From Mytilus edulis (taxonomy: Eukaryota), in assembly GCF_963676685.1 (NCBI RefSeq), contig NC_092346.1, forward strand, positions 94,054,001-94,118,000: a DNA stretch of 64,000 nt, written 5' to 3'. Positions 1 to 64,000 of the stretch are shown one piece after another. The position numbers were made by a program, and so were the translations under genes. The notes under the pieces are model-generated. The model was not told where the DNA came from and ran no database searches. It saw only the letters and a program-made list of their open reading frames with translations. Numbering within the stretch: position 1 is the stretch's first letter; every line of letters starts with the position of its first letter.

Positions 1-863
1 TCTTTTAAACTAAGTTTTACTTTGTGCATTACTGTGTATTTTATTTATTCCACATTTAATAGATGTATAAGGGGTGGGTAAACATCTCAAATAATACAGT
101 CGCATTGTTGTGCTAAGATAAGAGATGTTGGTCAATTTTGACAAATTCGGCAAGATTTCAACCAAATTTAGGACCAAGAAACATAGAGCGCAGGCGTGGA
201 CACACTTAATATTCAAATAAGACACGTAAATTTAAAAGGAATACTTTGTTATTAATTTTAGTCACTTTCAGTAATTATAAACATGCTTTTATATGGAACT
301 TGTTTTCTCGAATTAACAAGAACGAGCGTATGAAAATTATGTCAAAGATGCAGCAATCTTCGAGTCCGATGTCATTATCGTCGTAAACATTATGGTTCGG
401 TCTGCGGTTAACATTTTATTGAGATAATGAAGTTGTCAAACCTCTTGATGGTGACTATAGTTACACACACATGTCTTTGTCTAGCTTAAATGGATTTGTA
501 TGATACCTTGTGTGATTCAGAGATATTTTTTAAGCTAAAAATTGATCTTATTTTAAAACATTATAATACTGGAGATAGTCTATGATTAAATTTTTAAAGA
601 CCCGATGAAATCTTCATGGATTGCTATGAAACTGCGACAACAGCTAATCTTAAAGATCAAGAATAGACATCTGGACATCGAAGGCGAGTCACAGTACCCG
701 TTAAAGAATACTTTTGTGTATTACATACTTTTAACTTGTATTCGTCGCTAATTGATATCAAAATTAGGAGGGGAAACATGTCGTTTAGATCTTAGTTTTC
801 TTTTTATATATTTTTCAAATATAAGAAACTTTGACTTGATAAAGCCGATAGTTTCTATTGAAA

Positions 864-1234
864 AGACCACTTTCGAGTTTGTCATACATCGGGAAAAAAC
901 TCGTCAGCTATGCTTGACTTTATGACGTCATTTACTAAATTGATGGATCGCCTGTATACCTGCACTAGTTGCGTTCATCAAGCGCCGTCATTGTACATTG
1001 ATTAACTAGAAGTAATGTTTGTTCAGTAGATACCTAATCACAATTCCCCGGTGACAGCAGTGCTGATAGTCATTTATGAGAATTCAATTTGCTGAATAAT
1101 TCGTGCAATATAGCAGCATATTATAGTTTTAACATCAATTGCTCAACATAGGAACGGGTATGACGATGCCCCTAGACGCAAAAATGATGTTTACTAAGTT
1201 TTTGACGAAAAAGCATCGAACTCGAAAGTTGACT
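864..1234. mobile_element. Putative MITE (~370 bp) with imperfect 16-bp TIRs
   Basis: AGACCACTTTCGAGTT at 864 versus AACTCGAAAGTTGACT ending 1234 (14/16 inverted match); non-coding interior. Confidence 0.45.
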
Positions 1235-3204
1235 ATTTAATAACCCTATGTTTGACATATTATTTATATATTTCAACCTTGCTAAACCACTTGTGTTTAC
1301 CACTAGACTTATGTATATTTGTATAATCGAAAAGATAAATGGAATCAGTCAGTAAATTTGGTTATATTTACTAATACAGTTTTAATTTCTTTATTTAGTT
1401 CTTCTATTGTATCAAATGACTATCTCTTAAAATTGGTTACAATATTTTAAATTGATTTCGTTTATTATTGATAATAATACTAATGATGATGTAAGATTGG
1501 GAGCAACAATGACAATTTGGCAATTGTCCAGAAATTTATATTCATAAGCCTAAATGTAATGTTCTTATATAAGAAATAATAGAAAACAACATACAAAATG
1601 ATTATTAGCGTAACTTGGCAGTTGTCTTACTACCAATACAAAAATTATTAATGAAGATTCCGTTATCGTTACATGGGAATGCCTTAAAACCTATGTGACC
1701 CTCGTCTTTTTATAATGCGTCTTATTCCAAGAATAAAAAAAACTGGTTAGTTCATAGCATGGATACGTTAATTGTCTCGTGGTCTGTAGTTACCCTCTGA
1801 AATAGATATGATGGTCTTGGTCTCATTTCATGACTCAATTGTTAATTTGGCTTCTAAGCACGTGACCACAACACGAATTTAATTTAAGCTTAATGTAATG
1901 CAACAAACAAGATAATAGCTTCCACCTGACCAAACACCATGCATCATAAAATTGCGAATGCAAAAGGGGAATGTGTCAAAGAGACAACAACCCGACAATA
2001 GAACAGACAACAGCAGAAGGAACATTTATATCGTATTGACTGAAGACGTAAATTCTTCTTGATTTAATGGAGTTCGCATCATACAGTCTTCTTACTCATT
2101 ATTAAACCATAACCGATCAAGATGATTCTTCGCAATGTTAACTAAACCAAAACCAATCAATGTAGTTTTCTCACTATTTTCTTCGCCATAAGATATCTAG
2201 TTGGTTGTCACTCTTTATAAAACATAAGGTTTATTAAGTTGTATTCAGTAGAAGGTCCGAGTAAAATCATACATGTAAAATATCTACATAGAAATAAAGC
2301 AATTGGATTTGTCAGCAAGATGGAAAGAGCTCAGAGAGACAGGTTTATAGCTCTGACGTAGTTTGAAGAGTGCATAGAAGACAAACAAAAAAAGTTTGAC
2401 ACATTGAGCTTTTGATTTTTCCATTTGATACGAGACTTTCCGTTTTAAATTTTCCTCGGAGTGCAGTATTTTAGTGATATCAAGACAGAGTACTCTCATT
2501 TACTGAAAGGCTTGTCATAGCCAATAAAAACAAATACAAAAATCATGTATCAAGCAGTAACTGTCCACGTCCAATGGAAAAGTCGTCATCAACACCCTGA
2601 GAAAACTATAACCTAGTGCAATGCCAAAATATAGGTATTGACAGGACCGTGAATGAACATATACGTATAGCAAAGGATTTAGTTTAATCTATTGATAACA
2701 AAATCAATTGTTATACCCATAAAACAGTGTTAAATTGGTAACTAGTAAAAGGGAGAATTTCTCTAAAAAACCCGAATAATGTTCCTAGGCAAATTATAGA
2801 GAACACTAATCAATCTATTTTACTTTTTGTAAACCCGGTTTATTTTTTTGTTTAATTCTTAGGCATATAAGGTGTATGTTTAATCTTATTAAATTTCTGC
2901 ATGCAATGTGTTCGATTTTAGTGTTTACTAGAAAGAATAGTATTATATCATTCTGTTTAACCTACAACTGATCATGATGTTCATGTTCGTTGACAATGAA
3001 AGGTCAGTTTACAAAACAAAAGACAAGATAGTTTATTCTGGTTTTGATGAGTAGTTCATGATCTATTATAAGACTGAATGTAACTTAAATGATCATTGAT
3101 AATAATAAAATTAATAATATGTGGTAAAATGATTGTCAACTCTCCACAAGAGACAATGTGACAGAAATTAATATCTACGGGTCACCGTAAGACCTTAAAC
3201 AATG

Positions 3205-3450
3205 AACAAATAATTATCACAGGTACCAGAATTATAATTTAATACGCCAGACTCATCAGTGACGCTCATATCAAAATATTTATAATGCCAAACAAGTACA
3301 AAGTTGAAGAGCATTGAGGATCCAAAATTTCAAAAAGTTGTGCCAAATACAGCTAAGGTAATCTATGCCTTGGATAAGAAAATCCTTAGTTTTTCGAAAA
3401 TTTCAAGGTTTTGTATGTGGGAAATTTATAAAAATGACCATATTTTGATC
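3205..3450 (-). mobile_element. Retrozyme-like repeat copy with hammerhead core deleted
   Basis: Reverse complement of the repeat at 11741-11874; reads ACGCCAGAC|TCATCAGTGACGCT, i.e. stems II/III removed by a deletion between two AGAC microhomologies. Confidence 0.7.
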
Positions 3451-4579
3451 TTGAGATCTTGTTAAAAAAATACCTAAAAATCTACCACTTATTGTTGAAT
3501 GTTTTCAATTCAAGAATTTCTTATAAGTCCATTTAGGATGTACACTCCTGAGGAGCCAAACATTTCTTAAAATTCTGGGTTTTCACAGAGTTAAGTTTGA
3601 TTATAATATTTTTAAAATTCATTATATTTTCCACATGTATCTAATATTTTGGAATTGATTTCAGAACGAGATTTCAACGAGACTGAAACTGCAGAAGAAT
3701 ACACCCTTAAATCAAACTGCTTTCCAGGTTAAACATTAAATCTAAAGAAAACTTAATGATTTATAAATGTGTCATATTTCTTATGTAACAAAAATGAATC
3801 AACATTTTAAAGACTGGACATATAACTTTAACTTCCCGTTTACTTATCTCGGTTTTTGTGTCCTTTTTATTCATCATTGAAAAATCTAACAAAATCACAG
3901 TTTTAGGGTTACTCTCTTACAATATCTATAATCTCGTTCAAACATGTTAAAAAATAGGGACGCTATTTTAGAAATAAAGTGTTACTATGTTGGGAAGACA
4001 TAAAATCGCCCTCATTGTGAAATAGAAAACTGGCCGTAACTAATCTGGTTTTGTACTTTTTAATTGACATACATCTTATTCTAGTTATAACCATTATTTC
4101 CATTATTTGGGTGAAAGATTCAGCCTAAATCAGAATGTTTTCCTTACGACGTGTAATTAAATATATGATATATATTTATATTTAGAGTAATATCATCGTT
4201 AATTACGATAGCTTATCACACCGTTTTATCTATCATATTTGGTATAAATAATTGGAATAAAATGTTCCGTGAGGAAGTTTTAACTTACTTCTTTTGAAGT
4301 TTTTTTTTATACAAGGGATTGCAATGATTAAAATTAATTAAGGACGTAGTAGCTGACGTAAGAGAGAAACATCCGTGAGATTATTAGAGTTCTGAAAAAA
4401 AATAGTAGTGGGCATACATTTTAGAAACAGGAACAACATGATAAGAAAAACAAGCCTAGTAATATCGCATCAACTGTACGTGTATTTGTCTATCTTGTAG
4501 ATATTATCTGTCTACCATTAACCTCATTTCGATGGTCTATTGGTCAATGTTAAGTGTTACTGCTGACATTAAAAAAGAA

Positions 4580-4820
4580 AATGAGGTATGATTGCCAATG
4601 AGACAACTTTTCACAGGGGACCAAATGACAGAAATTAACAACTATAGGTCACCGTACGACCTTCAACAATGAGCAAACCCCAATACCACATAGTCAACTA
4701 TAGAAGGCCCCGAAATGACAAATGTTAAACAAGTCAAATGCGAAATACACGGCCTAATTTATGTACAAAAAATAAACGAAAAGCAAATATGTTACACATC
4801 AACAAACGGCATCCACTAAA
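4580..4820 (+). repeat. Interspersed repeat family (GGTATGATTGCCAATGAGACAAC...GGTCACCGTACG); other copies at ~3120-3205, 6090-6210 (minus), 10265-10310, 19615-19810
   Basis: Multiple near-identical dispersed copies visible in the window. Confidence 0.7.
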
Positions 4821-6937
4821 GTTGGTTTATTAAATACTATAAGCGATATGTCAAGTATATTTGATAATTTTAAAGTTTATATGTCTCTCTGGCAGGGTTT
4901 TTCTGACATTGGCCTCATAATCATCTTTTATTGGTCAATATAAAGTTTTAAGGTTTGGTCTGTTTTAAGTAAACTATAATCAATAGGTCAACTTTATTCT
5001 GTGTGTGGAATGAATGTAACCTTGTGTACGTGTGATTCCGGCTTGGTTTTTCCGACCTTGACCTCATTTCTTCAAATGTGTTTATGTTTATGTGATATAC
5101 ATCCTGTTTGTCTTATTTATTTTTGTTTATTGTTAATATTAATCTGGCCATAATTTTTCTCGTTTGATTTCTTTACGTCATTTTTGAGTATTTTATATAG
5201 ATTCTATTACAGTATCATGGGTTTTTGCTTATTGTTATAGTCTTATGATTGCTAATTTCTACATCACTTGTGTTTTGGTGGAGTGTTGTTTCGATCATTG
5301 GTATTTTTAATGTTTCAATTTTGATAAAGAAATAAGTAAAACATAAATACAAGGGTATACAAATTGAAAACATTTTAAAACTAATGCTCCCGAATAACAT
5401 CTCTTTATCCACCCACCTCAGGATCGCCAAAACGCCAAATAGATAAAAACAAAACAAAAGCTGGGTGCAAAAATATCAAGCCTTGCAAGACTCACCCTAT
5501 TACGGCTATTTATAAAAATATAAAGAAGAATAAGACGCAGAATACACAATATTCTCGTTACCTTCACCATACTACAATCGATCATTGTGTTATTGATCTA
5601 TGATAGTTTTGATAATTCTTGTCTTTCATCTTTGCTAATGTGCTTTGTCTTTATGCCCTTTTGTGTTTATTTGATACATATGGCGTGGCACTGTACTTAC
5701 ACATCCCGTCATTGTGTAATTGTGCTATTATACATTTTTGTATTCTTGTTTTTAGGTTTACTAATGTGCTTTGTCTATATGCCTTTTGTGCTTTTTTGTT
5801 AAATATTTTTTTTTTTTTTTTTTTATAGTGAATAACATTATAACACAATGTTGACTGCTGTACCCCTATTTTTGAAATTTTTACCTGTTACGACTGTTCA
5901 TCTTGGTCATGATCATGATGATCTGTTCCACTTCGACTTTTTACATTGAATGTTCCTTCTCTCTGTTAAAGAAAAATTTCTGGACTATCCGTGTATTTAA
6001 CACGTTTGACTTATTTGTTCCAGTTGTACGATATTAGCTCTTTATTCACACCATGGACAATCCTCCAATTTCTTTTAAGATGAAGAACTATGCGGTAAGG
6101 GGTTTGTTCATTGTTGAAGGCCGTATGGTGACATATAGCTGTTGATTTTTGTGTCATTTTGGTCTCTTGTGGAGAGTAGTCTCATTGGCAATCATACCAC
6201 ATCTACTTTTTTCATAATCATTGAAAGCTATGTTCATTTGTTATGCTCATTATTGTCTAGTATTTCCTGAAATTGTATCATTCATATTTCTATTTTCCAT
6301 CTGTTTTTCTATTACAATGCAGGTCATTTTCTGCCTCATTAACTAAGACAAGGACGGTTTACTAAGACCAGCTAGAGTATTTTGTCTGACAAAGTATAAG
6401 TTGGTCATGTATGATTCAATTATAAAGTCACCTTGATAACCTTGATCGATTTCTGAAGATAATGTTTATTTTTACACCTTATTGCATATGAATTATGTTT
6501 AAGTTAATCATGTTAATATACACTCATGTATTTGTAAAGTATCTATAGAAAGATCTTCCTGTTTGTACTATAATTTATTTTTTTCTCGATTGTCTTTCGG
6601 GTAAAATACCTTGAATGAGGTTTTTAATTCCCTTTCTTGGAAAAAGCTTTAGAATTTGGAGGAAGTCTCGAAGAAAATCAAATATTCCTTATATAAATTA
6701 AACCATACAGTTTCCTCATGTTAGAACAACAAAACAATGGCCGAGAATGATGCTTCTAAAGTATGAATTAAGCCAAAAGATTCATAAAAAGTGTGCTATA
6801 TGAACACCAAAATAAGAGCGTTGTAAAATATCAAAAGCAGGATAGATTTTTTTTTATTGTAAACAAATGAATTGATAAAAATGAAACTATCTCACCATAA
6901 AACAACAACGTTAAATATCTTACTTCTAATCTGATAC

Positions 6938-9900
6938 TTAATGATCAACAGAAGCTCTAAAAACTCCAATTATATTTGACTTTTTTGAGTTATAAACGTA
7001 AGAACTGTCTGATACATGCATACTTATTAAATCGTTCTTCTTCAATTTAATTGGAAGGAAGATTCTACTAGTACTATACATTCCTCTTCTTTGGGGAATA
7101 TGAATTGTTCTTTCTGAGATGATAATAGTTAAGTTTTCAGACTTTAGCTGTACATAATGAAGGACCTCTGAATCCATTGTCGACATTTTATACCATGTTA
7201 ACTGTAGACACGCGTATAAGAAGTAAATGCCTTCTTTTGGAATAACTACTCCGGTTGTAACGTTATTGCCTTGTGCTCGTAATAACGTGTTTGTTGTCTT
7301 TTGAGTATTAGGATCTGAAATAGGAAAAATATAATCAACATTATTAAGCCGAAAATATAAATATTTTTAAATACAATGTATGGCTTCAATCATTTACATT
7401 CTTATGTATAACATATGTGACCCGCCATGACATTTCCATGCTTATGGAGGTAAACGTCATAATGCGAAAACGTCGATGTAAAGTTACGTAACGTAATCGG
7501 GGCACCTGTTATTGAATGTCTGATTTGTGTCATAAACTAAAATTGACTTTTTTCTTATCTTTAGGAACTTAAATATAATTTCGAATATGTAAACGGCAGA
7601 TTTTTTTACGAACAATATTTAATCATCATGGCAGGATAAAATAGAATTTATAATTCCCGTGTACAGATTTGCGACATAATTAATTTACGCAACTTATTAC
7701 TTTAAGATTTGATGTTTACAACTTTGATCTGCATCATTGAAAGGGCCTTTGGTTGGTATCTATAAATTACAGTAGCATTGCAGATAAATCGTAAAAATAA
7801 AATAGTAGAGAAGGACTATAAAATACGTAAATTAATTTCCTGTCCCGTATTAGTTTTGAGCTCTAGGTTTTCATCAAGGGGGATTACTCACGTTAAACTA
7901 TTTTTAGACAACAAACGAAATGTAAACTCGAAAGACAAAATATATTTTGTACATACTTTAAAGATGAAAAGGAATTTACTAGTAAGGCAAATTAATGGAG
8001 GGTAAAACGATATAATAATATGGCAAGTCAAAGTAGTGTTTTCTCTAACGCAAGTACTATACCGCTGGATTTGATTGATGAACAAGATGAAGATTTCGTC
8101 AACAAAATTGAAGAAGTCGATAGAATTTTTTTTGGGAATGTAGAAATAAATGAATTCAATGAATATGACTTTAACACAAACAATGATGATGACACAGATA
8201 ATGACGAGTCTGATAAAGAAAATACAGAGACTTGTCAGATAGCTTTCAGTGATTTAGACATAAATGAATCTGTCAAAGAAAAACAATTTCTCGAAAACAC
8301 TTGCAAATGTGAAAAACTACACAATAAAGTACCATGCAGCACTATTGTTAACCATGAAGTATTGTCTGAATATAGATATAGTTGTTTGGAAATGGACAAA
8401 AATGAGCTTGACATGATAATAAAAGTTCAACTGTTTGCACACAGAAACAATGACTCAAATGTTGATGCCAAAAAACATAAAAGCAAAGAAAGAGAAAGAA
8501 TAAATCAGCAGTATTATTTTAATGGCCACCAGATATGCAGAAAGACTTTTTTATTTGCACATGCAATTGGAAAATCTCAGCTAGATTCTATATCCAAATC
8601 ATTGGAAAAAGAAGGTTTAAAACCCAGGACTCATGGAAACACTGGTAAAACCCCTAAGCATGCTTTGGCCATAACTGATATCCAGAGAGTGAAGCATTTT
8701 ATTCAGGAATATGGTGTAAAATTTGGAGTCCCCTTGCCTGGTCGTTTGCCAAATCACAAAGACTTAAAGGTGACTTTACTGCCTTCAGATAAAACTAAAG
8801 CTGACATACATCAAATATATCAAGAAGCTGCATCTTCACTTAACTACAGGGCAATAAGTTTATCTGAGTTTAAGAAGTTGTGGTTAGAGCAGTGTCCACA
8901 AATAGTCCTCATGAAACCAGCAACAGATTTATGTTCAGCTTGTCAAAGCTTTACTGTCAGTTTAAGTAACACAGGAAATATGACAGAAGAAGAAAAGACA
9001 ATTTTGTTACAAAACTATGGTGGTCATGTTGAAAAGGCTAAGAAACAGAGAGACTATTACAGAGATCAATGCCAAGAAAGCAAGGAGAATTATACTCAGT
9101 TACCAGACAATCAAAGAAACAGAGGTAAGTACATTAAAGTTATATATAGTAATTGGTAAAAAGCATACATTTACATTTTTACAAGTACAAATGTACATGC
9201 ATGTAAATTTACATTGTGAGGATTATAATGTCATGAATGAACAAATCCTAATTGTGAACAACATGTTATAGTAGTCATGCTTATATTTGATTAAAGTGTA
9301 ATATGATATGAGCATGTACAAATGTATATATACACATACATATCTGCATACAAGCATATTACATTTGTTTATACAGTAATACATGTGTATATATACAATT
9401 TATTTGAAAATAGTAGATGTGGTATGATTGTCAATGAACAGACCTGTACAAAATGTACATTGAATAAACAGGTTCTGTATTTTCATGTCAATAAATAATT
9501 TTGTGTAAAATGTTCAATTTCATTCACATACATGTACATGCATGCTTAACATGTTTATAATTTGTACCTTACATGTACATTTGTGTATTACAAATGCATG
9601 TTATTATTTAAGGCACATTCAAGTTTTGAGTTGTATCTGTGAACATTTTTCAAAGTATTAATAATTTGAGACTAATTTGGTGATGCATGCATGTATCAGC
9701 CAGTTGATGCATTATAAACTATGGCAAATACCACATTTGCATTCCCTGTTGAATTGCATTCATAAACAAAAACACACAAAAAACTTATAAATTTTTTAAT
9801 AATTAAAGCTGTATACATGTATATTATTTGTGGTTTATTGTACATTATTTTTCATTATTTTGATTGTTACACATTATGTTTCAGGTCAACCACCACTTTC

Positions 9901-12900
9901 ATTTGAAGGAAGCATGCATTACAGCTTTGATTATGCACAGCAAATACACTATCCACACTATGCACAACAAGTGGGTCCATTGTTTTTCAAAACTCCAAGG
10001 AAATGTCAATGTTTTGGTATCTGTGCAGAAGGTTCAGGTAAATATTATGCTACAATTTTGTTTTTATATTCCTTAGTGAATAAATGTTAGTACAATGCAG
10101 TCAGCAGATGTTAAAAATATAGACATACATGTACTGTATGTGTTGTTTGCACTTTTATAAGACATGCATCTTATGTTTTTAACATTACTTTGGTTGAACA
10201 GTAATTTTTGTACAGTTACTATAGTTTGTTAGTTTGATCTTTTTTTGTTTATATAATTTAAGTGTGAGACAACTCTTCACAAGAGACCAAATGACACAGA
10301 AATTAACATGGTGTAAACATAATTATGGCATTCATTCATTGACCTTTTAGGATCACAGATATTTTACCTTGTTGATGAAAGTGAAGAGACTGGAAAGGGT
10401 GCAAATAGTGTAATTAGCATGCTACACCACCATTTTTAATATAAGTCATATGGGGAAACAACAGTCAAACTTCACATGGACAACTGTACAGGGCAGAACA
10501 AGAATAACTTTGTAATTTGGTATGTTTTATTTCTGTCATAAATATTAAGTGAAAATTTGCAATAAATCTTCATGTTGGTATAAACATGTAATTTTACATG
10601 CAAGTACCATATGTGAATGAAAATAGGCTTCTGTAAAATATTAGTGTATTTCCTTTTCCTTTTTATGATTCACCACTGAAACTTAAATTATTTAACTGTA
10701 CATCTTCAACCAGGATACCAGATAGGATGAATACACAATGAAATTATTCAAATAAATGTCTGTGATTGATTCAAATAAATGAGATTTAATATTTTGTTAG
10801 TTTTAATATACAAAAAAACTAGATGTTTGTATTGTTATGTAAGTTAAGACTTCATTTGATCATTAACATTACTGTTATTAAGAATATATTATTTTTCAAG
10901 GTATGGTATGTGGAGGGTATTGACAGGCAGACACAACAGTGTGGAATTTAGTTGTATGGAAGCTGGGCATACCAAATTTCATCCAGACTGGCATTTTGGA
11001 TTATGGAAGGTATTCAAAATTATTATACATTTACGTGTATGTGTCAAGAACTATAATAAAAAAAACATTTTAAAGAAAGTATTGAAGTAATGCATTAATT
11101 TCATCACTTTATACTTCATCAACAAGAACTATTATGGTTTCATATTTATCCCACTTGATTCAAGTGACTTGGATATTCATGGTTGTTTTAAGAACTTACA
11201 TTGACTTTTAATTTAACATGGCATATCAAACATTAGGTCCTTTGCATCACATAGAACATTTGTCTTAAACAAAGAAGATTAAAACTAGGGAATGGTCAAA
11301 CTTGGTCTAACTTGTAAGAACATGTTTTGCAAGTTGCCATCTTATTGTTCTCTGGTACAATTCTGGCAAACAAAACTTGATATTTAATTTACATTTTGTT
11401 CTTTTTAAGGTGAAATGGAGACATTATTCAGCAGAAACCTTACTGGAAATAGCCAAATCTGTTACAGATTCCTCAAGGAATAACCATAATATAGCACAAC
11501 TTTTTGATGATGAAGATTGCCCTGTTAAATTTTTCGACTGGAAATTATATTTACAGCAATTTTTTAAACAGTTGCCAGCACTAACAACATATCATCACTT
11601 TCGGATGATGAAGGAATCACCAGGAGTAGTTTTTGTTAGGGAGTATTGTGACAATGATGAAAAACAGTTTCGGTTGTTAAAAAATAGAGTTGTAATTAAC
11701 CCATTATCTGAACCAACGGAATTGCCAAAAAAGGGACTTGGATCCTCAATGCTCTTCAACCTTGTACTTGTTTGGCATTATAAATATTTTGATGTGAGCG
11801 TCACTGATGAGTCTTATGTAGACGAAACGCGCGTCTGGCGTACGAAATTATAATCCTGGTACCTTTGATAACTATTTGACTATTGTGAAATCTGTTTTCG
11901 TTTCTATTTCTGACTGTCTGATCGTATTTTTCATATGTGAAAGCATTAAGCAGCCAACTATCATTTACAAACCTGTGTTAGGTGCTGAGTATTCCCCTTT
12001 AATCAGCAAGGAAACTGTTAGGTTCTTTAGTCTTTCTTTACCAGTATACAAATTGGTATGGTTGGCTGTTTTGTTTTTTGTAAAGAGGACATGTTGACCT
12101 GAAATCTGTTTGCAAGTTATTTAATTTTTCATGAACAGATTCTTTAATTATTTAAAAAGAAACCGTATATGTAAAATGTAACCACACACCTGAATGTCAG
12201 TCTAAAAATAAGCTCATTCTGGTATAATTTTTAGAGGTTCAATCTTTTTCTTGGTGTAAATCATTTTACTGTGATACAAATTTACACATTAAAGATTATT
12301 GAAAATAGATAACATTACTTTTTTTATAATATACGAAAATATGATAATCTCAAATAGATGTATTTTATTTATTTGATAAACGATTATTGATTTTGTACAT
12401 CTATTATTAACAAAACGTGATTGGCATAAAGTACAGTAACGACATATGTCAAAGATAACGAATTCCGAAATAAAGGATTTTAAAAAGATCAATATATCCT
12501 ACTAAGAGGGGATACTAACGAAAAATTACTGACGAGAAAAAAAAAATTAAATTTCTTGAGCCAACAAGCGAAGGAATTTGCTTCCCATGAATAAAAAAAA
12601 AAACAAAAAAAAAAAAAAACGAATGTCAAAAGGAATGGTAAATTGAGATTTCCCATTCAATTACATGTGATCACTTTAAAAACGTGACAAACAATTGCAG
12701 TTAAAACAAAACACAAATAGCTTAGCGTCTCCGTGCGCGGTTATTAGATACCATGGATAACATACTCGTGCAAGTATATGACGGAGTTGAAACATAAAGA
12801 TATTCTTTAGATGAAGGAAAAACACAAATATAACACACTAGCTACCAACCAATTAATATCTAGCATATTTATTTATGATTATTACTTTTCATGAATCGTT

Positions 12901-13394
12901 TTATTATTGATGTGAATATTTTTTTTCTCGAGAGAGTACTTTGGTTTTTTATATGTTGTACAAATCCGACTTAAATCACTTTTATTTGTCCATCTATAGT
13001 ATAAGGTGTAATTACACTAAAAATATGTAATCACAATGAAGGACAGGCACTTATGATACTAACAGGCACTTACCATCATAATGAAAATAATAACAGCTTC
13101 TGTTGTAGAAACCATACTGTATGGAACTTTCCTCTGTCTGTTCTGTACAGCGTCGATGTCATTAATAGCATGGGACGACATAAATATGTGGTATGCATCC
13201 TGTGTTTTTTCTAGTTTTATGTTTTGTACTTTGTGACGTTGAATGGTTGAGATAGTGGCACATACAGCGATCACTATACAGCAAAATACGACACAGTTAA
13301 TTATTATTCCAATTCTATAATGGCAATGTGGACGATATTGTTTTGGAATATGTATTTTTTCTTCTGTTTCATTAAAGCCAGAATTCATACTCAT
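6938..13394 (-). CDS. TNF-superfamily ligand, type II membrane protein, copy A. Exons: ~13075/13130-13394 (cytoplasmic tail + TM helix), 11973-12098, 6938-7314 (TNF homology domain)
   Basis: Exon 1 has hydrophobic IGIIINCVVFCCIVIAVCATI. The 126-bp phase 1/1 exon reads GQHVLFTKNK...EYSAPNT with AG/GT sites. The last exon reads GVVIPKEGIYFLYACLQ...LKKNDLISMHVS...SNIIGVF, typical TNF-fold strands. Exon 1 donor is unresolved. Confidence 0.75.
7418..11740 (+). mobile_element. Sola(1)-like DNA transposon inserted in TNF intron; right end lost
   Basis: Absent from the paralogous intron (58700 region). Begins GTGACCCGCC right after ATAT (AWWT-type target). Contains a spliced DDD transposase, truncated by the retrozyme-like repeat at 11741. 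Confidence 0.65.
8020..11740 (+). pseudogene. Spliced Sola-like (DUF7869-type) DDD transposase. Exons 8020-9124, 9885-10037, 10351-10519, 10901-11009, 11410-~11740
   Basis: Canonical GT-AG introns join phase-compatible exons. Motifs YSFDYAQ, GKGANSVISMLHH, DNCTGQNKN, AGHTKFHPDW; Cys-rich N-terminus. In-frame TAA at 10437-10439 and a 3' truncation. Confidence 0.75.
11741..11874 (+). mobile_element. Retrozyme/Penelope-associated repeat fragment
   Basis: Same family as 3205-3450, 13740-14218, 39484-39962, 51405-51655 and 60835-61310; carries a hammerhead core. Confidence 0.75.
11798..11841 (+). ncRNA. Minimal type I hammerhead ribozyme
   Basis: GCGTCA-CTGATGA-GTC(TTATGTA)GAC-GAAA-C(GCGC)GTC^-TGGCGT: full catalytic core, stems I and II, and a short stem III with palindromic loop. 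Predicted cleavage after C11835. Confidence 0.85.
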
Positions 13395-13450
13395 TTGGAG
13401 TGAGACAGTAATTTATATTATAAAACAAATGGGCGATATCGAAACATGGT

Positions 13451-13460
13451 GGAATTTCCC
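13451..13460 (-). promoter_or_regulatory. Candidate NF-kB/Rel site upstream of TNF copy A
   Basis: GGGAAATTCC on the minus strand, ~60 bp upstream of the ATG at 13394; conserved at 60546-60555. Confidence 0.55.
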
Positions 13461-13739
13461 ATTATATAAATATCGCCAGCTCATATTCAGTTAATATAAC
13501 TTCCTGGGTGTTTTCTTTTTTGCAGTGTAAATATCCTTTTTAAATAGTTTCATCAGGATTATATACTTCAATATGTCTTATTTTATTTTAAGAAGTGTTT
13601 AAAGGAAGTTAAAACTAAGATTAATCATATTTTTCGTGACATTGTTTCTAATCGGAGTAATTTAATGCTATCATTTGACATACATATCCGTGCGCAAGTG
13701 TATTATTAAACGGATGAGTTGAAACAATTAATTAAAAAA

Positions 13740-14218
13740 CTAATCATAGATACAAAAGAAAGTTAAAAAGGCCATATGAAGTACGTACGACCTTGAAGAG
13801 CATTGAGAACCAAAAATTCCAAAATTTGTTGCCAAACACAGTTAAGGTAATCTATTCTTGAAGAAGAAACGCCTGATTATTTCAAAATTTCAAAAAAGTT
13901 TTGTAAACAATTAATTTTTAAATGTGACCATATCAATGATAACTCATGTCAACACAGAAGTGCTGACTACCTGGCTGGCGATACCCTCGGATATGAGTAA
14001 AAATTCCACCAGCAGGTGTATCGACCCAGTGGTTGTAAATAAACTCATCATATATACCAAGATTAAAATTTTGTATTAGCGCAAGACGCGCGTTTCGTTC
14101 CTTAAAAGGCTTATCAGTGACGATCGAAATCAAAAAAGTAAAAAAGCCTAAATATAGTACGAAGTTCAATAGCACTGAGGACTAAAAGTTTTGCCGAATA
14201 CATCTAGGGTAATCTATG
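13740..14218 (-). mobile_element. Retrozyme-like repeat, more than one monomer (~370-nt period), degenerate hammerhead
   Basis: GAAGAGCATTGAG at 13795 recurs as CAATAGCACTGAG at 14167; hammerhead remnant (CTGATAA...GAAACGCGCGTC) at ~14080-14122 on the minus strand. Confidence 0.7.
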
Positions 14219-14247
14219 TGTTTGTTATACATTTTCGAACCATATAA

Positions 14248-15452
14248 TTAGGTCTTTCCACTTTTCCGTGGAAAGACCTATTGCTTTTCTTCTGATTATT
14301 ATTATTTTTTTTTTCTTCCGCCAAATTTTTTTCCTTCGCTGTTTTTTTGTTTCGCAAGATGTCGCTTAGATATTTGGAATATGATATCGAACAGTTTATG
14401 CGCTTTTGAACCTGACCCTGTGAAACCAAATACTTTCCTATATAAGAGTTATCTCCCCGTACACTGTTTTTCTTGTTATCGCTTAATCTTCGCAACGGTA
14501 TAAGAAACCGACAAATTTATTTTACCAAATTGCTCGTTATCTCCTCAGGATGATTTGATTAATTTTGACCGAAGCTATCCGGATACTCCCTATGAGAGTT
14601 ATTTCCCCTTTTATATTTGATATAAGTGATATGCATTTTTAACTGGAAAACTTTAAGTGGTAGAGGCCTAGGGTCTTTTGATTTGAGGTCCTTGGTCCTA
14701 AAAAATGAAAATGAGGTCAAGGTCAAAGATCAAGGTCATGATTAAAATTTTGATTTTGGCTTGTTATCTCTTATTTTCAGAAATCATATAAGATATCAAC
14801 AAAATATTTTCACACAATTGTTAGTTACGACATGTCGTAACACATTAATTTTAGTCGAAAAGGGTACGTAGACATTTGACGCGAGTTTTCCCCCTTTTTA
14901 TATCTAATATCATACGTATGGTAATATAACTCATTAACAATATACAGTAGAGGACTAGAGTCTTTTGATTTGAGGTCCTTGGTTTATGACCTTGAAATTG
15001 AGCTCAAGGTCATATGATAATTAAACGTTCTAGATTTTGACCTTTGCTTTTACCTCATATGTACACATGATAAAGCCATGGGACTTTTTGCATTCAGTTG
15101 TAAGCAATGTGACCTTAAAAAACACAACCGGAAGTGACCTTTTGTAAACCGGAAGTAGCTATTTTTTGTACTAAATCAATGTAAAAGTATATGGAACCAT
15201 ATATTTTTGGAATCAGTGTCAAGTAAACTATCAAACAATACCGGAAGTAAACTTTTTAAACCGGAAGTAAAAGATTATCTCCCTTTTCTGTATATTTTTT
15301 TTATAGAAACCATATATTTTTGGAATAAGCGTTGAATAAGCTTTCATTTGACGCTAAAATTGACATTTAAAACCAAATTTTAATATTTTCATATATAAAA
15401 AGGTCTAAACTGGTGGAAAGACCATCAATGGTTCTCTGAACAATTGGTTTTT
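14248..15452 (+). mobile_element. Non-autonomous Helentron-associated (HINE/DINE-1-like) element
   Basis: Absent in the paralogs at 39990 and 61340. 5' hairpin TAGGTCTTTCCAC..GTGGAAAGACCTA, (TTA)n tract, internal ACCGGAAGT repeats, 3' subterminal GTGGAAAGACC plus a short stem-loop and T-run. Confidence 0.65.
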
Positions 15453-17055
15453 AATTATAATAGATGTTGTTTTTTTCTCATTTGCATATATAAACATCAT
15501 GAAAAACTGTTTGGTTGGGTCCATGTCGTTAAGTGTATGGTTTCCTACGTTGTGTTTTGTGTATTTTTGTTGTCTGTTTGTCTTTTTCTTTTTAAGCCAT
15601 GGCGTTGTTTGTTTATTTGAGATTGAAAGCCTTTATTTTACTCATACCACTATTATGTGTCAAAGAGAATTCCATGAAGTTGTTTAATGACTTCATATTT
15701 GTAAAAATGTATAGACGAAAGATACAAAAATGTATAGATGAAAGAAAAATGTCAACACATGTCGATAAACAAAAACCGATAAGACGTTTTATTTTTTGGC
15801 ATATAAGTTTTGAATATCTGCTTGGAATCGTCTTCCTGCTTAATTAATTTATCTTTCTACCTTCAGTCCATAGACTTGCCTACCCATTTTGAATTCACCT
15901 TGGTGCTCGCTACCTTTGTAATTATATTTCATTTCCTAACAATTTTGTATCAAACTATATCAAATTGTAAGTTTTTTAATCAATTGATAAATAAAGCATG
16001 TTTTTTTTATTTGTTTTCATGTTGACTTGTATTGATAAATGAACTCTAAATTGTGATAGATGTCATAAAACAATGTATGAGGCCAATGATTATTTACAAT
16101 TTCTATAAACATGTTTAAAAAAAGTCAATTGGAAAAAACGTAATAAATTATAATTGTCGAATATATGTGTTGCATTTTATCACAAAAAGACAACAGGTCA
16201 AAGCATTTTATAATACTATATAAAGAATAAAATCTACATCACAACATTCAATAAAAAGGACACTAAAACGGCCTTCTTTTGTGTTTCAGCTAGTACCATT
16301 TTCATTTTGTCTGGTCTTTTAACGTTCAAAATGGATCTAATTGCCAAACTGTACAGGTCTATCTATTCTCTTTCTTTAATAAATCAACTTTAACATTAAG
16401 TAAAAACATTAAATAAGTGGGAAAACGATCAATGTCTGCGTCATTATTTATAACTGGACGTGCTGTTCTTTTTGCCACTTTGATACAAATTATTCATCCA
16501 GACTGTTGACATACAAACTATTAAAAATACCTTTCTCTGTCTCGTTTTCTTTTTTAATGTTTTATACATGAATACAAAAGTACAGAATGCATAAAACAAC
16601 GCTATGATATACATGATGATTATTCATTCTCTACGGCTAACAACACATCTAATTGTCACCCGCATATGGAGTGTTTTACAGAAGGTTTAATATACGACAA
16701 CATAAGATTTACTCTTCTAGCGCAAATACATTTCAAAATTGACATTGTTCTAACTTATACAGTTATCCTTCAGACGGTTGTTATAAATAATCGACTGTAT
16801 TATTTACTGGACATATTGTATCATTTATATTGAATGATTTTTGTTGACCTTCAAAAGGTTCATAGACATACACGATTGTTTATAGAACATTCAATGATTA
16901 ATTGAGGTATGATACTTTCTTTTACAATTGACGTTTTTCCAAAGTAAACAAACCAGTGAGCTATTATGTTTAGATAGTCGTATATAAGGGATAGTTTTTG
17001 CATATTTTTGCGATCTCTCTTGTGTCGTCTTGTCTTCTTTATCTATTAGCGGCAA

Positions 17056-17690
17056 GTGCAAAAAGTAAAATCACACAAAAATACTGAACTCAGAGGAAAA
17101 TCAATTCGGAAAGTCCATAACCACATGGCAAAATCAAATAACAAAACGCATCAAAAACGAATGGACAACAACTGTCATATTCCTGACTTGGTACAGGCAT
17201 TTTCAAATGTAGAACATGGTGGATTGAACCTGGTTTTATAGCTAGCTAAACCTCTCACTTGTATGACAGTCACATCAAATTGCATTATATTGTCACCGAT
17301 GCGTGAACAAAACAAACAGACACAATAGGTAAAAATGTCAAAAATAGGGATACAGCAGTTAATATTGTGTTATCATCTTAATCTCTATAAAAACAACAAA
17401 TGTAACGAAGTAGCACAAAAAGGCATACATCCAATTAACATCCTCATTTTGATTATATTATACGATTTTATTTGTCTATGTAAAATGCAACCATCAAGGA
17501 AGGAGGGTTTTGAGTACTGGTGAAAAAATTGCGCGTTTGAAATTCGCACAGGTAGACATGAAATTATTTTGTCGTTCAAAGTATGACGTGTTGCATAAAT
17601 ACAGTCACGCAAAATAGATATAACAAAAACTGACTTGACAGTTAAAGTAATAAAAATAAATAAAATAATAGTGTGGTTCTTAGCTCCATG
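17056..17690 (+). repeat. Interspersed repeat family (AAAGTAAAATCACA...AAAGTCC...CTTGGTACAGGCATTTTC); related copies at ~40670, 41550, 62000 and 62800
   Basis: Dispersed similar copies in the window. Confidence 0.55.
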
Positions 17691-19177
17691 TTTTACCATG
17701 TTTTATATAAACTGGTTCCGTACTATTTATTTCTTAACTTTATGAAGAAGAACAAGTGTTTAGATTATCAAAAGTATAAATTATTATTAACTGGAATTAC
17801 GTCGTCAATTCTTTGACTCCTTTGTTTAGGTTACACAATTTTCATTCGCAAGGGTATAAGGGAAAGTAAGTAATTATTTCCTTTGGAAGAACACGAATTG
17901 TTAAATATATCGTAAATAAATATTCTTCATGAAACTGAGATCTGAATGATTGCTTGTTCGGACGTTGCTCTGTATATTAATGTAAGTAAGAAGTCATCTA
18001 GGACATAGTCTTGTATGTAATAACAGATATGCCACTTTGTCTACTAAAGAGGGACGAAAGATACCAAAGGGACAGTCAAACTCATAAATCTAAAACAAAC
18101 TGACAACGCCATGGCTAAAAATGAAAAGGGTAAACAAACAAGAGCACACACGACACAACATAGAAAACAAAAGAATAAACAACACGAACCCCACTAAAAA
18201 ACTAGGGGTGATCTCAGGTGCTCCGGAAGGGTAAGCAGATCCTGCTCCACATGTGGCACCCGTCGTGTTGCTTATGTGATAACAAATCCGGTAAATAGTC
18301 TAATTCGGTGATCACATTCATGAAAGAGAAGGGGATTGTAGTTACGACGTAAGGAACATATCCGATATCATTTGTGAAACGGTTATCATTTATACAAACA
18401 GCCCGGGGTTTTTAAATTCAGATAATCATTAAACTTTCAATGATACTAATACTAGTACTATCACTTGCACTATTTATCTTATTTAATCCAAAAAAAAAAA
18501 AAGATAAAATTATCGAATTACAAGGAAATTATACACAGAAATCCCTTAACAAATGGTGATATTAATATACCAAACTAATTAAACTAATACAAAACAACTT
18601 GGTACAAGTATTGTATTTCCTTATGAAGAAAATGGTGGACAAAACCTGGTTTTATATGTAGGTTAACCGCTCACTTGTGCAAAAGTCGCATAAACACCAT
18701 TATATTGACACAGATGCGTGAGCAAACCAAACAGTCATAATTCTCTAATTCAAAATATGGATAATTTCATGTCAATTAATTGGGTCTGTTATTCAGTTTC
18801 ACAGCATAAGACATACTAATTTGTGAACATTTCAAACCTGACCAAATCTATTCACCTACAAATTCATACGTCATTTTTTTTACATGAATTTTCATCCTTT
18901 TACTTACTATTTTTTACATGAAGTATATAAATGAGAAATACGAAATAAATTTCGAAGGTATATGAAAATGATTTGTATAAAATACACTGCCAACACACCA
19001 AATTTTGAAGGACAATAACTGGGTCCTTGGACCTCGTATAAAAAAACAAATCTATGTTATCAAAGAAAACAAATGGCATGAAGACACTCTATAGACAATG
19101 AGTCATTATGATCTGAACAGCTCTGTTAAAAACGACTGAACAATAATATTTTAAGTCCATATTGAAACTGTTCAATA

Positions 19178-19384
19178 CTGTAAATTCAGAAACTATTGTG
19201 TGCTTTTATTATTGCGATTTTGTCATTTAAGACTTAAATGCTATTTCAATTTTTACGACTTAAAGAAAAATCCTGTTTAATTCATATAAAATATTTGAAA
19301 ATGCGAGTTTAAAATTATTGCGATTACAACTCTGTCGCATTTTTCGCAATGATAAAAACCTCGCAATAATTTCTGAATTTACAA
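19178..19384. mobile_element. Tc1/mariner-type MITE (~205 bp)
   Basis: TIR CTGTAAATTCAGAAA / TTTCTGAATTTACAA flanked by TA on both sides. Confidence 0.65.
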
Positions 19385-22300
19385 TATCAGTTTCCTTAAA
19401 AGATCAACATCATACTGAAATATGCGAAAAGTACTGTTTTGGCTGCAATCGAATTATCTGCACTGTTCTGATTTGATTGCAAACAGACTATTCTGAACAA
19501 TACCGAAGTGAAAACACTAAAAATTTACTTACATGCTAAACATTTAAGATGATGTTAAGGTCATATGGACCGTTTATGACTGAAGACTATTGGCTCCTTT
19601 TAATATAAATAAAAAGAAGATGTGGTATGATTGCCAATGAGACAACTCTCCGCAAGAGACTAAAATGACACAGAAATTAACAACTATAGGTCAACGTACG
19701 GCTTTCAACAATGAGCAAAGCCCACACCGCATAGCTAGTTATAATTGGCTCTGAGATGACAACGTTAAACAATTCAAACGAGAAAACTAACGGCCTTATT
19801 TATGTACAAACATCAAACCCTTTTCTCAACAATGACTTTAACCGTTATTATTTTATTCTTTATTCAAAAAATGTATTTTACTTTTTAAAAGAAATAAAAA
19901 AATAGAAGATTACGCATAACTGTCACTGAAACAACTATTTATTAAAGTGCAAATAACGAAGATAATACAATTAGAAGTCATCGTACAGTTTGTTACAATG
20001 AAACCCATATCGTATAGTCAGTTATAAAAGTCTGATATAAAACAGGTAAAAATGAAAGTAAAACATCCCTGCGACTACAATGTAGGTACGCTTCTCGTAC
20101 CACAATATGCGTGAAGTTTATATCAAAGAAATCAGAAGAGTGACTACTTACAAAAATGTAAGACATTTGTAAGGTATCGCCGAAAGTTATAATATCGTAG
20201 AGACTGTTTCTGGCTGTATCTTCAAGCCTTATTTTCATATATGGTTCACACGAAAATTGAACTCTAAATTTGGCCAATAATTGTATAACGTTTCAGTTAA
20301 CAAATTATTTGAAAACGGTCCCATATATTCCAATAAAATACTTTTTTTCAAATATTTACTTAGGGTTCCGTTTTGTACACTACAAATTGATTTAGAAAAT
20401 GTCTGTTAGAGAATACTTACCCTCCTTTGTCGAGTGCGTTAACCTTAATGTGATTTTGTTTTAAAATTTATATAGTTGTATCATTCAACTCTCTCATCGG
20501 CTTTCAATTTTGCTTTTTACGTAAACTAGGCGACAATTAGCGCTAATCATGAAATAAATTGACAACAGTTTTAATCTCTGTTATGATTATAACGAATTAG
20601 TTTGTATTGGATTTATCTAATACTGAAATGGCACAGTTGTGCAAAATGTGTCTTGGACAATCGAAACTGATATATAATGAATATTTATGAAGAAGTATAA
20701 AATGTAAAAAATGTTTAAACAAAACCATTTTGAGAGGTGTAAATCTGTCATATGTGTGCTCTGAGTGAAAAACTCCGTAGGTTAGTGGCTGATTTGATAC
20801 CAGAATCAAGTCCATTAGAACACTTAAAGAAAAAAAACCACCATTTATTGAAAGAAAAAAACCCAGACTAGACACGTTTAGAAGTTGAAGACTAATAGCC
20901 GCAGATAAGATACTGAAGATTTAACATTTTACTAAAGTACTGCTGTTGTAAGATCCATAAGTAAAATTTATCGTCCAGGGTGTTTGATTTTGTCACCTTT
21001 TATGAACATTTGCGTTTTTTAATTGAGCTTGGACAAACCTTAAATGCCAGTGAATAGTTGACACCTGTTTGTATAGTTCATTTCCATGAAACAGTTAATA
21101 TTTTTAAAATGATACAATATTGTGTCGCATAAACAACACAAAATAGTAAGTAAAAAGACATAAAGTTTCAATAATTAAATAAGCACATGCCCAATATACA
21201 TGTATTTGATCTTGTAGATCGTATATTGTCAGTTTTTAGTGTTATTTTAACTCGTTTACTGACAATATAAAAATCATTGACGCTGAAGCGAGATGATGTT
21301 TCATTTATTTTGTCTGATACAGATAAACGACAAAGCCTGGGATTTGGAACAAGCTTGACATTGACATCTGTAACTATTCTAACCATATAAACAGATGAAC
21401 AAAGTTCAACACTAGTTAGTAGTTTTTAACATATAATAATCATGATCGAGTTTAAATTTCCGTGGCTTATAAAATCTACCTTGCATTGATATTTAATGTG
21501 TATGCAACTTTAAAAAAAACAGACATCGTCGCTATCTTTTCTCACAACTCAATTTCTTCGATAGACATTTTCAGATATTTTTTTACTGAAATTCCTTCTA
21601 AACATTAGAATAAAATAAAACTTATTAGACATATGGATAGTGATAAGCTTATGTATAAAGGTCAAGGCTTAACATTATGTTCGTAATCGAATTGGCCGCC
21701 TTTGGGGAAATCTATTATAGTAGCCAGGTGTGTACGTGGTGAGCTATCATCATAAAATATATTAGATTGGTCGAATCTTGGTATACATGTGATATACTTT
21801 ACCACATACATGTATTAAAATACAAATGAGATTTAATGTGAGGTTATATTTATATTATACCCCTACTTGTTTATAGCCTGAAATATTATCGCAGGTATAT
21901 TTTATTGACCTTCACCAATCAAATATTACAAATGAATATTAAACAAATATAGATATACCACAACAAACATATCATATTTTTTGTCTTGCATTGGATTTCG
22001 TTCGATATATATCTGATCTGTTTAATGCATGATTAAGCAACTCTTCAAAATTGAGAAAGAAAGATTTTAAAGGTCCAATCAAAAACAATAGCTCAAATAA
22101 AGAGAGACATGAGCAAAGCCAAAAGATAAGAAAGACAACCTCACTAACAACACTTACTAAAACACTTTACAATAACAGGATATCTAATGGGTCGGGAAAG
22201 CACATTTTGTTTCACTAATGGCACAGATAAAAAGTATCGTTTGAAAACATTTTTTTATTATCTATATTTTGTTAACTATCTTTTAAAGAAAGGTAAAACT

Positions 22301-22850
22301 TTAACAAAATAATAATCGAGTTCCACTAAATTACAGTTCATACATCGTGCATTTTAGTTCAAAACACTGACCGGCATCTATAAGCTGCCTGATTGGGATT
22401 AGTTTGTTTTACTTTTTCAAACATTAATCCAATTGCTCTGCTTCCTGAAAAATGTGTTAATCTATTAGAAAATATTTTAATCGCTTATTATTATTATTTT
22501 TTTTTTTTTTTTTTTTTTTTTTTATCTTTTATTTGTTTTTCAATAGTCAGGATTTTACAATACCCCTACAATCACCACCTGACTATGGTTTTTGGGGTAA
22601 ATATTGAAAGTTATATACAAGACTATCCATTTGGTTTTTTTAAATTATCTTCATAATACAAGAATATAGTTATTAAAGAAAAAAAAAGAATATAGCTGCT
22701 CACACTCACACTTTCTCTCACTACTTACACACAGTCGCTGCAATCTTACCATTAGTATGCATGCATGTCTATATATAAAGTAAAAATTCAAAATATTCAA
22801 AATACCACTGCTCACTATAGTATAATTTAAAGTATACATGATAATATAAA

Positions 22851-25800
22851 TCATGAAAAAATTGTATGTAGTGGGGACCAGAATCTTTCATAAGATGCTG
22901 CTCTATTATTTTTGTTTGCAATATAAAATTCATTAGATTGGTATTGTTTTATTCTGAATTTAAGTCCTATAAAACTAGGAGCTATATTTCTTAACTTACA
23001 TCTAAAGATGTAGTTTTTAGCTATAATTATTAACAAATTTATAAACAAACTCTTAGTAATAAATCCCAATAAAATTTCTGTCTTACTAATGCTGAAATGC
23101 TCATCAACTAATTTAATTTTCTGTAAAAATGACAACCAGAAATTGTATGTAATATTACAATCATAAAATAAATGTTCTATTGTTTCCTCTTCCTCATTAC
23201 AGAAGGTACATAGACTTGTTTCCTTTTGCTTAATTCTATATAAAAATGTATTAGTAGGTATAATTCTATGTAATATTTTATATTGAAAATTCTTTAAATA
23301 TGTATCCCTACAACATCTTTTTAAAAGAGAAAAATACTTAGACCATTCTGAGATTTCAGAATTTGTTACATTTCTCATATGGGAGTATGCATATTTTATC
23401 TACAAGATCTCTGTATACAAATTTTAACTTCTTATTTTCCAAGAAAATGCATCAAAAGGAACAAAGTTTTCTAAGTTCAAATCACAATAATCTTTGATGT
23501 ATTTTTTTTATATATTTTGGAATGTTAGATAATAAACTATAGTATCTCAAAAAAATTTCCAAATTAAGTTTTTGTCTTACTTGTTGGAATGTTAGTAGTG
23601 ATTTACTTTGACAATCTACAATGTCCCTTATAAACTGTATACCATATAACTTCCATTTCATATAAACAGGGTATTCAGATATTGGTATCAAGTTTAAAAT
23701 ATCCAATGACAAAATTTCTGGAGCACATAACTTTGTATAAGGCTTTGCCATGTGTAGACATTCAAATATGTCTTTCCAAAATGAATTTTTTAAGCGATTA
23801 GAAATTTCTTTAATCTTATCATTTTGTAATGTAAAGACTCTGTCACCACCTAACTGTTTTAGTTCTGCTAGTAATAAATTCTGCCAAGTACCATCTGAAT
23901 TTGATAAAAATCTCTTTACCCAAGATAATTTAAGATATGTACAGAAAGACTGCAAATGCACCATATTTAATCCTCCCTGTGAAAAATCTGCAATAAGAGT
24001 ACTACGCTTTACTCTATCAGTCTTACCATTCCAAATGAAATTAAAAAACATAGCACTCAGCTCATTTAATTGTGAGTGAGGTAAATTTGGGAGGGCAGTC
24101 AACAAATGAATCAGTCTCGGCAATGCCAGAGTCTTAATTACAGTAATTTTACCTAGTAATGTTAATTTTCTATGTTGCCAGCTTTTTAGTATAGCTGAAA
24201 CCTCTTTGATCTTTTTTCTAAAATTAATATCAAGAATACTTTTTAAATCAAGTGAAAAATCTATTCCTAAAAGTCTAAAGTTTGTGTGTGACCACATAAG
24301 ATTGTAATTAGGACACAATATTTGATCAGAATATTTTTTGTTACCAATCCAAACAGCTCTTGTCTTTGATTTGTTCATTTTCAATCCAGATAACATATAA
24401 AAAGAATCAAAACAATTGAGGCTTTCTTGTAGTGATGTCTCACTACCATCTAAAGTTAGAAAAGTATCATCTGCATACTGACTTAAAAGTGTTTGTTTTT
24501 CATTAATGAGAATACCGTGAATTTTGGGGTTTGACTTAAGTTTCAACGATAATAACTCTACACCAATAACAAACAAATAAGGGGAGAGCGTGTCACCTTG
24601 TCTGCAACCTCTCTCAAGATTGAAAAAATTTGACAAATTGCCATTGTTGATTACACAACTTTTAGCACTTTTGTAGAGAGTCTCGAACCATCTGCACATC
24701 GAAGGACCAAAATTAAAACTTTTTAATGCTTTTTGTAAAAATACCCAGTTAACAGAGTCAAATGCCTTTTCAAAATCAACTAATAAAAGTAAGGCGCTCA
24801 TGTTGTGATATTCAAGATAATGCATCAAATCATACAATAATCTAGTATTCTCCCCAATGAATCTCCCCTTGATAAATCCCTTTTGAGTGTCACTAATAAT
24901 AAATGGTAATACAGACTTAACTCTGTTTGCTATAGCTGCAGAAGCTATCTTTATGTCTGTATTTAATAGGCTGATAGGTCGCCAATTACCAATATATCGC
25001 TTATCTTTTCCTTCTTTTGTTATACAAGTTATGACACTTTGATATTGAAAATCTGAAAAAAGTCCAGATTCATATCCATAGAATAATGATCGATAAACAA
25101 ATGGTCCAAAATCTCTCCAAAAGAATTTGTAAAATTCGACAGTAAATCCATCGCTTCCTGGGGATTTCCCATTTTTCATCTTACTCAATGCTATAGCACA
25201 TTCCTCATATGTCAAGTTACCCTCACACAGGTCATGTTGTTCCTGTGTGAGAGTAACATCATGAGAAAAAAAGCTTTCACTTGAACAATCAATTTTTCTC
25301 TTTGAACACAAATTTTTATAAAAGTTATGTTGTTCTGAGAGAATCGTGGATTGGTCAGATGTATGATTACCCTGATCACCAATCATTTCAACCATTGTCT
25401 TCTTTATAAAATTTCTCTTTTCTAATTTTAAAAAGTATTAGGAACATTTTTCACCATTTTCATGCCAGTTTGCCCGGGACCGTAATAGTAAACCCTCTAT
25501 CTTCTGTTCTCTCATGGATTCTAACTCCACTTTTTTATCATTTAAATTGGTCTGTACAGCTTCAGTCGGGGCTGTATTCATAATTATATCTAAATTTTGT
25601 ATATCTTCTTCAAGTTTCAGAGTAGCTCTTTTTTCTTCTTTCGATTTAGATATACTGTGTGTAATGGATAAGGATCGGATTTTCATCTTCAGTACTTCAA
25701 GAAAAAATTTATCGTTACAAGAAAATTGTACATGAAATAGGTCATCTCTACTGTCTGAAAGATAGAACTCAGAAACAGTATCCTTTATACACATCTTTAC

Positions 25801-26599
25801 CTTTTCAACATATACAGTATCTCTCAACAACTGTGAATTAAACTTCCAATATCCCTTACCCCTTTTATCAAGACTGGCAGAAAATGTGAAAACAATGGCT
25901 GAGTGATCGGTTTTGTATCCAGGTATAATTTGCATTTTTCATAAGTGAAAATAAGTCTTCGCTCACTAAAAAATAATCTAATCGCCTCTGCTTGATAGGA
26001 GAGGTTTGACGCCAAGTAAATTTTTTGTCATCTGGATGACAGGTTCTCCATGGATCTAAAAGTTCAAAAGTTTGTGAAATTTCTTCAATCTTATTACGAG
26101 AGTTCAAATTTCTATTGTGCAGAATATTATAAGTGTCCATATGAAAATCTTGTACAACATTCCAGTCACCACACATTAAGATGCTAGTATTAGTATAGCA
26201 AGAGATGTTGTGTAAAATATCACTAAACAATGATGGTTCATCAGTATTAAATCCATAAACAGTGACAAAGGTTAGCCTTTGTTCATATAATGATAAGTCT
26301 AAAACAATAAAACGACCTTTCTGGTCTATCTTAGAATCATGAATCTTAAAATCTAGACCCTTGTTAAACATCACACTAACACCAGCACTTTTATTGTTGC
26401 AGTGACTGAAAATGCATGTATTACCCCATTCATCTTGCCAAAGTTTCTCGATATCCTCATTACTGTGAGTCTCTTGAAAACAAACAATAGATGCATGTTT
26501 ACCTCTTACCCAATTAAAAATATCTAATCTTTTTTTCTTGCTTGAAAATATGCCCCTTACATTCATAGATAAAACTGTAATATTATTATCAATACTCAT
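22851..26599 (-). pseudogene. LINE ORF2 (APE endonuclease, reverse transcriptase, zf-RVT) broken by ~3 frameshifts
   Basis: SMNVRG/FQETH/GDWN/RLDYF endonuclease (25868-26599); GYWKFN (25438-25935); KSPGSDG, WRPISLLN, DFEKAFDSV, RQGD, QYADD RT (23482-25395); CTFC...ETIEHLFYDC (22851-23378). Confidence 0.9.
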
Positions 26600-27212
26600 T
26601 AAGTAATATGTTCAATCAGACAATAGAAAAGCAAAGCAGTACAATACTTAAAATAAAAATGCATACCCATACTAACTTCACATTTATACATCACAAATAT
26701 ACACAAAAGATGGCGCTTGAAACAATATTTAATATACATCAGATACTTTTTACAGATTGGCTTCATATGATAAATAGCATATATTTTTTTATTCTGATAG
26801 TTTGGTGTTAAATGCTTTATTTTCTTTTTAAATTAACAGAAATGAGAACCTAGTATAATATTTTCTTTTTTCAATATTTATATAAATTTTTAGTGTGTTG
26901 AGAACGATTTTATGATAAAAATAAAAAAAAAGTTTTTGAAAATGGAGAATTAGTATAATTATATAGTTAAAAATGTTTTATTCAACTCTAAGCAAATCTT
27001 TGAACATATTTTCCTTAGAAAGTTATGAGGGAAAATTTCTTATAGTATATATAATATATAATAAAACATTCTAGTAATATAGAGTTACCTCCCATTAATC
27101 AAGAAAGCTTTTCCACTATTGATAATTAGAGTTACCTCCCATTTATGAACAAACAAAGAAGCAAAAAATTACCACAATTAATAAGATAGAAAATATTTAC
27201 ATACTTGAAAGT

Positions 27213-27696
27213 TTATATGCTTGAAAGTTTTTTTTTAATTTTCTCATCTATATTGTCATAAAGATCAAATTTGATTCTGTACACACTATCCTTCAATTTA
27301 TCATATACACTACAGTTGTAGAACCAGGCATTATTTAGCATCACATTTGTATTTAGTCTAGCTAATAGTCCAAGATTTCTTTGGGTTATATCGTCATGAA
27401 ATTTAATGTCATTCTTCAACCCCTTCTTATTTCTCATTATCTTGATTTTAATTTCTGTGTTACGGACCTTTGCTATCACAGGTTTGATGTTACCTTCTTT
27501 TCCTGGGATTCGATGTATTGCTATGACATCTGATGGTTCTATCTCAACATTTAAGTCTTTCTTCACCATTTTCACGAAAACATCTCGTAAGTTCTCATTT
27601 CTCTTTTCTGGAAAATTCACCATTCTTATATTATGTTTCCTGGAGTACTGTTCATTATAGTTTGCAGATTTAAGTGCATCTATGGACCTATGGTTG
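27213..27696 (-). pseudogene. LINE ORF1 C-terminal remnant (L1-type RNA-binding)
   Basis: EQYSRKHNIR...AIHRIPGK...FHDDIT motifs typical of L1/Tx1 ORF1p; cut off at the LTR. Confidence 0.75.
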
Positions 27697-27909
27697 TGAA
27701 GTGTTTGTGTGGGCTTGCTAATAACTTACCAACAATAACTGTCAGATTAGCGTAGCTTCTATAATATCTAGATTTCTTGTAGGAGCTGTGTAACACACCT
27801 CAGACATAGACCATGGGTTAGAACAGGAAGCCCCGAATTGCACGATCTCACTTCCGGCTAAGTATATATATTTCTCCTGAGAGTAGGAGCACCTCTGAGA
27901 TTCACTACA
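27697..27909 (-). repeat. 3' LTR (213 bp)
   Basis: Matches 37926-38142 apart from a few substitutions and one 4-bp indel. Confidence 0.95.
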
Positions 27910-27918
27910 CTCCTCCCT
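27910..27918 (-). other. Polypurine tract
   Basis: AGGGAGGAG immediately before the 3' LTR on the element strand. Confidence 0.8.
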
Positions 27919-28133
27919 GTCATCTTCTTTTTGTTGATCATTCTAGGGATTGTGAAGGCAATTGCAGTAATGTTCCTATCCGCAGAATTTTCATTTTTAT
28001 CCATGTCTTGATATACATAACACGTTATTGCGAATTTCCAAATATTAAAAATATAATTCAATGTTATTAAATGTTAATGACTTGTCGGAATGACAGGTGT
28101 GGTTGTGAACGTTCCTTCACCATTCCGATCTCC

Positions 28134-28490
28134 TTCCTTACACAAAACTTTAGGTGAACAGCACAGCTGTCGCACACTAGAATTCTGCATAACATAAATT
28201 ACTCCGATTCTTGATGATCCTATTCTTACACAAAATCCTAGATGGACAGCACAGCTGTCACACACTAGAATTCCGCATAACATAAATTACTCCTGATTCT
28301 TTATCCTCCTATCCTTACACAAAATCCTAGATGGACAGCACAGCTGTCACACACTAGAATTCCGCATAACATAAATTACTCCTGATTCTTTATCCTCCTA
28401 TCCTTACACAAAATCCTAGATGGACAGCACAGCTGTCACACACTAGAAATCCGCATAACATAAATTACTCCTGATTCTTCATCCTCCTAT
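28134..28490. repeat. Tandem array of ~4 x 89 bp in the Gypsy 3' UTR
   Basis: GACAGCACAGCTGTC recurs at 28245, 28334 and 28423 (variant at 28158). Confidence 0.9.
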
Positions 28491-28641
28491 CTCATTCCTT
28501 CCACCAAGGAATTTAATTACATATATACATATAAATGTCCATCATTTAAACATTCTTTAAATCCTTTTAAAGAAGTAATATTACTATAGGTCCACATAAA
28601 AAATATGTACATATATATAAGAAGTCACAAGTATTTATATC

Positions 28642-30150
28642 TCACTGTAATTTATAGATTTTCTTTGAATTTTCGGTAGTAATTTTGAAAACATCTTCAA
28701 TGGGTTGTTGTAAAAGTTCAGATATTTTAAGTGCAACTGCATGAACGGAGTAAGGATTTCCAATGGTGTGAGAATGTAGTGGGATATATGGAGCATCTAA
28801 TTCCAAAACTAAACGTGTAATGCCAAAAGTTTTCACAATTTCTACAATATTGGAGTATCGGTCCTTCAAAATAAATGGGGTAATGCCAAAAACAATGTTA
28901 GAGAATTGACTGACGGCTGCTGAGTACAGTTGAGTGGAACATGTGAAACAATGCCAATGAATTAATTGGTCCGGTTTGCATATTTCACTTAGAATGGCCA
29001 AAACATGTTCATGCAGTGATGGTTTTCCTCTTGAGTGTATAACGATAGTTAAATTCAATGCTGCTGCCAAATACAGTTGCTTTCTAAAATATGTAATTTG
29101 TCGGTTGAAATCTCTCCTTGAGGGGTTGGTAGAATCATCTAAAACAATCTCCCCTACTGCCACTGTTTTTGTTGATTTTAATAAATTTTGAAGATCAGTC
29201 CAATTATGTTCCAGAGATGAAGTTGATGATGAGCTTATAATTTTAGGATGAATGCCAAAGGTGAATCTTAAACGGTTATCTTTCCTGAATTCGCTGCGCT
29301 GTGCTGAGTTTGGCCAAGCTGACGGAAAAACAAAGTTAACAATGGCATATTTTAGTTCTGTCTTATAAATGCTTTGGGAGCCAAGGTCATCCAGATCCTG
29401 GAAAGCTCCACTACCCATCTGCCTACATAGTTGGTCTAGATGGAAGTGAGAGTCTATGATGGGTAGTGGTCCGGATAACTTTGTGCTCAACTGTCCAATT
29501 TGAAGTCCGTCTTTGTCCTTTCTTTCCTCGAATTTTAAAAGCCAAAGTTGTTCGTCTGAATTCAAATAACCAATGAGATTTTTGAGAATTTTCCAGTGAA
29601 GAATATGATAGATTTCCATTAGTGGAGTGGCAGGAATTTTGTAATCAGCAGCAGGCTCCATACAATTCAATTTCAAGAAAGAATCCACGAGTTTAACTTC
29701 AGAAATATGGAATTCTGTAGGCGGCAATTGTGTCCTAATTTTCATTATGGCATTCAGTTTCTCTTCAAGGCCTACTGGGTAGGAAGTGCCTAATGAACGT
29801 GCTAACTCTAGAAGACCGTTCATTAGCTCAGCGTACATCACTTCTCTGTTCTTAAAGGTAGCATCAATGGCATTTGTGGGATGACAGCGAGTTATGTGCT
29901 TGTTCAGGAAATTGGCTGTCTGTTCCTGAGTACCACCAATCCAACAGGCAGTCTCTGGCGCCACATACCATGGTAGATGAGTTTGAATGGTGTGTCTTCT
30001 TGGGTTGGTAAATGTGTGAAAGCAAATATCACACTCCCTGTGTCTCAAGCGGACATTTGTAGCCTCACCTCTGATAGCTATCTGCCTTTTAGGTTCAGTT
30101 AAGTGGTCCTGGTTCTCCTCCTCCTCATAATCCAATTCTTCCTCACTCAT
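28642..30150 (-). CDS. Retrotransposon-encoded TatD-family DNase with N-terminal acidic tract and C2H2-like zinc finger(s), 502 aa
   Basis: IIDSHFHLD, FGIHP, VAVGEIVLD, IVIHSR, IHWHCF, LVLELDAPY, NPYSV..VA, TTENSKKIY are the TatD motifs; CDIC-x9-H-x4-H at the N-terminus. Confidence 0.9.
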   Translation of the reverse strand: MSEEELDYEEEENQDHLTEPKRQIAIRGEATNVRLRHRECDICFHTFTNPRRHTIQTHLPWYVAPETACWIGGTQEQTANFLNKHITRCHPTNAIDATFKNREVMYAELMNGLLELARSLGTSYPVGLEEKLNAIMKIRTQLPPTEFHISEVKLVDSFLKLNCMEPAADYKIPATPLMEIYHILHWKILKNLIGYLNSDEQLWLLKFEERKDKDGLQIGQLSTKLSGPLPIIDSHFHLDQLCRQMGSGAFQDLDDLGSQSIYKTELKYAIVNFVFPSAWPNSAQRSEFRKDNRLRFTFGIHPKIISSSSTSSLEHNWTDLQNLLKSTKTVAVGEIVLDDSTNPSRRDFNRQITYFRKQLYLAAALNLTIVIHSRGKPSLHEHVLAILSEICKPDQLIHWHCFTCSTQLYSAAVSQFSNIVFGITPFILKDRYSNIVEIVKTFGITRLVLELDAPYIPLHSHTIGNPYSVHAVALKISELLQQPIEDVFKITTENSKKIYKLQ

Positions 30151-30254
30151 TATACCAGTCTAGAAAATACTGAATGAACCTACTAATTATTTATTGTTAC
30201 TTAATTTATTTTTTTTTATAAGGCTTTGAAAATGAGCAAATACTATTACCTTTA

Positions 30255-30367
30255 TGTGTGTTACCTTCGGCTGTTGTTTGCTCTATGGTCGGGTGGTTGT
30301 CGCTTTAACATATTCACCATTTCCTTTCTCAATTTTATCATAAAAATAAAAAAAAAAAAAAAAAAAA
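30255..30367 (+). repeat. Short interspersed repeat 3' fragment plus A-tract between pol and TatD
   Basis: ACCTTC..GCTGTTG..TATGGTCGGG..CATTTCC..CTCAATTTTA matches the ends of 54851-55090, 56790-57425 and ~1950-2020 (minus). Confidence 0.6.
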
Positions 30368-30438
30368 TAGGAAAAATATTACATACTTTAACATACTATA
30401 CAAAAATATTTAAAAACATTTGTGACGAACATCATCAC

Positions 30439-33400
30439 TCAAAACTCTTCGCTAACTACATCCACCACATAATCTGACAAATAGCTTGGCAGAAACCTCT
30501 TTCTTTTTACTCTATCTGATATTTCAGTTTTATCAGGTACTTTTAAAGTATTCTTATCAGGAGACAAGAGAACAGCACTGCTGTCACTATTGCCATTACT
30601 CATGTTAGCCAAATCCAATGGATCAGCACAACTACCATGATTAATATCATTCTCACTGTCTAAATCCAATCCAGGTACTTTTAAAGTATTCTTATCAGGA
30701 GACAAGAGAACAGCACTGCTGTCACTATTGCCACTACTTTCATCATTCCTATTCAATTGGACAGCACTGCTGTCACAGTTTGAATATGGAAGTGAAAATA
30801 AAACATCTGACCAACCATCAGGCAACTCGTTTTCTTCTTTTCTTGAATCCATATTCCCCTCTGGAACACACTGACCAAACAGACGGTTTCGAAGTCTCTT
30901 TATCCACAATGGGACAATTTCGTCGTCACATTGTTTTATCCTATCATGATGTATTACCATCTCTTTCTTTCTACTTGTAATTTCATACAACACAGGGGAC
31001 AATACTCTGGTTACTACATAGGGTCCCTGCCAGGGAGCCCTGAGTTTCTTGCTCTGACCTTCTTTTGATGTTGAATCCAACTTGAAAACAATATCACCTA
31101 CTTCGTAAGTTTTATGATACAATTTTATATCGTAAGTTCTTTTCTGACGAAGCTGAGCTGCCTGTAATTTTTCGCGCGCAAACTTATGAGCTTCCTGGAG
31201 AGTATTTTTTAGGTCAATTACATGATGAACGGTTTCCTTGGCTTCAAAATTGACAGAACAAGTTCCTGTTAGTAAATTGATTGGATGTAGTACTTCCCGA
31301 CCTAACATCATCATGTTAGGTGTAAACCCTGTCTGTCTATTCACAGTTGATCGTATAGCACCAGAAATGGTTTGTAAATGAAGGTCCCAATCTTTCTGTT
31401 TTCCCTTCAAATAACATCTGATGGCTTGTAAAATGGTTCGATTAAATCGCTCAACTTGTCCGTTAGAACATGGTCTATATGGAGTGGTCCTAGTTTTGAC
31501 GATTTGTAACAGTCTGCAAATATCATGAAACAAATGACCGTCAAAATTTTTCCCTTGATCGGTGTGAATTTGGACTGGACATCCCAATCTTGAAATGAAA
31601 CCGTCTAGTAATGTTTTAGCCACAGTAATTGTGTTTTGATTAGGTAATGGAAACATTTCCATCCATTTTGTGAATTGATCTACTAACACTAATACATATT
31701 TGTTAGCAGAAGAACTCTCGTGTAGTGGTCCTAGAATGTCCATGTGCAATTTTTCCATAGGAATTCCTGCGTGAAATTGACCTAGAGGCCCCTTTGGTTT
31801 GACGTTGGCTTTTTTGTTGACATTACAAGTATGGCAAGACTTCACATAATTTCTCGCGTCTTCCCTTAACCCAAACCAAATGTAATTCTGTTTTAATCTT
31901 TCAATAGTTTTTGCCTGTCCAAAATGCCCTGATAGTTTAGCATCATGACAATTCTCTAAGATTTTGTGTCTTAAAGATCTTGGAACAACTAATAACAATC
32001 TTGAATGAACTGGATCTAGCCATTTATAGCATAATATACCATCCTTAAGTACTAATTGATGTTTACAATTCCATAAATGTTTAATAGAAGGGCTACATAA
32101 ATATAATTCATGCTCCTCTGGTTCTTTTTTATCCTCTAACCATACTATCAATCTGTTAAGTTCCTGATCTTTCCTTTGTTCAGCTCCCATATTGGTAATT
32201 TCAGACTCGCTTATCCAATTACAATTCACTAAACTATCTAAATTGGTTTCGTCCAAATCTTCTTCTTGCTCTGAAACACTCCTTACAGACAATGGAACTA
32301 CATAATCGACATCATCTTCAAACGAACTCCAGACTTTTTGTGCTCGAGTACAATATGAGCAACCACCGCAAGGTAGCAATTTTATATCTGCACCAGCATA
32401 ATAACAATTACAAGAATCTAAATCATCTGGTCTCCTTGATAGTCCATCTGCATTGGTGTGTAGTTTCCCTGCTCTATGTTGTATTACCATGTCATATTGA
32501 GACAATTCCTCTAACCATCTGGCTAGTTGTCCTTCAATCATTTTAAACCTTAGTAGCCATGTCAAACTGTTATGATCTGTCCTTATGATGAATTGTTGGC
32601 CTAATAAATAATTCCTGAATTGTCTGGTAAATACTACAATCGCTAACAGTTCTTTCCTAGTGGTACAATATTTCCTTTGGGCTGGTGCCAATACCCTACT
32701 TGCATAACATATTACATACTCTTTTCCACCAATTACTTGTAATAATTCTGCTCCAATGGTGGTGTGGGAGGCATCGGTATCTAGAAGGAACTTTTCCTTT
32801 GGATCTGGATATGCTAATGTAACTGAGTTGACAAGTGCCTGTTGTAATGATTCAAAAGCTATCTGGTGTTGCTTTTCCCATTGAAAAATTACTTTCTTCT
32901 TTGTCAGAGCATACAAAGGCTCGGCAAGGGTGGCAAATCTTTTAATATGTTCCCTATGATAGTTGGTAAACCCAAGGAAAGATTCAACAGCTTTCTTCGT
33001 CAGAGGAACCGGCCAATTCAATATAACTTCTCTACTAGAGGGATTAACAGCTATTCCTTTCTCATTTACCAGTTTACCCAAGAAAATAACTTCTTTTTGG
33101 AAAAATTTGCATTTTTGTGGCTTTAATTTCAAATTATTTTCCCTGAATCTTTCTAGTACAGTTCTTAAATTTACAAGATGATCTTCAAAATCTTCACCCA
33201 GAACAATAACATCATCAATGTATGCTAGACATATTTTCCATGTCAAACCTGTCAAAATTAACTCTATCATCCGCTGAAAGAATGCAGGACTGTTACATAA
33301 TCCAAAACTGAGTCTTATGTGTTCGAAAAGTCCATATTTAGTTATGAATGCTGTCTTGTGTCTATCGTCCTCGTGTATCTCAGCCTGATAATATCCTGAT

Positions 33401-34851
33401 GCCATGTCTAGACAGGACATAAATTTACTACCTCTCAAAGTGTCGATACAGGTCTCTATTCTTGGAATCGGAAATGCGTCTTTTCGAGTAATAGAGTTTA
33501 ATTTCCTGTAATCAATACAGTACCTGATCTTCCCATCCTTCTTGCGAAGTAGTACTGGGGCTGCACTCCATTCTGATGATGATGGCTGTATGACTCCTCT
33601 ATTTAATAAATCTTTGAGATGCTTTTCTTCTTCTTCTTCTAACCCTAGTGGTGTTCGTCTCATTCTTTCTCTTACAGGAGCTGAGTTTCCAGTGTCGATC
33701 ATATGCTTAACCTTGGTATAATGTCCAATGTCGAGATCATGTTTTGAGAAGGTATCTTTAAAGTCCAGCAATAGTGACGCCAATCTCAGATTTTCGCTTA
33801 AATCTAAATTTTCCTTTGACGAATCTAATAAAGGTTTTAATTGTACAGGAAAATTGGAATACATTTCATCCCATTCATTTCTTAAGTCTCTAAGTTCCCT
33901 CTCCACTGTGTTAACTGACCTTACTGATGCTCTGTCCTCATAATCACACCTTTCCTCATCTATCACCCCATAAATTTCCATTGCTGTACCAATGAAGCGA
34001 TTTTTCTTCAGACTTATGGACTTATCTGTCAAATTGTTTAGGATAATAGGTACTCTTGAATCAGCTTTGGTCAAAATATTTGGCATAATCAGCCCATTCA
34101 AAGACTTACTTGGTTGAATAGCCACTTCATTTTTAAATTCCTCTGCCAATCTTACTGGTAGTCTGACAGTTGAATTAGGTGGAACAATAAGAGTCTCTTC
34201 CAACGTTATGCGGCAAATTTTCAAACTACTGTTTTCTGATTTAACTTCATTAATAAAATGTTTTTCACCTCTAATTGTTATTGACAAATCAGTCAAATCT
34301 ATCACGGCATCAAGATGTTTAAGAAAGTCTAATCCTAGTATCACTTGATCATTGATTTTAGCTACTATAATTTTCCACTTGGTATCAGTCTTCCCTACCT
34401 TAACTGTAACACATTCTGTGTACCTTGCTGTAATGCTATTGTCTTTTCCAGCACCTTGCAACATTAGCGAGCCTTTAAAAATTACCGGAGGCTTAAGTTT
34501 CTTTGCAAATTCTTCACTCATAAGTGTGACCTGGGCAGCTGTATCAATTACTGCGTTTACAGTTACCTCATTAATTGAAATACCTAACACAAGAGTATTG
34601 GATTCTGGATTTCGATCACTTGGATACAGTTGAACCTCACGTAATTGAGGATTATCAATACCATTCTTTGTATCTTCCTTTTGGCCACTATTGAAGTCTG
34701 TCAAGTTACAATGAACAGCACTGCTGTCACTAATTGTAACCTGTTTTTTCCCGAATACCTCTGGTTTCAATTCTCTAAAGGGAGATAATTGGCCTATTTG
34801 AGGTTTTTGGACTGATGAGCGACCTACATCTTCAGTCCTTGCTCGTTTAAA
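30439..34851 (-). CDS. pol: Gypsy Pol (aspartic protease, RT, RNase H, integrase), expressed by -1 frameshift from gag
   Basis: IDTAAQVT protease; RYCIDYRKLN, LDMASGY, AYIDD RT; DTDAS/TDH RNase H; H-H-C-C and D,D35E integrase; GPY motif. Frame is open from the slippery site. Confidence 0.95.
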   Translation of the reverse strand, partial: FKRARTEDVGRSSVQKPQIGQLSPFRELKPEVFGKKQVTISDSSAVHCNLTDFNSGQKEDTKNGIDNPQLREVQLYPSDRNPESNTLVLGISINEVTVNAVIDTAAQVTLMSEEFAKKLKPPVIFKGSLMLQGAGKDNSITARYTECVTVKVGKTDTKWKIIVAKINDQVILGLDFLKHLDAVIDLTDLSITIRGEKHFINEVKSENSSLKICRITLEETLIVPPNSTVRLPVRLAEEFKNEVAIQPSKSLNGLIMPNILTKADSRVPIILNNLTDKSISLKKNRFIGTAMEIYGVIDEERCDYEDRASVRSVNTVERELRDLRNEWDEMYSNFPVQLKPLLDSSKENLDLSENLRLASLLLDFKDTFSKHDLDIGHYTKVKHMIDTGNSAPVRERMRRTPLGLEEEEEKHLKDLLNRGVIQPSSSEWSAAPVLLRKKDGKIRYCIDYRKLNSITRKDAFPIPRIETCIDTLRGSKFMSCLDMASGYYQAEIHEDDRHKTAFITKYGLFEHIRLSFGLCNSPAFFQRMIELILTGLTWKICLAYIDDVIVLGEDFEDHLVNLRTVLERFRENNLKLKPQKCKFFQKEVIFLGKLVNEKGIAVNPSSREVILNWPVPLTKKAVESFLGFTNYHREHIKRFATLAEPLYALTKKKVIFQWEKQHQIAFESLQQALVNSVTLAYPDPKEKFLLDTDASHTTIGAELLQVIGGKEYVICYASRVLAPAQRKYCTTRKELLAIVVFTRQFRNYLLGQQFIIRTDHNSLTWLLRFKMIEGQLARWLEELSQYDMVIQHRAGKLHTNADGLSRRPDDLDSCNCYYAGADIKLLPCGGCSYCTRAQKVWSSFEDDVDYVVPLSVRSVSEQEEDLDETNLDSLVNCNWISESEITNMGAEQRKDQELNRLIVWLEDKKEPEEHELYLCSPSIKHLWNCKHQLVLKDGILCYKWLDPVHSRLLLVVPRSLRHKILENCHDAKLSGHFGQAKTIERLKQNYIWFGLREDARNYVKSCHTCNVNKKANVKPKGPLGQFHAGIPMEKLHMDILGPLHESSSANKYVLVLVDQFTKWMEMFPLPNQNTITVAKTLLDGFISRLGCPVQIHTDQGKNFDGHLFHDICRLLQIVKTRTTPYRPCSNGQVERFNRTILQAIRCYLKGKQKDWDLHLQTISGAIRSTVNRQTGFTPNMMMLGREVLHPINLLTGTCSVNFEAKETVHHVIDLKNTLQEAHKFAREKLQAAQLRQKRTYDIKLYHKTYEVGDIVFKLDSTSKEGQSKKLRAPWQGPYVVTRVLSPVLYEITSRKKEMVIHHDRIKQCDDEIVPLWIKRLRNRLFGQCVPEGNMDSRKEENELPDGWSDVLFSLPYSNCDSSAVQLNRNDESSGNSDSSAVLLSPDKNTLKVPGLDLDSENDINHGSCADPLDLANMSNGNSDSSAVLLSPDKNTLKVPDKTEISDRVKRKRFLPSYLSDYVVDVVSEEF
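34804..34851 (-). promoter_or_regulatory. -1 ribosomal frameshift signal
   Basis: T TTA AAC heptamer (34845-34851) in the gag frame, followed by a GGACTGA/TCAGTCC stem with possible AGGT/ACCT pseudoknot; pol is in the -1 frame with a TAG just upstream. Confidence 0.8.
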
Positions 34852-36746
34852 GTCCCCTCTCTAAGATTATTATTTGGAGATGGTGATCTGTTGCGTCTCA
34901 TTGGCGACCAACTTTTCTTTGGACACTGTGTACTGTAATGGCCCATTTCCCTACACGTATAGCATTGTATATCCCGTATATCTCTGGTTGGACTTCGTCC
35001 TCTTGGTGAAGGCGACCTTTGGCGATCAGCAGTGGTTTTGGGACTGATTGAGTTGATAATCTTCTTGATGTCTGATTTAATGGTCCAGATATGTTGTTCT
35101 GTAGTTGCCATTCTTGTTTCCATAGTCTCATACTTTTTCTGTAAGTCTTGCATACTAGAATTATTTGCCGTTTTGACTTGACGTACTAAACATTCTGTAC
35201 TTTCTTCATCTGAGTCATCATAAAACTGAACCCTTTTTACCTCTGGCTTTCTATACCCTAATAAAATCTTTTGGTTGTGAATGGAGCTCTTAACATATTG
35301 TAACGCTTGGTCCATTGTATTTGGGTCTTTCTCCATGGCAAATAGCGCTGCTTTTTTGTCCGTACACCCCTTCAAAAAAGCGTCAACGGCTATAGTATCA
35401 ACTACATTCTCTGGTGTATTTAGATAACCATCTGTTGCTAGTTCCTGTATCCTTTCGGCAAACTCCTCTATCGACTCATCCTCTTGCAATTGACGCCTAA
35501 TGGTGTGAGGTAAATCTTTATTCCCAAATCTTTGACTCAACTTTTGAACTAACACGTCATAGTCCTTTTGAACGGTCTCTTGGCGAGTACTCACAAATTT
35601 CAGAGCCTTATCTCTGAGGCATTCAATTAGACGATCTAATTTTTGTTCATTAGACCATTCATACTTCCTGGCTATATGGTTAAATTGCATGAAATACGGC
35701 TTCCATTCTGATTTCCCATCAAAAATGGCTAGCTTTGGTGGTGTTGGTCCAGAACGTTGATTGGATTTAACATCCTTACAGCTCGAGTCATCTTTTCCCT
35801 TCCCTGATGTTGGAGTTTTCCCATTGTTATTAATCTCTTCTTTTGAGTCTCCAAGTTTATCTGGGCTAAATGTTTGTCTGGATTTAAGCTTTGCAGAATC
35901 ACTATACCAGGAACTAGCTGACATCTCAGTTACTTTACCCCTAAATATATCTCCTGGAGCTAGCTTTTCAGAAATAAGTCGTGATGTTTTAAAATGCTGT
36001 AATTGCTCTTCTAATGCAGTTAATTTCCTGCCATGTTCTGCATCCCTTTGTTTCATCTGCTTATATTGCTCCTTGCTCCTTTCTCTTTCTTTATCCATCT
36101 CTTGAGCCTGTTCCATGACCTTATCCATTAATGTTTGACGTTCCCGTTGCATGCTCTCCATTTGTTCTGAAAAACCACCTTCTTTTTCTGCCATAGTACT
36201 CTCATACTGATGTTGTAACTCACTCATTTCTTGTTTAATTTGTGTATTTTCAAAACTCAACTCTTTTTGACTTTTTTCCCTTTCCAGTTGATCCTTCTCC
36301 ACTTCTCTTTGAAAATTATCTTTTGTTTGTTGGAGTTCAGCAAGGCATTCCTCTATCTCTGCTGACTTACGCCATAGTTGCTTCTCAAAAGTTACTTTTA
36401 AATCTTCAAGTTCTTTCGTATATTCCCTTTTTGAATGAACTTTGTCTTGTTCTGCAATTAACAACTTTGTCTTATACTGTTCTATTAATGCAGAAGTGTC
36501 ACCTTGTGCTGTTGGTTGCTTTTCTGGAGTTTCTTCCTCTGGACTAACTTCAACTGTGCCATTCCTTATCAATGGGTCCCAAATCGTGTTTGGTACACCT
36601 TCTATCATCTTTAGATCTTCTAATGTCAAGGTGCCTTTAATTTTTCTTGCTTTTATAATTAAATTGGCTCTGGCCTCCCCTATGTCTCTAATTTCCATTA
36701 ACTCTTCTTTTGTCGCAGTATTGATGTTAATTGTCGACATCTTCAC
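34824..36746 (-). CDS. gag: Gag with N-terminal helix-hairpin-helix, coiled coil, capsid-like region and CCHC knuckle, 640 aa
   Basis: ININTATKEELMEIRDIGEARANLII (HhH); FDGKSEWKPY...ESIEEFAERI...AFLKG capsid motifs; CYTCREMGHYSTQC. Confidence 0.9.
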   Translation of the reverse strand: MKMSTININTATKEELMEIRDIGEARANLIIKARKIKGTLTLEDLKMIEGVPNTIWDPLIRNGTVEVSPEEETPEKQPTAQGDTSALIEQYKTKLLIAEQDKVHSKREYTKELEDLKVTFEKQLWRKSAEIEECLAELQQTKDNFQREVEKDQLEREKSQKELSFENTQIKQEMSELQHQYESTMAEKEGGFSEQMESMQRERQTLMDKVMEQAQEMDKERERSKEQYKQMKQRDAEHGRKLTALEEQLQHFKTSRLISEKLAPGDIFRGKVTEMSASSWYSDSAKLKSRQTFSPDKLGDSKEEINNNGKTPTSGKGKDDSSCKDVKSNQRSGPTPPKLAIFDGKSEWKPYFMQFNHIARKYEWSNEQKLDRLIECLRDKALKFVSTRQETVQKDYDVLVQKLSQRFGNKDLPHTIRRQLQEDESIEEFAERIQELATDGYLNTPENVVDTIAVDAFLKGCTDKKAALFAMEKDPNTMDQALQYVKSSIHNQKILLGYRKPEVKRVQFYDDSDEESTECLVRQVKTANNSSMQDLQKKYETMETRMATTEQHIWTIKSDIKKIINSISPKTTADRQRSPSPRGRSPTRDIRDIQCYTCREMGHYSTQCPKKSWSPMRRNRSPSPNNNLREGTLNEQGLKM

Positions 36747-37554
36747 TTTTATTTAATACACAATAATTACTTCTATATCAAATAAATTTTAAGATACGTT
36801 TTAAATACGGCCAGCACAGCTGACTCACTCAATGATACGTTTTAAATACGGCCAGCACCGCTGACTCACTCAATACCCCTAAATTAATTTTAACACGGCC
36901 AGCACTGCTGACACGATCATGTAAATTTATTTATTTATTTTTCTAGATTTCCGTTTATATTCTAATGTTTTATCTCAAGTATGCTCAATCAAAAAATTTA
37001 CTTTAATCAATATGATTATCCATAAATATATATATATCTATCTATAGTTTGAAAAAATTACAACAAAAATAACACCAAAAAACACAGCAAATATAAATAT
37101 AATAACCAAGTATATGTGTAGAAAAAAATAATAAATCTTTATTTCAATTATATGTGTAGAAAAAATAGTAAGTCTTTATTTCAATGTACAACAATTAGAC
37201 TAATATAACTATTCTGAATATCTATAGCATCAAATCAATATCTTTCTTGCTTTGTAATAATAATTTATATATATTCAATTACTAACATGTATATCACACA
37301 AACTGAATATATAATGCGGTATACTTTTATTATATACCCCAAAGAAAAATATACACACTGTAATAGTATCTGCCAATTGCTCAATTATGTCTATTTCTAA
37401 TACTTTTATTAGTTTAAATTAAACAAATAACATACATTAGGACAGCACTACTGTCTCAATAATCATATTTTTGAATTTTGATAATTGGCCAGTACTACTG
37501 ACTCAGATTAAATAAAAATTTGCCTAAAGAATTTCAATCTTTTGATGTTTTGTT

Positions 37555-37668
37555 TTTATAATTGTCTCCCTTTTCGTGTAACAACTGGTTTTTGTTTTTG
37601 TTTTGATAATTGTCTCCCTTTTCGTGTAACAACTGGTTTTGTTTTTATAATTGTCTCCCTTTTCGTGT
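37555..37668. repeat. 3 x ~40-48 bp tandem repeat in the Gypsy 5' leader
   Basis: ATAATTGTCTCCCTTTTCGTGTA occurs three times. Confidence 0.8.
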
Positions 37669-37911
37669 ACAAACTGAAATTCAGTTCATACGGTTTATAT
37701 TTTGTTTGTTTTCACCTTTATTCAAGTGAAGTGAGTATATTCAATTCAATGGTTCACAGTTTTATTGGTAATGGTGTGGAAATAATGCGTGAATGTTTAA
37801 TTCACAGGGATAACACGGTTCAATTGACAAATTTGACCCGCGAAAATCAAAATTTCAACACGACGCGTTTCGCGTTGAAAAGACTATTTTCCACCTGTGT
37901 CAATGACTTTT

Positions 37912-37924
37912 ACATCTGACACCA
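37912..37924 (-). other. Primer-binding site, tRNA-Leu type
   Basis: TGGTGTCAGATGT one base after the 5' LTR, resembling the TGGTGTCAGAAGT Leu PBS. Confidence 0.75.
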
Positions 37925-37925
37925 G

Positions 37926-38142
37926 TGAAGTGTTTGTGTGGGCTTGCTAATAACTTACCAACAATAACTGTCAGATTAGCGAAGCTTCTATAATATCTAG
38001 ACTTTATGTAGGAGCTGTGTAACACACCTCAGACATAGACCATGGGTTAGATAGAACAGGAAGCCCCGAATTGCACGATCTCACTTCCGGCTAAGTATAT
38101 ATATTTCTCCTGAGAGTAGGAGCACCTCTGAGATTCACTACA
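37926..38142 (-). repeat. 5' LTR (217 bp)
   Basis: TGTAG...CTTCA on the element strand, adjacent to the PBS. Confidence 0.95.
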
Positions 38143-39483
38143 GTTGCAATCGCTTATTATTGATTATGATGTAAGTGTGTGTAATATTAATCGGTTCTCT
38201 TAGTTATGTATAATAATTGACCATTCACATGTTTTAGTATTTGAAAAAAAACTTTCGTTGCAATCCTTTAAGTGATGAAATGATATCTTTTTTTATAAAA
38301 GTCAATACAAAAGGATGTGAACGAGAAGTTACTACAGGGAATCAAAGTTGCATAAACATTCTTTGTTATATTGTACAATTACCCTTGCTGACTCGATGGT
38401 CGGTAGTTGTCAAATTAAGCATAGCAAATACAAAGAACAATTCAACTAAGAAAAAGGACGCTTATCTATTATAAATTTCATTACATATGTTTGCGGGACA
38501 TTTCACACAACAATGATCATTTATATGGCATCGTGTTGTCAACCTGTAGCACACATTACCGCAAAATTATAGGCTTGCTTATGACGTCTTGAACGTTTAA
38601 GGAGATGTGAGCAATTGCTCTCTATTGCAAACAGGCGTTTGATTCAAAGGAAAACAGTGAGAAATGTCCTGGTATTGAAAAGTATGTAAAAGGGGTTCGT
38701 GTCATTTATTTAAAATCATTGCATCACATATCAATATGGGTTTGTTGTTTCATATATATTTACATTTGTATATAAAAGTTTATCGCGCTCGAACAAAACA
38801 TATACCTTAAAAATGAAGTCTCTTATATATTTATAAATTTATCTTAGAATGTTATTCAAAAAACATTATTTGTCAAACTGCGTAAACTGGTTTCGTTAAA
38901 TATATTAAATTAACCTACGTTAATAAAAAATAGAAGCACCACGAGTGACTAAAAGTATGTATTTTGTCTTTGAACGTGCATGGTGAAGGTATATCCAGAA
39001 TAGAGCTTCGAGTGCATACAATTTTTAAGCGCTCTTTTTCATATTTTCTATATCATAATAACAACCAACTCAGGCCCGATGGTATCATCAGCTCAATTGA
39101 CAGTGCTTTTGTACAGCAGTTATTACATACATTTCCCTAATTGTCCGTTTATAAATTGAGAAACACGCACAAAACAAATGTTCAAACCTGTCTTTTTAAG
39201 GAAACTTGCCTTCTTTTCTCCAGTTCGTTTGCCTAATTGAGGTTTTGTTTTGAAATGATTCTTTATAGTATTGTATCATTCAACTGTCTTCTTAGGATTC
39301 AATTTGACCTTTCACGGAAGCTAGATAAAAATTATCACTAACAATTAAATAAATAAACAACAGTTTGAATCGTTGTTATTCTGATAACGAATTAGTATGT
39401 TTTGAATGTATCAAAGACTTAAATGAGTTGTGCAGAAAAGGTAAAATAACAAAAATACTGATCTCCTAGGAAAATTCAATTAC

Positions 39484-42400
39484 AAAAAATTATCATAGAT
39501 ATAAAAAAAAGTTAAAATGGCCGAATGAATACGAACTTGAAGAGCATTGAGAACAAAAAATTCAAAAAATTGTTGCCAAACACAGTTAAGGTAATCTATT
39601 TTTTGAGGTAGAAACGCCTGATTATTTCAAAAAATCAAAAAAGTTTTGTAAACAATTAATTTATAAATTTGACCATATCAATGATATCTCATGTCAACAC
39701 AGAAGTGCTGACTACCTGGCTGGTGATACCCTTCGGGTATGAATAAAAAGTTCACCAGCAGGTGCATCGACCCAGTGGTTGTAAATAAACTCATCATATA
39801 TACCAGGATTAAAATTTTGTATTTGCGCAAGACGCGCGTTTCGTCCTCAAAAGGCTAATCAGTGACGTTCGAAATCAAAAGAGTAAAAAAGCCTTAATAA
39901 AGTACGAAGTTCAAGAGCAATGAGGAATAAAAATTTTGCCAAATACAACTAGGGTAATCTATGTGTTTGTTATACATTTTCGAACCATATAATCATAATA
40001 GATGGTTTTTTTTCTCATTTGTATATATAAACATCATGAAAAACTGGAAGCGTATCACAAGTTAGACTAAAGATGCATCACCTCTCCCCCCCCTATTTTT
40101 GGTTGGGTTCATGTCGTTAGTGTATGGTTTCCTACGTTGTGTGTTGTGTATTTTTGTGGTCTGTTTGCCTTTTACTTTTTTAGCCATGACGTTGTTTGTT
40201 TATTTGAAATTGAAAGCCTTTATTTTACTCATACCACTATTATATGTCAAAGAAAATTCCATGAAGTTGTTTGATGACTTTATATTTATCAAAATGTATA
40301 GACGAAAGATACAAAAATGTATAGATGAAAGAAAAATATCTACACATGTCGATGAACAAAAACCAACAAGACGGTTTTTTTTCGGCATATGAGTTTTGAA
40401 TATCTGTTTGGAATCTTCTTCCTGCTTAATTAACGTATCTTTCTACTTTCAGTCCATAGACTTACCTACCCATTTTGAATTTACATTGGTGCTCGCTACT
40501 TTTGTAATTATATTTCATTTCCTAACCACCTACTATGATTCTCAAGTACTCGTCTTTTGATGAATCATTTGGGTTTTCAGTCTCTTACAGTATCTCTCAC
40601 TAATAAGTGATGATATAATACTAATGAGAAAGTGTTTCACATTAATTTTTATTTTTTGTTTAATAAAGGGTAAAAAGTAAAATCACAAAAGTACTGAGCT
40701 TATAGGAAAATCAATTCGCAAAGTCCATAATCACATGGCAAAATTAAATAACAAAACGCATAAAAAACGAATGGACTGTCATATTCCCGACTTCGTACAG
40801 GCATTTTCAAATGTAGAAAATGGTGAATTAAACATGGTTTTATAGCGTTAACCCTTTCACTTTGATAACAGTCTCGTCAAATTTCGTTATATTTACATTG
40901 ATGCGTTAACTAAACAGACAAAATAAATAAGATAGTCAAAATATGGGTACATCAGTCATCATCGTATAACAATTTTAAAAGGAACAATTTAACAGAACAC
41001 AAACTCCTCAATCTGCAAACACATTCATTGATTTGTGTGTCTGACGTCAGAAACTTTTATACGTCACATAGATTTGTCGTTCAATGTGCCTACAAACAAT
41101 TTTAAAATTTACATAGGCAATGTTAGCGTACAGGGTTAAAAAATCAAAAGTATGTCAGAATAAATTTCAGAAATACACCCTAGATTTAAAATAGTCCAAA
41201 ATTTATCTATAGAATTTATAAGAATCCCCAAATAGTTAATTCTACTATGCGATTAAATGATTTTGACGTTTGTGGTTCAACGTATTTTGTAATTGTTAAT
41301 AGAAATATATCATAATGACATAATATAGAACAATATCAAACTGACGGGATCTTTTAAAGTACAGAGTCACGTTATAAGAACCAAAGATATACAAACAGTC
41401 GCATATACAAAACACACCACAAACAAATGAAGGACAATACAAACACATTGACGAGATGTATAAGTACCGAGCCACGTCATGGTAAACGATACAGTTACAA
41501 GGTAGGGATAATGTCAATAATGTTAAACAGTTATTTTTCGTGACGTCAAAAGTAAAATAACAAAATAATGACTAAATGGAATTTTCAAAATGGAAAGTAC
41601 CTTATCAAGTGGCTAAATCAAAAGTTTAAAACACACCAAACGAATGAAAAACAACATTACTGTTATATTTCTGACTTGGTACAGGCATTTTTTCGATGTA
41701 CAAAATGTTGGATTAAAACATACTATTCATGACTTTAATTTAATATCTATAATTTTAAGTTATAAGTTATAAACTTGATATGTGATCGAGTTAGTTTGAC
41801 TCCTTATCGCATGTTTGCTTGACGACTAATGATACACTACAACTGTGAACAATTTGGGTATAACTATACACATTTCAAAGCATATACTAGTAGAACGTAG
41901 ACAATTACAATATGAAAAACTGACAATAAATACCAAGAACAGGTTCTGTACATTTTAATGACGGACTGTACAATTAAATCGAACAACAAGACGGTATATT
42001 TGATATGGTAAAACATGTTAGCCTTACAACAGATCCCAAACAGAGAAATGTCATATTTGTTTCTTAACGACCAGACGATGCTACGTATTTTTACATAAAT
42101 AATTTTCAAACAGAAACATGTGTTAGAAACATTTTATTAATGGTATGCGTCGATTAAATTAAAGACACCTAACCTTTGAGACACTTTTTTAAAAGCAGAA
42201 CATTTCTTTTCGAATGCATCGCCTTTTATCAATGAGGCAATTGCTCACTTCTCTTTCAGAATTTCAGACGTCAAAAGGTAGGCACATGTTTAGCGGTATT
42301 ATGTGCTAGATGTTGGCAAAAGATGCAATGTGAATGTTCATTGTTGTGTTAAAAGTCCAACAAAAAATGTAACTGAAATTGTAATACATCAGGGTCCCTA

Positions 42401-42783
42401 TCCTAAGTTTAATTTGTTTTCAAAATTCTGAATTAATCATTCAATATGCTTCGAATTCATTGGACGACGGACAAAAATTTAATCAACATGATTGATTGTA
42501 GAATATAACTATGTATGTTTGCGCAACATATGGAGCTGTGATGTCACTGCAGCAACTTCTCACCCACATCCTTTGATATTGACTTTTATGAAAAAACAAT
42601 ATCGTTTCCCTTCTTAAAGGATTCAAACGAGAGAACTATTCTTAGTATTTAGTTGGAATGAAGTACACAATGCATAATTTGTTATTGAGTGGAACACGAT
42701 TATAATTTTTGTGAAAGTTTGACCTATCTTCAAATGATAGTTAACAAAGTATAAGTTATAAGAAAAATGTATGTTTAAGTATA
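39484..42783 (+). repeat. Direct segmental duplication of ~60830-63990 (begins with a retrozyme-like copy at 39484-39962)
   Basis: Co-linear near-identical sequence with small indels. Confidence 0.85.
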
Positions 42784-44019
42784 AGATTCATTTAATCTGT
42801 GCCATTAGTGACACAGGAAGTGGATCCCTCGACACATTAGAGATCCTGATATTGTACGTTTGTGTTGTTTGTTTGGTCGTCTTTCTAATCTTTTGGCTTC
42901 GGTCATGTCGCTCTTTATTTGAAATATTGTTTTTATTGGACCTTTCGTATCTGTTTTTTCTGTTCATTGTCTTGGATTTGACGAATTTCTTAATTATGCA
43001 TTACACATTTGCCTATGTGATATGCATCAATAAATACGAAATCCAATGCCAGTTTGATTGGTCAGTTCTCATTTTGAAATGCTATCACATCTAATTAAAC
43101 AGTTTAGCTCTGCACAAACTGAAATTTAAACTACAGTCACGCTCGTCGGTGAAGGGAAATTATATATACCTGTGGCAATATTCCAGGCTATTAACAATTT
43201 AAGGTTTGTTAAACGTCACATTAAATCTAATTAGTAATGTTAAATTAATATAGTGCATTACATGTTAACCCAGATTCAACCAATCTCATTTGTAAGTACT
43301 GTATAAAGAGAGGAATATGACGCTAAATCACCAGGTGCACACTTGATAATTAAATAGATTTCCCCCGAGGCGGCAATTCTATTAACATTATTATAAGCCT
43401 AGAACCTTTAATACATAGGCTTACCATTATCCATATGTCTCATACGGTTTTTTTCTGAAAATCTCTATCAAAGAAATTGAATTGTGAGAAAAGAAACCGA
43501 CGCTGTCCGGCATTTTGAATTTATTTACACATCAAATATCAATGCAAGAAAGAAATCTTTACTTTGATTTTATAAGCCACTAAGATTGAAACTCGATCTT
43601 GATTATACGATGTAAAAGACTACTAACTAGTGTTGGCATTTACGGATTGTTTACACCTGTTTCTATGGCCATTAAACATTACAAGAAGCTGTACAATATG
43701 TTGATGTATCTTCTGATTTATACACAATGAATATCATTGAGCTAAAAGAAATCATGCATCATTGGTTATTAGGACTATCAAAGTCAAAGTTTTGTAGATA
43801 CAGATAAAATTGGATCTTGAAAATGCATATATATTAATCATATTGAAAATTTAATAAGGGACTTTCCGTTTTGAATTTTCCTCGGAGTTCAGTAGTTATG
43901 ATTTTTCTTTTTACCAATGGAATGATAAGATATTGATCAGATTAAAGCAAGTGTTTGCTACTATACACTAGTATTTTTAAACGGTCGCAATAGTAAAAAG
44001 TGTTTTGAATCAAAGGCTA

Positions 44020-44690
44020 TATTGCTACTTAGGCACGGAAAGTTCACAATTGGAAAGCTGAACTCATCCCTTTTGTCGTAAAGTTTTGTTTTCAACCGAC
44101 ACTCATTGTCAATTTCTAGATGTAAGTCAAGATATGAAGCCGACTTAACTGTGTCTGTTGTATCCTTTATCTTTAGTTCGATTGGATAGATGCATTAGAC
44201 AAAGTCACCAAAGTTTGAATTATTTAGTGAGAGAACATCATCTATATAGAGGAAAGTCAAGTTAAAAAATATATATAGATATTGCTAACTTCTTATTTTT
44301 CTTCTGCAGAAGTTCCTGTATAAATTCAGCCTCATAATAATAAAGTAAGTCGGCAATCAGAGGGGGACAATTGGTTCCCATAGGAATGCCGACAGTCTGT
44401 TGAAAAACACGTCCTCCGAACGTAACAAATATGTTGTCAATCGAGAAATCAAGCATCTTGATAATGTTAGATTCAGAGAATGTTTTGTTAGATTCAGAGT
44501 GATCCTTTACAAAGTACAAATGTAGGATTTATTCCTCCCTAAGACAAGATACTTGTATCTCCGTTTGCCATTCTTTTTTTTATGAAACAAAGAAATACCA
44601 ATTCTTTTGATTTGTCTTTTTGTTTGGAATGTGGAAAACTTGTGTAAAGTGTAGAAAAGTCAAATGTATTAATACTATTGCAAGATGAAA
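44020..44690 (-). pseudogene. Penelope-like element reverse transcriptase fragment
   Basis: FQQTVGIPMGTNCPPLIADL, LYIDDVLSLN, IYPIELKIKDTT, SYLDL, LYDKRD motifs with frameshifts. Confidence 0.75.
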
Positions 44691-45275
44691 ACTGCACATC
44701 TTTTGACAGTTTTTCACCTATGATTATTTATGATCCAGACAAAAGTTTTCTGTCTGTGTTTATTATATAGATGTATCCTTATTTACTCTATAAAATTTTT
44801 TTTTTCTTAAGTTCACATCCTTAATAATCGAATTACAGATGTTTTGTTTTATTTCTTCAAATATTTAGAATAATTTGATATCAGTCCATGAATACTATTA
44901 ATTTGTACCAGTGAATACATCATCTGTTGATATAATCTATGAACGTTTTGTTGATATCTAAATACATTTACTTATTTGAAAGACATGCATAATGTTAAAT
45001 AATAAAAACACATATTTTTTTTAATCCCTACAATTTACGGTGAATTAGTAAAATTTAGGTACTTGTTGCAATTTGGGAACTGTGACGTTATATACAAATT
45101 GAAGTCGATTGTTCACTAAACTTGTCCTTTTCCAAAAAGGTATAATGTTCTATTGAAGCTTGATCTTGGTATCAAATCAGACAATATACTACAGGTTTTG
45201 TTTAACACAGATCGAAAAAACAAATAAAATTAGATACATAGTACAGATCTGCACCGTTCAAAATCTTGTTTATTA

Positions 45276-46341
45276 AGCCCTGGTCACACCTAACCCATGA
45301 CACATCTATGCAGCGCAACGGCATTGAAATTGGTTAAATCGAGGGTCATTTGTGATCTTCGTACGATAGTCGCACGATATTTTGAGCATCGTGGTGCTGT
45401 CTTGTGTCGTGTGACGAAAATGGACATGCACCTTTAATGGTCTACGATTTTTTGTCGTGTCAATGTCTGGTGGCTTTTGTGAGAGTATCTTATCACAGTC
45501 GTGCGACTGTCGTGCGATAAACACATTGTCGTGGGTACGAATATAAACCATTTAATAGAACATTTTACCACTTTAGCACGACTGTCGTACGACAATCCTA
45601 CGGCTGTCTCAAGCTAAGACATTTGTGATACAGCCGCATGATTGTCTAACGAATATCAAATTTCGTACGATGTTCGCACACCATTGATTGTCTGTCAAAC
45701 GACAGCGGAAGGTTCGTCGGCATATATTTTTTTAATTATAATAATTTAATTCAGCGGGAATGAATGTTTAGGAAAACATACCGTCTGCCGTTAAAGAGGA
45801 TGGCTATACCACCAGAACGATTACACTTGGCCCTGCTAAATAGGCGCCTTGCCGGACTCCAACAAGAGAAGAATGTGGCCCTGTTATCGTTGATTCGAGC
45901 CCGTGAACAGTATAGGAACCAGCGAAATGCCCGACGATGTTAGATTAGGCAATGGACCAAACCGCGCATGATGTTTAAGCAGTATAGTATACACTGATGC
46001 AAGAGCTGGAGAGACAATCTGCCGGTGATTTCGTTGGATTAATGCCGATTGAGCCTGGCATATTTCAAGACAATGTCACGACAGTCGTATGAAAGTGGCA
46101 CGACAATGACACGACAGTAACACGCGCATACTATGACATGACCTGAAAAATAGCCCCAAACAAATCACTAGTGTGGTTCGACTTTCGCACGACCGACTTG
46201 GTACAATTGCAATATGTTGTCTCTGTTGTGTACCCATCTTGGACATGTCGTAGCTGATATGACCACACGAAATATTGTTTTGACATTTTATAGATCTTCC
46301 ACGACAAAATAAAAAACACACAATCTGTTGTGACCGGGGCT
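45276..46341 (+). mobile_element. Internally deleted PIF/Harbinger DNA transposon
   Basis: TIR AGCCC(T/C)GGTCACA, TTA TSD (45273-45275 and 46342-46344), CGAC/GTCG-rich subtermini, degenerate Harbinger N-terminal motif (RRC*IRQW...LMQELE...F...IEPGIFQ) at ~45930-46070. Confidence 0.75.
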
Positions 46342-46602
46342 TTAAACAGCATTGTTCTTTTTTTTTGTTTTAACACTCTAATTGATTCTTTATTGCACAT
46401 TTTGCTGTTTAACAATTAAACTTGGTGTATCGCATTTCATCAAGTTTCCCTGTTAAATTACCACTGAATACCCAGGGATAATATTCAGTAAAATCAACTA
46501 ATAAAATACATTGGTTTAATTCACACATTAAACTATTATTATAGTTGTTACAAATAGTCTTTGCTACTTTACAAAAAGTATTTTCAGATATATTCATAAA
46601 TT

Positions 46603-47509
46603 AAAGAACCTTAGTGAGCACGCTCACATACCCCACGTCCCCACATTGTCATTGGAGAAATTAAATAAGTGTAAGAAAAAAAATTGTATAAGAAAAAATA
46701 TTGAATAATAATTTCCTGTCAATATGCACATCAACATAGTTTGTCCTTATTATCTACAAAATTTCATGAAATTCTGTTGTGTGGTTTCAGCGGAATTGAG
46801 ATGACAAACTCTTGCAGAAGCAAATTGAAGCAAATAAGTTCAAAGGGGCGTAACTCCTAGAAAAAAAAATTGAATCGTAATTTCCTGTCGATATGCACAT
46901 CTACATAGTATGTCCTTATTATCTACAAATGTTCATGAAATTCTGTTGTGTGGTTTCAGAGGAGTTGCGATGACAAACTGTTGAAGTAGTACCTTAAAGC
47001 AAATAAGTTCAAAGAGATGTAACTCCTAGAAAAAAAATTGAATCGTAATTTCCTGTCGATATGCACATCTACATAGTATGACCTTATTATCTTAAAACGT
47101 TTTATAAAATTCTGTTGTGTAGTTTCAGAGGAGTTGCGATGACAAACTGTTGCAGTAGTACAATAAAGTAAATAAGTTCAAAGGGGGGGGGGTAACTCCT
47201 AGAAAAAAAATTGAATCGTAATTTCCTGTCGATATGCACATCTACATAGTATGTCCTTATTATCTAAAAAGGTTTCGTGAAATTCTGTTGTGTAGTTTCA
47301 GAGGAGTTGCGATGACAAACTGTTGCAGTAGTACATTAAGCAAATAAGTTCAAAGGGGCGTAACTCCTAGAAAAAAAATTGAATCGCAATTTCCTGTCGA
47401 TATGCACAACTACATAGTATGTCCTTTTCATCTGAAAAGGTTTCGTGAAATTCTGTTGTGTGGTTTGAGAGGAGTTGCGATGACAAGAAACAGGACTGAC
47501 GGACGGACG

Positions 47510-47545
<36 letters not shown>

Positions 47546-47560
47546 TCGTTGCGTGGATTT
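46603..47560. mobile_element. HINE/pearl-like element with internal ~170-bp tandem array (~4.7 units) and (GGAC)n microsatellite
   Basis: AACTCCTAG at 46852, 47021, 47194 and 47362; GACG repeats at ~47499-47517; terminal hairpins CGCAAC-TTC-GTTGCG and GTGAGC-AC-GCTCAC. Confidence 0.7.
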
Positions 47561-48299
47561 AAAAAATATCTACACAACGATTTTTTTACGGAAATTGATC
47601 ATTCATCCGGAATGACTTTTCGGGTTCTTTTATTATCTAAACAGAAACGAATTGCGGTCAAGTGACCTCACACGACTTTTCTTTTCCTAGTGTTTGGACA
47701 ATATTTTTTGAAGTGTTTCGAGAATTTGGATTATTAATTTCGATGTGGTTTTGAAAGCTTGGAATAATATTGCGAAAAGGTAAGTTGGAGTGTAAATATA
47801 TTTTTCATATTTGCACCTTCAATCTTTATTAAATTTGTTATTGATTTGACCCAGATAAGTACCGTGTCGTGACCTTTACCTGCCAAAGTTTGTTAACAAC
47901 ATTGATTTTTTTTCAATTGCTATACCTTTTGAAAAATATTCGTTTTAGAAATCAATTTTTAATTGCTAAAAAATCATTCGTAAACATAGCGATTAAGATT
48001 ATAACACAATGTTGCCCTTTTACCCCAATTTTGACATTTGTGCCTTTATTATTGTTTTTCTTTCACACATTATTGTCAATATAATGGAATTGTATGAGTC
48101 TTTTATGCAAGTGAGAGATTAAGCTAGGTATAATACCAGGTTTACCCCACCATTTTATGCACAAGAAAATGCATGTACCAAGTCCGGAATATGATAGTTG
48201 TTATCCATTGAGGTGTTTTAGCTTTTGATTTTGTCATTTGATTATGACTCTCCGCCTGAATTTTCGTAGGAGATCAGTATTTTTGCTATTTTACCTTTT

Positions 48300-50568
48300 C
48301 TGCACAACTCATTTAAGTCTTTGATACATTCAAAACATACTAATTCGTTATCAAAATAACAACGATTCAAACTGTTGTTTATTTATTTTATTGTTAGTGA
48401 TAATTTTTATCTAGCTTCCGTGAAAGGTCAAATTGAATGCTAAGAAGACAGTTGAATGATACAATACTATAAAGAATCATTTCAAAACAAAACCTCAATT
48501 AGGCAAACGAACTGGAAAAAAGAAGGCAAATTTCCGTAAAAAGACAGGTTTGAATATTTGTTTTGTGCGTGTTTCTCAATTTATAAACGGACAATTAGGG
48601 AAATGTATGTAATAAGTACTGTACAAAGGCACTGTCTATTGAGCTGATGATACCATCGGGCCTGGGTTGGTTGTTATTATGATATAGAAAATATGAAAAA
48701 GAGCGCTTAAAAATTGTATGCACTCGAAGCTCTATTCTGGATATAACTTCACCATGCACGCTCAAAGACAAAATACATACTTTTAGTCACTCATGGTGCT
48801 TCTATTTTTTTTAACGTAGGTTAATTTAATATATTTAACGATACCAGTTTACGCAGTTTGACAAATAATGTTTTTTAAATTACATTCTAAGACAAATGTA
48901 TGAATATATAAGAGACTTCATTTTTAAGGTATATGTTGTGTTCGAGCGCGATAAACTTTTATATACAAATGTAAATATATATGAAACAACATACCCATAT
49001 TGATATGTGATGCAATGATTTTAAATTAATGACACGAAACTCTTTTACATACTTTTCAATACCAGGACATTTCTCACTGTTTTCCTTTGAATCAAACGCC
49101 TTTTTGCAATAGAGAGCAATTGCTCACATCTCCTTAAAAGTTCAAGACTTCATAAGCAAGCATATAATTTTGCGGTAATGTGTGCTACAGGTTGACAACA
49201 CGATGCCATATAAATGATCATTGTTGTGTGAAATGTCCCGCAAACATATGTAATGAAATTTATAATAAATAAGCGTCCTTTTTCTTAGTTGAATTGTTCA
49301 TTTGTATTTGCTATGCTTAATTGGACAACTACCGACCATCGAGTCAGCAAGGGTAATTGTACAATATAACAAAGAATGTTTATGCAACTTTGATGTTCCT
49401 GTAGTAACTTCTCGTTTATATCCTTTTGTATTGACTTTAATAAAAAAAGATATCATTTCATCACTTAAAGGATTGCAACGAAAGGTTTTTTTCAAATACT
49501 AAAACATGTGAATGGTCAATTATTATACATAACTAAGAGCACCGATTAATATTACACACACTTATATCATAATCAATTATAAGCGATTGAAATAATTTTC
49601 TAATAGATTAACATTTTTTAGGAAGCAGAGCAATTGGATTAATGTTTGAAAAAGTAAAACAAAATAATCCCAAACAGGCAGCTTATAGATGCCGGTCAGT
49701 GTTTTGAACTAAAATGCACGATGTATTAACTGTTATTTAGTGGAACTCGATTATTATTTTGTTAAAGTTTTACCTTGTTTTAAAAGATAGTTAACAAAGT
49801 ATAGATAATAAAAAAAAATGTTTTCAAACGATACTTTTAATCTGTGCCATTAGTGAAACAAAATGTGCTTTCCCGACCCATTAGATATCCTGTTATTGTA
49901 AAGTGTTTAAGTAAGTGTTGTTAGTGAGGTTGTCTTTCTTATCTTTTGGTTTTGGTCATGTCTCTCTTTATTTGAGTTATTGTTTTTGATTGGACCTTTA
50001 AAATCTTTCTTTCGCAATTTTGAAGAGTTGCTTAATCATGCATTTAACAGATCAGAAATATATCGAACGAAATCCAATGCAAGACAAAACATATGATATG
50101 TTTGTTGTGGTATATCTATATTTGTTTAATATTCATTTGTAATATTTGATTGGTGAAGGTCAATAAAATATATATACCTGCGATAATATTCCAGGCTATA
50201 AACAAGTAAGGGTATAATGTAAATATAACCTCACAATAAATCTCATTTGTAATGAATAATACATGTATGTGGTAAAGTATATCACACGTATACCAAGATT
50301 CGACCAATCTAATACTTACCGTATGAACTTAGGATTATGATGATAGCTAACCACGTACACACCTGGCTACTTTAATAGATTTCCCCCAAGGCGGCCAATT
50401 CGATTACGAACATAATGTTAAGCCTTGACTTTTATACATAAGCTTATCACTATCCATATGTCTAATAAGTTTTTTTTATTCTAATGTATAGACGGAATTT
50501 CAGTAAAAAAATATCTGAAAATCTCTATCGAAGAAATTGAATTGTGAGAAAAGATAGCGACGATGTCT
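48300..50568 (-). repeat. Inverted segmental duplication of 21523-22478 joined to 38148-39438 (pre-insertion state)
   Basis: Reverse complement matches both flanks of the LINE/Gypsy insertion and joins them at ~49575-49600. Confidence 0.9.
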
Positions 50569-50579
50569 GGTTAGAATAA

Positions 50580-51400
50580 TGTCAATTTTGAAATGTATTT
50601 GCGCTAGAAGAGTAAATCTCATGTTGTCGTATATTAAACCTGCTGTAAAACACTCCATATGCGGGTGACAATTAGATGTGTTGTTAGCCGTAGAGAATGA
50701 ATAATCATCATGTATATCATAGCGTTGTTTTATGCAATATGTACTTTTGTATTCATGTATAAAACATTAAAGAAGAAAACGAGACAGAGAATGGTATTTT
50801 TAATAGTTTGTATGTCAACAGTCTGGATGAATAATTTGTATCAAAGTGGCAAAAAGGACAGCACCAGTTATAAATATTGACGCAGACATTGATCGTTTTC
50901 CCACTTATTTAATGTTTTTACTTAATGTTAAAGTTGATTTATCAAAGAAAGAGAATAGATAGACCTGTACAGTTTGGCAATTAGATCCATTTTGAACGTT
51001 AAAAGACCAGACAAAATGAAAATGGTACTAGCTGAAACACAAAAGAAGGCCATTTTAGTGTCATTTTTATTGAATGCTGTGATGTAGATTTTATTCTTTA
51101 TATAGTATTATAAAATGCTTCGACCTGTTGTTTTTTTGTGATAAAATGCAACACATATATTCGACAATTATAATTTATTACGTTTTTTCCAATTTTTTTT
51201 AAAACATGTCTATAGAAATTGTAAATAATTATGGGCCCCATACATTGTTTTATGACATCTATCACAATTTAGAGTTCATTTCTTAATACAAGTCAACATT
51301 AAAACAAATAAAAAAAACATGCTTTATATATCAATTGATTAAAATACTTTACACAAGCACACGTTATCTTATAATTTGATATAGTTTGATACAAAATTGT
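50580..51400 (-). repeat. Inverted duplication of ~15940-16745
   Basis: Near-identical reverse complement. Confidence 0.85.
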
Positions 51401-51565
51401 AAAGTGTATCTGTTAACAAAACTGAGAATTTTTGAAAAACTAAGGCTTTTCTACCTCAGGAATATATTTCCTTATCTTCATTTGGCAAAACTGTTAGGAA
51501 TCTTTGGTCCTCAATGCTCTTCAATTTCATACTTTATTTGACCTTTTAAACATTTTTTGATTCGA

Positions 51566-51609
51566 GCGTCACTGATGAGTCTTTTGAAGACGAAATGCGC
51601 GTCTGGCGT
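51566..51609 (+). ncRNA. Minimal type I hammerhead ribozyme (variant) in retrozyme-like copy 51405-51655
   Basis: GCGTCA-CTGATGA-GTCTT(TTG)AAGAC-GAAA-T(GCGC)GTC^-TGGCGT; stem III has a U-G wobble. Confidence 0.75.
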
Positions 51610-52859
51610 TACCGTAAATATTAGATTTTAATCCTGGTATCTATGATGAGTTTATCTATTTTGTAATCTGTTAAACTGGTCAAATGTATTAGTTGTAATG
51701 TTAAATCATCTAACTAATTAGGTCTGAATTATCCATGACAATCATTTTTTTTATCGGAGCATATTAAAAAAAGAAAAAAAAACACTTCTAAGTTAAACAC
51801 GACAATGTTCGTTATATTATATTAGATTATCCTGAATTTATATGTGCAATTTCACCTTTAATGTCCTTTTTATTGTTTTACTCACTCATCGTGCCAAAAT
51901 AATGATATCCATTTGCTCGCTACTTCTATATCCCATTTTATTATTCTATGATAAATAATGTAATCATGTTTTTTTTTCTGCTAATGTGCTTGTCTATGTG
52001 TATTTTTGCGTTTCTTTGTTACATTTTTGTTCGTTATCATAGTATTTAAGAATAAAACCCAATGTTGACTGTTGTACCCTTATTTTACAATGTTTACCTA
52101 GTTTTGTCTGTTTAGTTCACATATCTTTGTATTTAATGCCACTGACATACAAGTGAGACGACTAGATAATTTCTACATAAGGGATGTCTGTTCCAAGTCA
52201 GGAATATGACATTTTTTGTTAATTCGTTTGTTGTGTTCGAGGTTTTGAATTTCGATTTGATAAAGGACTTTCTGTTTAATTCGTCTTTTACACTTTTCGG
52301 TATTTTACTTTTTGCAGTAATGACTGCCATTATATTAAGACTTTTGTGAAATGGCAAATATACTGTCGAAGAGAAAAAAATCGTCAGCAGTATAAGAAAA
52401 AAGAAAGACATTGTTGTCGTGAATTTTCATTCTATGTTTCAATGTTTCAGAAAATCCATTGTTTATTATTACACCTTTTCAAACTCGTTAATGCCTTGTC
52501 ATTTTTAAGGACATATATCGAACAATATCCATCGACTATTTTTTAACCAATAATTAAAAACGTTTGAAGAATCTGATATATCTATTTACTGAGTACGCCA
52601 CTTTATTTACTAAGGTTATTAATGTTTCGTCAAAGACTAGTCAGTCATATTGAGATTTTGCACATCCAATATAATATCATGGACTTTGGCATCCCATTTA
52701 TTGAATAGACACTCAATGTAGGTTATAAGTTTTGTAATGGATTGTATATCATCATCTTTCTTTACTCTTATATGATTTAACTACAAAGAGCTTTGCTAAA
52801 AGTATTTGTCACACAATAAAGGCACTCCCTGTTAAGAATAAGACTTATATTCTATTCGC

Positions 52860-55800
52860 CAACTCAAACGAGTATAAATTATTTAATGAATAAAACAACA
52901 CATACATAGGATAGGTGTGCCTACAGCTGTAGCAGCCTTTAATATTAACTTTACATTCAATATGATTCTCAAACTAATTTATAAAAGTCCTTCTCTTTAA
53001 ATTCAGGCACACTACCAATCCAATCATACAATAGGACAGTTATATACAGTAACACAATCAAAAAAGGAAAAATTCATATTAATATGATGTAATATATGCA
53101 TATACTCCCATTGACGATAACCATCTCACAAAAGAGGGAGTGGGTGGGTAACCATAATAACGAATGCTGCTACGTTGAACTATAGGCAAACTTCGAATAA
53201 CTTAATTTTCTTAAACTAACTCCTTAAATAATACTTAATCATGCTTTTCACGAAAATCATGAGGGAATATACCCGTAAAACCGGCAATACGGGTATATGC
53301 CATCCAATCACATTGAACGTAAACACACAACTCAAACGAATATAAATCATTTAATAAATAAAACCATACATAAATAGGATAATTGTGTCTACAACTGTAG
53401 CAGCCTTTCGAAAGACAAAGAAAGCCAAGTAGATATGAACAAAGAGTAATACATATATAAAGTATATTTATGAAAATTATATTCCCAAACTTTTAGACAC
53501 TGTCAGTTTTTCTTTTATAGCCATCTTTTGCTTTATCTGAAGCCCATCTACCATGCTTCTTAAATAATCTATCATGAATGCCAGCTGATGCAGCTGCAGT
53601 AGCTCCATCTGATCTCAAGCTATGTAATCCAAATTTGGACTTATCTAAACCAACAGATTCAAGAGCTGATAATATAATTTCTCTTACTCTAGTATATGAT
53701 AAAGGTTTAAGACCTCTCAGTTTATAAGATTTAAATTTTTTACATAAATACATGGATCTAAATATATAATCTGAAGATGATGCGTCAAAATTGGATAATA
53801 ATAAATATTTCTCTAACATACTAACAGGGCATGTTTGTGTATCTGTTCTAGCAATTAAAACCTGTGTGCCTTCTCTATAATGATTAGTTTAGCTTTTCTG
53901 TATGAGCAAAGAGACATGTGTATCAGTAAAATTTAAATCAGATCTTTTTAAATTTACCATTTCAGAAAATTTTAAAACCCTGCATAGCTAATAAGACACA
54001 TACAACAAATTCTAATTTCTATAAGATTGTTCCATTCTTGACCATATTTAAAAACAATTTTCATTAAAATATCTGGTGTAATTGGTTCTTTTTTATTTAC
54101 AATAACATGTCCAATCTTTCTATGAGCTCCTTCTTTAACCGATATACACAACACGGATTGGGATAGCCAGCTAGTTTATGAGCCCAGCTTATGGAATAAT
54201 ATGCTTCTTCAACCTTAGCATACGAATTAAATGTCTTTGATAAGTGTATTAAGTACAATGAAACATAAAAATCTGAAGCTGGTAAAGGTTAACACAAGAA
54301 TAGTTATTACACCACTTACAGAAATTGTTAAATGCATATGAATATTTTCTTTTGGTATTCTCGGCCTTGGAACGCAGACAGAACTCAGGTAGGATAATTA
54401 GATAAAGATGACAAATCTTGGTCGACTGGCTTAGGCAAGGATTTCCATACTCCACATGAAAAATATCTGAAAAACGTGCATATGAAATAGAAATATAATC
54501 TAAAATACTACTAGCTTACAATATATTTAAATGACCTTGCCAGATTTATTTTCCACACTGGCCATGTCAGTGAGACCTTGCCTATTTAATTTGGCCTTGT
54601 CATCAACATACGACCTTGCCAATACATTGGCCTTGTCTTTACTATGCGACCTTGCCAATACATTGGCCTTGTCTTTACTATTCGACCTTGCTGAACAGCC
54701 TTGTCGGAAATTCTTACAACAACTCAGCGCGTTCAATCTTATAGCTAGAACACTAGAAACGAATTCAGTAGATCCCAGCAAGAACTTATTATTCATACCA
54801 TGAATAAAAATGTTCTGATTTGGTTGAAACTCTAAAACATCAATTACATATAGCCTTTGTTAGTCTTGTATTATTTTAATTTTAGTTTCTTGTGTACAAT
54901 TTTGAAATTAGTATGGCGCTCATTATCACTGAACTAGTATATATTTGTTTAGGGGCCAGCTGAAGGACGCCTCCGGGTGCGGGAATTTCTCGCTACATTG
55001 AAGATCTGTTGGTGACCTTCTGCTGTTGTTTTTTTCTATGGTCGGGTTGTTGTCTCTTTGGCACATTCCCCATTTCCATTCTCAATTTTATTGCAAATGC
55101 GAACCTCTTTTAAAAATCATTGTCCAAAATGACGAGGAATGCCACTTTGGAACTATCAAAGTGCCTTTAGCCTTACATAAAATCCAATGTTTAATTGCTC
55201 TACAGACAACAGAAATTGGAGGAACAATCCAGTTAACTTCATTATTTCAATTTTGCGTGAACGCATCAACTGCTTCAACACCTGGATTCCAGAATTTAGA
55301 ATTATACCTGCGTAATGTTTTATTTAAATAACTCGCAAACTTGTCCACAGTATGCGGACCCCACATATCATCTATAAATTAAAAAAAAATCTATGCTTGT
55401 TCCCCAGTCTCCTATATCAATCATTTTTGAAATATAATCAGCTTTAGTATTTTCAGATCTCGGGATCCAAACAACATCTAACGTAATATTCAATTCAGAA
55501 CTCAACTTAAAAATATTCATAGCTATCTCTTGTACTTTTGTACTTCCTTTCTGAACAATGAAAACACAGTTATTATTATCTGTATGCCATTTAACACATT
55601 TATTTCTTAAACGATTTTTAAACGACATCAATGCCAACAAAATGGCTTGAAGTTCTCTCCATGTAGAACTCTGTAAGGACTCTTGTAAAGTCCACATCTG
55701 ATGAAAAATATTAAAGTCAATACCTATCGAGTAAGCACCAGCAGCTACATTACTAGCATCAGAATATACAACCACGTGGGGAAAAGAATAACCTGCTTAA

Positions 55801-56790
55801 TGTTTTCTGTTCAATCTTAGAATGTTATTCAGCCAAAATGAGAGCTCATTGAATACACAATCGGGACATTCCAATATTTACTTTAAATCCCACTTTACTC
55901 TGTTTTCAATAGCCCAGTGTAAATGACGGGTCATTAAATTAGTTATGTTATCCATGACTGGACACATAGAAATTATCTTTCCCGTTACCTGAGCCAATTT
56001 ACGTGCTGTGAAATAAGGAAAGTTATTCAAAACATCAACCAATGATGGTAGGGTATTTTCAATCCGTCTATCTGATATTCAGACGAATTCCAAACTAAAC
56101 CTAACCACTCTAAACATTGGACTGGTTCAAAAATAGATTTGTCCATGTTAATAAGAAACCCTTCTTCTAACAAAGACGTTTTTACAATCATTCGGAATCT
56201 TCTTGTTTATTTTTACCCATTCCAAGTCCATCATCTAAGTAAAGTACAATATCTACGCCATTTTCTCGCCAGTATTTTACGATTGGATGTAAACATTTAG
56301 TGAATAGATATGGAGCAGATGAAAGACCAAAGGCTAACACTGTAAAACAGAAAAAATTGTTGTTCCAGCAAAATCCTAAATATGTTTGTTGTTTAGTACA
56401 TACGTCATAATGAAAATAACCAGACTTAAGATCAAACTTAATTGATAGCAATCTTTTCTGAAATAGTTTAAAGCAACTTTCCAGTCTTCAAATGTTTTCT
56501 TTTTTAATAAAAACCTTCAAGTCACTTAAATCCAAAATCAGACGTTTTTTGCCCGAACTTTGAACTTCAACACTAACCGGATTTACAACAAATGGTTGAA
56601 ATGGAGTTTCAATAACACATCCGATATTAAGTAAGTCGAAATTCTAAAATTCTAGATGTAGGAGTCTGTAAAAAAGGAATAACGTACCCATTTCTGCTAG
56701 TATGTATAACAAATTCATTAGCACCTATATGTTTCCAAAATTGTATATGCTTGCGTAAACTATATTTACGGAACTAAACTCATTTATTCA
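52860..56790 (-). mobile_element. Decayed tyrosine-recombinase retrotransposon (DIRS order, PAT-like): RT, RNase H, methyltransferase, YR
   Basis: FDLKSGY/FGLSSAP/YLDD (56188-56451); YSDAS/STWREL/TDN/ADYIS (55368-55775); VDKFAS..VDAF..PP..IVPKW methyltransferase (~55100-55360); HSLRSDGATAA..HGRW YR (53493-54455); direct repeats 52862-52940 and 53331-53408. Confidence 0.85.
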
Positions 56791-57425
56791 AAAACCAGTT
56801 GTTGGCATGACACGGGTTATGTTCTTCTCATATATGTTATGATGGTATGATACTCAACCTCTAACGGGAAGGATTGTGCCTGATGTTCATATGATGAAAT
56901 CATAATCTTTCAGTCAGTTTAATTGAAGTCTGGAGCTGGCATGTCAGTTAACTGCTAGTAGTCTGTTATTATTTATGTATTATTGTCATTTTGTTTATTT
57001 TCTTTGGTTACATATATATGCATATTCTGACATTAGACTCGGACTTCTCTTGAACTGAATTTTAATGTGCGTATTGTTATGCGTTTACTTTTCTACATTG
57101 GCTACAGGTATAGGAGGAGGGTTGAGATCTCACAAACATGTTTAACCCCGCCGCATTTTTGCGCCTGTCCCAAGTCAGGAGCCTCTGGCCTTTGTTAGTC
57201 TTGTATTATTTTAATTTTAGTTTCTTGTGTACAATTTGGAAATTAGTATGACGTTCATTATCACTGAACTAGTATATATTTGTTTAGGGGCCAGCTGAAG
57301 GACGCCTCCGGGTGCGGGAATTTCTCGCTACATTGAAGACCTGTTGGTGACCTTCTGCTGTTGTTTTTTTCAATGGTCGGGTCGTTGTCGTTTGGCTCAT
57401 TCCCCATTTCCATTCTCAATTTTAT
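56790..57425 (+). repeat. Interspersed repeat (longer copy); its 3' part also interrupts the DIRS element at 54851-55090
   Basis: GCCTTTGTTAGTCTTG...GGGGCCAGCTGAAGGACGCC...CTCAATTTTA near-identical in both copies. Confidence 0.7.
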
Positions 57426-57712
57426 TCACCCCTTTTGCAACAGATGAAATATCAATATTATCAAAATATTTTGCATGTGACATAAACAGTTCAAACTGTC
57501 CGTAAAGATTACTTTCATCTAAAAAAGTAGTATAAAAAAACATATCATTAATTATGTTGCCTTGTTGTCCCTGGGACATCTGATTTTGAACTAAAAAGGG
57601 GGCACCGAGTTCGCCAGTGACCAAGATGGTTGCAGTTGAAATAGGTTTGAATATTACAATGGGAAAGAATAATTTTGTAAGGTCACTCGAAAGTGTGAAT
57701 ATGTTCTAAATT

Positions 57713-57809
57713 GGTCAGACAATAATTGGTCATGTTTTATGAAGATTTAAGCCCTCGGCTTCGCCTTTGCCTTGAATCTTCATAAAACATGACCAGATAT
57801 TGTCTAACC
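57713..57809. repeat. ~97-bp fold-back palindrome
   Basis: GGTCAGACAATA..TGGTCATGTTTTATGAAGATT / AATCTTCATAAAACATGACCA..TATTGTCTAACC around a GGCTTCGCC loop. Confidence 0.8.
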
Positions 57810-58228
57810 TATACGTAAAGTATCTATAAAAAGATCTTCCTGTTTGTACTATAATGAAAACAATTTCTCGATTGTCTTTCGGGTACAATAGCTTGAATGA
57901 AGCTTTTAATTCTCTTTCTTGGAAAAAGCTTTAGAATTTGAGGGAATTCGAGGAAGTCTCGAATGAAATCAAATATTCCTTATATAACCTAAAACATACA
58001 TTTCCCTAATGTTAGAACAACAAAACAATGGCCGAGAATGATTCTTCTAAAGTATGAATTAAGCCAAAAGATTCAAAAAAAAGTGTGACATATGAACACC
58101 AAAATAAGAGTGTTGTTAAATATCAAAAGCAGGATATATTTTTTTTATTGTAAGCAAATGAATTGATAAAGATGAAACTATCTTACTATAAAACAACAAC
58201 ATTAAATATCTTTCTTCTAATCTGATAC

Positions 58229-60489
58229 TTAATGATCAACAGAAGCTCTAAAAACTCCAATTATATTTGAATTTTTTGAGTTATAAACGTAAGAACTCTC
58301 TGACGCATGCATACTTATTAAATCGTTCTTCTTCAATTTAATTGGAAGGAAGATTCTACTAGTACTATACCTTCGTCTTCTTTGGGGAATATGAATTGCT
58401 CTTTCTGAGATGATAATAGTTAAGTTTCAGACTTTAGCTGTACACAACGAGTGACCTCTGAATCCATTGTCGACATTTTATACCATGTTTACTGTAGACA
58501 CGCGTATAAGTAGTAAATGCCTTCTTTAGGAATTACTACTCCGGTTGTAATGTTATTGCCTTGTGCTCGTATTAACGTTTTTGTTGTCTTTTGAGTATTG
58601 GATCTGAAATAGGAAAATTATATTCAACATTATTAAGGTGAAAATGTAAATATTTTTTAAAAAATGTATGGCTTTAATCATTTACATTCTTATGTATAAC
58701 ATATATGCGAAAAAGATGGTGAAAAATAATAAAACAAAACAGTTCCTGGTAAATGAAAATCAAGAAAAGCCCTTTGGACGCAAAAGATTTATATCTTGTT
58801 GTGTTAATTGTTTCTTTGAAAAACACTGACATTGACTTTAGCGTTAGTACAATGTATATCATTAGAAGTAAAACTGTATACGCATACATGGCACCGCCGT
58901 CTATATTCTTTAGCTCGTTCAAATAAACATATTTCAGAATGAAAATTATGTTGTTCCTTACATTGCATTATTTTATTGCTGTAAATACATGTAAAGTTAC
59001 ATATACGCTACGTTGATTTTCTTTATTTATATACTAAGAAACCTTAAATGATACAATCTTATACTTGTCTATTTTTGACTATTGTGAAATCTGTTTTCGT
59101 TTCTATTTCTAACTGTCTGATCGTATTTTTCATATGTGAAAGCATTAAGCAGCCAACTATCATTTACAAACCTGTGTTAGGTGCTGAGTATTCCCCTTTA
59201 ATCAGCAAGGAAACTGTTAGGTTCTTTAGTCTTTCTTTACCAGTATACAAATTGGTATGGTTGGCTGTTTTGTTTTTTGTAAAGAGGACATGTTGACCTG
59301 AAATCTGTTTGCAAGTTATTTAATCTTTCCTGAACAGATTCCTTAATTATTTAAAAAGAAACCGTATATGTAAAATGTAACCAAACACCTGAATTTCAGT
59401 CTAAAAATAAGCTCTTTCTGGTATAATTTTTAGAGGTTCAATCTTTTTCTTGGTGTATTTCATTTTGCTGTGATACAAATTTACACATTAAAGATTATTG
59501 AAAATAGATAACATTATTTTATTTTATAATATACGAAAATATGATAATCTCAAATAGATGTATTGTATTTATTTGATAAATACTTATTAATTTTGTACAT
59601 CTATTATTAAAAAAAGTGATTGGCAGTACAGTAACGACGGGTGTCAAAGATAACGAATTCCGAAATAAAGGATGTTAAACAGATCAATATATCCTACTAA
59701 GAAGGGATACTAACGAAAAATAACTGACGAGATAAATTAAATTTCTTGAACCAACAGGCGAAGGAATTTGCTTCCCAGGAATTAAAAAAAAAAACGAATG
59801 TCAAAAGGAATGGTAAATTGAGATTTCCCATTCAATTACATGTGATTACTTTAGAAACGTGACAAACAATTACAGTGAAAACAAAACACAAATAGCTTAA
59901 CGTCTCCGTGGATACCATGGATAACATACTCGTGCAAGTATATGACTGAGTTGAAACATAAAGATAATCTTTAGATGAAGGAAAAACACAAATATAACAC
60001 ACCAGCTACCAACGAATTAATATCTAGCATACTTATTTATTTAGTATTATTACTTTTCATGAATCGTTTTATTATTGATGTGTATATTTTTTTTTATCGA
60101 GAGAACTTTGGTTTTCTATGTTGTACAAATCCGACTTAAATCACTTTTATTTGTCAATCTATAATATAAGGTATAACTACACTAAAAATGTGTAATCAAA
60201 ATGAAGGACAGACACTAATGATACTATGAAGCACTGTACAGCGTCGATGTCATTAATAGCATGGGACGACATACATATGTGATATGCATCCTCCTGTGTT
60301 TTTTTCTAGTTTTATGTTTTGTACTTTGTAACGTTGAATGATTGAGATTATGGCACATACAGCGATCACTATACAGCAAAATACGACACAGTTAATTATT
60401 ATTCCAATTCTATAATGGCAATGTTGACGATATTGTTTTGGGATATGTATTATTTCTTCTGTTTCATTATAGCCAGAATTCATATTCAT
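58229..60489 (-). pseudogene. TNF-superfamily ligand copy B, frameshifted. Exons ~60230-60489, 59172-59297, 58229-58603
   Basis: High identity to copy A; net +4 nt in exon 1 (~60290-60306) and 1-bp deletions in the last exon (~58425, ~58600). Confidence 0.75.
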
Positions 60490-60545
60490 TTAGAGTGAGA
60501 CAGTAATTTATATTATATAACAAATGGGCGACATCGAGACATGTT

Positions 60546-60555
60546 GGAATTTCCC
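60546..60555 (-). promoter_or_regulatory. Candidate NF-kB/Rel site upstream of TNF copy B
   Basis: GGGAAATTCC on the minus strand. Confidence 0.5.
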
Positions 60556-60834
60556 ATTATATAAATATCGCCAGCTCATAGAAAAGTTAATATAACTTAC
60601 TGAGTGTTTTTTTTTTTGCGGTGTAAATATCCTTTTAAAATAGTTTCATCAGAATTATATACTTCAATAAGTCTTATTTTATTTTAAGAAGTGTTTAAAG
60701 GAAGTTAAAATTAAGATTAATCATATTTTTCGTGACATTGTTTCTAATCGGAGTAATTTAGTGGTTTTATTTGACATGCATATCCGTGCGCATGTGTATT
60801 ATTAAACGGATGAGTTCAAATAATAAATTAAAAA

Positions 60835-61310
60835 AAAATATCTTAGATATAAAAAAGAAGTTAAAAAGGCCGAATGAATACGAACTTGAAGAGCATTGAG
60901 AACCAAAAATTCCAAAAATTGTTGCCAAACACAGTTAAGGTAATCTATTCTTGAGGTAGAAACGCCTGATTATTTCAAAAAATCAAAAAAGTTTTGTAAA
61001 CAATTAATTTATAAATTTGACCATATCAGTGATATCTCATGTCAACAGAGAAGTGCTGACTACCTGGCTGGTGATACCCTTCGGGTATGAATAAAAATTT
61101 CACCAGCAGGTGCATCGACCCAGTGGTTGTAAATAAACTCATCATATATACCAGGATAAAAATTTTGTATTTGCACAAGACGCGCGTTTCGTCCTCAAAA
61201 GGCTAATCAGTGACGTTCGAAATCAAAAGAGTAAAAAAGCCTTAATAAAGTACGAAGTTCAATAGCACTGAGGAATACAATTTTTTGCCAAATACAACTA
61301 GGGTAATCTA
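60835..61310 (-). mobile_element. Retrozyme-like repeat with degenerate hammerhead (paralog of 13740-14218 and 39484-39962)
   Basis: GACGCGCGTTTCGTCC...CTAATCAGTGACG at ~61178-61215; core mutated to CTGATTA. Confidence 0.65.
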
Positions 61311-64000
61311 TGTGTTTGTTATACATTTTCGAACCATATAATCATAATAGATGTTTTTTTTTTCTCATTTGTATATATAAACATCATGAAAAACTGGAAG
61401 TGTATTACAAGTTAGACTAAAGATGCCTCCCCAATTTTTGGTTGGGTTCATGTCGTTACGTGTATGGTTTCCTACGTTGTGTTTTGTGTATTTTTGTGGT
61501 CTGTTTGCCTTTTACTTTTTTAGCCATGACGTTGTTTGTTTATTTGGGATTGAAAGCTTTTATTTTACTCATACCACTATTATGTGTCAAAGAAAATTCC
61601 ATGACGTTGGTTGATGACTTTATATTTATAAAAAATGTATAGACGAAAGATACAAAAATGTATAGATGAAAGAAAAATGTCTATACATGTCGATAAACAA
61701 AAACCAATAAGACGTTTTTTTTTCGGCATATGAGTTTTGAATATCTGTTCCTGCTTAATTAACTTATCTTTCTACTTTCAGTCCATAGACTTACCTACCC
61801 ATTTTGAATTTACATTGGTGCTCGCTACTTTTGTAATTATATTTCATTTCCTAACCACCTACTATGATTCTCAAGTACTCGTCTTTTGATGAATCATTTG
61901 GGTTTTCAGTCTCTTACAGTATCTCTCACTAATAAGTGATGATATAATACTAATGAGAAAGTATTTCACATTAATTTTTATTTTTTGTTTAGTAAAGGGT
62001 AAAAAGTAAAATCACAAAAATACTGAGCTTATAGGAAAATCAATTCGCAAAGTCCATAATCACATGGCAAAATTAAATAACAAAACGCATAAAAAACGAA
62101 TGGACAAGAACTGTCATATTCTCGACTTCGTACAGGCATTTTCAAATGTAGAAAATGGTGAATTAAACCTGGTTTTATAGCGTTAACCCTCTCACTTTGA
62201 TAACAGTCTCATCAAATTTCGTTATATTTACATTGATGCGTTAACTAAACAGACAAAATAAATAAGATAGTCAAAATATGGGTACATCAGTCATCATCGT
62301 ATAACAATTTTAAAAGAAACAATTTAACAGAACACAAAATCCTCAATCAATTTTAAAATTTACATAGGCAATGTAAGCGTACAGGGTTAAAAAATCAAAA
62401 GTATGTCAGAATAAATTTCAGAAATACACCCTAGATTTAAAATAGTCCAAAATTTATCTATAGAATTTATAAGAATCCCCAAATAGTTAATTCTACTATG
62501 CGATTGAATGATTTTGACGTTGGTGGTTCAACGTATTTTGTAATTGTTAATAGAAATATATCATAATGACATAATATAGAACAATATCAAACTTTCGGGA
62601 TCTTTTAAAGTACAGAGTCACGTTATAAGAACCAAAGATATACAAAAAGTCGCATATACAAAACACACCACAAACAAATGAAAGACAATACAAACACATT
62701 GACGAGATGTATAAGTACCGAGCCACGTCATGGTAAACGATACAGTTACAAGGTAGGGATAATGTCAATAATGTTAAACAGTTATTTTTCGTGACGTCAA
62801 AAGTAAAATAACAAAATAATGACTAAATGGAACTTTCAAAATGGAAAGTACCTTATCAAGTGGCCAAATCAAAAGTTCAAAACACACCAAACGAAAGAAA
62901 AACAACATAACTGTTATATTTCTGACTTGGTTCATTCATTTTTTTTATGTGCAAAATGTTGGATTAAAACATACTATTCATGACTTTAATTTAATATCTA
63001 CAATTTTAAGTTATAAGTTATGAACGTGATATGTGATCGAGTTAGTTTGACTCCTTATCGCATGTTTGCTTGACGACTAATGATACACTACAACTGTGAA
63101 CAATTTGGGTATAACTATACACATTTTAAAGCATATACTAGTAGAACATAGACAAATACAATATAAAAAACTAACAATAAATACCAAGAACAGGTTCTGT
63201 ATATTTTAATGACGGAATGTACATTAAAATCGAACGATAAGACGGTATGTTGGATATGGTCAAACAAGTTAGCCTTACACCAGATCCCAAACAGAGAAAT
63301 GTTATATTGGTTTCTTAACGTTTTCTTTCCATTCGAGACAGAGACCAGACGATGCTGCGTATTTTTACATCAATAATTTTCAAACAGAAACATGTGTTAG
63401 AAACACTTTATTAATGTTATGCGTTAATTAAATTAAAGACACCTAACCTTTAAGACACTTTTTTAAAACAGAAAATTTCTATTCGAATGCACCGCCTTTT
63501 ATCAATGAGGCAATTGCTCACTTCTCTTTCAAAATTTTAGACGTCCAAAGGTAGGTACATGTTTTAGCGGTAGTATGTGCTAGATGTTGGTAAAAGATGC
63601 AATATAAATGTTCATTGTTGTGTTAAATGTCCAACACAAAATGTAACGGAAATTGTAGTACATAAGGGTCCCTATTCTAAGTTTAATATTTTTAGAATAT
63701 TGAATCAACATGATTGATTGTAGAATATAACTATGTATGTTTGCGCAACATATGGAGCTTTGATGTCACTGCAGCAACTTCTCACCCACATCCTTTGGTG
63801 TTGACTTTTATGAAAAAACAATATCGTTTCCCTTCTTAAAGGATTCAAACGAGAGAACTATTCTTAGTATTTAGTTGGAATGAAGTACACAATGCATAAT
63901 TTGTTATTGAGTGGAACACGATTTTAATTTTTGTGAAAGTTTGACCTATCTTCAAATGAAAGTTAACAAAGTATAAGTTATAAGAAAAATGTATATAAAA

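What the first reader, a model, noticed from the sequence alone, without database searches (positions are those of the whole stretch)
27697..38142. Intact Gypsy LTR retrotransposon carrying a zinc-finger-TatD DNase as a third ORF in the env position
Seen: between pol and the PPT/3' LTR, on the same strand as gag-pol, is an uninterrupted 502-aa ORF (28642-30150). It carries every TatD/amidohydrolase metal ligand (HxH, GE, H, H, D). It lies inside LTRs that differ by only a few changes and have a perfect GTTG TSD, so it moved with the element recently. Known: TatD proteins are metal-dependent 3'-5' exonucleases/AP endonucleases, and extra ORFs at this position in Gypsy elements are usually env. 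I am not aware of a described TatD-carrying Gypsy family. Inference: a captured nuclease kept as accessory cargo, possibly for cDNA end processing/repair or for clearing cytosolic cDNA to avoid DNA sensing.
Basis: partly seen in the sequence, partly recalled or inferred. Interest (0 to 1): 0.95.

Follow-up and report, generated by a model that had tools for sequence, protein, structure and literature searches.

The report
Mussel retrotransposon clade carrying TatD nuclease
A large, old and still recently mobile group of Gypsy jumping genes in mussels carries a third gene, where retroviruses keep their envelope gene, for a zinc-finger protein ending in a TatD-type nuclease that is kept under selection, which suggests these elements bring their own enzyme for handling RNA or DNA.

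Summary
Confirmed, and larger than reported. The window holds a 10.4-kb Ty3/Gypsy element of a Mytilus mussel (LTRs, GTTG target duplication, gag, -1 pol). Its 502-aa third ORF is a Group II TatD (Pfam E 1e-39) behind a well-folded, unclassified zinc-finger/helical domain. It is no one-off: 59 of 66 genomic integrases at least 44% identical to this one have TatD downstream, against 0 of 44 more distant ones. TatD and integrase trees agree over 13 families; pN/pS in TatD is 0.09-0.28. Two contigs from other hosts repeat the layout. A splice acceptor precedes the ORF3 start in 14 of 15 families, implying an env-style spliced mRNA (no junction read seen). The nuclease groups with TATDN2-like proteins; human TATDN2 is an R-loop RNase with little DNase activity, so 'DNase' is doubtful. 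A nested sub-lineage keeps the zinc-finger domain but replaces TatD with a small domain, so ORF3 is modular. This copy is slightly decayed. No paper describing it was found in ten searches; Repbase/Dfam/GyDB could not be checked; this scan had not noted it before. Closest precedent: DEDDy-exonuclease ORF3s of bdelloid rotifers. Function is inferred, not shown.

The parts
27693..27696 (.). target-site duplication, GTTG (left copy)
27697..27909 (-). 3' LTR, 213 bp, TG...CA
27910..27921 (-). polypurine tract
   Evidence: same tract in 11 of 11 siblings and near-identical in families B2 and D
28130..28491 (.). 89-bp tandem repeat, 4.1 copies, in the untranslated stretch after ORF3
28642..30150 (-). 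ORF3, 502 aa: acidic N-terminal tail, zinc-finger/helical domain, TatD domain; no transmembrane or signal segment
28651..29457 (-). TatD domain (aa 232-500), Group II HxH type, TATDN2 side of the tree
29485..30045 (-). N-terminal domain (about aa 36-222): two C2H2-like zinc knuckles plus a helical domain with a conserved His-Trp motif; model pLDDT 95.6; no significant structural match
30160..30180 (-). putative splice acceptor (pyrimidine tract, AG at 30161-30160) 9 nt before the ORF3 ATG; inferred from motif conservation
   Evidence: 14 of 15 families vs 16 of 144 internal ATGs
30263..30338 (.). 76-bp insertion of an abundant host repeat in this copy (absent from the sibling aligned)
30439..34860 (-). 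pol frame, 1473 aa stop to stop: protease, RT, RNase H, integrase
34845..34851 (-). TTTAAAC heptamer in -1 frameshift phase, followed by a hairpin; same heptamer at the gag end of family B2
   Evidence: role inferred from general knowledge of -1 frameshifting
34824..36740 (-). gag, 638 aa, with an N-terminal helix-hairpin-helix motif (aa 3-49) and a C-terminal CCHC knuckle
   Evidence: HhH also in contig L075 and a like N-terminus in family B2
37912..37924 (-). primer-binding site beginning TGGTGTCAGA (tRNA-Leu type by recall, not verified)
   Evidence: no tRNA gene found in the two stretches checked
37926..38142 (-). 5' LTR, 217 bp; holds a putative splice donor (G|GTAAGT) at 37959|37958
   Evidence: a G|GT donor lies 13-38 nt before the LTR end in 4 of 4 LTRs read by eye
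38143..38146 (.). target-site duplication, GTTG (right copy)

Best explanation
SHOWN: ORF3 is a heritable, selected accessory gene of a large Ty3/Gypsy clade, made of an element-specific zinc-finger/helical domain and a Group II TatD domain that entered the clade once. INFERRED from motifs: it is made from a spliced subgenomic mRNA (donor in the 5' LTR, acceptor just before its ATG), so as a free protein outside the Gag-Pol polyprotein, and it is an active metal-dependent nuclease. PROPOSED mechanism: like host TATDN2 it cuts the RNA strand of RNA:DNA three-stranded structures; the zinc-finger domain replaces TATDN2's long N-terminal substrate-binding region and brings it to the element's own nucleic acid. 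It would clear R-loops and displaced-RNA intermediates that form on transcribed genomic copies or during reverse transcription in germ cells, which keeps the element transcribed and limits the damage and silencing such hybrids provoke. Odds: selected accessory gene about 0.95; active nuclease about 0.85; this substrate and role about 0.4 (the figure given).
For: Linkage 59 of 66 vs 0 of 44, chance 3e-4 per integrase. LTR pairs enclose ORF3 in families A, B2 and D. Tree congruence; Mantel rho 0.82, p 0.0002, 13 families. pN/pS 0.09-0.28 in the TatD domain in 6 of 6 within-family pairs (p 3e-3 to 3e-18) and 0.12-0.35 in the N-terminal part in 5 of 6. Metal-ligand columns hold His/His/Glu/His/His/Glu/Asp in 137-150 of 144-154 library relatives each. 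All 13 pol-linked TatDs lie on one side of a 100/99 branch; bacteria plus TATDN3 are split off at 100/99, leaving them with TATDN2-like rows. TATDN2 is an R-loop RNase needing E593/E705, its N-terminal region is needed for binding, and it has little DNase activity (PMC10711561, passages); tatdn2 acts in fish primordial germ cells (PMC12709183, abstract). Splice acceptor 14 of 15 vs 16 of 144. Same layout on contigs L075 and L078, about 50% GC, unlike the mussel copies.
Against: No activity, location or substrate was measured. The TATDN2 assignment rests on automatic names (P0145; P0002) and on a tree without human TATDN2 or any TATDN1; the retrotransposon clade is not nested inside the host TATDN2 rows, and the branches joining them are 87/86-90. 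TATDN3, also Group II, is a ssDNA exonuclease/AP endonuclease (PMC10085689, passages), so HxH does not fix the substrate. Elements already encode RNase H. A nested sub-lineage has multiplied without TatD, so the nuclease is not essential. No spliced read was seen at depth of about 1. 7 of 66 close integrases have no listed TatD and were mostly not opened.
Confidence: 0.4

Rival explanations
1. Counter-defence nuclease: ORF3 destroys host silencing or sensing molecules (piRNA/siRNA or their precursors, or element-derived RNA:DNA/cDNA that would trigger cytosolic sensors). This includes the first reader's 'clear cytosolic cDNA' idea.
For: Separate spliced expression fits an accessory protein. 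Three relatives carry a NADAR domain in front of the zinc-finger/TatD, a domain I recall as reversing ADP-ribosylation of DNA bases, which points to conflict with host nucleic-acid marking; their genomic context was not seen. A TatD is co-opted in the Qat anti-phage system (PMC13434339, search listing only). A silencing role was entertained for bdelloid DEDDy ORF3s (PMC5408684, passages).
Against: Anti-host proteins often evolve fast; ORF3 shows strong purifying selection in the six pairs measured (no site-level test was run). Clearing its own cDNA would cost the element integration substrate.
Confidence: 0.25
2. cDNA maturation/repair enzyme inside the particle or pre-integration complex: 3'-5' trimming of cDNA ends or AP-site incision, comparable in purpose to retroviral dUTPase.
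For: TATDN1, TATDN3 and E. coli TatD paralogues have ssDNA 3' exonuclease and AP endonuclease activity (PMC10085689, passages). Gag begins with a helix-hairpin-helix DNA-binding motif. In L155 the ORF3 N-domain is in frame with gag-protease; six loci show 1479-1541-aa frames around such a match.
Against: TATDN2 has little DNase and only very weak AP activity. ORF3 is not part of Gag-Pol in TatD-bearing families; the one integrase-ORF3 fusion (L056) is not shared by its siblings. The gag-fused form lacks TatD.
Confidence: 0.18
3. The essential function lies in the zinc-finger/helical domain (a regulator of the element's transcription, splicing or RNA export, like a retroviral Tat/Rev); TatD is one of several interchangeable C-terminal modules and acts mainly as an RNA-binding or auxiliary part.
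For: The N-domain is kept in TatD-less ORF3s (profile E 9e-14 to 3.5e-9 for 4 of 5; 0.047 for the fifth) and absent from 5 of 5 host-type TatDs; it is under purifying selection; its knuckles resemble tandem C2H2 fingers only weakly (best E 0.17).
Against: The TatD metal ligands are near-invariant across more than 140 relatives and pN/pS is lower in TatD than in the N-part in 5 of 6 pairs, which calls for catalysis.
Confidence: 0.15
4. Neutral passenger: a host TatD cDNA caught once and copied passively.
For: Pairs of nearly identical copies give ratios of 0.3-0.7, as expected from post-insertion decay and few changes.
Against: Open frames and ligands kept across families only 21-56% identical, tree congruence, pN/pS 0.09-0.28.
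Confidence: 0.02

Closest known systems
Juno and Vesta LTR retrotransposons of bdelloid rotifers with a DEDDy 3'-5' exonuclease ORF3 (PMC5408684; abstract and passages seen)
   Same: Non-env enzymatic ORF3 after pol; a 3'-5' exonuclease with intact catalytic residues; function untested there too.
   Different: Different fold (TatD TIM barrel, not DEDDy); 0 mentions of TatD in that paper; there ORF3s are family-specific, gained more than once and show no clear departure from neutrality, here one ancient gain, clade-wide and under strong purifying selection, fused to its own zinc-finger/helical domain.
Env-bearing Ty3/Gypsy errantiviruses (PMC13524379; passages seen)
   Same: Third ORF between pol and the 3' LTR, same strand; spliced expression is typical of ORF3s (stated in PMC5408684).
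   Different: No hydrophobic signal or transmembrane segment in 13 of 13 ORF3s (max Kyte-Doolittle 19-mer 1.45); 0 mentions of TatD, DNase or nuclease in that paper.
Human/fish TATDN2 (PMC10711561 passages; PMC12709183 abstract; PMC10085689 passages)
   Same: Group II HxH TatD; equivalents of the catalytic Glu, Glu and Asp are present; nearest labelled cellular relatives in the tree; an N-terminal extension.
   Different: Mobile and multi-copy; the extension is a compact zinc-finger/helical domain (pLDDT 95.6) not found in host TATDN2-like proteins, not a long disordered region; about 30-35% identity in the nuclease domain.
Mollusc Gypsy clades MolGy1-16, Cigr-1 and others (PMC6238403; passages seen; supplements listed, not read)
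   Same: Probably one of these RT-defined clades includes these families.
   Different: That study classified by RT/RNase H only: 0 hits for TatD, ORF or PBS in its main text. Which clade this is was not tested.
Fungal and orchid Gypsy elements with a 2OG-Fe(II) dioxygenase ORF3
   Same: Selected enzymatic third gene after pol.
   Different: Different enzyme and hosts.

Membership tests
Ty3/Gypsy LTR retrotransposon | LTRs TG...CA with target-site duplication | tested here: met
   perfect 4-bp TSD in 8 of 11 siblings
Ty3/Gypsy LTR retrotransposon | pol order PR-RT-RH-IN after gag with CCHC knuckle | tested here: met
Ty3/Gypsy LTR retrotransposon | PBS and PPT | tested here: met
   priming tRNA named from recall only
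Errantivirus / env-bearing Gypsy | ORF3 with signal peptide and transmembrane anchor | tested here: not met
   13 of 13 ORF3s without such segments
Errantivirus / env-bearing Gypsy | ORF3 made from a spliced subgenomic mRNA | tested here: inconclusive
   motifs 14 of 15 vs 16 of 144; no junction read at depth of about 1
TatD DNase family (PF01026) | HMM above cut-off over the full model | tested here: met
   136.6 bits vs 27, positions 1-253
TatD DNase family (PF01026) | TatD TIM-barrel fold | tested here: met
   model of a sibling copy, pLDDT 87; the first 15 listed entries are TatD-family or TatD-like structures
TatD Group II | HxH motif plus Glu, His, His, Glu-x-Asp | tested here: met
   definition from PMC10085689
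TatD DNase family (PF01026) | nuclease activity | not testable with these tools
   needs an assay
TATDN2 subfamily | groups with TATDN2 in a tree | tested here: inconclusive
   apart from bacteria+TATDN3 (100/99) but not nested in TATDN2-like rows; human TATDN2 and TATDN1 not in the tree
TATDN2 subfamily | long disordered N-terminal region | tested here: not met
   folded zinc-finger/helical domain instead
TATDN2 subfamily | R-loop RNase activity | not testable with these tools
   needs an assay
Bdelloid DEDDy-ORF3 elements | DEDDy exonuclease domain | tested here: not met
   only PF01026 matches
Named mollusc Gypsy clade (MolGy/Cigr-1) or Repbase/Dfam/GyDB family | RT/RNase H placement among reference elements | not tested
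   no reference sequences at hand; databases not available

The most novel reading that the evidence does not exclude
An undescribed, ancient Gypsy clade of molluscs and probably other marine animals encodes a retrovirus-style spliced accessory protein of a new domain family, which carries swappable nucleic-acid enzymes (a TATDN2-like R-loop RNase in most members, NADAR in front of it in some, a small ubiquitin-like-looking module in a sub-lineage) to the element's own RNA:DNA hybrids: a transposon-encoded R-loop resolvase that defeats hybrid-triggered silencing in the germ line.
Probability: 0.25. Interest if true: 0.92.

Novelty: new variant of a known kind. Interest (0 to 1): 0.76.

Why it matters
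LTR retrotransposons rarely carry enzymes beyond Gag-Pol, and where an exonuclease ORF3 was reported (bdelloid rotifers) no selection could be shown. Here a nuclease gene has been kept across families whose integrases are only 40-69% identical, so it solves a standing problem of the retrotransposon life cycle that is not yet named. It makes a direct test possible of whether R-loops, small RNAs or cDNA sensing limit retrotransposons in animals. It offers many compact natural TATDN2-like nucleases (human TATDN2 is hard to purify) and a new zinc-finger/helical domain. It also means that many 'tatD/TATDN2' gene models in mussel genomes are transposon ORFs, not host gene expansions.

Tried and rejected
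Env reading: rejected. One-off insertion or neutral cargo: rejected. Bacterial or TATDN3 origin: not supported; the host TATDN3-like gene is a separate locus (L061, E 1e-86 to TATDN3). Viral collection: no relative with alignment A2; with A5 two loci, both bacterial Qat-like operons by eye. Metagenome scan: of 80 loci kept, only three were opened (L075, L076, L078); most others match the TatD domain alone. Search for longer fused proteins gave 3 hits, none a pol fusion. ESM Atlas: no usable hit, one lead at 0.76. N-domain fold search: no match at E<=0.001 in PDB or BFVD, best Z 2.4; this does not show a new fold. The ~70-aa module replacing TatD looks ubiquitin-like by eye only: no Pfam or PDB support. 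Sequencing runs: no RNA holder listed. Four raw RNA runs (2 studies, 6-18% of each read): depth mostly under 2; X22 covers ORF3 and its 3' part with none over most of pol, X23 covers both on the other strand, X24 none; no joints; the peak at 30260-30311 is the host repeat - too thin to count for or against splicing. Rfam: nothing. PBS tRNA: the pattern search found other elements' PBSs; no tRNA in two stretches. Saturated dS between families gave no ratio. Three upstream kb of the two solo TatD genes show no pol. Literature: ten searches; those pairing tatd with retrotransposon/LTR/gypsy/Repbase terms listed 8, 1, 12, 3 and 26 papers, none on this subject by title and abstract (one opened); one search was uninformative. 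Subscription journals, Repbase Reports and the supplements of PMC6238403 were not seen and could hold a prior description.
Full report
1. Observation. The element lies on the minus strand at 27697-38142. LTRs of 217 and 213 bp differ by 4 substitutions and a 4-bp indel and are flanked by GTTG on both sides. Gag (638 aa) has an N-terminal helix-hairpin-helix motif and a CCHC knuckle; pol (1473-aa frame, -1 to gag, TTTAAAC heptamer in phase) has protease, RT, RNase H and integrase; ORF3 (28642-30150, 502 aa) matches TatD_DNase over the whole model at E 1.3e-39. Named relatives at 93-99% identity come from Mytilus edulis, trossulus, coruscus and galloprovincialis, so the host is a Mytilus mussel; the assembly has 1.37 Gb.

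2. This copy. Its frames are open but it is older than most siblings. ORF3 differs alone from 7 siblings at six positions, two in near-invariant columns. A 76-bp piece of an abundant host repeat sits in the pol-ORF3 spacer. Of 11 other LTR-paired copies examined, 7 have identical LTRs and 8 a perfect 4-bp duplication, at different sites: the family moved recently. One further LTR pair at 88-90% identity (C12) has no listed TatD or integrase and was not opened.

3. A clade, not a family. ORF3 has 90 matches in the genome (85 of 157 candidates scored) and PF01026 134 (150 of 160 scored). An integrase search listed 112 matches (111 of 2185 candidates scored), reduced to 110 loci by merging one split match and dropping one fragment. 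Against 116 TatD positions, 59 of 66 integrases at 44% identity or more have TatD downstream on the same strand (58 at 1.1-2.4 kb, one at 7 kb), and 0 of 44 below 44%; chance is 3e-4 each. The other 57 TatD positions had no listed integrase upstream; since only the best integrase candidates were scored this is no proof of absence, and several were shown to have pol next to them. LTR pairs enclose ORF3 in two divergent families as well: B2 (identical 284-bp LTRs and a perfect duplication in the one copy read) and D (duplication in 1 of 2 copies read), with the same PBS start and PPT. Integrase and TatD trees recover the same groups (A+B1+B2; D1+E; G, I, J+K); pairwise identities correlate at rho 0.82, p 0.0002 over 13 families, integrase 40-69%, TatD 21-56%. 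In six within-family pairs chosen for measurable divergence, pN/pS is 0.09-0.28 in the TatD domain (all p<=0.003) and 0.12-0.35 in the N-terminal part in five, 0.64 in the sixth. Pairs of near-identical copies gave 0.3-0.7 and between-family dS was saturated.

4. Beyond Mytilus. A full scan of protein representatives gave 53 hits at E<=1e-30 and 855 at 1e-10; 83 of the 90 listed hits of 430 aa or more carry a first-knuckle pattern. Most are unnamed; one cluster is five near-identical Argopecten irradians proteins (context not seen). Of 80 metagenome loci, three were opened: L075 reads pol, zinc-finger-TatD, LTR-like stretch with PPT and PBS, HhH-gag; L078 reads integrase then zinc-finger-TatD; both are about 50% GC. 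Their hosts were not determined.

5. The protein. The model has pLDDT 87 and matches TatD structures first. The HxH motif makes it Group II, like TATDN2 and TATDN3 (PMC10085689, passages). In a 42-row tree (P0128 left out as a long branch; P0184 gave no domain; family H not included) all 13 pol-linked TatDs lie on one side of a 100/99 branch, and bacteria plus the mussel TATDN3-like gene are cut off at 100/99, leaving the clade with TATDN2-like rows and two solo mussel genes. Human TATDN2 and TATDN1 were not available, so 'TATDN2-like' is a lead. Human TATDN2 degrades the RNA strand of R-loops, needs its N-terminal region to bind, and has little DNase activity (PMC10711561, passages); medaka tatdn2 protects primordial germ cells from R-loops (PMC12709183, abstract). 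The N-terminal 190 residues fold with pLDDT 95.6 into two C2H2-like knuckles and a helical domain with no significant match; five host-type TatDs lack it. No signal or transmembrane segment occurs in 13 of 13 ORF3s.

6. Modularity. Two integrases without TatD nest inside the clade. Both are followed by an ORF3 with a related N-domain but a ~70-aa tail, ubiquitin-like by eye only, in place of TatD; such ORF3s are multi-copy, and in L155 one is in frame with gag-protease without RT. Three relatives carry NADAR ahead of the N-domain/TatD. Some integrases of the clade end in a PHD finger.

7. Expression. A pyrimidine tract and AG lie within 12 nt of the first ATG in 14 of 15 ORF3s (most at -1) against 16 of 144 internal ATGs; a G|GT donor lies near the LTR end in 4 of 4 LTRs read by eye. 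This implies an env-style spliced mRNA lacking PBS, gag and pol. RNA-seq was too shallow to show a junction.

8. Mechanism. Shown: heritable, selected, single-origin accessory gene. Inferred: separate spliced product, active nuclease. Proposed (0.4): RNA-strand cleavage of the element's own R-loops or displaced-RNA intermediates. Rivals: counter-defence (0.25), cDNA maturation (0.18), regulator with an auxiliary nuclease (0.15), passenger (0.02).

9. Known systems and novelty. The nearest precedent is the DEDDy exonuclease ORF3 of bdelloid Juno/Vesta elements, which that paper found family-specific and not clearly under selection (PMC5408684, passages). TatD has 0 hits in that paper, in the mollusc LTR survey (PMC6238403), the errantivirus survey (PMC13524379) and the bivalve transposon survey (PMC10294476). 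Searches pairing tatd with retrotransposon terms listed no paper on the subject. Repbase, Dfam, GyDB, subscription journals and unread supplements may hold a prior note. This scan had no earlier record by sequence or words. Verdict: real; a new variant of a known kind (Gypsy with enzymatic ORF3), with a new enzyme class, a new partner domain and clade-wide selection. Interest 0.76.

Noticed in passing
window 36594-36734 (-); L075:6575-7672; L165: Gag of this clade begins with a helix-hairpin-helix (ComEA-like) DNA-binding motif, unusual for a Gag.
   Followed up: partly
L070:2718-4256 (-), L071:1867-3132 (-), L156: ORF3 variant with the same zinc-finger/helical domain but a ~70-aa ubiquitin-like-looking tail instead of TatD; multi-copy.
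   Followed up: partly
L155:3-3587 (+): Single ORF gag-protease-ORF3(tail type) with no RT; six loci have 1479-1541-aa frames around the match: a possible non-autonomous family.
   Followed up: partly
L056, L070, L071, L072: Integrases ending in a PHD finger (Pfam-confirmed for L056 and L070); in L056 integrase-PHD runs in frame into ORF3, probably a private read-through.
   Followed up: partly
P0128, P0186, P0191: NADAR domain fused ahead of zinc-finger/TatD; context unseen.
   Followed up: partly
L062:282-1250 (-), L064:281-1222 (-): Two solo mussel TatD frames with a CCCH-like motif (by eye) before the domain and no pol within 3 kb upstream; best TATDN2-like matches in the genome and near the retrotransposon clade in the tree.
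   Followed up: partly
L076:1348-3378 (+): One ORF joining a Ulp1 protease, C2H2 fingers and a TATDN2-like TatD on a metagenome contig; may be cargo of another mobile element.
   Followed up: partly
L157:2-5059 (+): Very long low-complexity frame (2381 aa in the genome) holding the ORF3 N-domain without TatD or any Pfam match in the part read.
   Followed up: no
window 25868-27696 (-): The element landed in a decayed LINE: an ORF1-like frame (by eye) followed by an apurinic-endonuclease frame (PF03372).
   Followed up: partly
L012, L016: Internally deleted copies that keep both LTRs and TatD while losing much of pol.
   Followed up: no
G000:C12:22415918-22427777: LTR pair 88-90% like this family, 11.9 kb apart, with no listed TatD or integrase match.
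   Followed up: no
window 11875-17278, 39503-42772, 58139-63994: Several large dispersed direct and inverted repeat copies (92-99% alike) elsewhere in the window, probably other transposons.
   Followed up: no

Follow-up and report, generated by a model that had tools for sequence, protein, structure and literature searches.

The window, a stretch of 64,000 nucleotides of Mytilus edulis DNA, carries on its minus strand a young Gypsy LTR element with gag, pol and a third open reading frame, ORF3, which encodes zinc fingers and a TatD nuclease domain. The element has the LTRs with a target-site duplication, the putative PBS and the PPT of Ty3/Gypsy elements as well as their domain order, i.e. 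gag followed by PR-RT-RNase H-IN; the portion of PMC6238403 covered here names C-clade and MolGy1-16 as mollusc clades of Gypsy elements. The parts of the element, in the direction of transcription, are as follows.

37926..38142, minus strand: 5' LTR (TG...CA), with 96.3% identity to that at the 3' end; 4-bp target-site duplication at the element ends
37912..37924, minus strand: putative PBS, a PBS-like TGG... stretch
34824..36740, minus strand: gag, with an HhH at the N-terminus, a capsid-like region and a CCHC knuckle
34845..34851, minus strand: heptamer UUUAAAC, presumably the slippery site, where gag and pol overlap; pol is in the -1 frame
30439..34860, minus strand: pol, with protease, RT, RNase H and integrase (Gypsy order)
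28642..30150, minus strand: ORF3, with two C2H2 fingers and a helical domain (about 29506-30048), then the TatD nuclease domain
27697..27909, minus strand: 3' LTR, with a purine tract before it

An acceptor-like pyrimidine tract with an AG lies immediately upstream of ORF3. All 13 copies of a short hairpin that a preliminary description had placed in this region are found at their positions and in one orientation (13/13), but the perfect form GACAGC-NNN-GCTGTC, which it had given as the motif, occurs only 4 times. Neither LTR contains a hairpin of this kind.

37487..37504, minus strand: hairpin 1, 5' leader; U-A closing pair (both sides changed), U-G in the stem
37440..37457, minus strand: hairpin 2, 5' leader; closing pair U-G
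36897..36914, minus strand: hairpin 3, 5' leader
36850..36867, minus strand: hairpin 4, 5' leader; 41-bp duplication unit
36809..36826, minus strand: hairpin 5, 5' leader; copy of hairpin 4 with a different loop
34713..34730, minus strand: hairpin 6, linker at the N-terminus of pol, with a long basal stem
30759..30776, minus strand: hairpin 7, tail of the integrase, with a long basal stem
30708..30725, minus strand: hairpin 8, integrase tail; 138-bp duplication
30570..30587, minus strand: hairpin 9, integrase tail; copy of hairpin 8
28422..28439, minus strand: hairpin 10, 89-bp array of the 3' UTR
28333..28350, minus strand: hairpin 11, 89-bp array of the 3' UTR
28244..28261, minus strand: hairpin 12, 89-bp array of the 3' UTR
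28156..28173, minus strand: hairpin 13, last, diverged unit of the 3' UTR array; G-U in the stem

On the sense (minus) strand of the element, the core CAGCNGTGCTG is exact at 11 sites and carries one change at another (37453) and two at the last (37500), while dinucleotide shuffles of the element (n=300) contain it at a mean of 0.0 and a maximum of 0. The consensus common to the 13 sites is G-N-G-W-CAG-Y-NGT-R-CTG-K-Y-C, and the hairpin of the window's own family (family A) combines an NGU loop with a stem of 6 bp and a single bulge. Hairpins are placed where coding constraint is low, i.e. in the leader, domain linkers, integrase tail, ORF3 and 3' UTR; hairpin 6 is present 1 to 3 times in sister copies, as a 96-bp unit. 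Because some sites fall in the 89-, 138- and 41-bp duplications, the 13 sites represent only 8 independent contexts. Recent local duplication, which in the preliminary description would have refuted the idea had it explained all sites, accounts for 5 of the 13 and leaves these 8 contexts.

A search of the 1.37-Gb genome with the full 18-nt form gives 131 matches, and one with its reversed control gives 0. Among the 100 matches listed (131 in total), 98 lie in copies of the window's family, and one of the remaining two is a diverged fragment of the same family. A general host factor, which had also been proposed, is disfavoured by this near confinement of the full motif to the element. Within the window, the single core match outside the element, at 1055 on the opposite strand, belongs to an unrelated dispersed repeat. 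A host-wide DNA site was considered and rejected: the 11-nt core does match the genome 1009 times, where a CpG-containing control matches 131 times, but of 20 solitary core matches sampled on contig C1, 15 belong to one unrelated repeat and 0 have both outer pairs. An open word search returned many chance words and one satellite.

Evidence for pairing in RNA

Within the 13-site family, 70 of 70 cells are paired across 7 pairs, a value matched in 1/500 shuffles, with slid controls reaching 21-54%. Swaps at paired cells are of the types A-U/U-G, C-G/U-A and G-C/G-U, and two pairs have changed on both sides. The motif cores of the wider comparison were picked after the data had been viewed, so that the tests in this and the next sentence are optimistic: at 74 independent core sites in 8 families, 194 flank positions comprise 128 Watson-Crick, 28 G-U, 9 A-C and 29 other combinations against 50, 22 and 23 expected for the first three (G-U versus A-C, p=0.0014); basal stems are more stable than flank shuffles (mean z -1.62, 67 sites); and synonymous resampling with amino acids fixed (n=400) attains the observed count in 0/400 cases for 10 of 11 elements and in 4/400 for one. 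The arrangement CGG-N5-CTG, which gives G-U on the sense strand, outnumbers its mirror 9:0, 8:0, 4:0, 3:0, 6:2 and 2:1 in six elements, and the sense strand folds more stably at 49/67 sites (mean -2.3 versus a background of -0.1 kcal/mol). Families F, K and M, whose hairpins are near-perfect palindromes, show no strand bias in folding energy. Together these patterns make it very probable that the sites are selected RNA hairpins.

A neutral origin, i.e. hairpins as by-products of local duplication and of template switching at palindromes during reverse transcription, would suit the five duplicated sites and the only moderately lower polymorphism of the stems within the window's family (7/108 positions versus 281/2091 in non-coding sequence), where 5 of 11 variant stem letters disrupt a pair. 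Its probability is nevertheless slight, since the apex alone is common to the 8 contexts, template switching would yield perfect Watson-Crick arms and no strand bias, and the same core in the unrelated repeat never has both outer pairs in the 20 sites sampled.

C2H2 fingers usually bind DNA, and the sites might also be palindromic double-stranded operators bound by an ORF3 dimer. The near-perfect palindromes of families F, K and M would fit such operators, as would the best fold matches of the ORF3 N-terminal domain, which are finger pairs bound to DNA (Z up to 4.4), followed at Z about 3 by weak HTH controllers, but these Z values fall inside the background range. At the DNA level such a system would be akin to VANC of Arabidopsis VANDAL elements, an extra element-encoded protein with short family-specific targets spread by tandem-repeat amplification; the elements on which VANC acts are, however, DNA transposons, and its effect is a loss of DNA methylation (PMC5735166), whereas the mussel targets behave as RNA hairpins, many of them coding. 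Operators, which the preliminary description had entertained, are very unlikely here: left and right flanks covary per site, G-U on the sense strand is retained and A-C purged, and stems continue beyond a one-sided bulge, pairing features of which duplex recognition needs none. Nor is the encoded peptide the conserved entity. The four pol sites do share one frame and all read DSSAV, as had been observed, but a DSSAV protease site was rejected because the hairpin unit also occurs in UTRs and, in other families, is written in different frames and encodes different peptides; the peptide is, by this comparison, a by-product. As far as these sequence patterns tell, the sites are RNA hairpins, not a DNA palindrome or a peptide. 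A role as frameshift stimulator was likewise discarded, the nearest hairpin lying about 100 nt past the slippery heptamer.

In outline the family A hairpin resembles the iron-responsive element (IRE), with a lower stem, a single 5' bulge, a 5-bp upper stem and a C-G-closed AGU triloop (10.1101/524991, in part), and a host RNA-binding protein might read it as an IRE mimic. CAGUG, as in the CAGWGH loop of the IRE, is present at 5/13 sites, and the sixth unpaired base at 0/13, a loss that IRP1 and IRP2 tolerated in the yeast three-hybrid assay described in the same portion of that source. In place of the unpaired C five pairs below the loop, 8 of the 13 sites have a bulged U, 4 an A and 1 a C, and this C is never combined with CAGUG. 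An Rfam search over 27500-38300 at E up to 5 gave one chance snoRNA match and no IRE; loops and stems differ in other families, and the confinement of the full motif to the element also speaks against a host reader, so that we regard IRE mimicry as quite unlikely.

Hairpins of related families

Among 16 families of the same clade, all compared within this one genome, a family's own dispersed hairpin stands above the shuffle null in 9, weakly in 3 and not in 4. The preliminary description had looked to conservation in related elements, and this holds for the kind of structure but not for the letters: the motif itself is not conserved in relatives, which differ in loops, stems and apical code, and the family-by-motif table, optimistic for the reason given above, is largely diagonal. 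Judged by the sequences, the apical stem and loop are fixed and stand on a base that varies but stays paired, and the apical code differs between families. The repeated cis signal that had been suggested is supported, in the form of an RNA triloop hairpin, by the pairing, by the asymmetry between strands and by its recurrence across families. At the homologous position directly behind the TatD HxH motif, families B, C, D, E, F and K each have a hairpin of their own kind, and the window's own family has none. Families D, E and G do not pass the unbiased scan, and families P, Q, Q' and R' have kept the ORF3 N-terminal domain and show no repeated hairpin. Outgroup Gypsy elements pass the strict test in 0/15 cases; in a looser scan 4/15 exceed the maximum of 10 shuffles, with groups that are AT-rich or tandem. 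A metagenome scan for relatives matched the TatD domain only (24-35% identity), and scanned viral contigs gave no match.

Candidate readers of the hairpins

In ssRNA viruses and HBV, dispersed packaging signals (MS2 TR-like; PMC6281560, in part) are many same-apex stem-loops over the genomic RNA, coding regions included, as are the mussel hairpins, and Gag, through its capsid, its Arg/Ser-rich tail or NC/HhH where present, might bind the latter and assemble the particle on RNA of its own family. Family-specific hairpins would prevent cross-packaging, and HhH-Gag marks the same clade, being absent in the 15 outgroup elements. The mussel case differs, however, in concerning an LTR retrotransposon with a family-varying apex, where the usual Gag RNA-binding domains can be absent: family N retains 8 hairpins and the ORF3 N-terminal domain with a Gag that lacks both HhH and CCHC knuckle, which weakens the Gag-NC part of the packaging/dimerisation triloop originally envisaged and leaves its triloop part standing. 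Furthermore, ORF3 and the 3' UTR contain many of the sites (in family R, 5/8 inside ORF3), and therefore a spliced ORF3 mRNA would carry hairpins too, while knuckle-bearing outgroup Gags mostly come without such hairpin sets. We consider packaging the main alternative to reading by ORF3, though a less likely one.

Family R has 8 hairpins and an ORF3 that lacks TatD and keeps the N-terminal domain. Because of families N and R, the zinc-finger/helical domain is the best candidate reader, and from sequence comparison we put the probability that the element's own ORF3 protein reads the hairpins at roughly 0.5. This domain occurs in none of the 15 outgroup elements; its first C2H2 finger is invariant, and the domain as a whole diverges fastest between families (23-52% identity versus 56-76% for RT). 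Also common to all families are the Gag capsid with its Arg/Ser-rich tail, RT and integrase, and co-variation cannot single out ORF3 because the ORF3, Gag and RT trees (the last a quick tree) are broadly congruent. The predicted fold of the N-terminal domain is confident (pLDDT 95.8), and in a full-length ORF3 model this domain is poorly predicted; Foldseek against PDB and BFVD gave no match at E up to 0.001 (best Z 4.4), and an Atlas fold search led to clusters without a name and to weak C2H2 leads. In large ankyrin and B-box proteins, which have no TatD, this domain is repeated 2 to 5 times; such proteins could be host-captured sensors or decoys. Concerning expression of ORF3, an AG lies <=1 nt from its first in-frame ATG in 10/12 families, and three raw RNA runs, with a depth <2 outside a short shared repeat, showed no ORF3 splice junction.

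The TatD domain itself is clear (PF01026, E 1.3e-39), with PDB matches to TatD proteins only and His, Glu and Asp ligand columns that are invariant or at least 90% conserved in 15 aligned sequences. Such conserved metal ligands, hairpins within ORF3's own coding sequence and 3' UTR, and the cleavage of hairpin RNA in vitro by human TATDN2 (PMC10711561, in part) would be in keeping with negative feedback, in which the zinc-finger domain directs TatD to cut the element's own RNA and limits copy number. This is unlikely, as family R has hairpins without TatD and gain of sites by tandem duplication would be unexpected for a self-destruct mark. Rather, because copies gain sites in this way, the effect of the hairpins in cis is probably positive, not negative.

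In retroviral export of the Rev/Rec type, an accessory protein from a spliced mRNA acts on its own RNA. Rev-type response elements are single large structures found only in unspliced RNA, whereas the mussel hairpins are many, small and also present in ORF3 and the 3' UTR, hence not confined to unspliced RNA. The Cer1 CERV of C. elegans similarly has an LTR-element accessory protein that is made from a spliced mRNA and acts on its own RNA (PMC10309623, in part); a text search of that paper found no passage on 'stem-loop' or 'cis-acting'. Bdelloid LTR retrotransposons carry DEDDy 3'-5' exonuclease ORF3s, also a captured nuclease in env position with separate expression; the mussel nuclease has instead the TatD fold, fused to a zinc-finger/helical domain, and the portion of the bdelloid paper covered (PMC5408684) mentions neither TatD nor hairpins. 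The literature searched, with subscription journals and Repbase reports outside the search, yielded no zinc-finger/TatD accessory gene and no description of such hairpins; by title and abstract start, nothing on topic combined TatD with LTR retrotransposons or Gypsy, and HhH, Gag and Gypsy together led to the Cer1 CERV work alone.

Under the ORF3 reading, the hairpins would be a family-specific self tag on the element transcript. ORF3, whose mRNA is probably spliced, would attach via its C2H2-finger/helical N-terminal domain to many hairpins on each RNA of its own family. In the manner of Rev- or CERV-type proteins, it would thereby license these RNAs for export, stabilization or evasion of silencing, and TatD would serve as an optional nuclease effector. 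More tentatively, and with a probability that we rate as low, the clade may encode a fast-evolving RNA barcode together with its reader, each family having its own hairpin and an ORF3 domain that reads it and brings the TatD nuclease to the RNA, e.g. to remove R-loops or intermediates of silencing from nascent transcripts of its own family, or to cut the RNA of rivals while sparing its own.

A few model elements aside, it is a largely open question how LTR retrotransposons discriminate their own RNA from that of the host or of related families. In the present case, a single genome offers a dozen families whose hairpin tags are visible and differ from one another, as well as natural losses of candidate reader domains, which makes the question of the reader directly testable as a protein-by-hairpin binding matrix. 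The hairpin set has the look of a barcode for self-recognition, and its reader may be the extra zinc-finger protein of the element; if so, these families would constitute a natural panel of orthogonal protein-hairpin pairs, and with ORF3 as the reader such pairs would be candidate orthogonal RNA-tagging tools.

The hairpin array of a Gypsy-type element

All 13 hairpin-like sites flagged in the preliminary description proved to be real and in a single orientation, with shuffled sequence yielding none, and all lie within one element:

38142 to 27697, minus strand: Gypsy-type LTR retrotransposon, host of all 13 hairpin sites

Its LTRs, which are free of hairpins, share 96.3% identity across 218 columns, and the insertion has a 4-bp target-site duplication. 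The gag product carries an N-terminal HhH and a CCHC knuckle, pol encodes PR, RT, RNase H and IN, and a third ORF (ORF3) contains a TatD nuclease domain; the nearest named proteins are from Mytilus (96%), which places the host in or near this mussel genus. Twelve sister copies fetched from the same genome, which together with the window copy represent family A, are 91-99% identical to it and hold 7 to 12 matches apiece to the core, i.e. the shared inner stem-loop letters, at the same positions.

The initially proposed motif, GACAGC-NNN-GCTGTC, did not hold up as such, as the perfect palindrome is present only four times; the common sense-strand unit is G-N-G-W-CAG-Y-NGT-R-CTG-K-Y-C. This unit has 131 genome matches, and among those listed, family A copies hold 98 of 100 and a diverged family A fragment one more. 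Local duplications (89, 138 and 41 bp) explain five of the 13 sites, whereas eight stand in independent contexts. That sites are gained through tandem duplication may point to a benefit in cis. The 11-nt core inside an unrelated repeat served as negative control and had both outer pairs in 0/20 sites. A lone core match at 1055 is part of an unrelated dispersed repeat, whose context recurs at 15 of the 20 solitary matches sampled in the genome.

Immediately downstream of the retrotransposon lies a minus-strand LINE-type element (22851-27725; endonuclease 25868-26611, RT 23482-25437, in several frames), whose ORF1-like frame (27213-27725), without Pfam match, reaches into the 3' LTR. Long dispersed and inverted repeat pairs, 92-99% identical, surround the retrotransposon (38144-39478 and 48257-49592; also 13855, 39600 and 60948), and 46690-47510 is a tandem array of ~170-bp units. 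The pol-ORF3 spacer contains a short fragment of an abundant repeat (30260-30330), which takes most RNA reads mapped to the element, the reads continuing into other sequence.

Folding and pairing on the sense strand

The suggestion of a repeated cis signal forming an RNA triloop hairpin is supported by folding and by pairing. Each of the nine sites folded on the sense strand forms a 6-bp stem with a triloop; below it come a bulge or small internal loop and then basal pairing that is unrelated in sequence between sites. Eight of the nine fold less stably in antisense. When 11 sites, 10 of them distinct, are aligned, 70/70 cells pair, a count whose structure came from the same sequences, so that slid controls are lenient. 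Pairs are swapped in this alignment (A-U 6/U-G 4; C-G 8/U-A 1/U-G 1; G-C 7/G-U 3), and within the seven aligned pairs every deviation from the perfect palindrome is a G-U on the sense strand. That the sites are DNA operators is accordingly a very improbable reading. Among family A copies, stem positions are polymorphic at 7/108 versus 281/2091 other non-coding positions; this is a weak test, with 5/11 variant stem letters disrupting a pair and C-to-T commonplace anyway. By inspection, the disrupting letters occur in the two most diverged copies.

Family-specific apices among related elements

Searching the genome for TatD brought up 104 matches, and we sampled 20 diverged TatD-bearing elements, 20 picked by RT similarity and further stretches. 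In a quick RT tree (38 rows), all HhH-Gag/ORF3 elements fall in a single 23-row clade (SH-aLRT 99). Conservation in relatives applies to the type of structure and not to the motif: the family A array occurs in 0/20 TatD elements, and relatives bear hairpins of their own instead. An unbiased scan for repeated shared-apex hairpins placed 9/16 clade families above shuffles, with GC-rich cores (the degraded locus L049 stayed unplaced).

Hairpin cores of families above shuffles in the unbiased scan
Family A: CAG-N5-CTG
Families B and C: CCGG-N5-CTGG
Families F and K: CAG-W-N3-W-CTG
Family N: GCC-N3-GGC
Family M: CCGT-N4-ACGG
Family O: GTG-N6-CAC
Family R: CCA-N3-TGG

A targeted look found 3 to 5 related hairpins each in families D, E and G, below the scan threshold (E and D copies are partial), and no repeated hairpins were detected in P, Q, Q' and R'. 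Among 15 Gypsy elements outside the clade (10-kb loci, some without one element end), none reached 0/30 shuffles in a strict scan (best 2/30); in a looser scan, 4/15 rose above the highest of 10 shuffles, their groups being AT-rich or tandem. One outgroup element, L058, has a marginal GTG-N7-CAC group in its leader region, chiefly in tandem repeats. At locus L035, two family M-like 3' UTR sites are oriented opposite to four upstream GNNN-loop sites, and in the GC-rich family P, which has no detected hairpin set, the integrase ends C-terminally in a PHD finger (L051:5277-6206, E 1.7e-10).

Flanks of 74 independent core matches from eight families, chosen regardless of flanks, comprise 128 Watson-Crick, 28 G-U, 9 A-C and 29 other pairs at 194 positions (against 50 Watson-Crick, 22 G-U and 23 A-C expected). 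G-U is retained and A-C purged (p=0.0014); pooled p-values are optimistic because cores were picked after inspection. Families differ in the middle pair of the shared core, which may be A-U, G-U or G-C. Compared with shuffled flanks, basal stems have the greater stability (mean z -1.62; 30/67 below -1.64), and sense is more stable than antisense at 49/67 sites, families F, K and M being without bias. The proposed synonymous-site check came out positive: with protein sequence fixed, resampling never reached the observed hairpin count in 10/11 elements. A neutral origin is the least probable explanation of all. The homologous position directly behind the TatD HxH motif holds a hairpin in six families, each with its own version and with differing peptides; families A, G, N and O have none there. 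At the level of sequence, we show that the hairpins are selected on the sense strand, with a family-specific apex, and dispersed through linkers and UTRs.

A candidate reader of the hairpins

We propose, with a probability of about one half and from sequence comparison, that ORF3 binds the hairpins and would thereby license transcripts of its own family. Its C2H2-finger/helical N-terminal domain is kept in both family N and family R, each with eight hairpins. Family N is young and present in multiple copies, one of its hairpins having 20 matches at ~12 loci, and its Gag lacks both HhH and CCHC knuckle; in L037-L040 of this family the Gag tail is Ser/Pro/Arg-rich and LTR pairs are 100% identical. 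That the hairpins are packaging signals read by Gag is the foremost alternative, if a rather unlikely one; Gag capsid, like RT and IN, is common to all families, which also tells against ORF3 as the reader, as do congruent domain trees and four families that retain the N-terminal domain without a detectable hairpin set. In family R, ORF3 terminates without TatD. Feedback by TatD is improbable, even if an RNA substrate for this domain is plausible by analogy, because human TATDN2 is reported to cleave hairpin RNA and RNA of R-loops (PMC10711561).

The N-terminal domain is missing in 15/15 outgroup elements and diverges fastest between families, its first C2H2 finger being invariant. The predicted fold comprises two fingers and a helical domain (pLDDT 95.8); a search of solved structures brought up no clear relative, finger pairs scoring best at Z 4.4. 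In 10/12 families, the first in-frame ATG of ORF3 has an acceptor-like AG no more than 1 nt away; RNA reads were too sparse to reveal a splice junction. Clustering at 50% leaves 974 representatives of the domain, with TatD also in 70/148 top records. Seven proteins of 1,000-3,000 aa (P0016, P0020, P0021, P0031, P0033, P0035, P0163) contain it two to five times, possibly reflecting host capture; they lack TatD and combine the domain with ankyrin repeats or a B-box. In six outgroup elements (L061, L062, L063, L067, L070, L071), pol is followed by a further ORF that gives weak C2H2 finger matches and lacks TatD, and a tyrosine-recombinase/DUF3504 frame adjoins another outgroup element (L069:9084-9749).

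Reading by a host factor, or mimicry of an IRE, is slightly less probable than TatD feedback. The family A hairpin departs from an IRE at the bulged C and at the sixth loop base, although loss of this base can be tolerated (10.1101/524991). The working mode resembles that of dispersed packaging signals (PMC6281560) and of the CERV/Rev-type accessory system (PMC10309623), and the evolution that of VANC targets (PMC5735166); the hairpins are assigned to none of these, each resemblance being partial in its defining features. An ORF3 nuclease is also known from bdelloid LTR elements, where its fold differs from TatD (PMC5408684). The literature covered, i.e. outside subscription journals and Repbase reports, yielded no TatD-bearing Gypsy elements and no such hairpins.

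Overall, the RNA signal is real and selected, and apparently undescribed. With a family-specific code and natural domain losses, its reader is open to direct testing.

Follow-up and report, generated by a model that had tools for sequence, protein, structure and literature searches.

The analyzed window, i.e., the whole 64,000-nucleotide stretch of Mytilus edulis contig NC_092346.1 (positions 94,054,001 to 94,118,000), contains on its minus strand a 10.4-kb Ty3/Gypsy LTR retrotransposon. The element is bounded by a 5′ LTR with TG...CA ends (37926..38142; minus strand) and a 3′ LTR (27697..27909; minus strand), which agree at 209 of 213 aligned bases, and is flanked by a 4-bp target-site duplication (27693..27696 on the plus strand, second copy at 38143-38146). 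Such 4-bp duplications were also found in two other copies from the same clade. The PBS (TGG; ~37915-37924, minus strand), whose primer we take to be tRNA-Leu, follows the 5′ LTR, and the PPT (~27910-27921) lies directly before the 3′ LTR. Together with the PR-RT-RH-IN gene order, the capsid of Gag (recognized in its relatives) and a zinc knuckle, these features define the element as Ty3/Gypsy. Two of its RT motifs had no match in the four supplements of a survey of mollusc Gypsy elements (C-clade, MolGy1-16; PMC6238403).

The gag gene (34824..36740; minus strand, as are all of its modules) encodes a protein of 638 aa, composed of: (i) an HhH_3 domain with a ComEA-type (HhH)2 fold (residues 1-65; 36546..36740); (ii) a proline-free E/K/Q/R-rich region (residues ~85-255; 35976..36488), delimited by its composition, whose charged, coiled-coil-like character suggests a coiled-coil stalk of ~170 residues; (iii) the capsid region (CA; 35256..35744), which is better conserved than the rest of Gag (distant families share 55-75% identity); and (iv) a CCHC zinc knuckle (nucleocapsid; 34917..34967; zf-CCHC E 1.9e-5). 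The Retrotrans_gag and PNMA models of Pfam gave no match in the window Gag itself at E≤0.1 and match its relatives. The ORF is identified as Gag because it carries the CCHC knuckle, has relatives that match these models, and lies between the LTRs before a PR-RT-RH-IN pol. At the end of gag, where pol overlaps in the -1 frame, there is a T TTA AAC heptamer (34845..34851; minus strand), encoding a Leu-Asn pair that shows (almost) no variation among 15 Gags. This heptamer, presumably a slippery sequence, is a probable site of ribosomal frameshifting, and Gag-Pol would thus bear the HhH domain as well.

The pol gene (30439..34770; minus strand, -1 frame relative to gag) encodes protease, RT, RNase H and integrase in the Gypsy order. 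It is followed by a short fragment of a host repeat (30263..30337), present in this copy only (a gap in nine of nine close copies), on which reads of a high-copy repeat stack. Farther on, a pyrimidine tract with AG, a putative splice acceptor (30160..30175; minus strand), precedes by 9 nt the ATG of ORF3 (28642..30150; minus strand; 502 aa). The ORF3 protein has an acidic N-terminus, then a C2H2-like zinc finger plus helical domain (~29491-30033; minus strand) and a TatD domain (28651-29457; minus strand; E 1.3e-39; H235, H237, E334, H372, H400, E450, D452). The 3′ untranslated region contains approximately four copies of an 89-nt tandem repeat (28118..28491). The family is young, since the genome search found 11 other loci whose HhH is 89-98% identical to that of the window copy.

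Several further features lie in the window. A LINE-like element (22851-27623), with a fragment of ORF1, an endonuclease and an RT spread over several interrupted frames, adjoins the 3′ LTR. Insertion of the retrotransposon within the ORF1 of this LINE was considered and rejected as unproven, LINE sequence being found on one side only. An ORF of 379 aa (8020-9159) had no significant Pfam match, and three regions (11875-17242, 39503-42772 and 59074-63994) are several-kb dispersed repeats with 92-99% identity, in both orientations, probably representing other young transposons.

A preliminary description of this DNA had proposed that Gag opens with a ComEA-like helix-hairpin-helix module, naming a profile search and a structure prediction of residues 1-65 as the means of checking it; both bear the proposal out. 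The quoted peptide begins the 638-aa ORF, although the start had been placed at 36746, an upstream GTG that adds two residues, and the ATG is at 36740. Residues 1-65 match Pfam HHH_3 (PF12836) with E 4.3e-9, the HHH_3 scores being 36.8 and 31.5 bits against a gathering cut-off of 27; the cut-offs of TIGR01259 and TIGR00426 were not reached by this domain (35.5 vs 152 and 32.8 vs 53.1 bits, respectively). Among PDB sequences the matches were EEPD1 (E 9.5e-10; two domains) and ComEA (E 2e-5 and 3e-5). The AlphaFold2 model (pLDDT 84.5; 11-sequence alignment) had Geobacillus ComEA (8dss) as its best structural match in both fold searches: Foldseek gave TM 0.77 and E 1.2e-3, with no match below 1e-3, and VIA gave Z 10.5 and an rmsd of 1.7 Å over 64 residues, followed by Thermus ComEA (Z 8.7) and Tex (Z 8.5). 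The same-fold matches in VIA also include PsbU, GspK and Spt6, whose HhH is a protein-interaction module. Judged from the profile scores and the predicted structure, the (HhH)2 fold of Gag 1-65 is real. Chance similarity is ruled out by a score above the curated cut-off, the fold match and the absence of hits among shuffled sequences (0/150), and a one-off fusion by the occurrence of the domain at 42 loci.

The hairpins themselves depart from the canonical form. The tandem pattern read in the preliminary description holds for the fold, but not for the motifs: in the window family hairpin 1 reads D-I-G instead of G-I-G, its first glycine being replaced by Asp, and hairpin 2 reads G-V-P. Among 109 HhH domains of relatives (see below), GhG occurs at hairpin 1 in 62 of 108 (G/N/D-x-G in 77 of 108) and at hairpin 2 in none of the 94 scored, while the second glycine of hairpin 1 is 93% conserved. 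In the alignment with 8dss (Gag 1..66 = ComEA 143..207), Arg24 of Gag corresponds to ComEA K166. The K164/K166 site is occupied by K/R in 49/109 relatives, at least one of positions 22-24 by K/R in 81/109, and the K193 site by K/R in only 5/93. The net charge of the domain is 0 in the window copy (median -1 among relatives), position 54 is W in 50% and L in 31%, and the C-terminal hydrophobic residues are conserved. In ComEA, K164 and K166 are reported as essential for DNA binding, which is abolished by mutation of K166 (PMC9747964), and for EEPD1 it is reported that the isolated (HhH)2 domains do not bind DNA, the full dimer, i.e., multivalency, being needed (PMC12988330). The residue pattern predicts at most one DNA-contacting hairpin per Gag HhH. 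With a non-canonical hairpin 2 and a non-basic domain, DNA binding, if real, would be weak and dependent on many copies; that multivalent display matters for this fold is indicated by the EEPD1 pair, which alone does not bind DNA. As for the donor of the domain, ComEA scored 48.6 and human EEPD1 34.6 bits on one profile, and a host EEPD1-like exon 46 on another; these per-domain scores fail to separate EEPD1 from ComEA.

The HhH-bearing Gag is widespread in this genome and in bivalve proteins. The genome search yielded at least 43 HhH matches at at least 42 loci. PF12836 was found in 51 of the 76 database relatives of the window Gag; the domain is conserved in related Gags, contrary to the absence that the preliminary description gave as a ground for refutation. 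The labelled relatives come from Mytilus, Crassostrea, Saccostrea and Ostrea (the named hosts are bivalves only), and among named proteins those of Mytilus are the closest. When 50%-identity representatives were searched with a Gag profile, 1197 matched at E≤1e-30, and in the best 150 of these our own profile detected HhH 109 times, almost always N-terminally (shuffles 0/150), a count enriched by the fact that the Gag search profile itself contains HhH; Pfam HHH_3 was detected at E≤1e-5 in 44 of 71 sequences picked from the 109. A word search with the HhH alone returned three close matches.

In the RT-RH tree of elements from this genome (35 rows, comprising one window row and omitting 16 of the 51 available RT rows as near-duplicates of included families), all 24 rows of HhH- or TatD-bearing families form one clade with 100/100 support. 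The 11 rows outside it have neither HhH nor TatD within the 10 kb fetched, in agreement with the earlier statement that HhH is not a standard Gag domain. We consider it shown that, in an ancestral Gypsy element, a ComEA/EEPD1-type (HhH)2 domain became joined to the Gag N-terminus, and that a large clade has inherited the fusion. Several elements outside the clade have an ORF3 with C2H2 fingers only; in L072, L073, L076, L078 and L079 such an ORF3 combines C2H2-like fingers with an acceptor-like signal and lacks TatD. The ORF3 slot may be older than the TatD capture.

Additional domains occur within the clade. A sister subclade (L021, L027, L029, L060, L061, L064, L066, L070 and L106) carries a PHD finger at the C-terminus of the integrase, absent from the window branch, and one branch (L027:356-5818 and L060:3499-8511) has a Tpt1/KptA RNA 2′-phosphotransferase before the protease in pol (Pfam E 8e-36 in L027). 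In a truncated copy (L012:7395-9377), a 661-aa ORF for a Mab-21 protein (cGAS-like nucleotidyltransferase) lies 1.5 kb after pol; it is probably a neighbor, since no further family sequence matched downstream.

Outside the genome assembly, one element, in circular permutation, was found as metagenome contig L106; it encodes an HhH-Gag (own profile E 6e-13; Pfam negative), a pol with PHD and a zinc-finger-TatD protein. It was the only element among the 19 TatD rows placed in the tree from the 80 TatD loci of the metagenome scan, the other 18 standing apart as bacterial-type. A scan of viral contigs for the element found nothing. In the Atlas, the matches to Gag were all generic Gag clusters below 0.9, and ORF3 had no usable match. 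Two sequences (P0204 and P0350), a TatD and an HhH-Gag from such elements, are filed under bacterial genome bins (Ca. Thioglobus and Sedimenticola), which probably reflects host contamination.

The co-occurrence of HhH-Gag and TatD, which the preliminary description had proposed to check, is pronounced: at 36 of the 42 HhH loci a same-strand TatD lies ≤15 kb downstream, whereas the chance expectation is ~6e-4 per locus. The count was made with 106 of 122 TatD matches; those omitted were additional fragments, for the most part belonging to loci already represented. Of the six HhH loci without TatD, five were fetched: each is a truncated or broken member of a family in which TatD occurs in other copies. 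Among 29 further TatD loci sampled, 26 adjoin a Gypsy pol, one a Helitron, and two have no clear context. The seven catalytic-site positions of TatD (HxH plus the E, H, H and E/D metal ligands, as defined in PMC10085689) are intact in 35 of 37 full-length domains, including the window copy. The model of a close-copy ORF3 is a TatD TIM barrel, with 2gzx, 6l25, 2y1h and 1yix as the best Foldseek matches (E ~1e-13). The N-terminal zinc-finger/helical domain of ORF3 had no sequence match in the PDB.

In a 37-row TatD tree (one bacterial row with an internal stop was dropped), the Gypsy, Helitron and orphan TatDs group with the multi-exon host gene L162 (100/99), and 18 bacterial-type rows and a host TATDN3-like gene fall outside this group. 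The label TATDN2-like for L162 derives from its multi-exon structure and long N-terminus, the tree being one without named TATDN2 or TATDN1; one database relative, P0079, is named TATDN2. The TATDN3-like sequence (L161:4814-5587) lies almost wholly in one open frame and is possibly a retrocopy. The Gypsy TatDs form their own clade (90/85) and branch like the RT tree, which suggests a single capture followed by vertical descent. An intronless TatD ORF (L054:1481-2422) adjoins a Helitron Rep/helicase/OTU ORF (L054:3040-7062), and an orphan TatD (L053:1482-2450) is related to it; both group with the host gene, outside the Gypsy TatDs, suggesting a second capture.

ORF3 appears to be expressed separately. 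A pyrimidine tract and YAG precede its start in 12 of 20 elements, vs 48 of 1200 random ATGs (4%) and none of 13 gag starts, and ORF3 is probably a separate, spliced product, as for an ORF in the env position. TatD is encoded in a separate ORF behind a splice-acceptor-like signal, outside Gag and Gag-Pol. Three raw RNA runs, each read to 6-18%, showed no spliced reads at a very low coverage, the depth over the element being 0-2 outside the host-repeat insert; a contig run presumed to be RNA covered 25 of the 30 bins of the element, and no RNA records were among the listed holders of the element. Human TATDN2 is reported to degrade the RNA of R-loops (PMC10711561), and TATDN1 and TATDN3 are described as 3′ exonucleases and AP endonucleases (PMC10085689). 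Most likely the element TatD acts apart from HhH, and would serve for accessory removal of hybrid RNA or for trimming of 3′ ends in the element cycle.

HhH and TatD are separable within the clade. In the L064/L065/L066/L067/L070 group, HhH-Gag is accompanied by an ORF3 that has the zinc-finger/helical part and lacks TatD; the HhH of L064/L066/L070 is still under selection. Conversely, the L023 group, present in many copies, has intact TatD without HhH, which is therefore dispensable there. A topology that excludes this family from a grouping of all HhH-bearing ones was not rejected (p-AU 0.13), and both a loss of HhH in L023 and a gain of HhH after TatD therefore stand. L061 and L063 have two LTRs and lack ORF3. 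A multi-copy non-autonomous LTR family (10 loci fetched: L172-L179, L185 and L186; ~4.2 kb shared, 91-99.6% identical) contains HhH-Gag and half of a Tpt1 domain only, without RT, integrase or ORF3, and the retention of HhH in such a Gag-only family ties the domain to Gag rather than to TatD. With losses in both directions, shared descent is enough to account for the co-occurrence.

The HhH domain is maintained by purifying selection whether or not TatD is present in the element. In four comparisons of distant families with the window Gag, identity was 38-57% in HhH, 25-30% in the adjoining stalk and 55-75% in the capsid. Synonymous sites were near-saturated in these comparisons, and the dN/dS of 0.00 printed for the distant pairs is a saturation artefact and was not used. 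In families without TatD, the dN/dS of HhH was 0.20 (p 2e-6), and between the Gag-only family and its parent 0.07 (p 3e-10). The mutual need implied by the earlier suggestion that HhH and TatD cooperate is not supported, as HhH is selected in TatD-less families and one TatD family lacks HhH. The predicted complex of Gag 1-68 with ORF3 36-503 had a score of 0.00 in two runs in which alignments were not used, which is not evidence either way.

The reading that we favor, with a probability of roughly 40%, is that HhH tethers the particle or the integration complex to host DNA multivalently and independently of TatD. Each HhH domain would keep one working hairpin, providing weak dsDNA binding without sequence preference, and would be placed at the tip of the long coiled-coil-like stalk, N-terminal to the capsid. 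In a particle, with its many copies of Gag, the domain would be displayed multivalently, probably on the outside (an outward placement extrapolated from other capsids), and the capsid would supply the multivalency that the EEPD1 (HhH)2 domains require. The likeliest job of this array would be to keep the particle or the pre-integration complex attached to host chromatin, a function performed by MLV p12 and foamy-virus Gag in their own systems; the preliminary description had already raised tethering to chromatin. Chromatin engagement as a theme also fits the presence of the PHD finger on the integrase of the sister subclade. TatD would be a separate accessory protein, translated from a probably spliced ORF3 message and having no need of HhH. 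Against tethering stand the missing GhG of hairpin 2 (0/94), the rarity of K/R at the K193 site (5/93), the median charge of -1, the replacement of the hairpin 1 glycine by Asp in the window family, the dispensability of HhH in the L023 group, and the same-fold matches to PsbU and GspK, which are not known as DNA binders, and to Spt6, with its protein-interaction HhH.

Alternatively, the domain may have lost DNA binding and been repurposed as a protein-protein module for Gag oligomerisation or docking of a host factor. Such a role accords with the loss of hairpin 2 in 94/94 relatives, the neutral net charge, the conserved hydrophobic C-terminal residues, the finding of PsbU, GspK and Spt6 among the same-fold matches, and the reported mediation of XPF-ERCC1 and Mus81-Eme1 dimers by (HhH)2 domains (PMC12988330). 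It is rendered rather unlikely by hairpin 1, whose second glycine is 93% conserved and followed by a basic residue in 81/109, the pattern expected for phosphate binding. HhH could also act within the particle, where, together with the zinc knuckle, it would condense or chaperone the cDNA or the RNA:DNA hybrid as reverse transcription proceeds. Its presence on Gag and, via the probable -1 frameshift, on Gag-Pol, as well as its retention by a Gag-only family that must depend on the Pol of another element, agrees with this, but HhH and the nucleocapsid lie at opposite ends of Gag, ~170 residues of stalk separate HhH from the capsid, and the domain is not basic, which makes an internal role decidedly doubtful.

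We regard it as improbable that HhH and TatD together make up a single machine, in which HhH loads or concentrates the nuclease on the cDNA. Their association at 36/42 loci (vs ~6e-4 by chance) and their mapping to the same clade would be expected of such a machine; moreover, ComEA-type domains are reported to enhance fused DNases (PMC4777378), and EEPD1 joins (HhH)2 to a nuclease fold. Nevertheless, losses occurred both ways (selected HhH without TatD in L064/L066/L070, intact TatD without HhH in L023), ORF3 is a separate, probably spliced ORF with a zinc-finger domain of its own, and the two-LTR copies L061 and L063 lack ORF3, though trans complementation could apply to them. A broader scheme around the chromatin tether, which seems to us somewhat doubtful, is that an old and large Gypsy clade of animals built a repair-and-chromatin toolkit from host-type genes: the capsid HhH would clamp the particle onto chromosomes, the spliced ORF3, a zinc-finger/TATDN2-type nuclease, would be a second hybrid remover or would destroy by-product cDNA before innate sensors meet it, and sub-branches would have added PHD and Tpt1/KptA.

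Both domains have relatives in known systems. The DNA-binding domain of ComEA (PF12836; 8dss, 8dfk; PMC9747964) shares with the Gag HhH the atypical (HhH)2 fold and the basic residue at the K164/K166 position, whereas in Gag hairpin 2 is degenerate and the domain, fused to a eukaryotic retrotransposon Gag, remains below the TIGR00426/TIGR01259 cut-offs. The closest host relative is the N-terminal (HhH)2 of EEPD1 (9yi2; PMC12988330), in which binding reportedly needs multivalency and of which an EEPD1-like exon (L180) is present in this genome; EEPD1 has two such domains tethered to an EEP fold, and Gag has one. The Juno and Vesta LTR retrotransposons of bdelloid rotifers (PMC5408684) are likewise Gypsy-type, with a nuclease ORF3 in the env position; the same source describes ORF3s as typically spliced and nuclease ORFs as common to different transposon classes, but the nuclease there is a DEDDy exonuclease and here a TatD TIM barrel. 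Like TATDN2 and other group II TatDs (PMC10085689; PMC10711561), ORF3 has the HxH and all metal ligands, and it groups with a host multi-exon TatD gene with a long N-terminus; it differs in being intronless, element-borne, equipped with a zinc-finger/helical N-terminal domain, and a putative nuclease. The clade also resembles other lineages that captured chromatin or nucleic-acid domains. Chromovirus chromodomains are a captured chromatin domain fixed lineage-wide. Similar lineage-wide fixation of a host domain is reported for AlkB in orchid Gypsy elements (PMC9289625) and MBD in arthropod Copia elements (PMC6673714); those domains are encoded in an extra ORF or attached to pol or integrase, whereas the HhH described here opens Gag, and its clade has acquired TatD, PHD and Tpt1 as well.

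The HhH-tipped Gag of a Gypsy clade that usually carries a TatD ORF3 is a real and apparently undescribed variant. Full-text searches (subscription journals, Repbase and Dfam lying outside their reach) found no work on TatD in LTR retrotransposons or Gypsy elements and none on Gag with ComEA. A search for helix-hairpin-helix on Gypsy Gag had one match, on Cer1, and no description in the text available; titles and the beginnings of abstracts retrieved for TatD and retrotransposons mention no TatD ORF3, and for Tpt1/KptA in a retrotransposon two genome papers matched, with no description in the parts accessible. By term search, "TatD" is absent from an annelid survey, a giant-transposon review, the rotifer paper (PMC5408684) and the orchid paper (PMC9289625), and helix/hairpin terms from the first three. 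The elements may already be catalogued without their HhH or TatD having been remarked upon.

For annotation, bivalve proteins labelled comEA, tatD, TATDN2, interaptin-like and DNA ligase 1-like, as well as two in bacterial bins, are transposon products. The clade is a useful case of repeated capture of accessory domains in animals (HhH, TatD, PHD and Tpt1), and its natural loss series within one genome (HhH only, TatD only, both, Gag only) offers a ready comparison. How the particles of LTR retrotransposons find host chromosomes and stay on them is little understood beyond a few models; a DNA-binding-type HhH, confirmed by its fold and fixed on Gag over a lineage of more than 100 clusters at 50% identity provides a small, testable handle on this question, and a capsid-borne DNA tether, if true, would be of a kind that we found in no paper.
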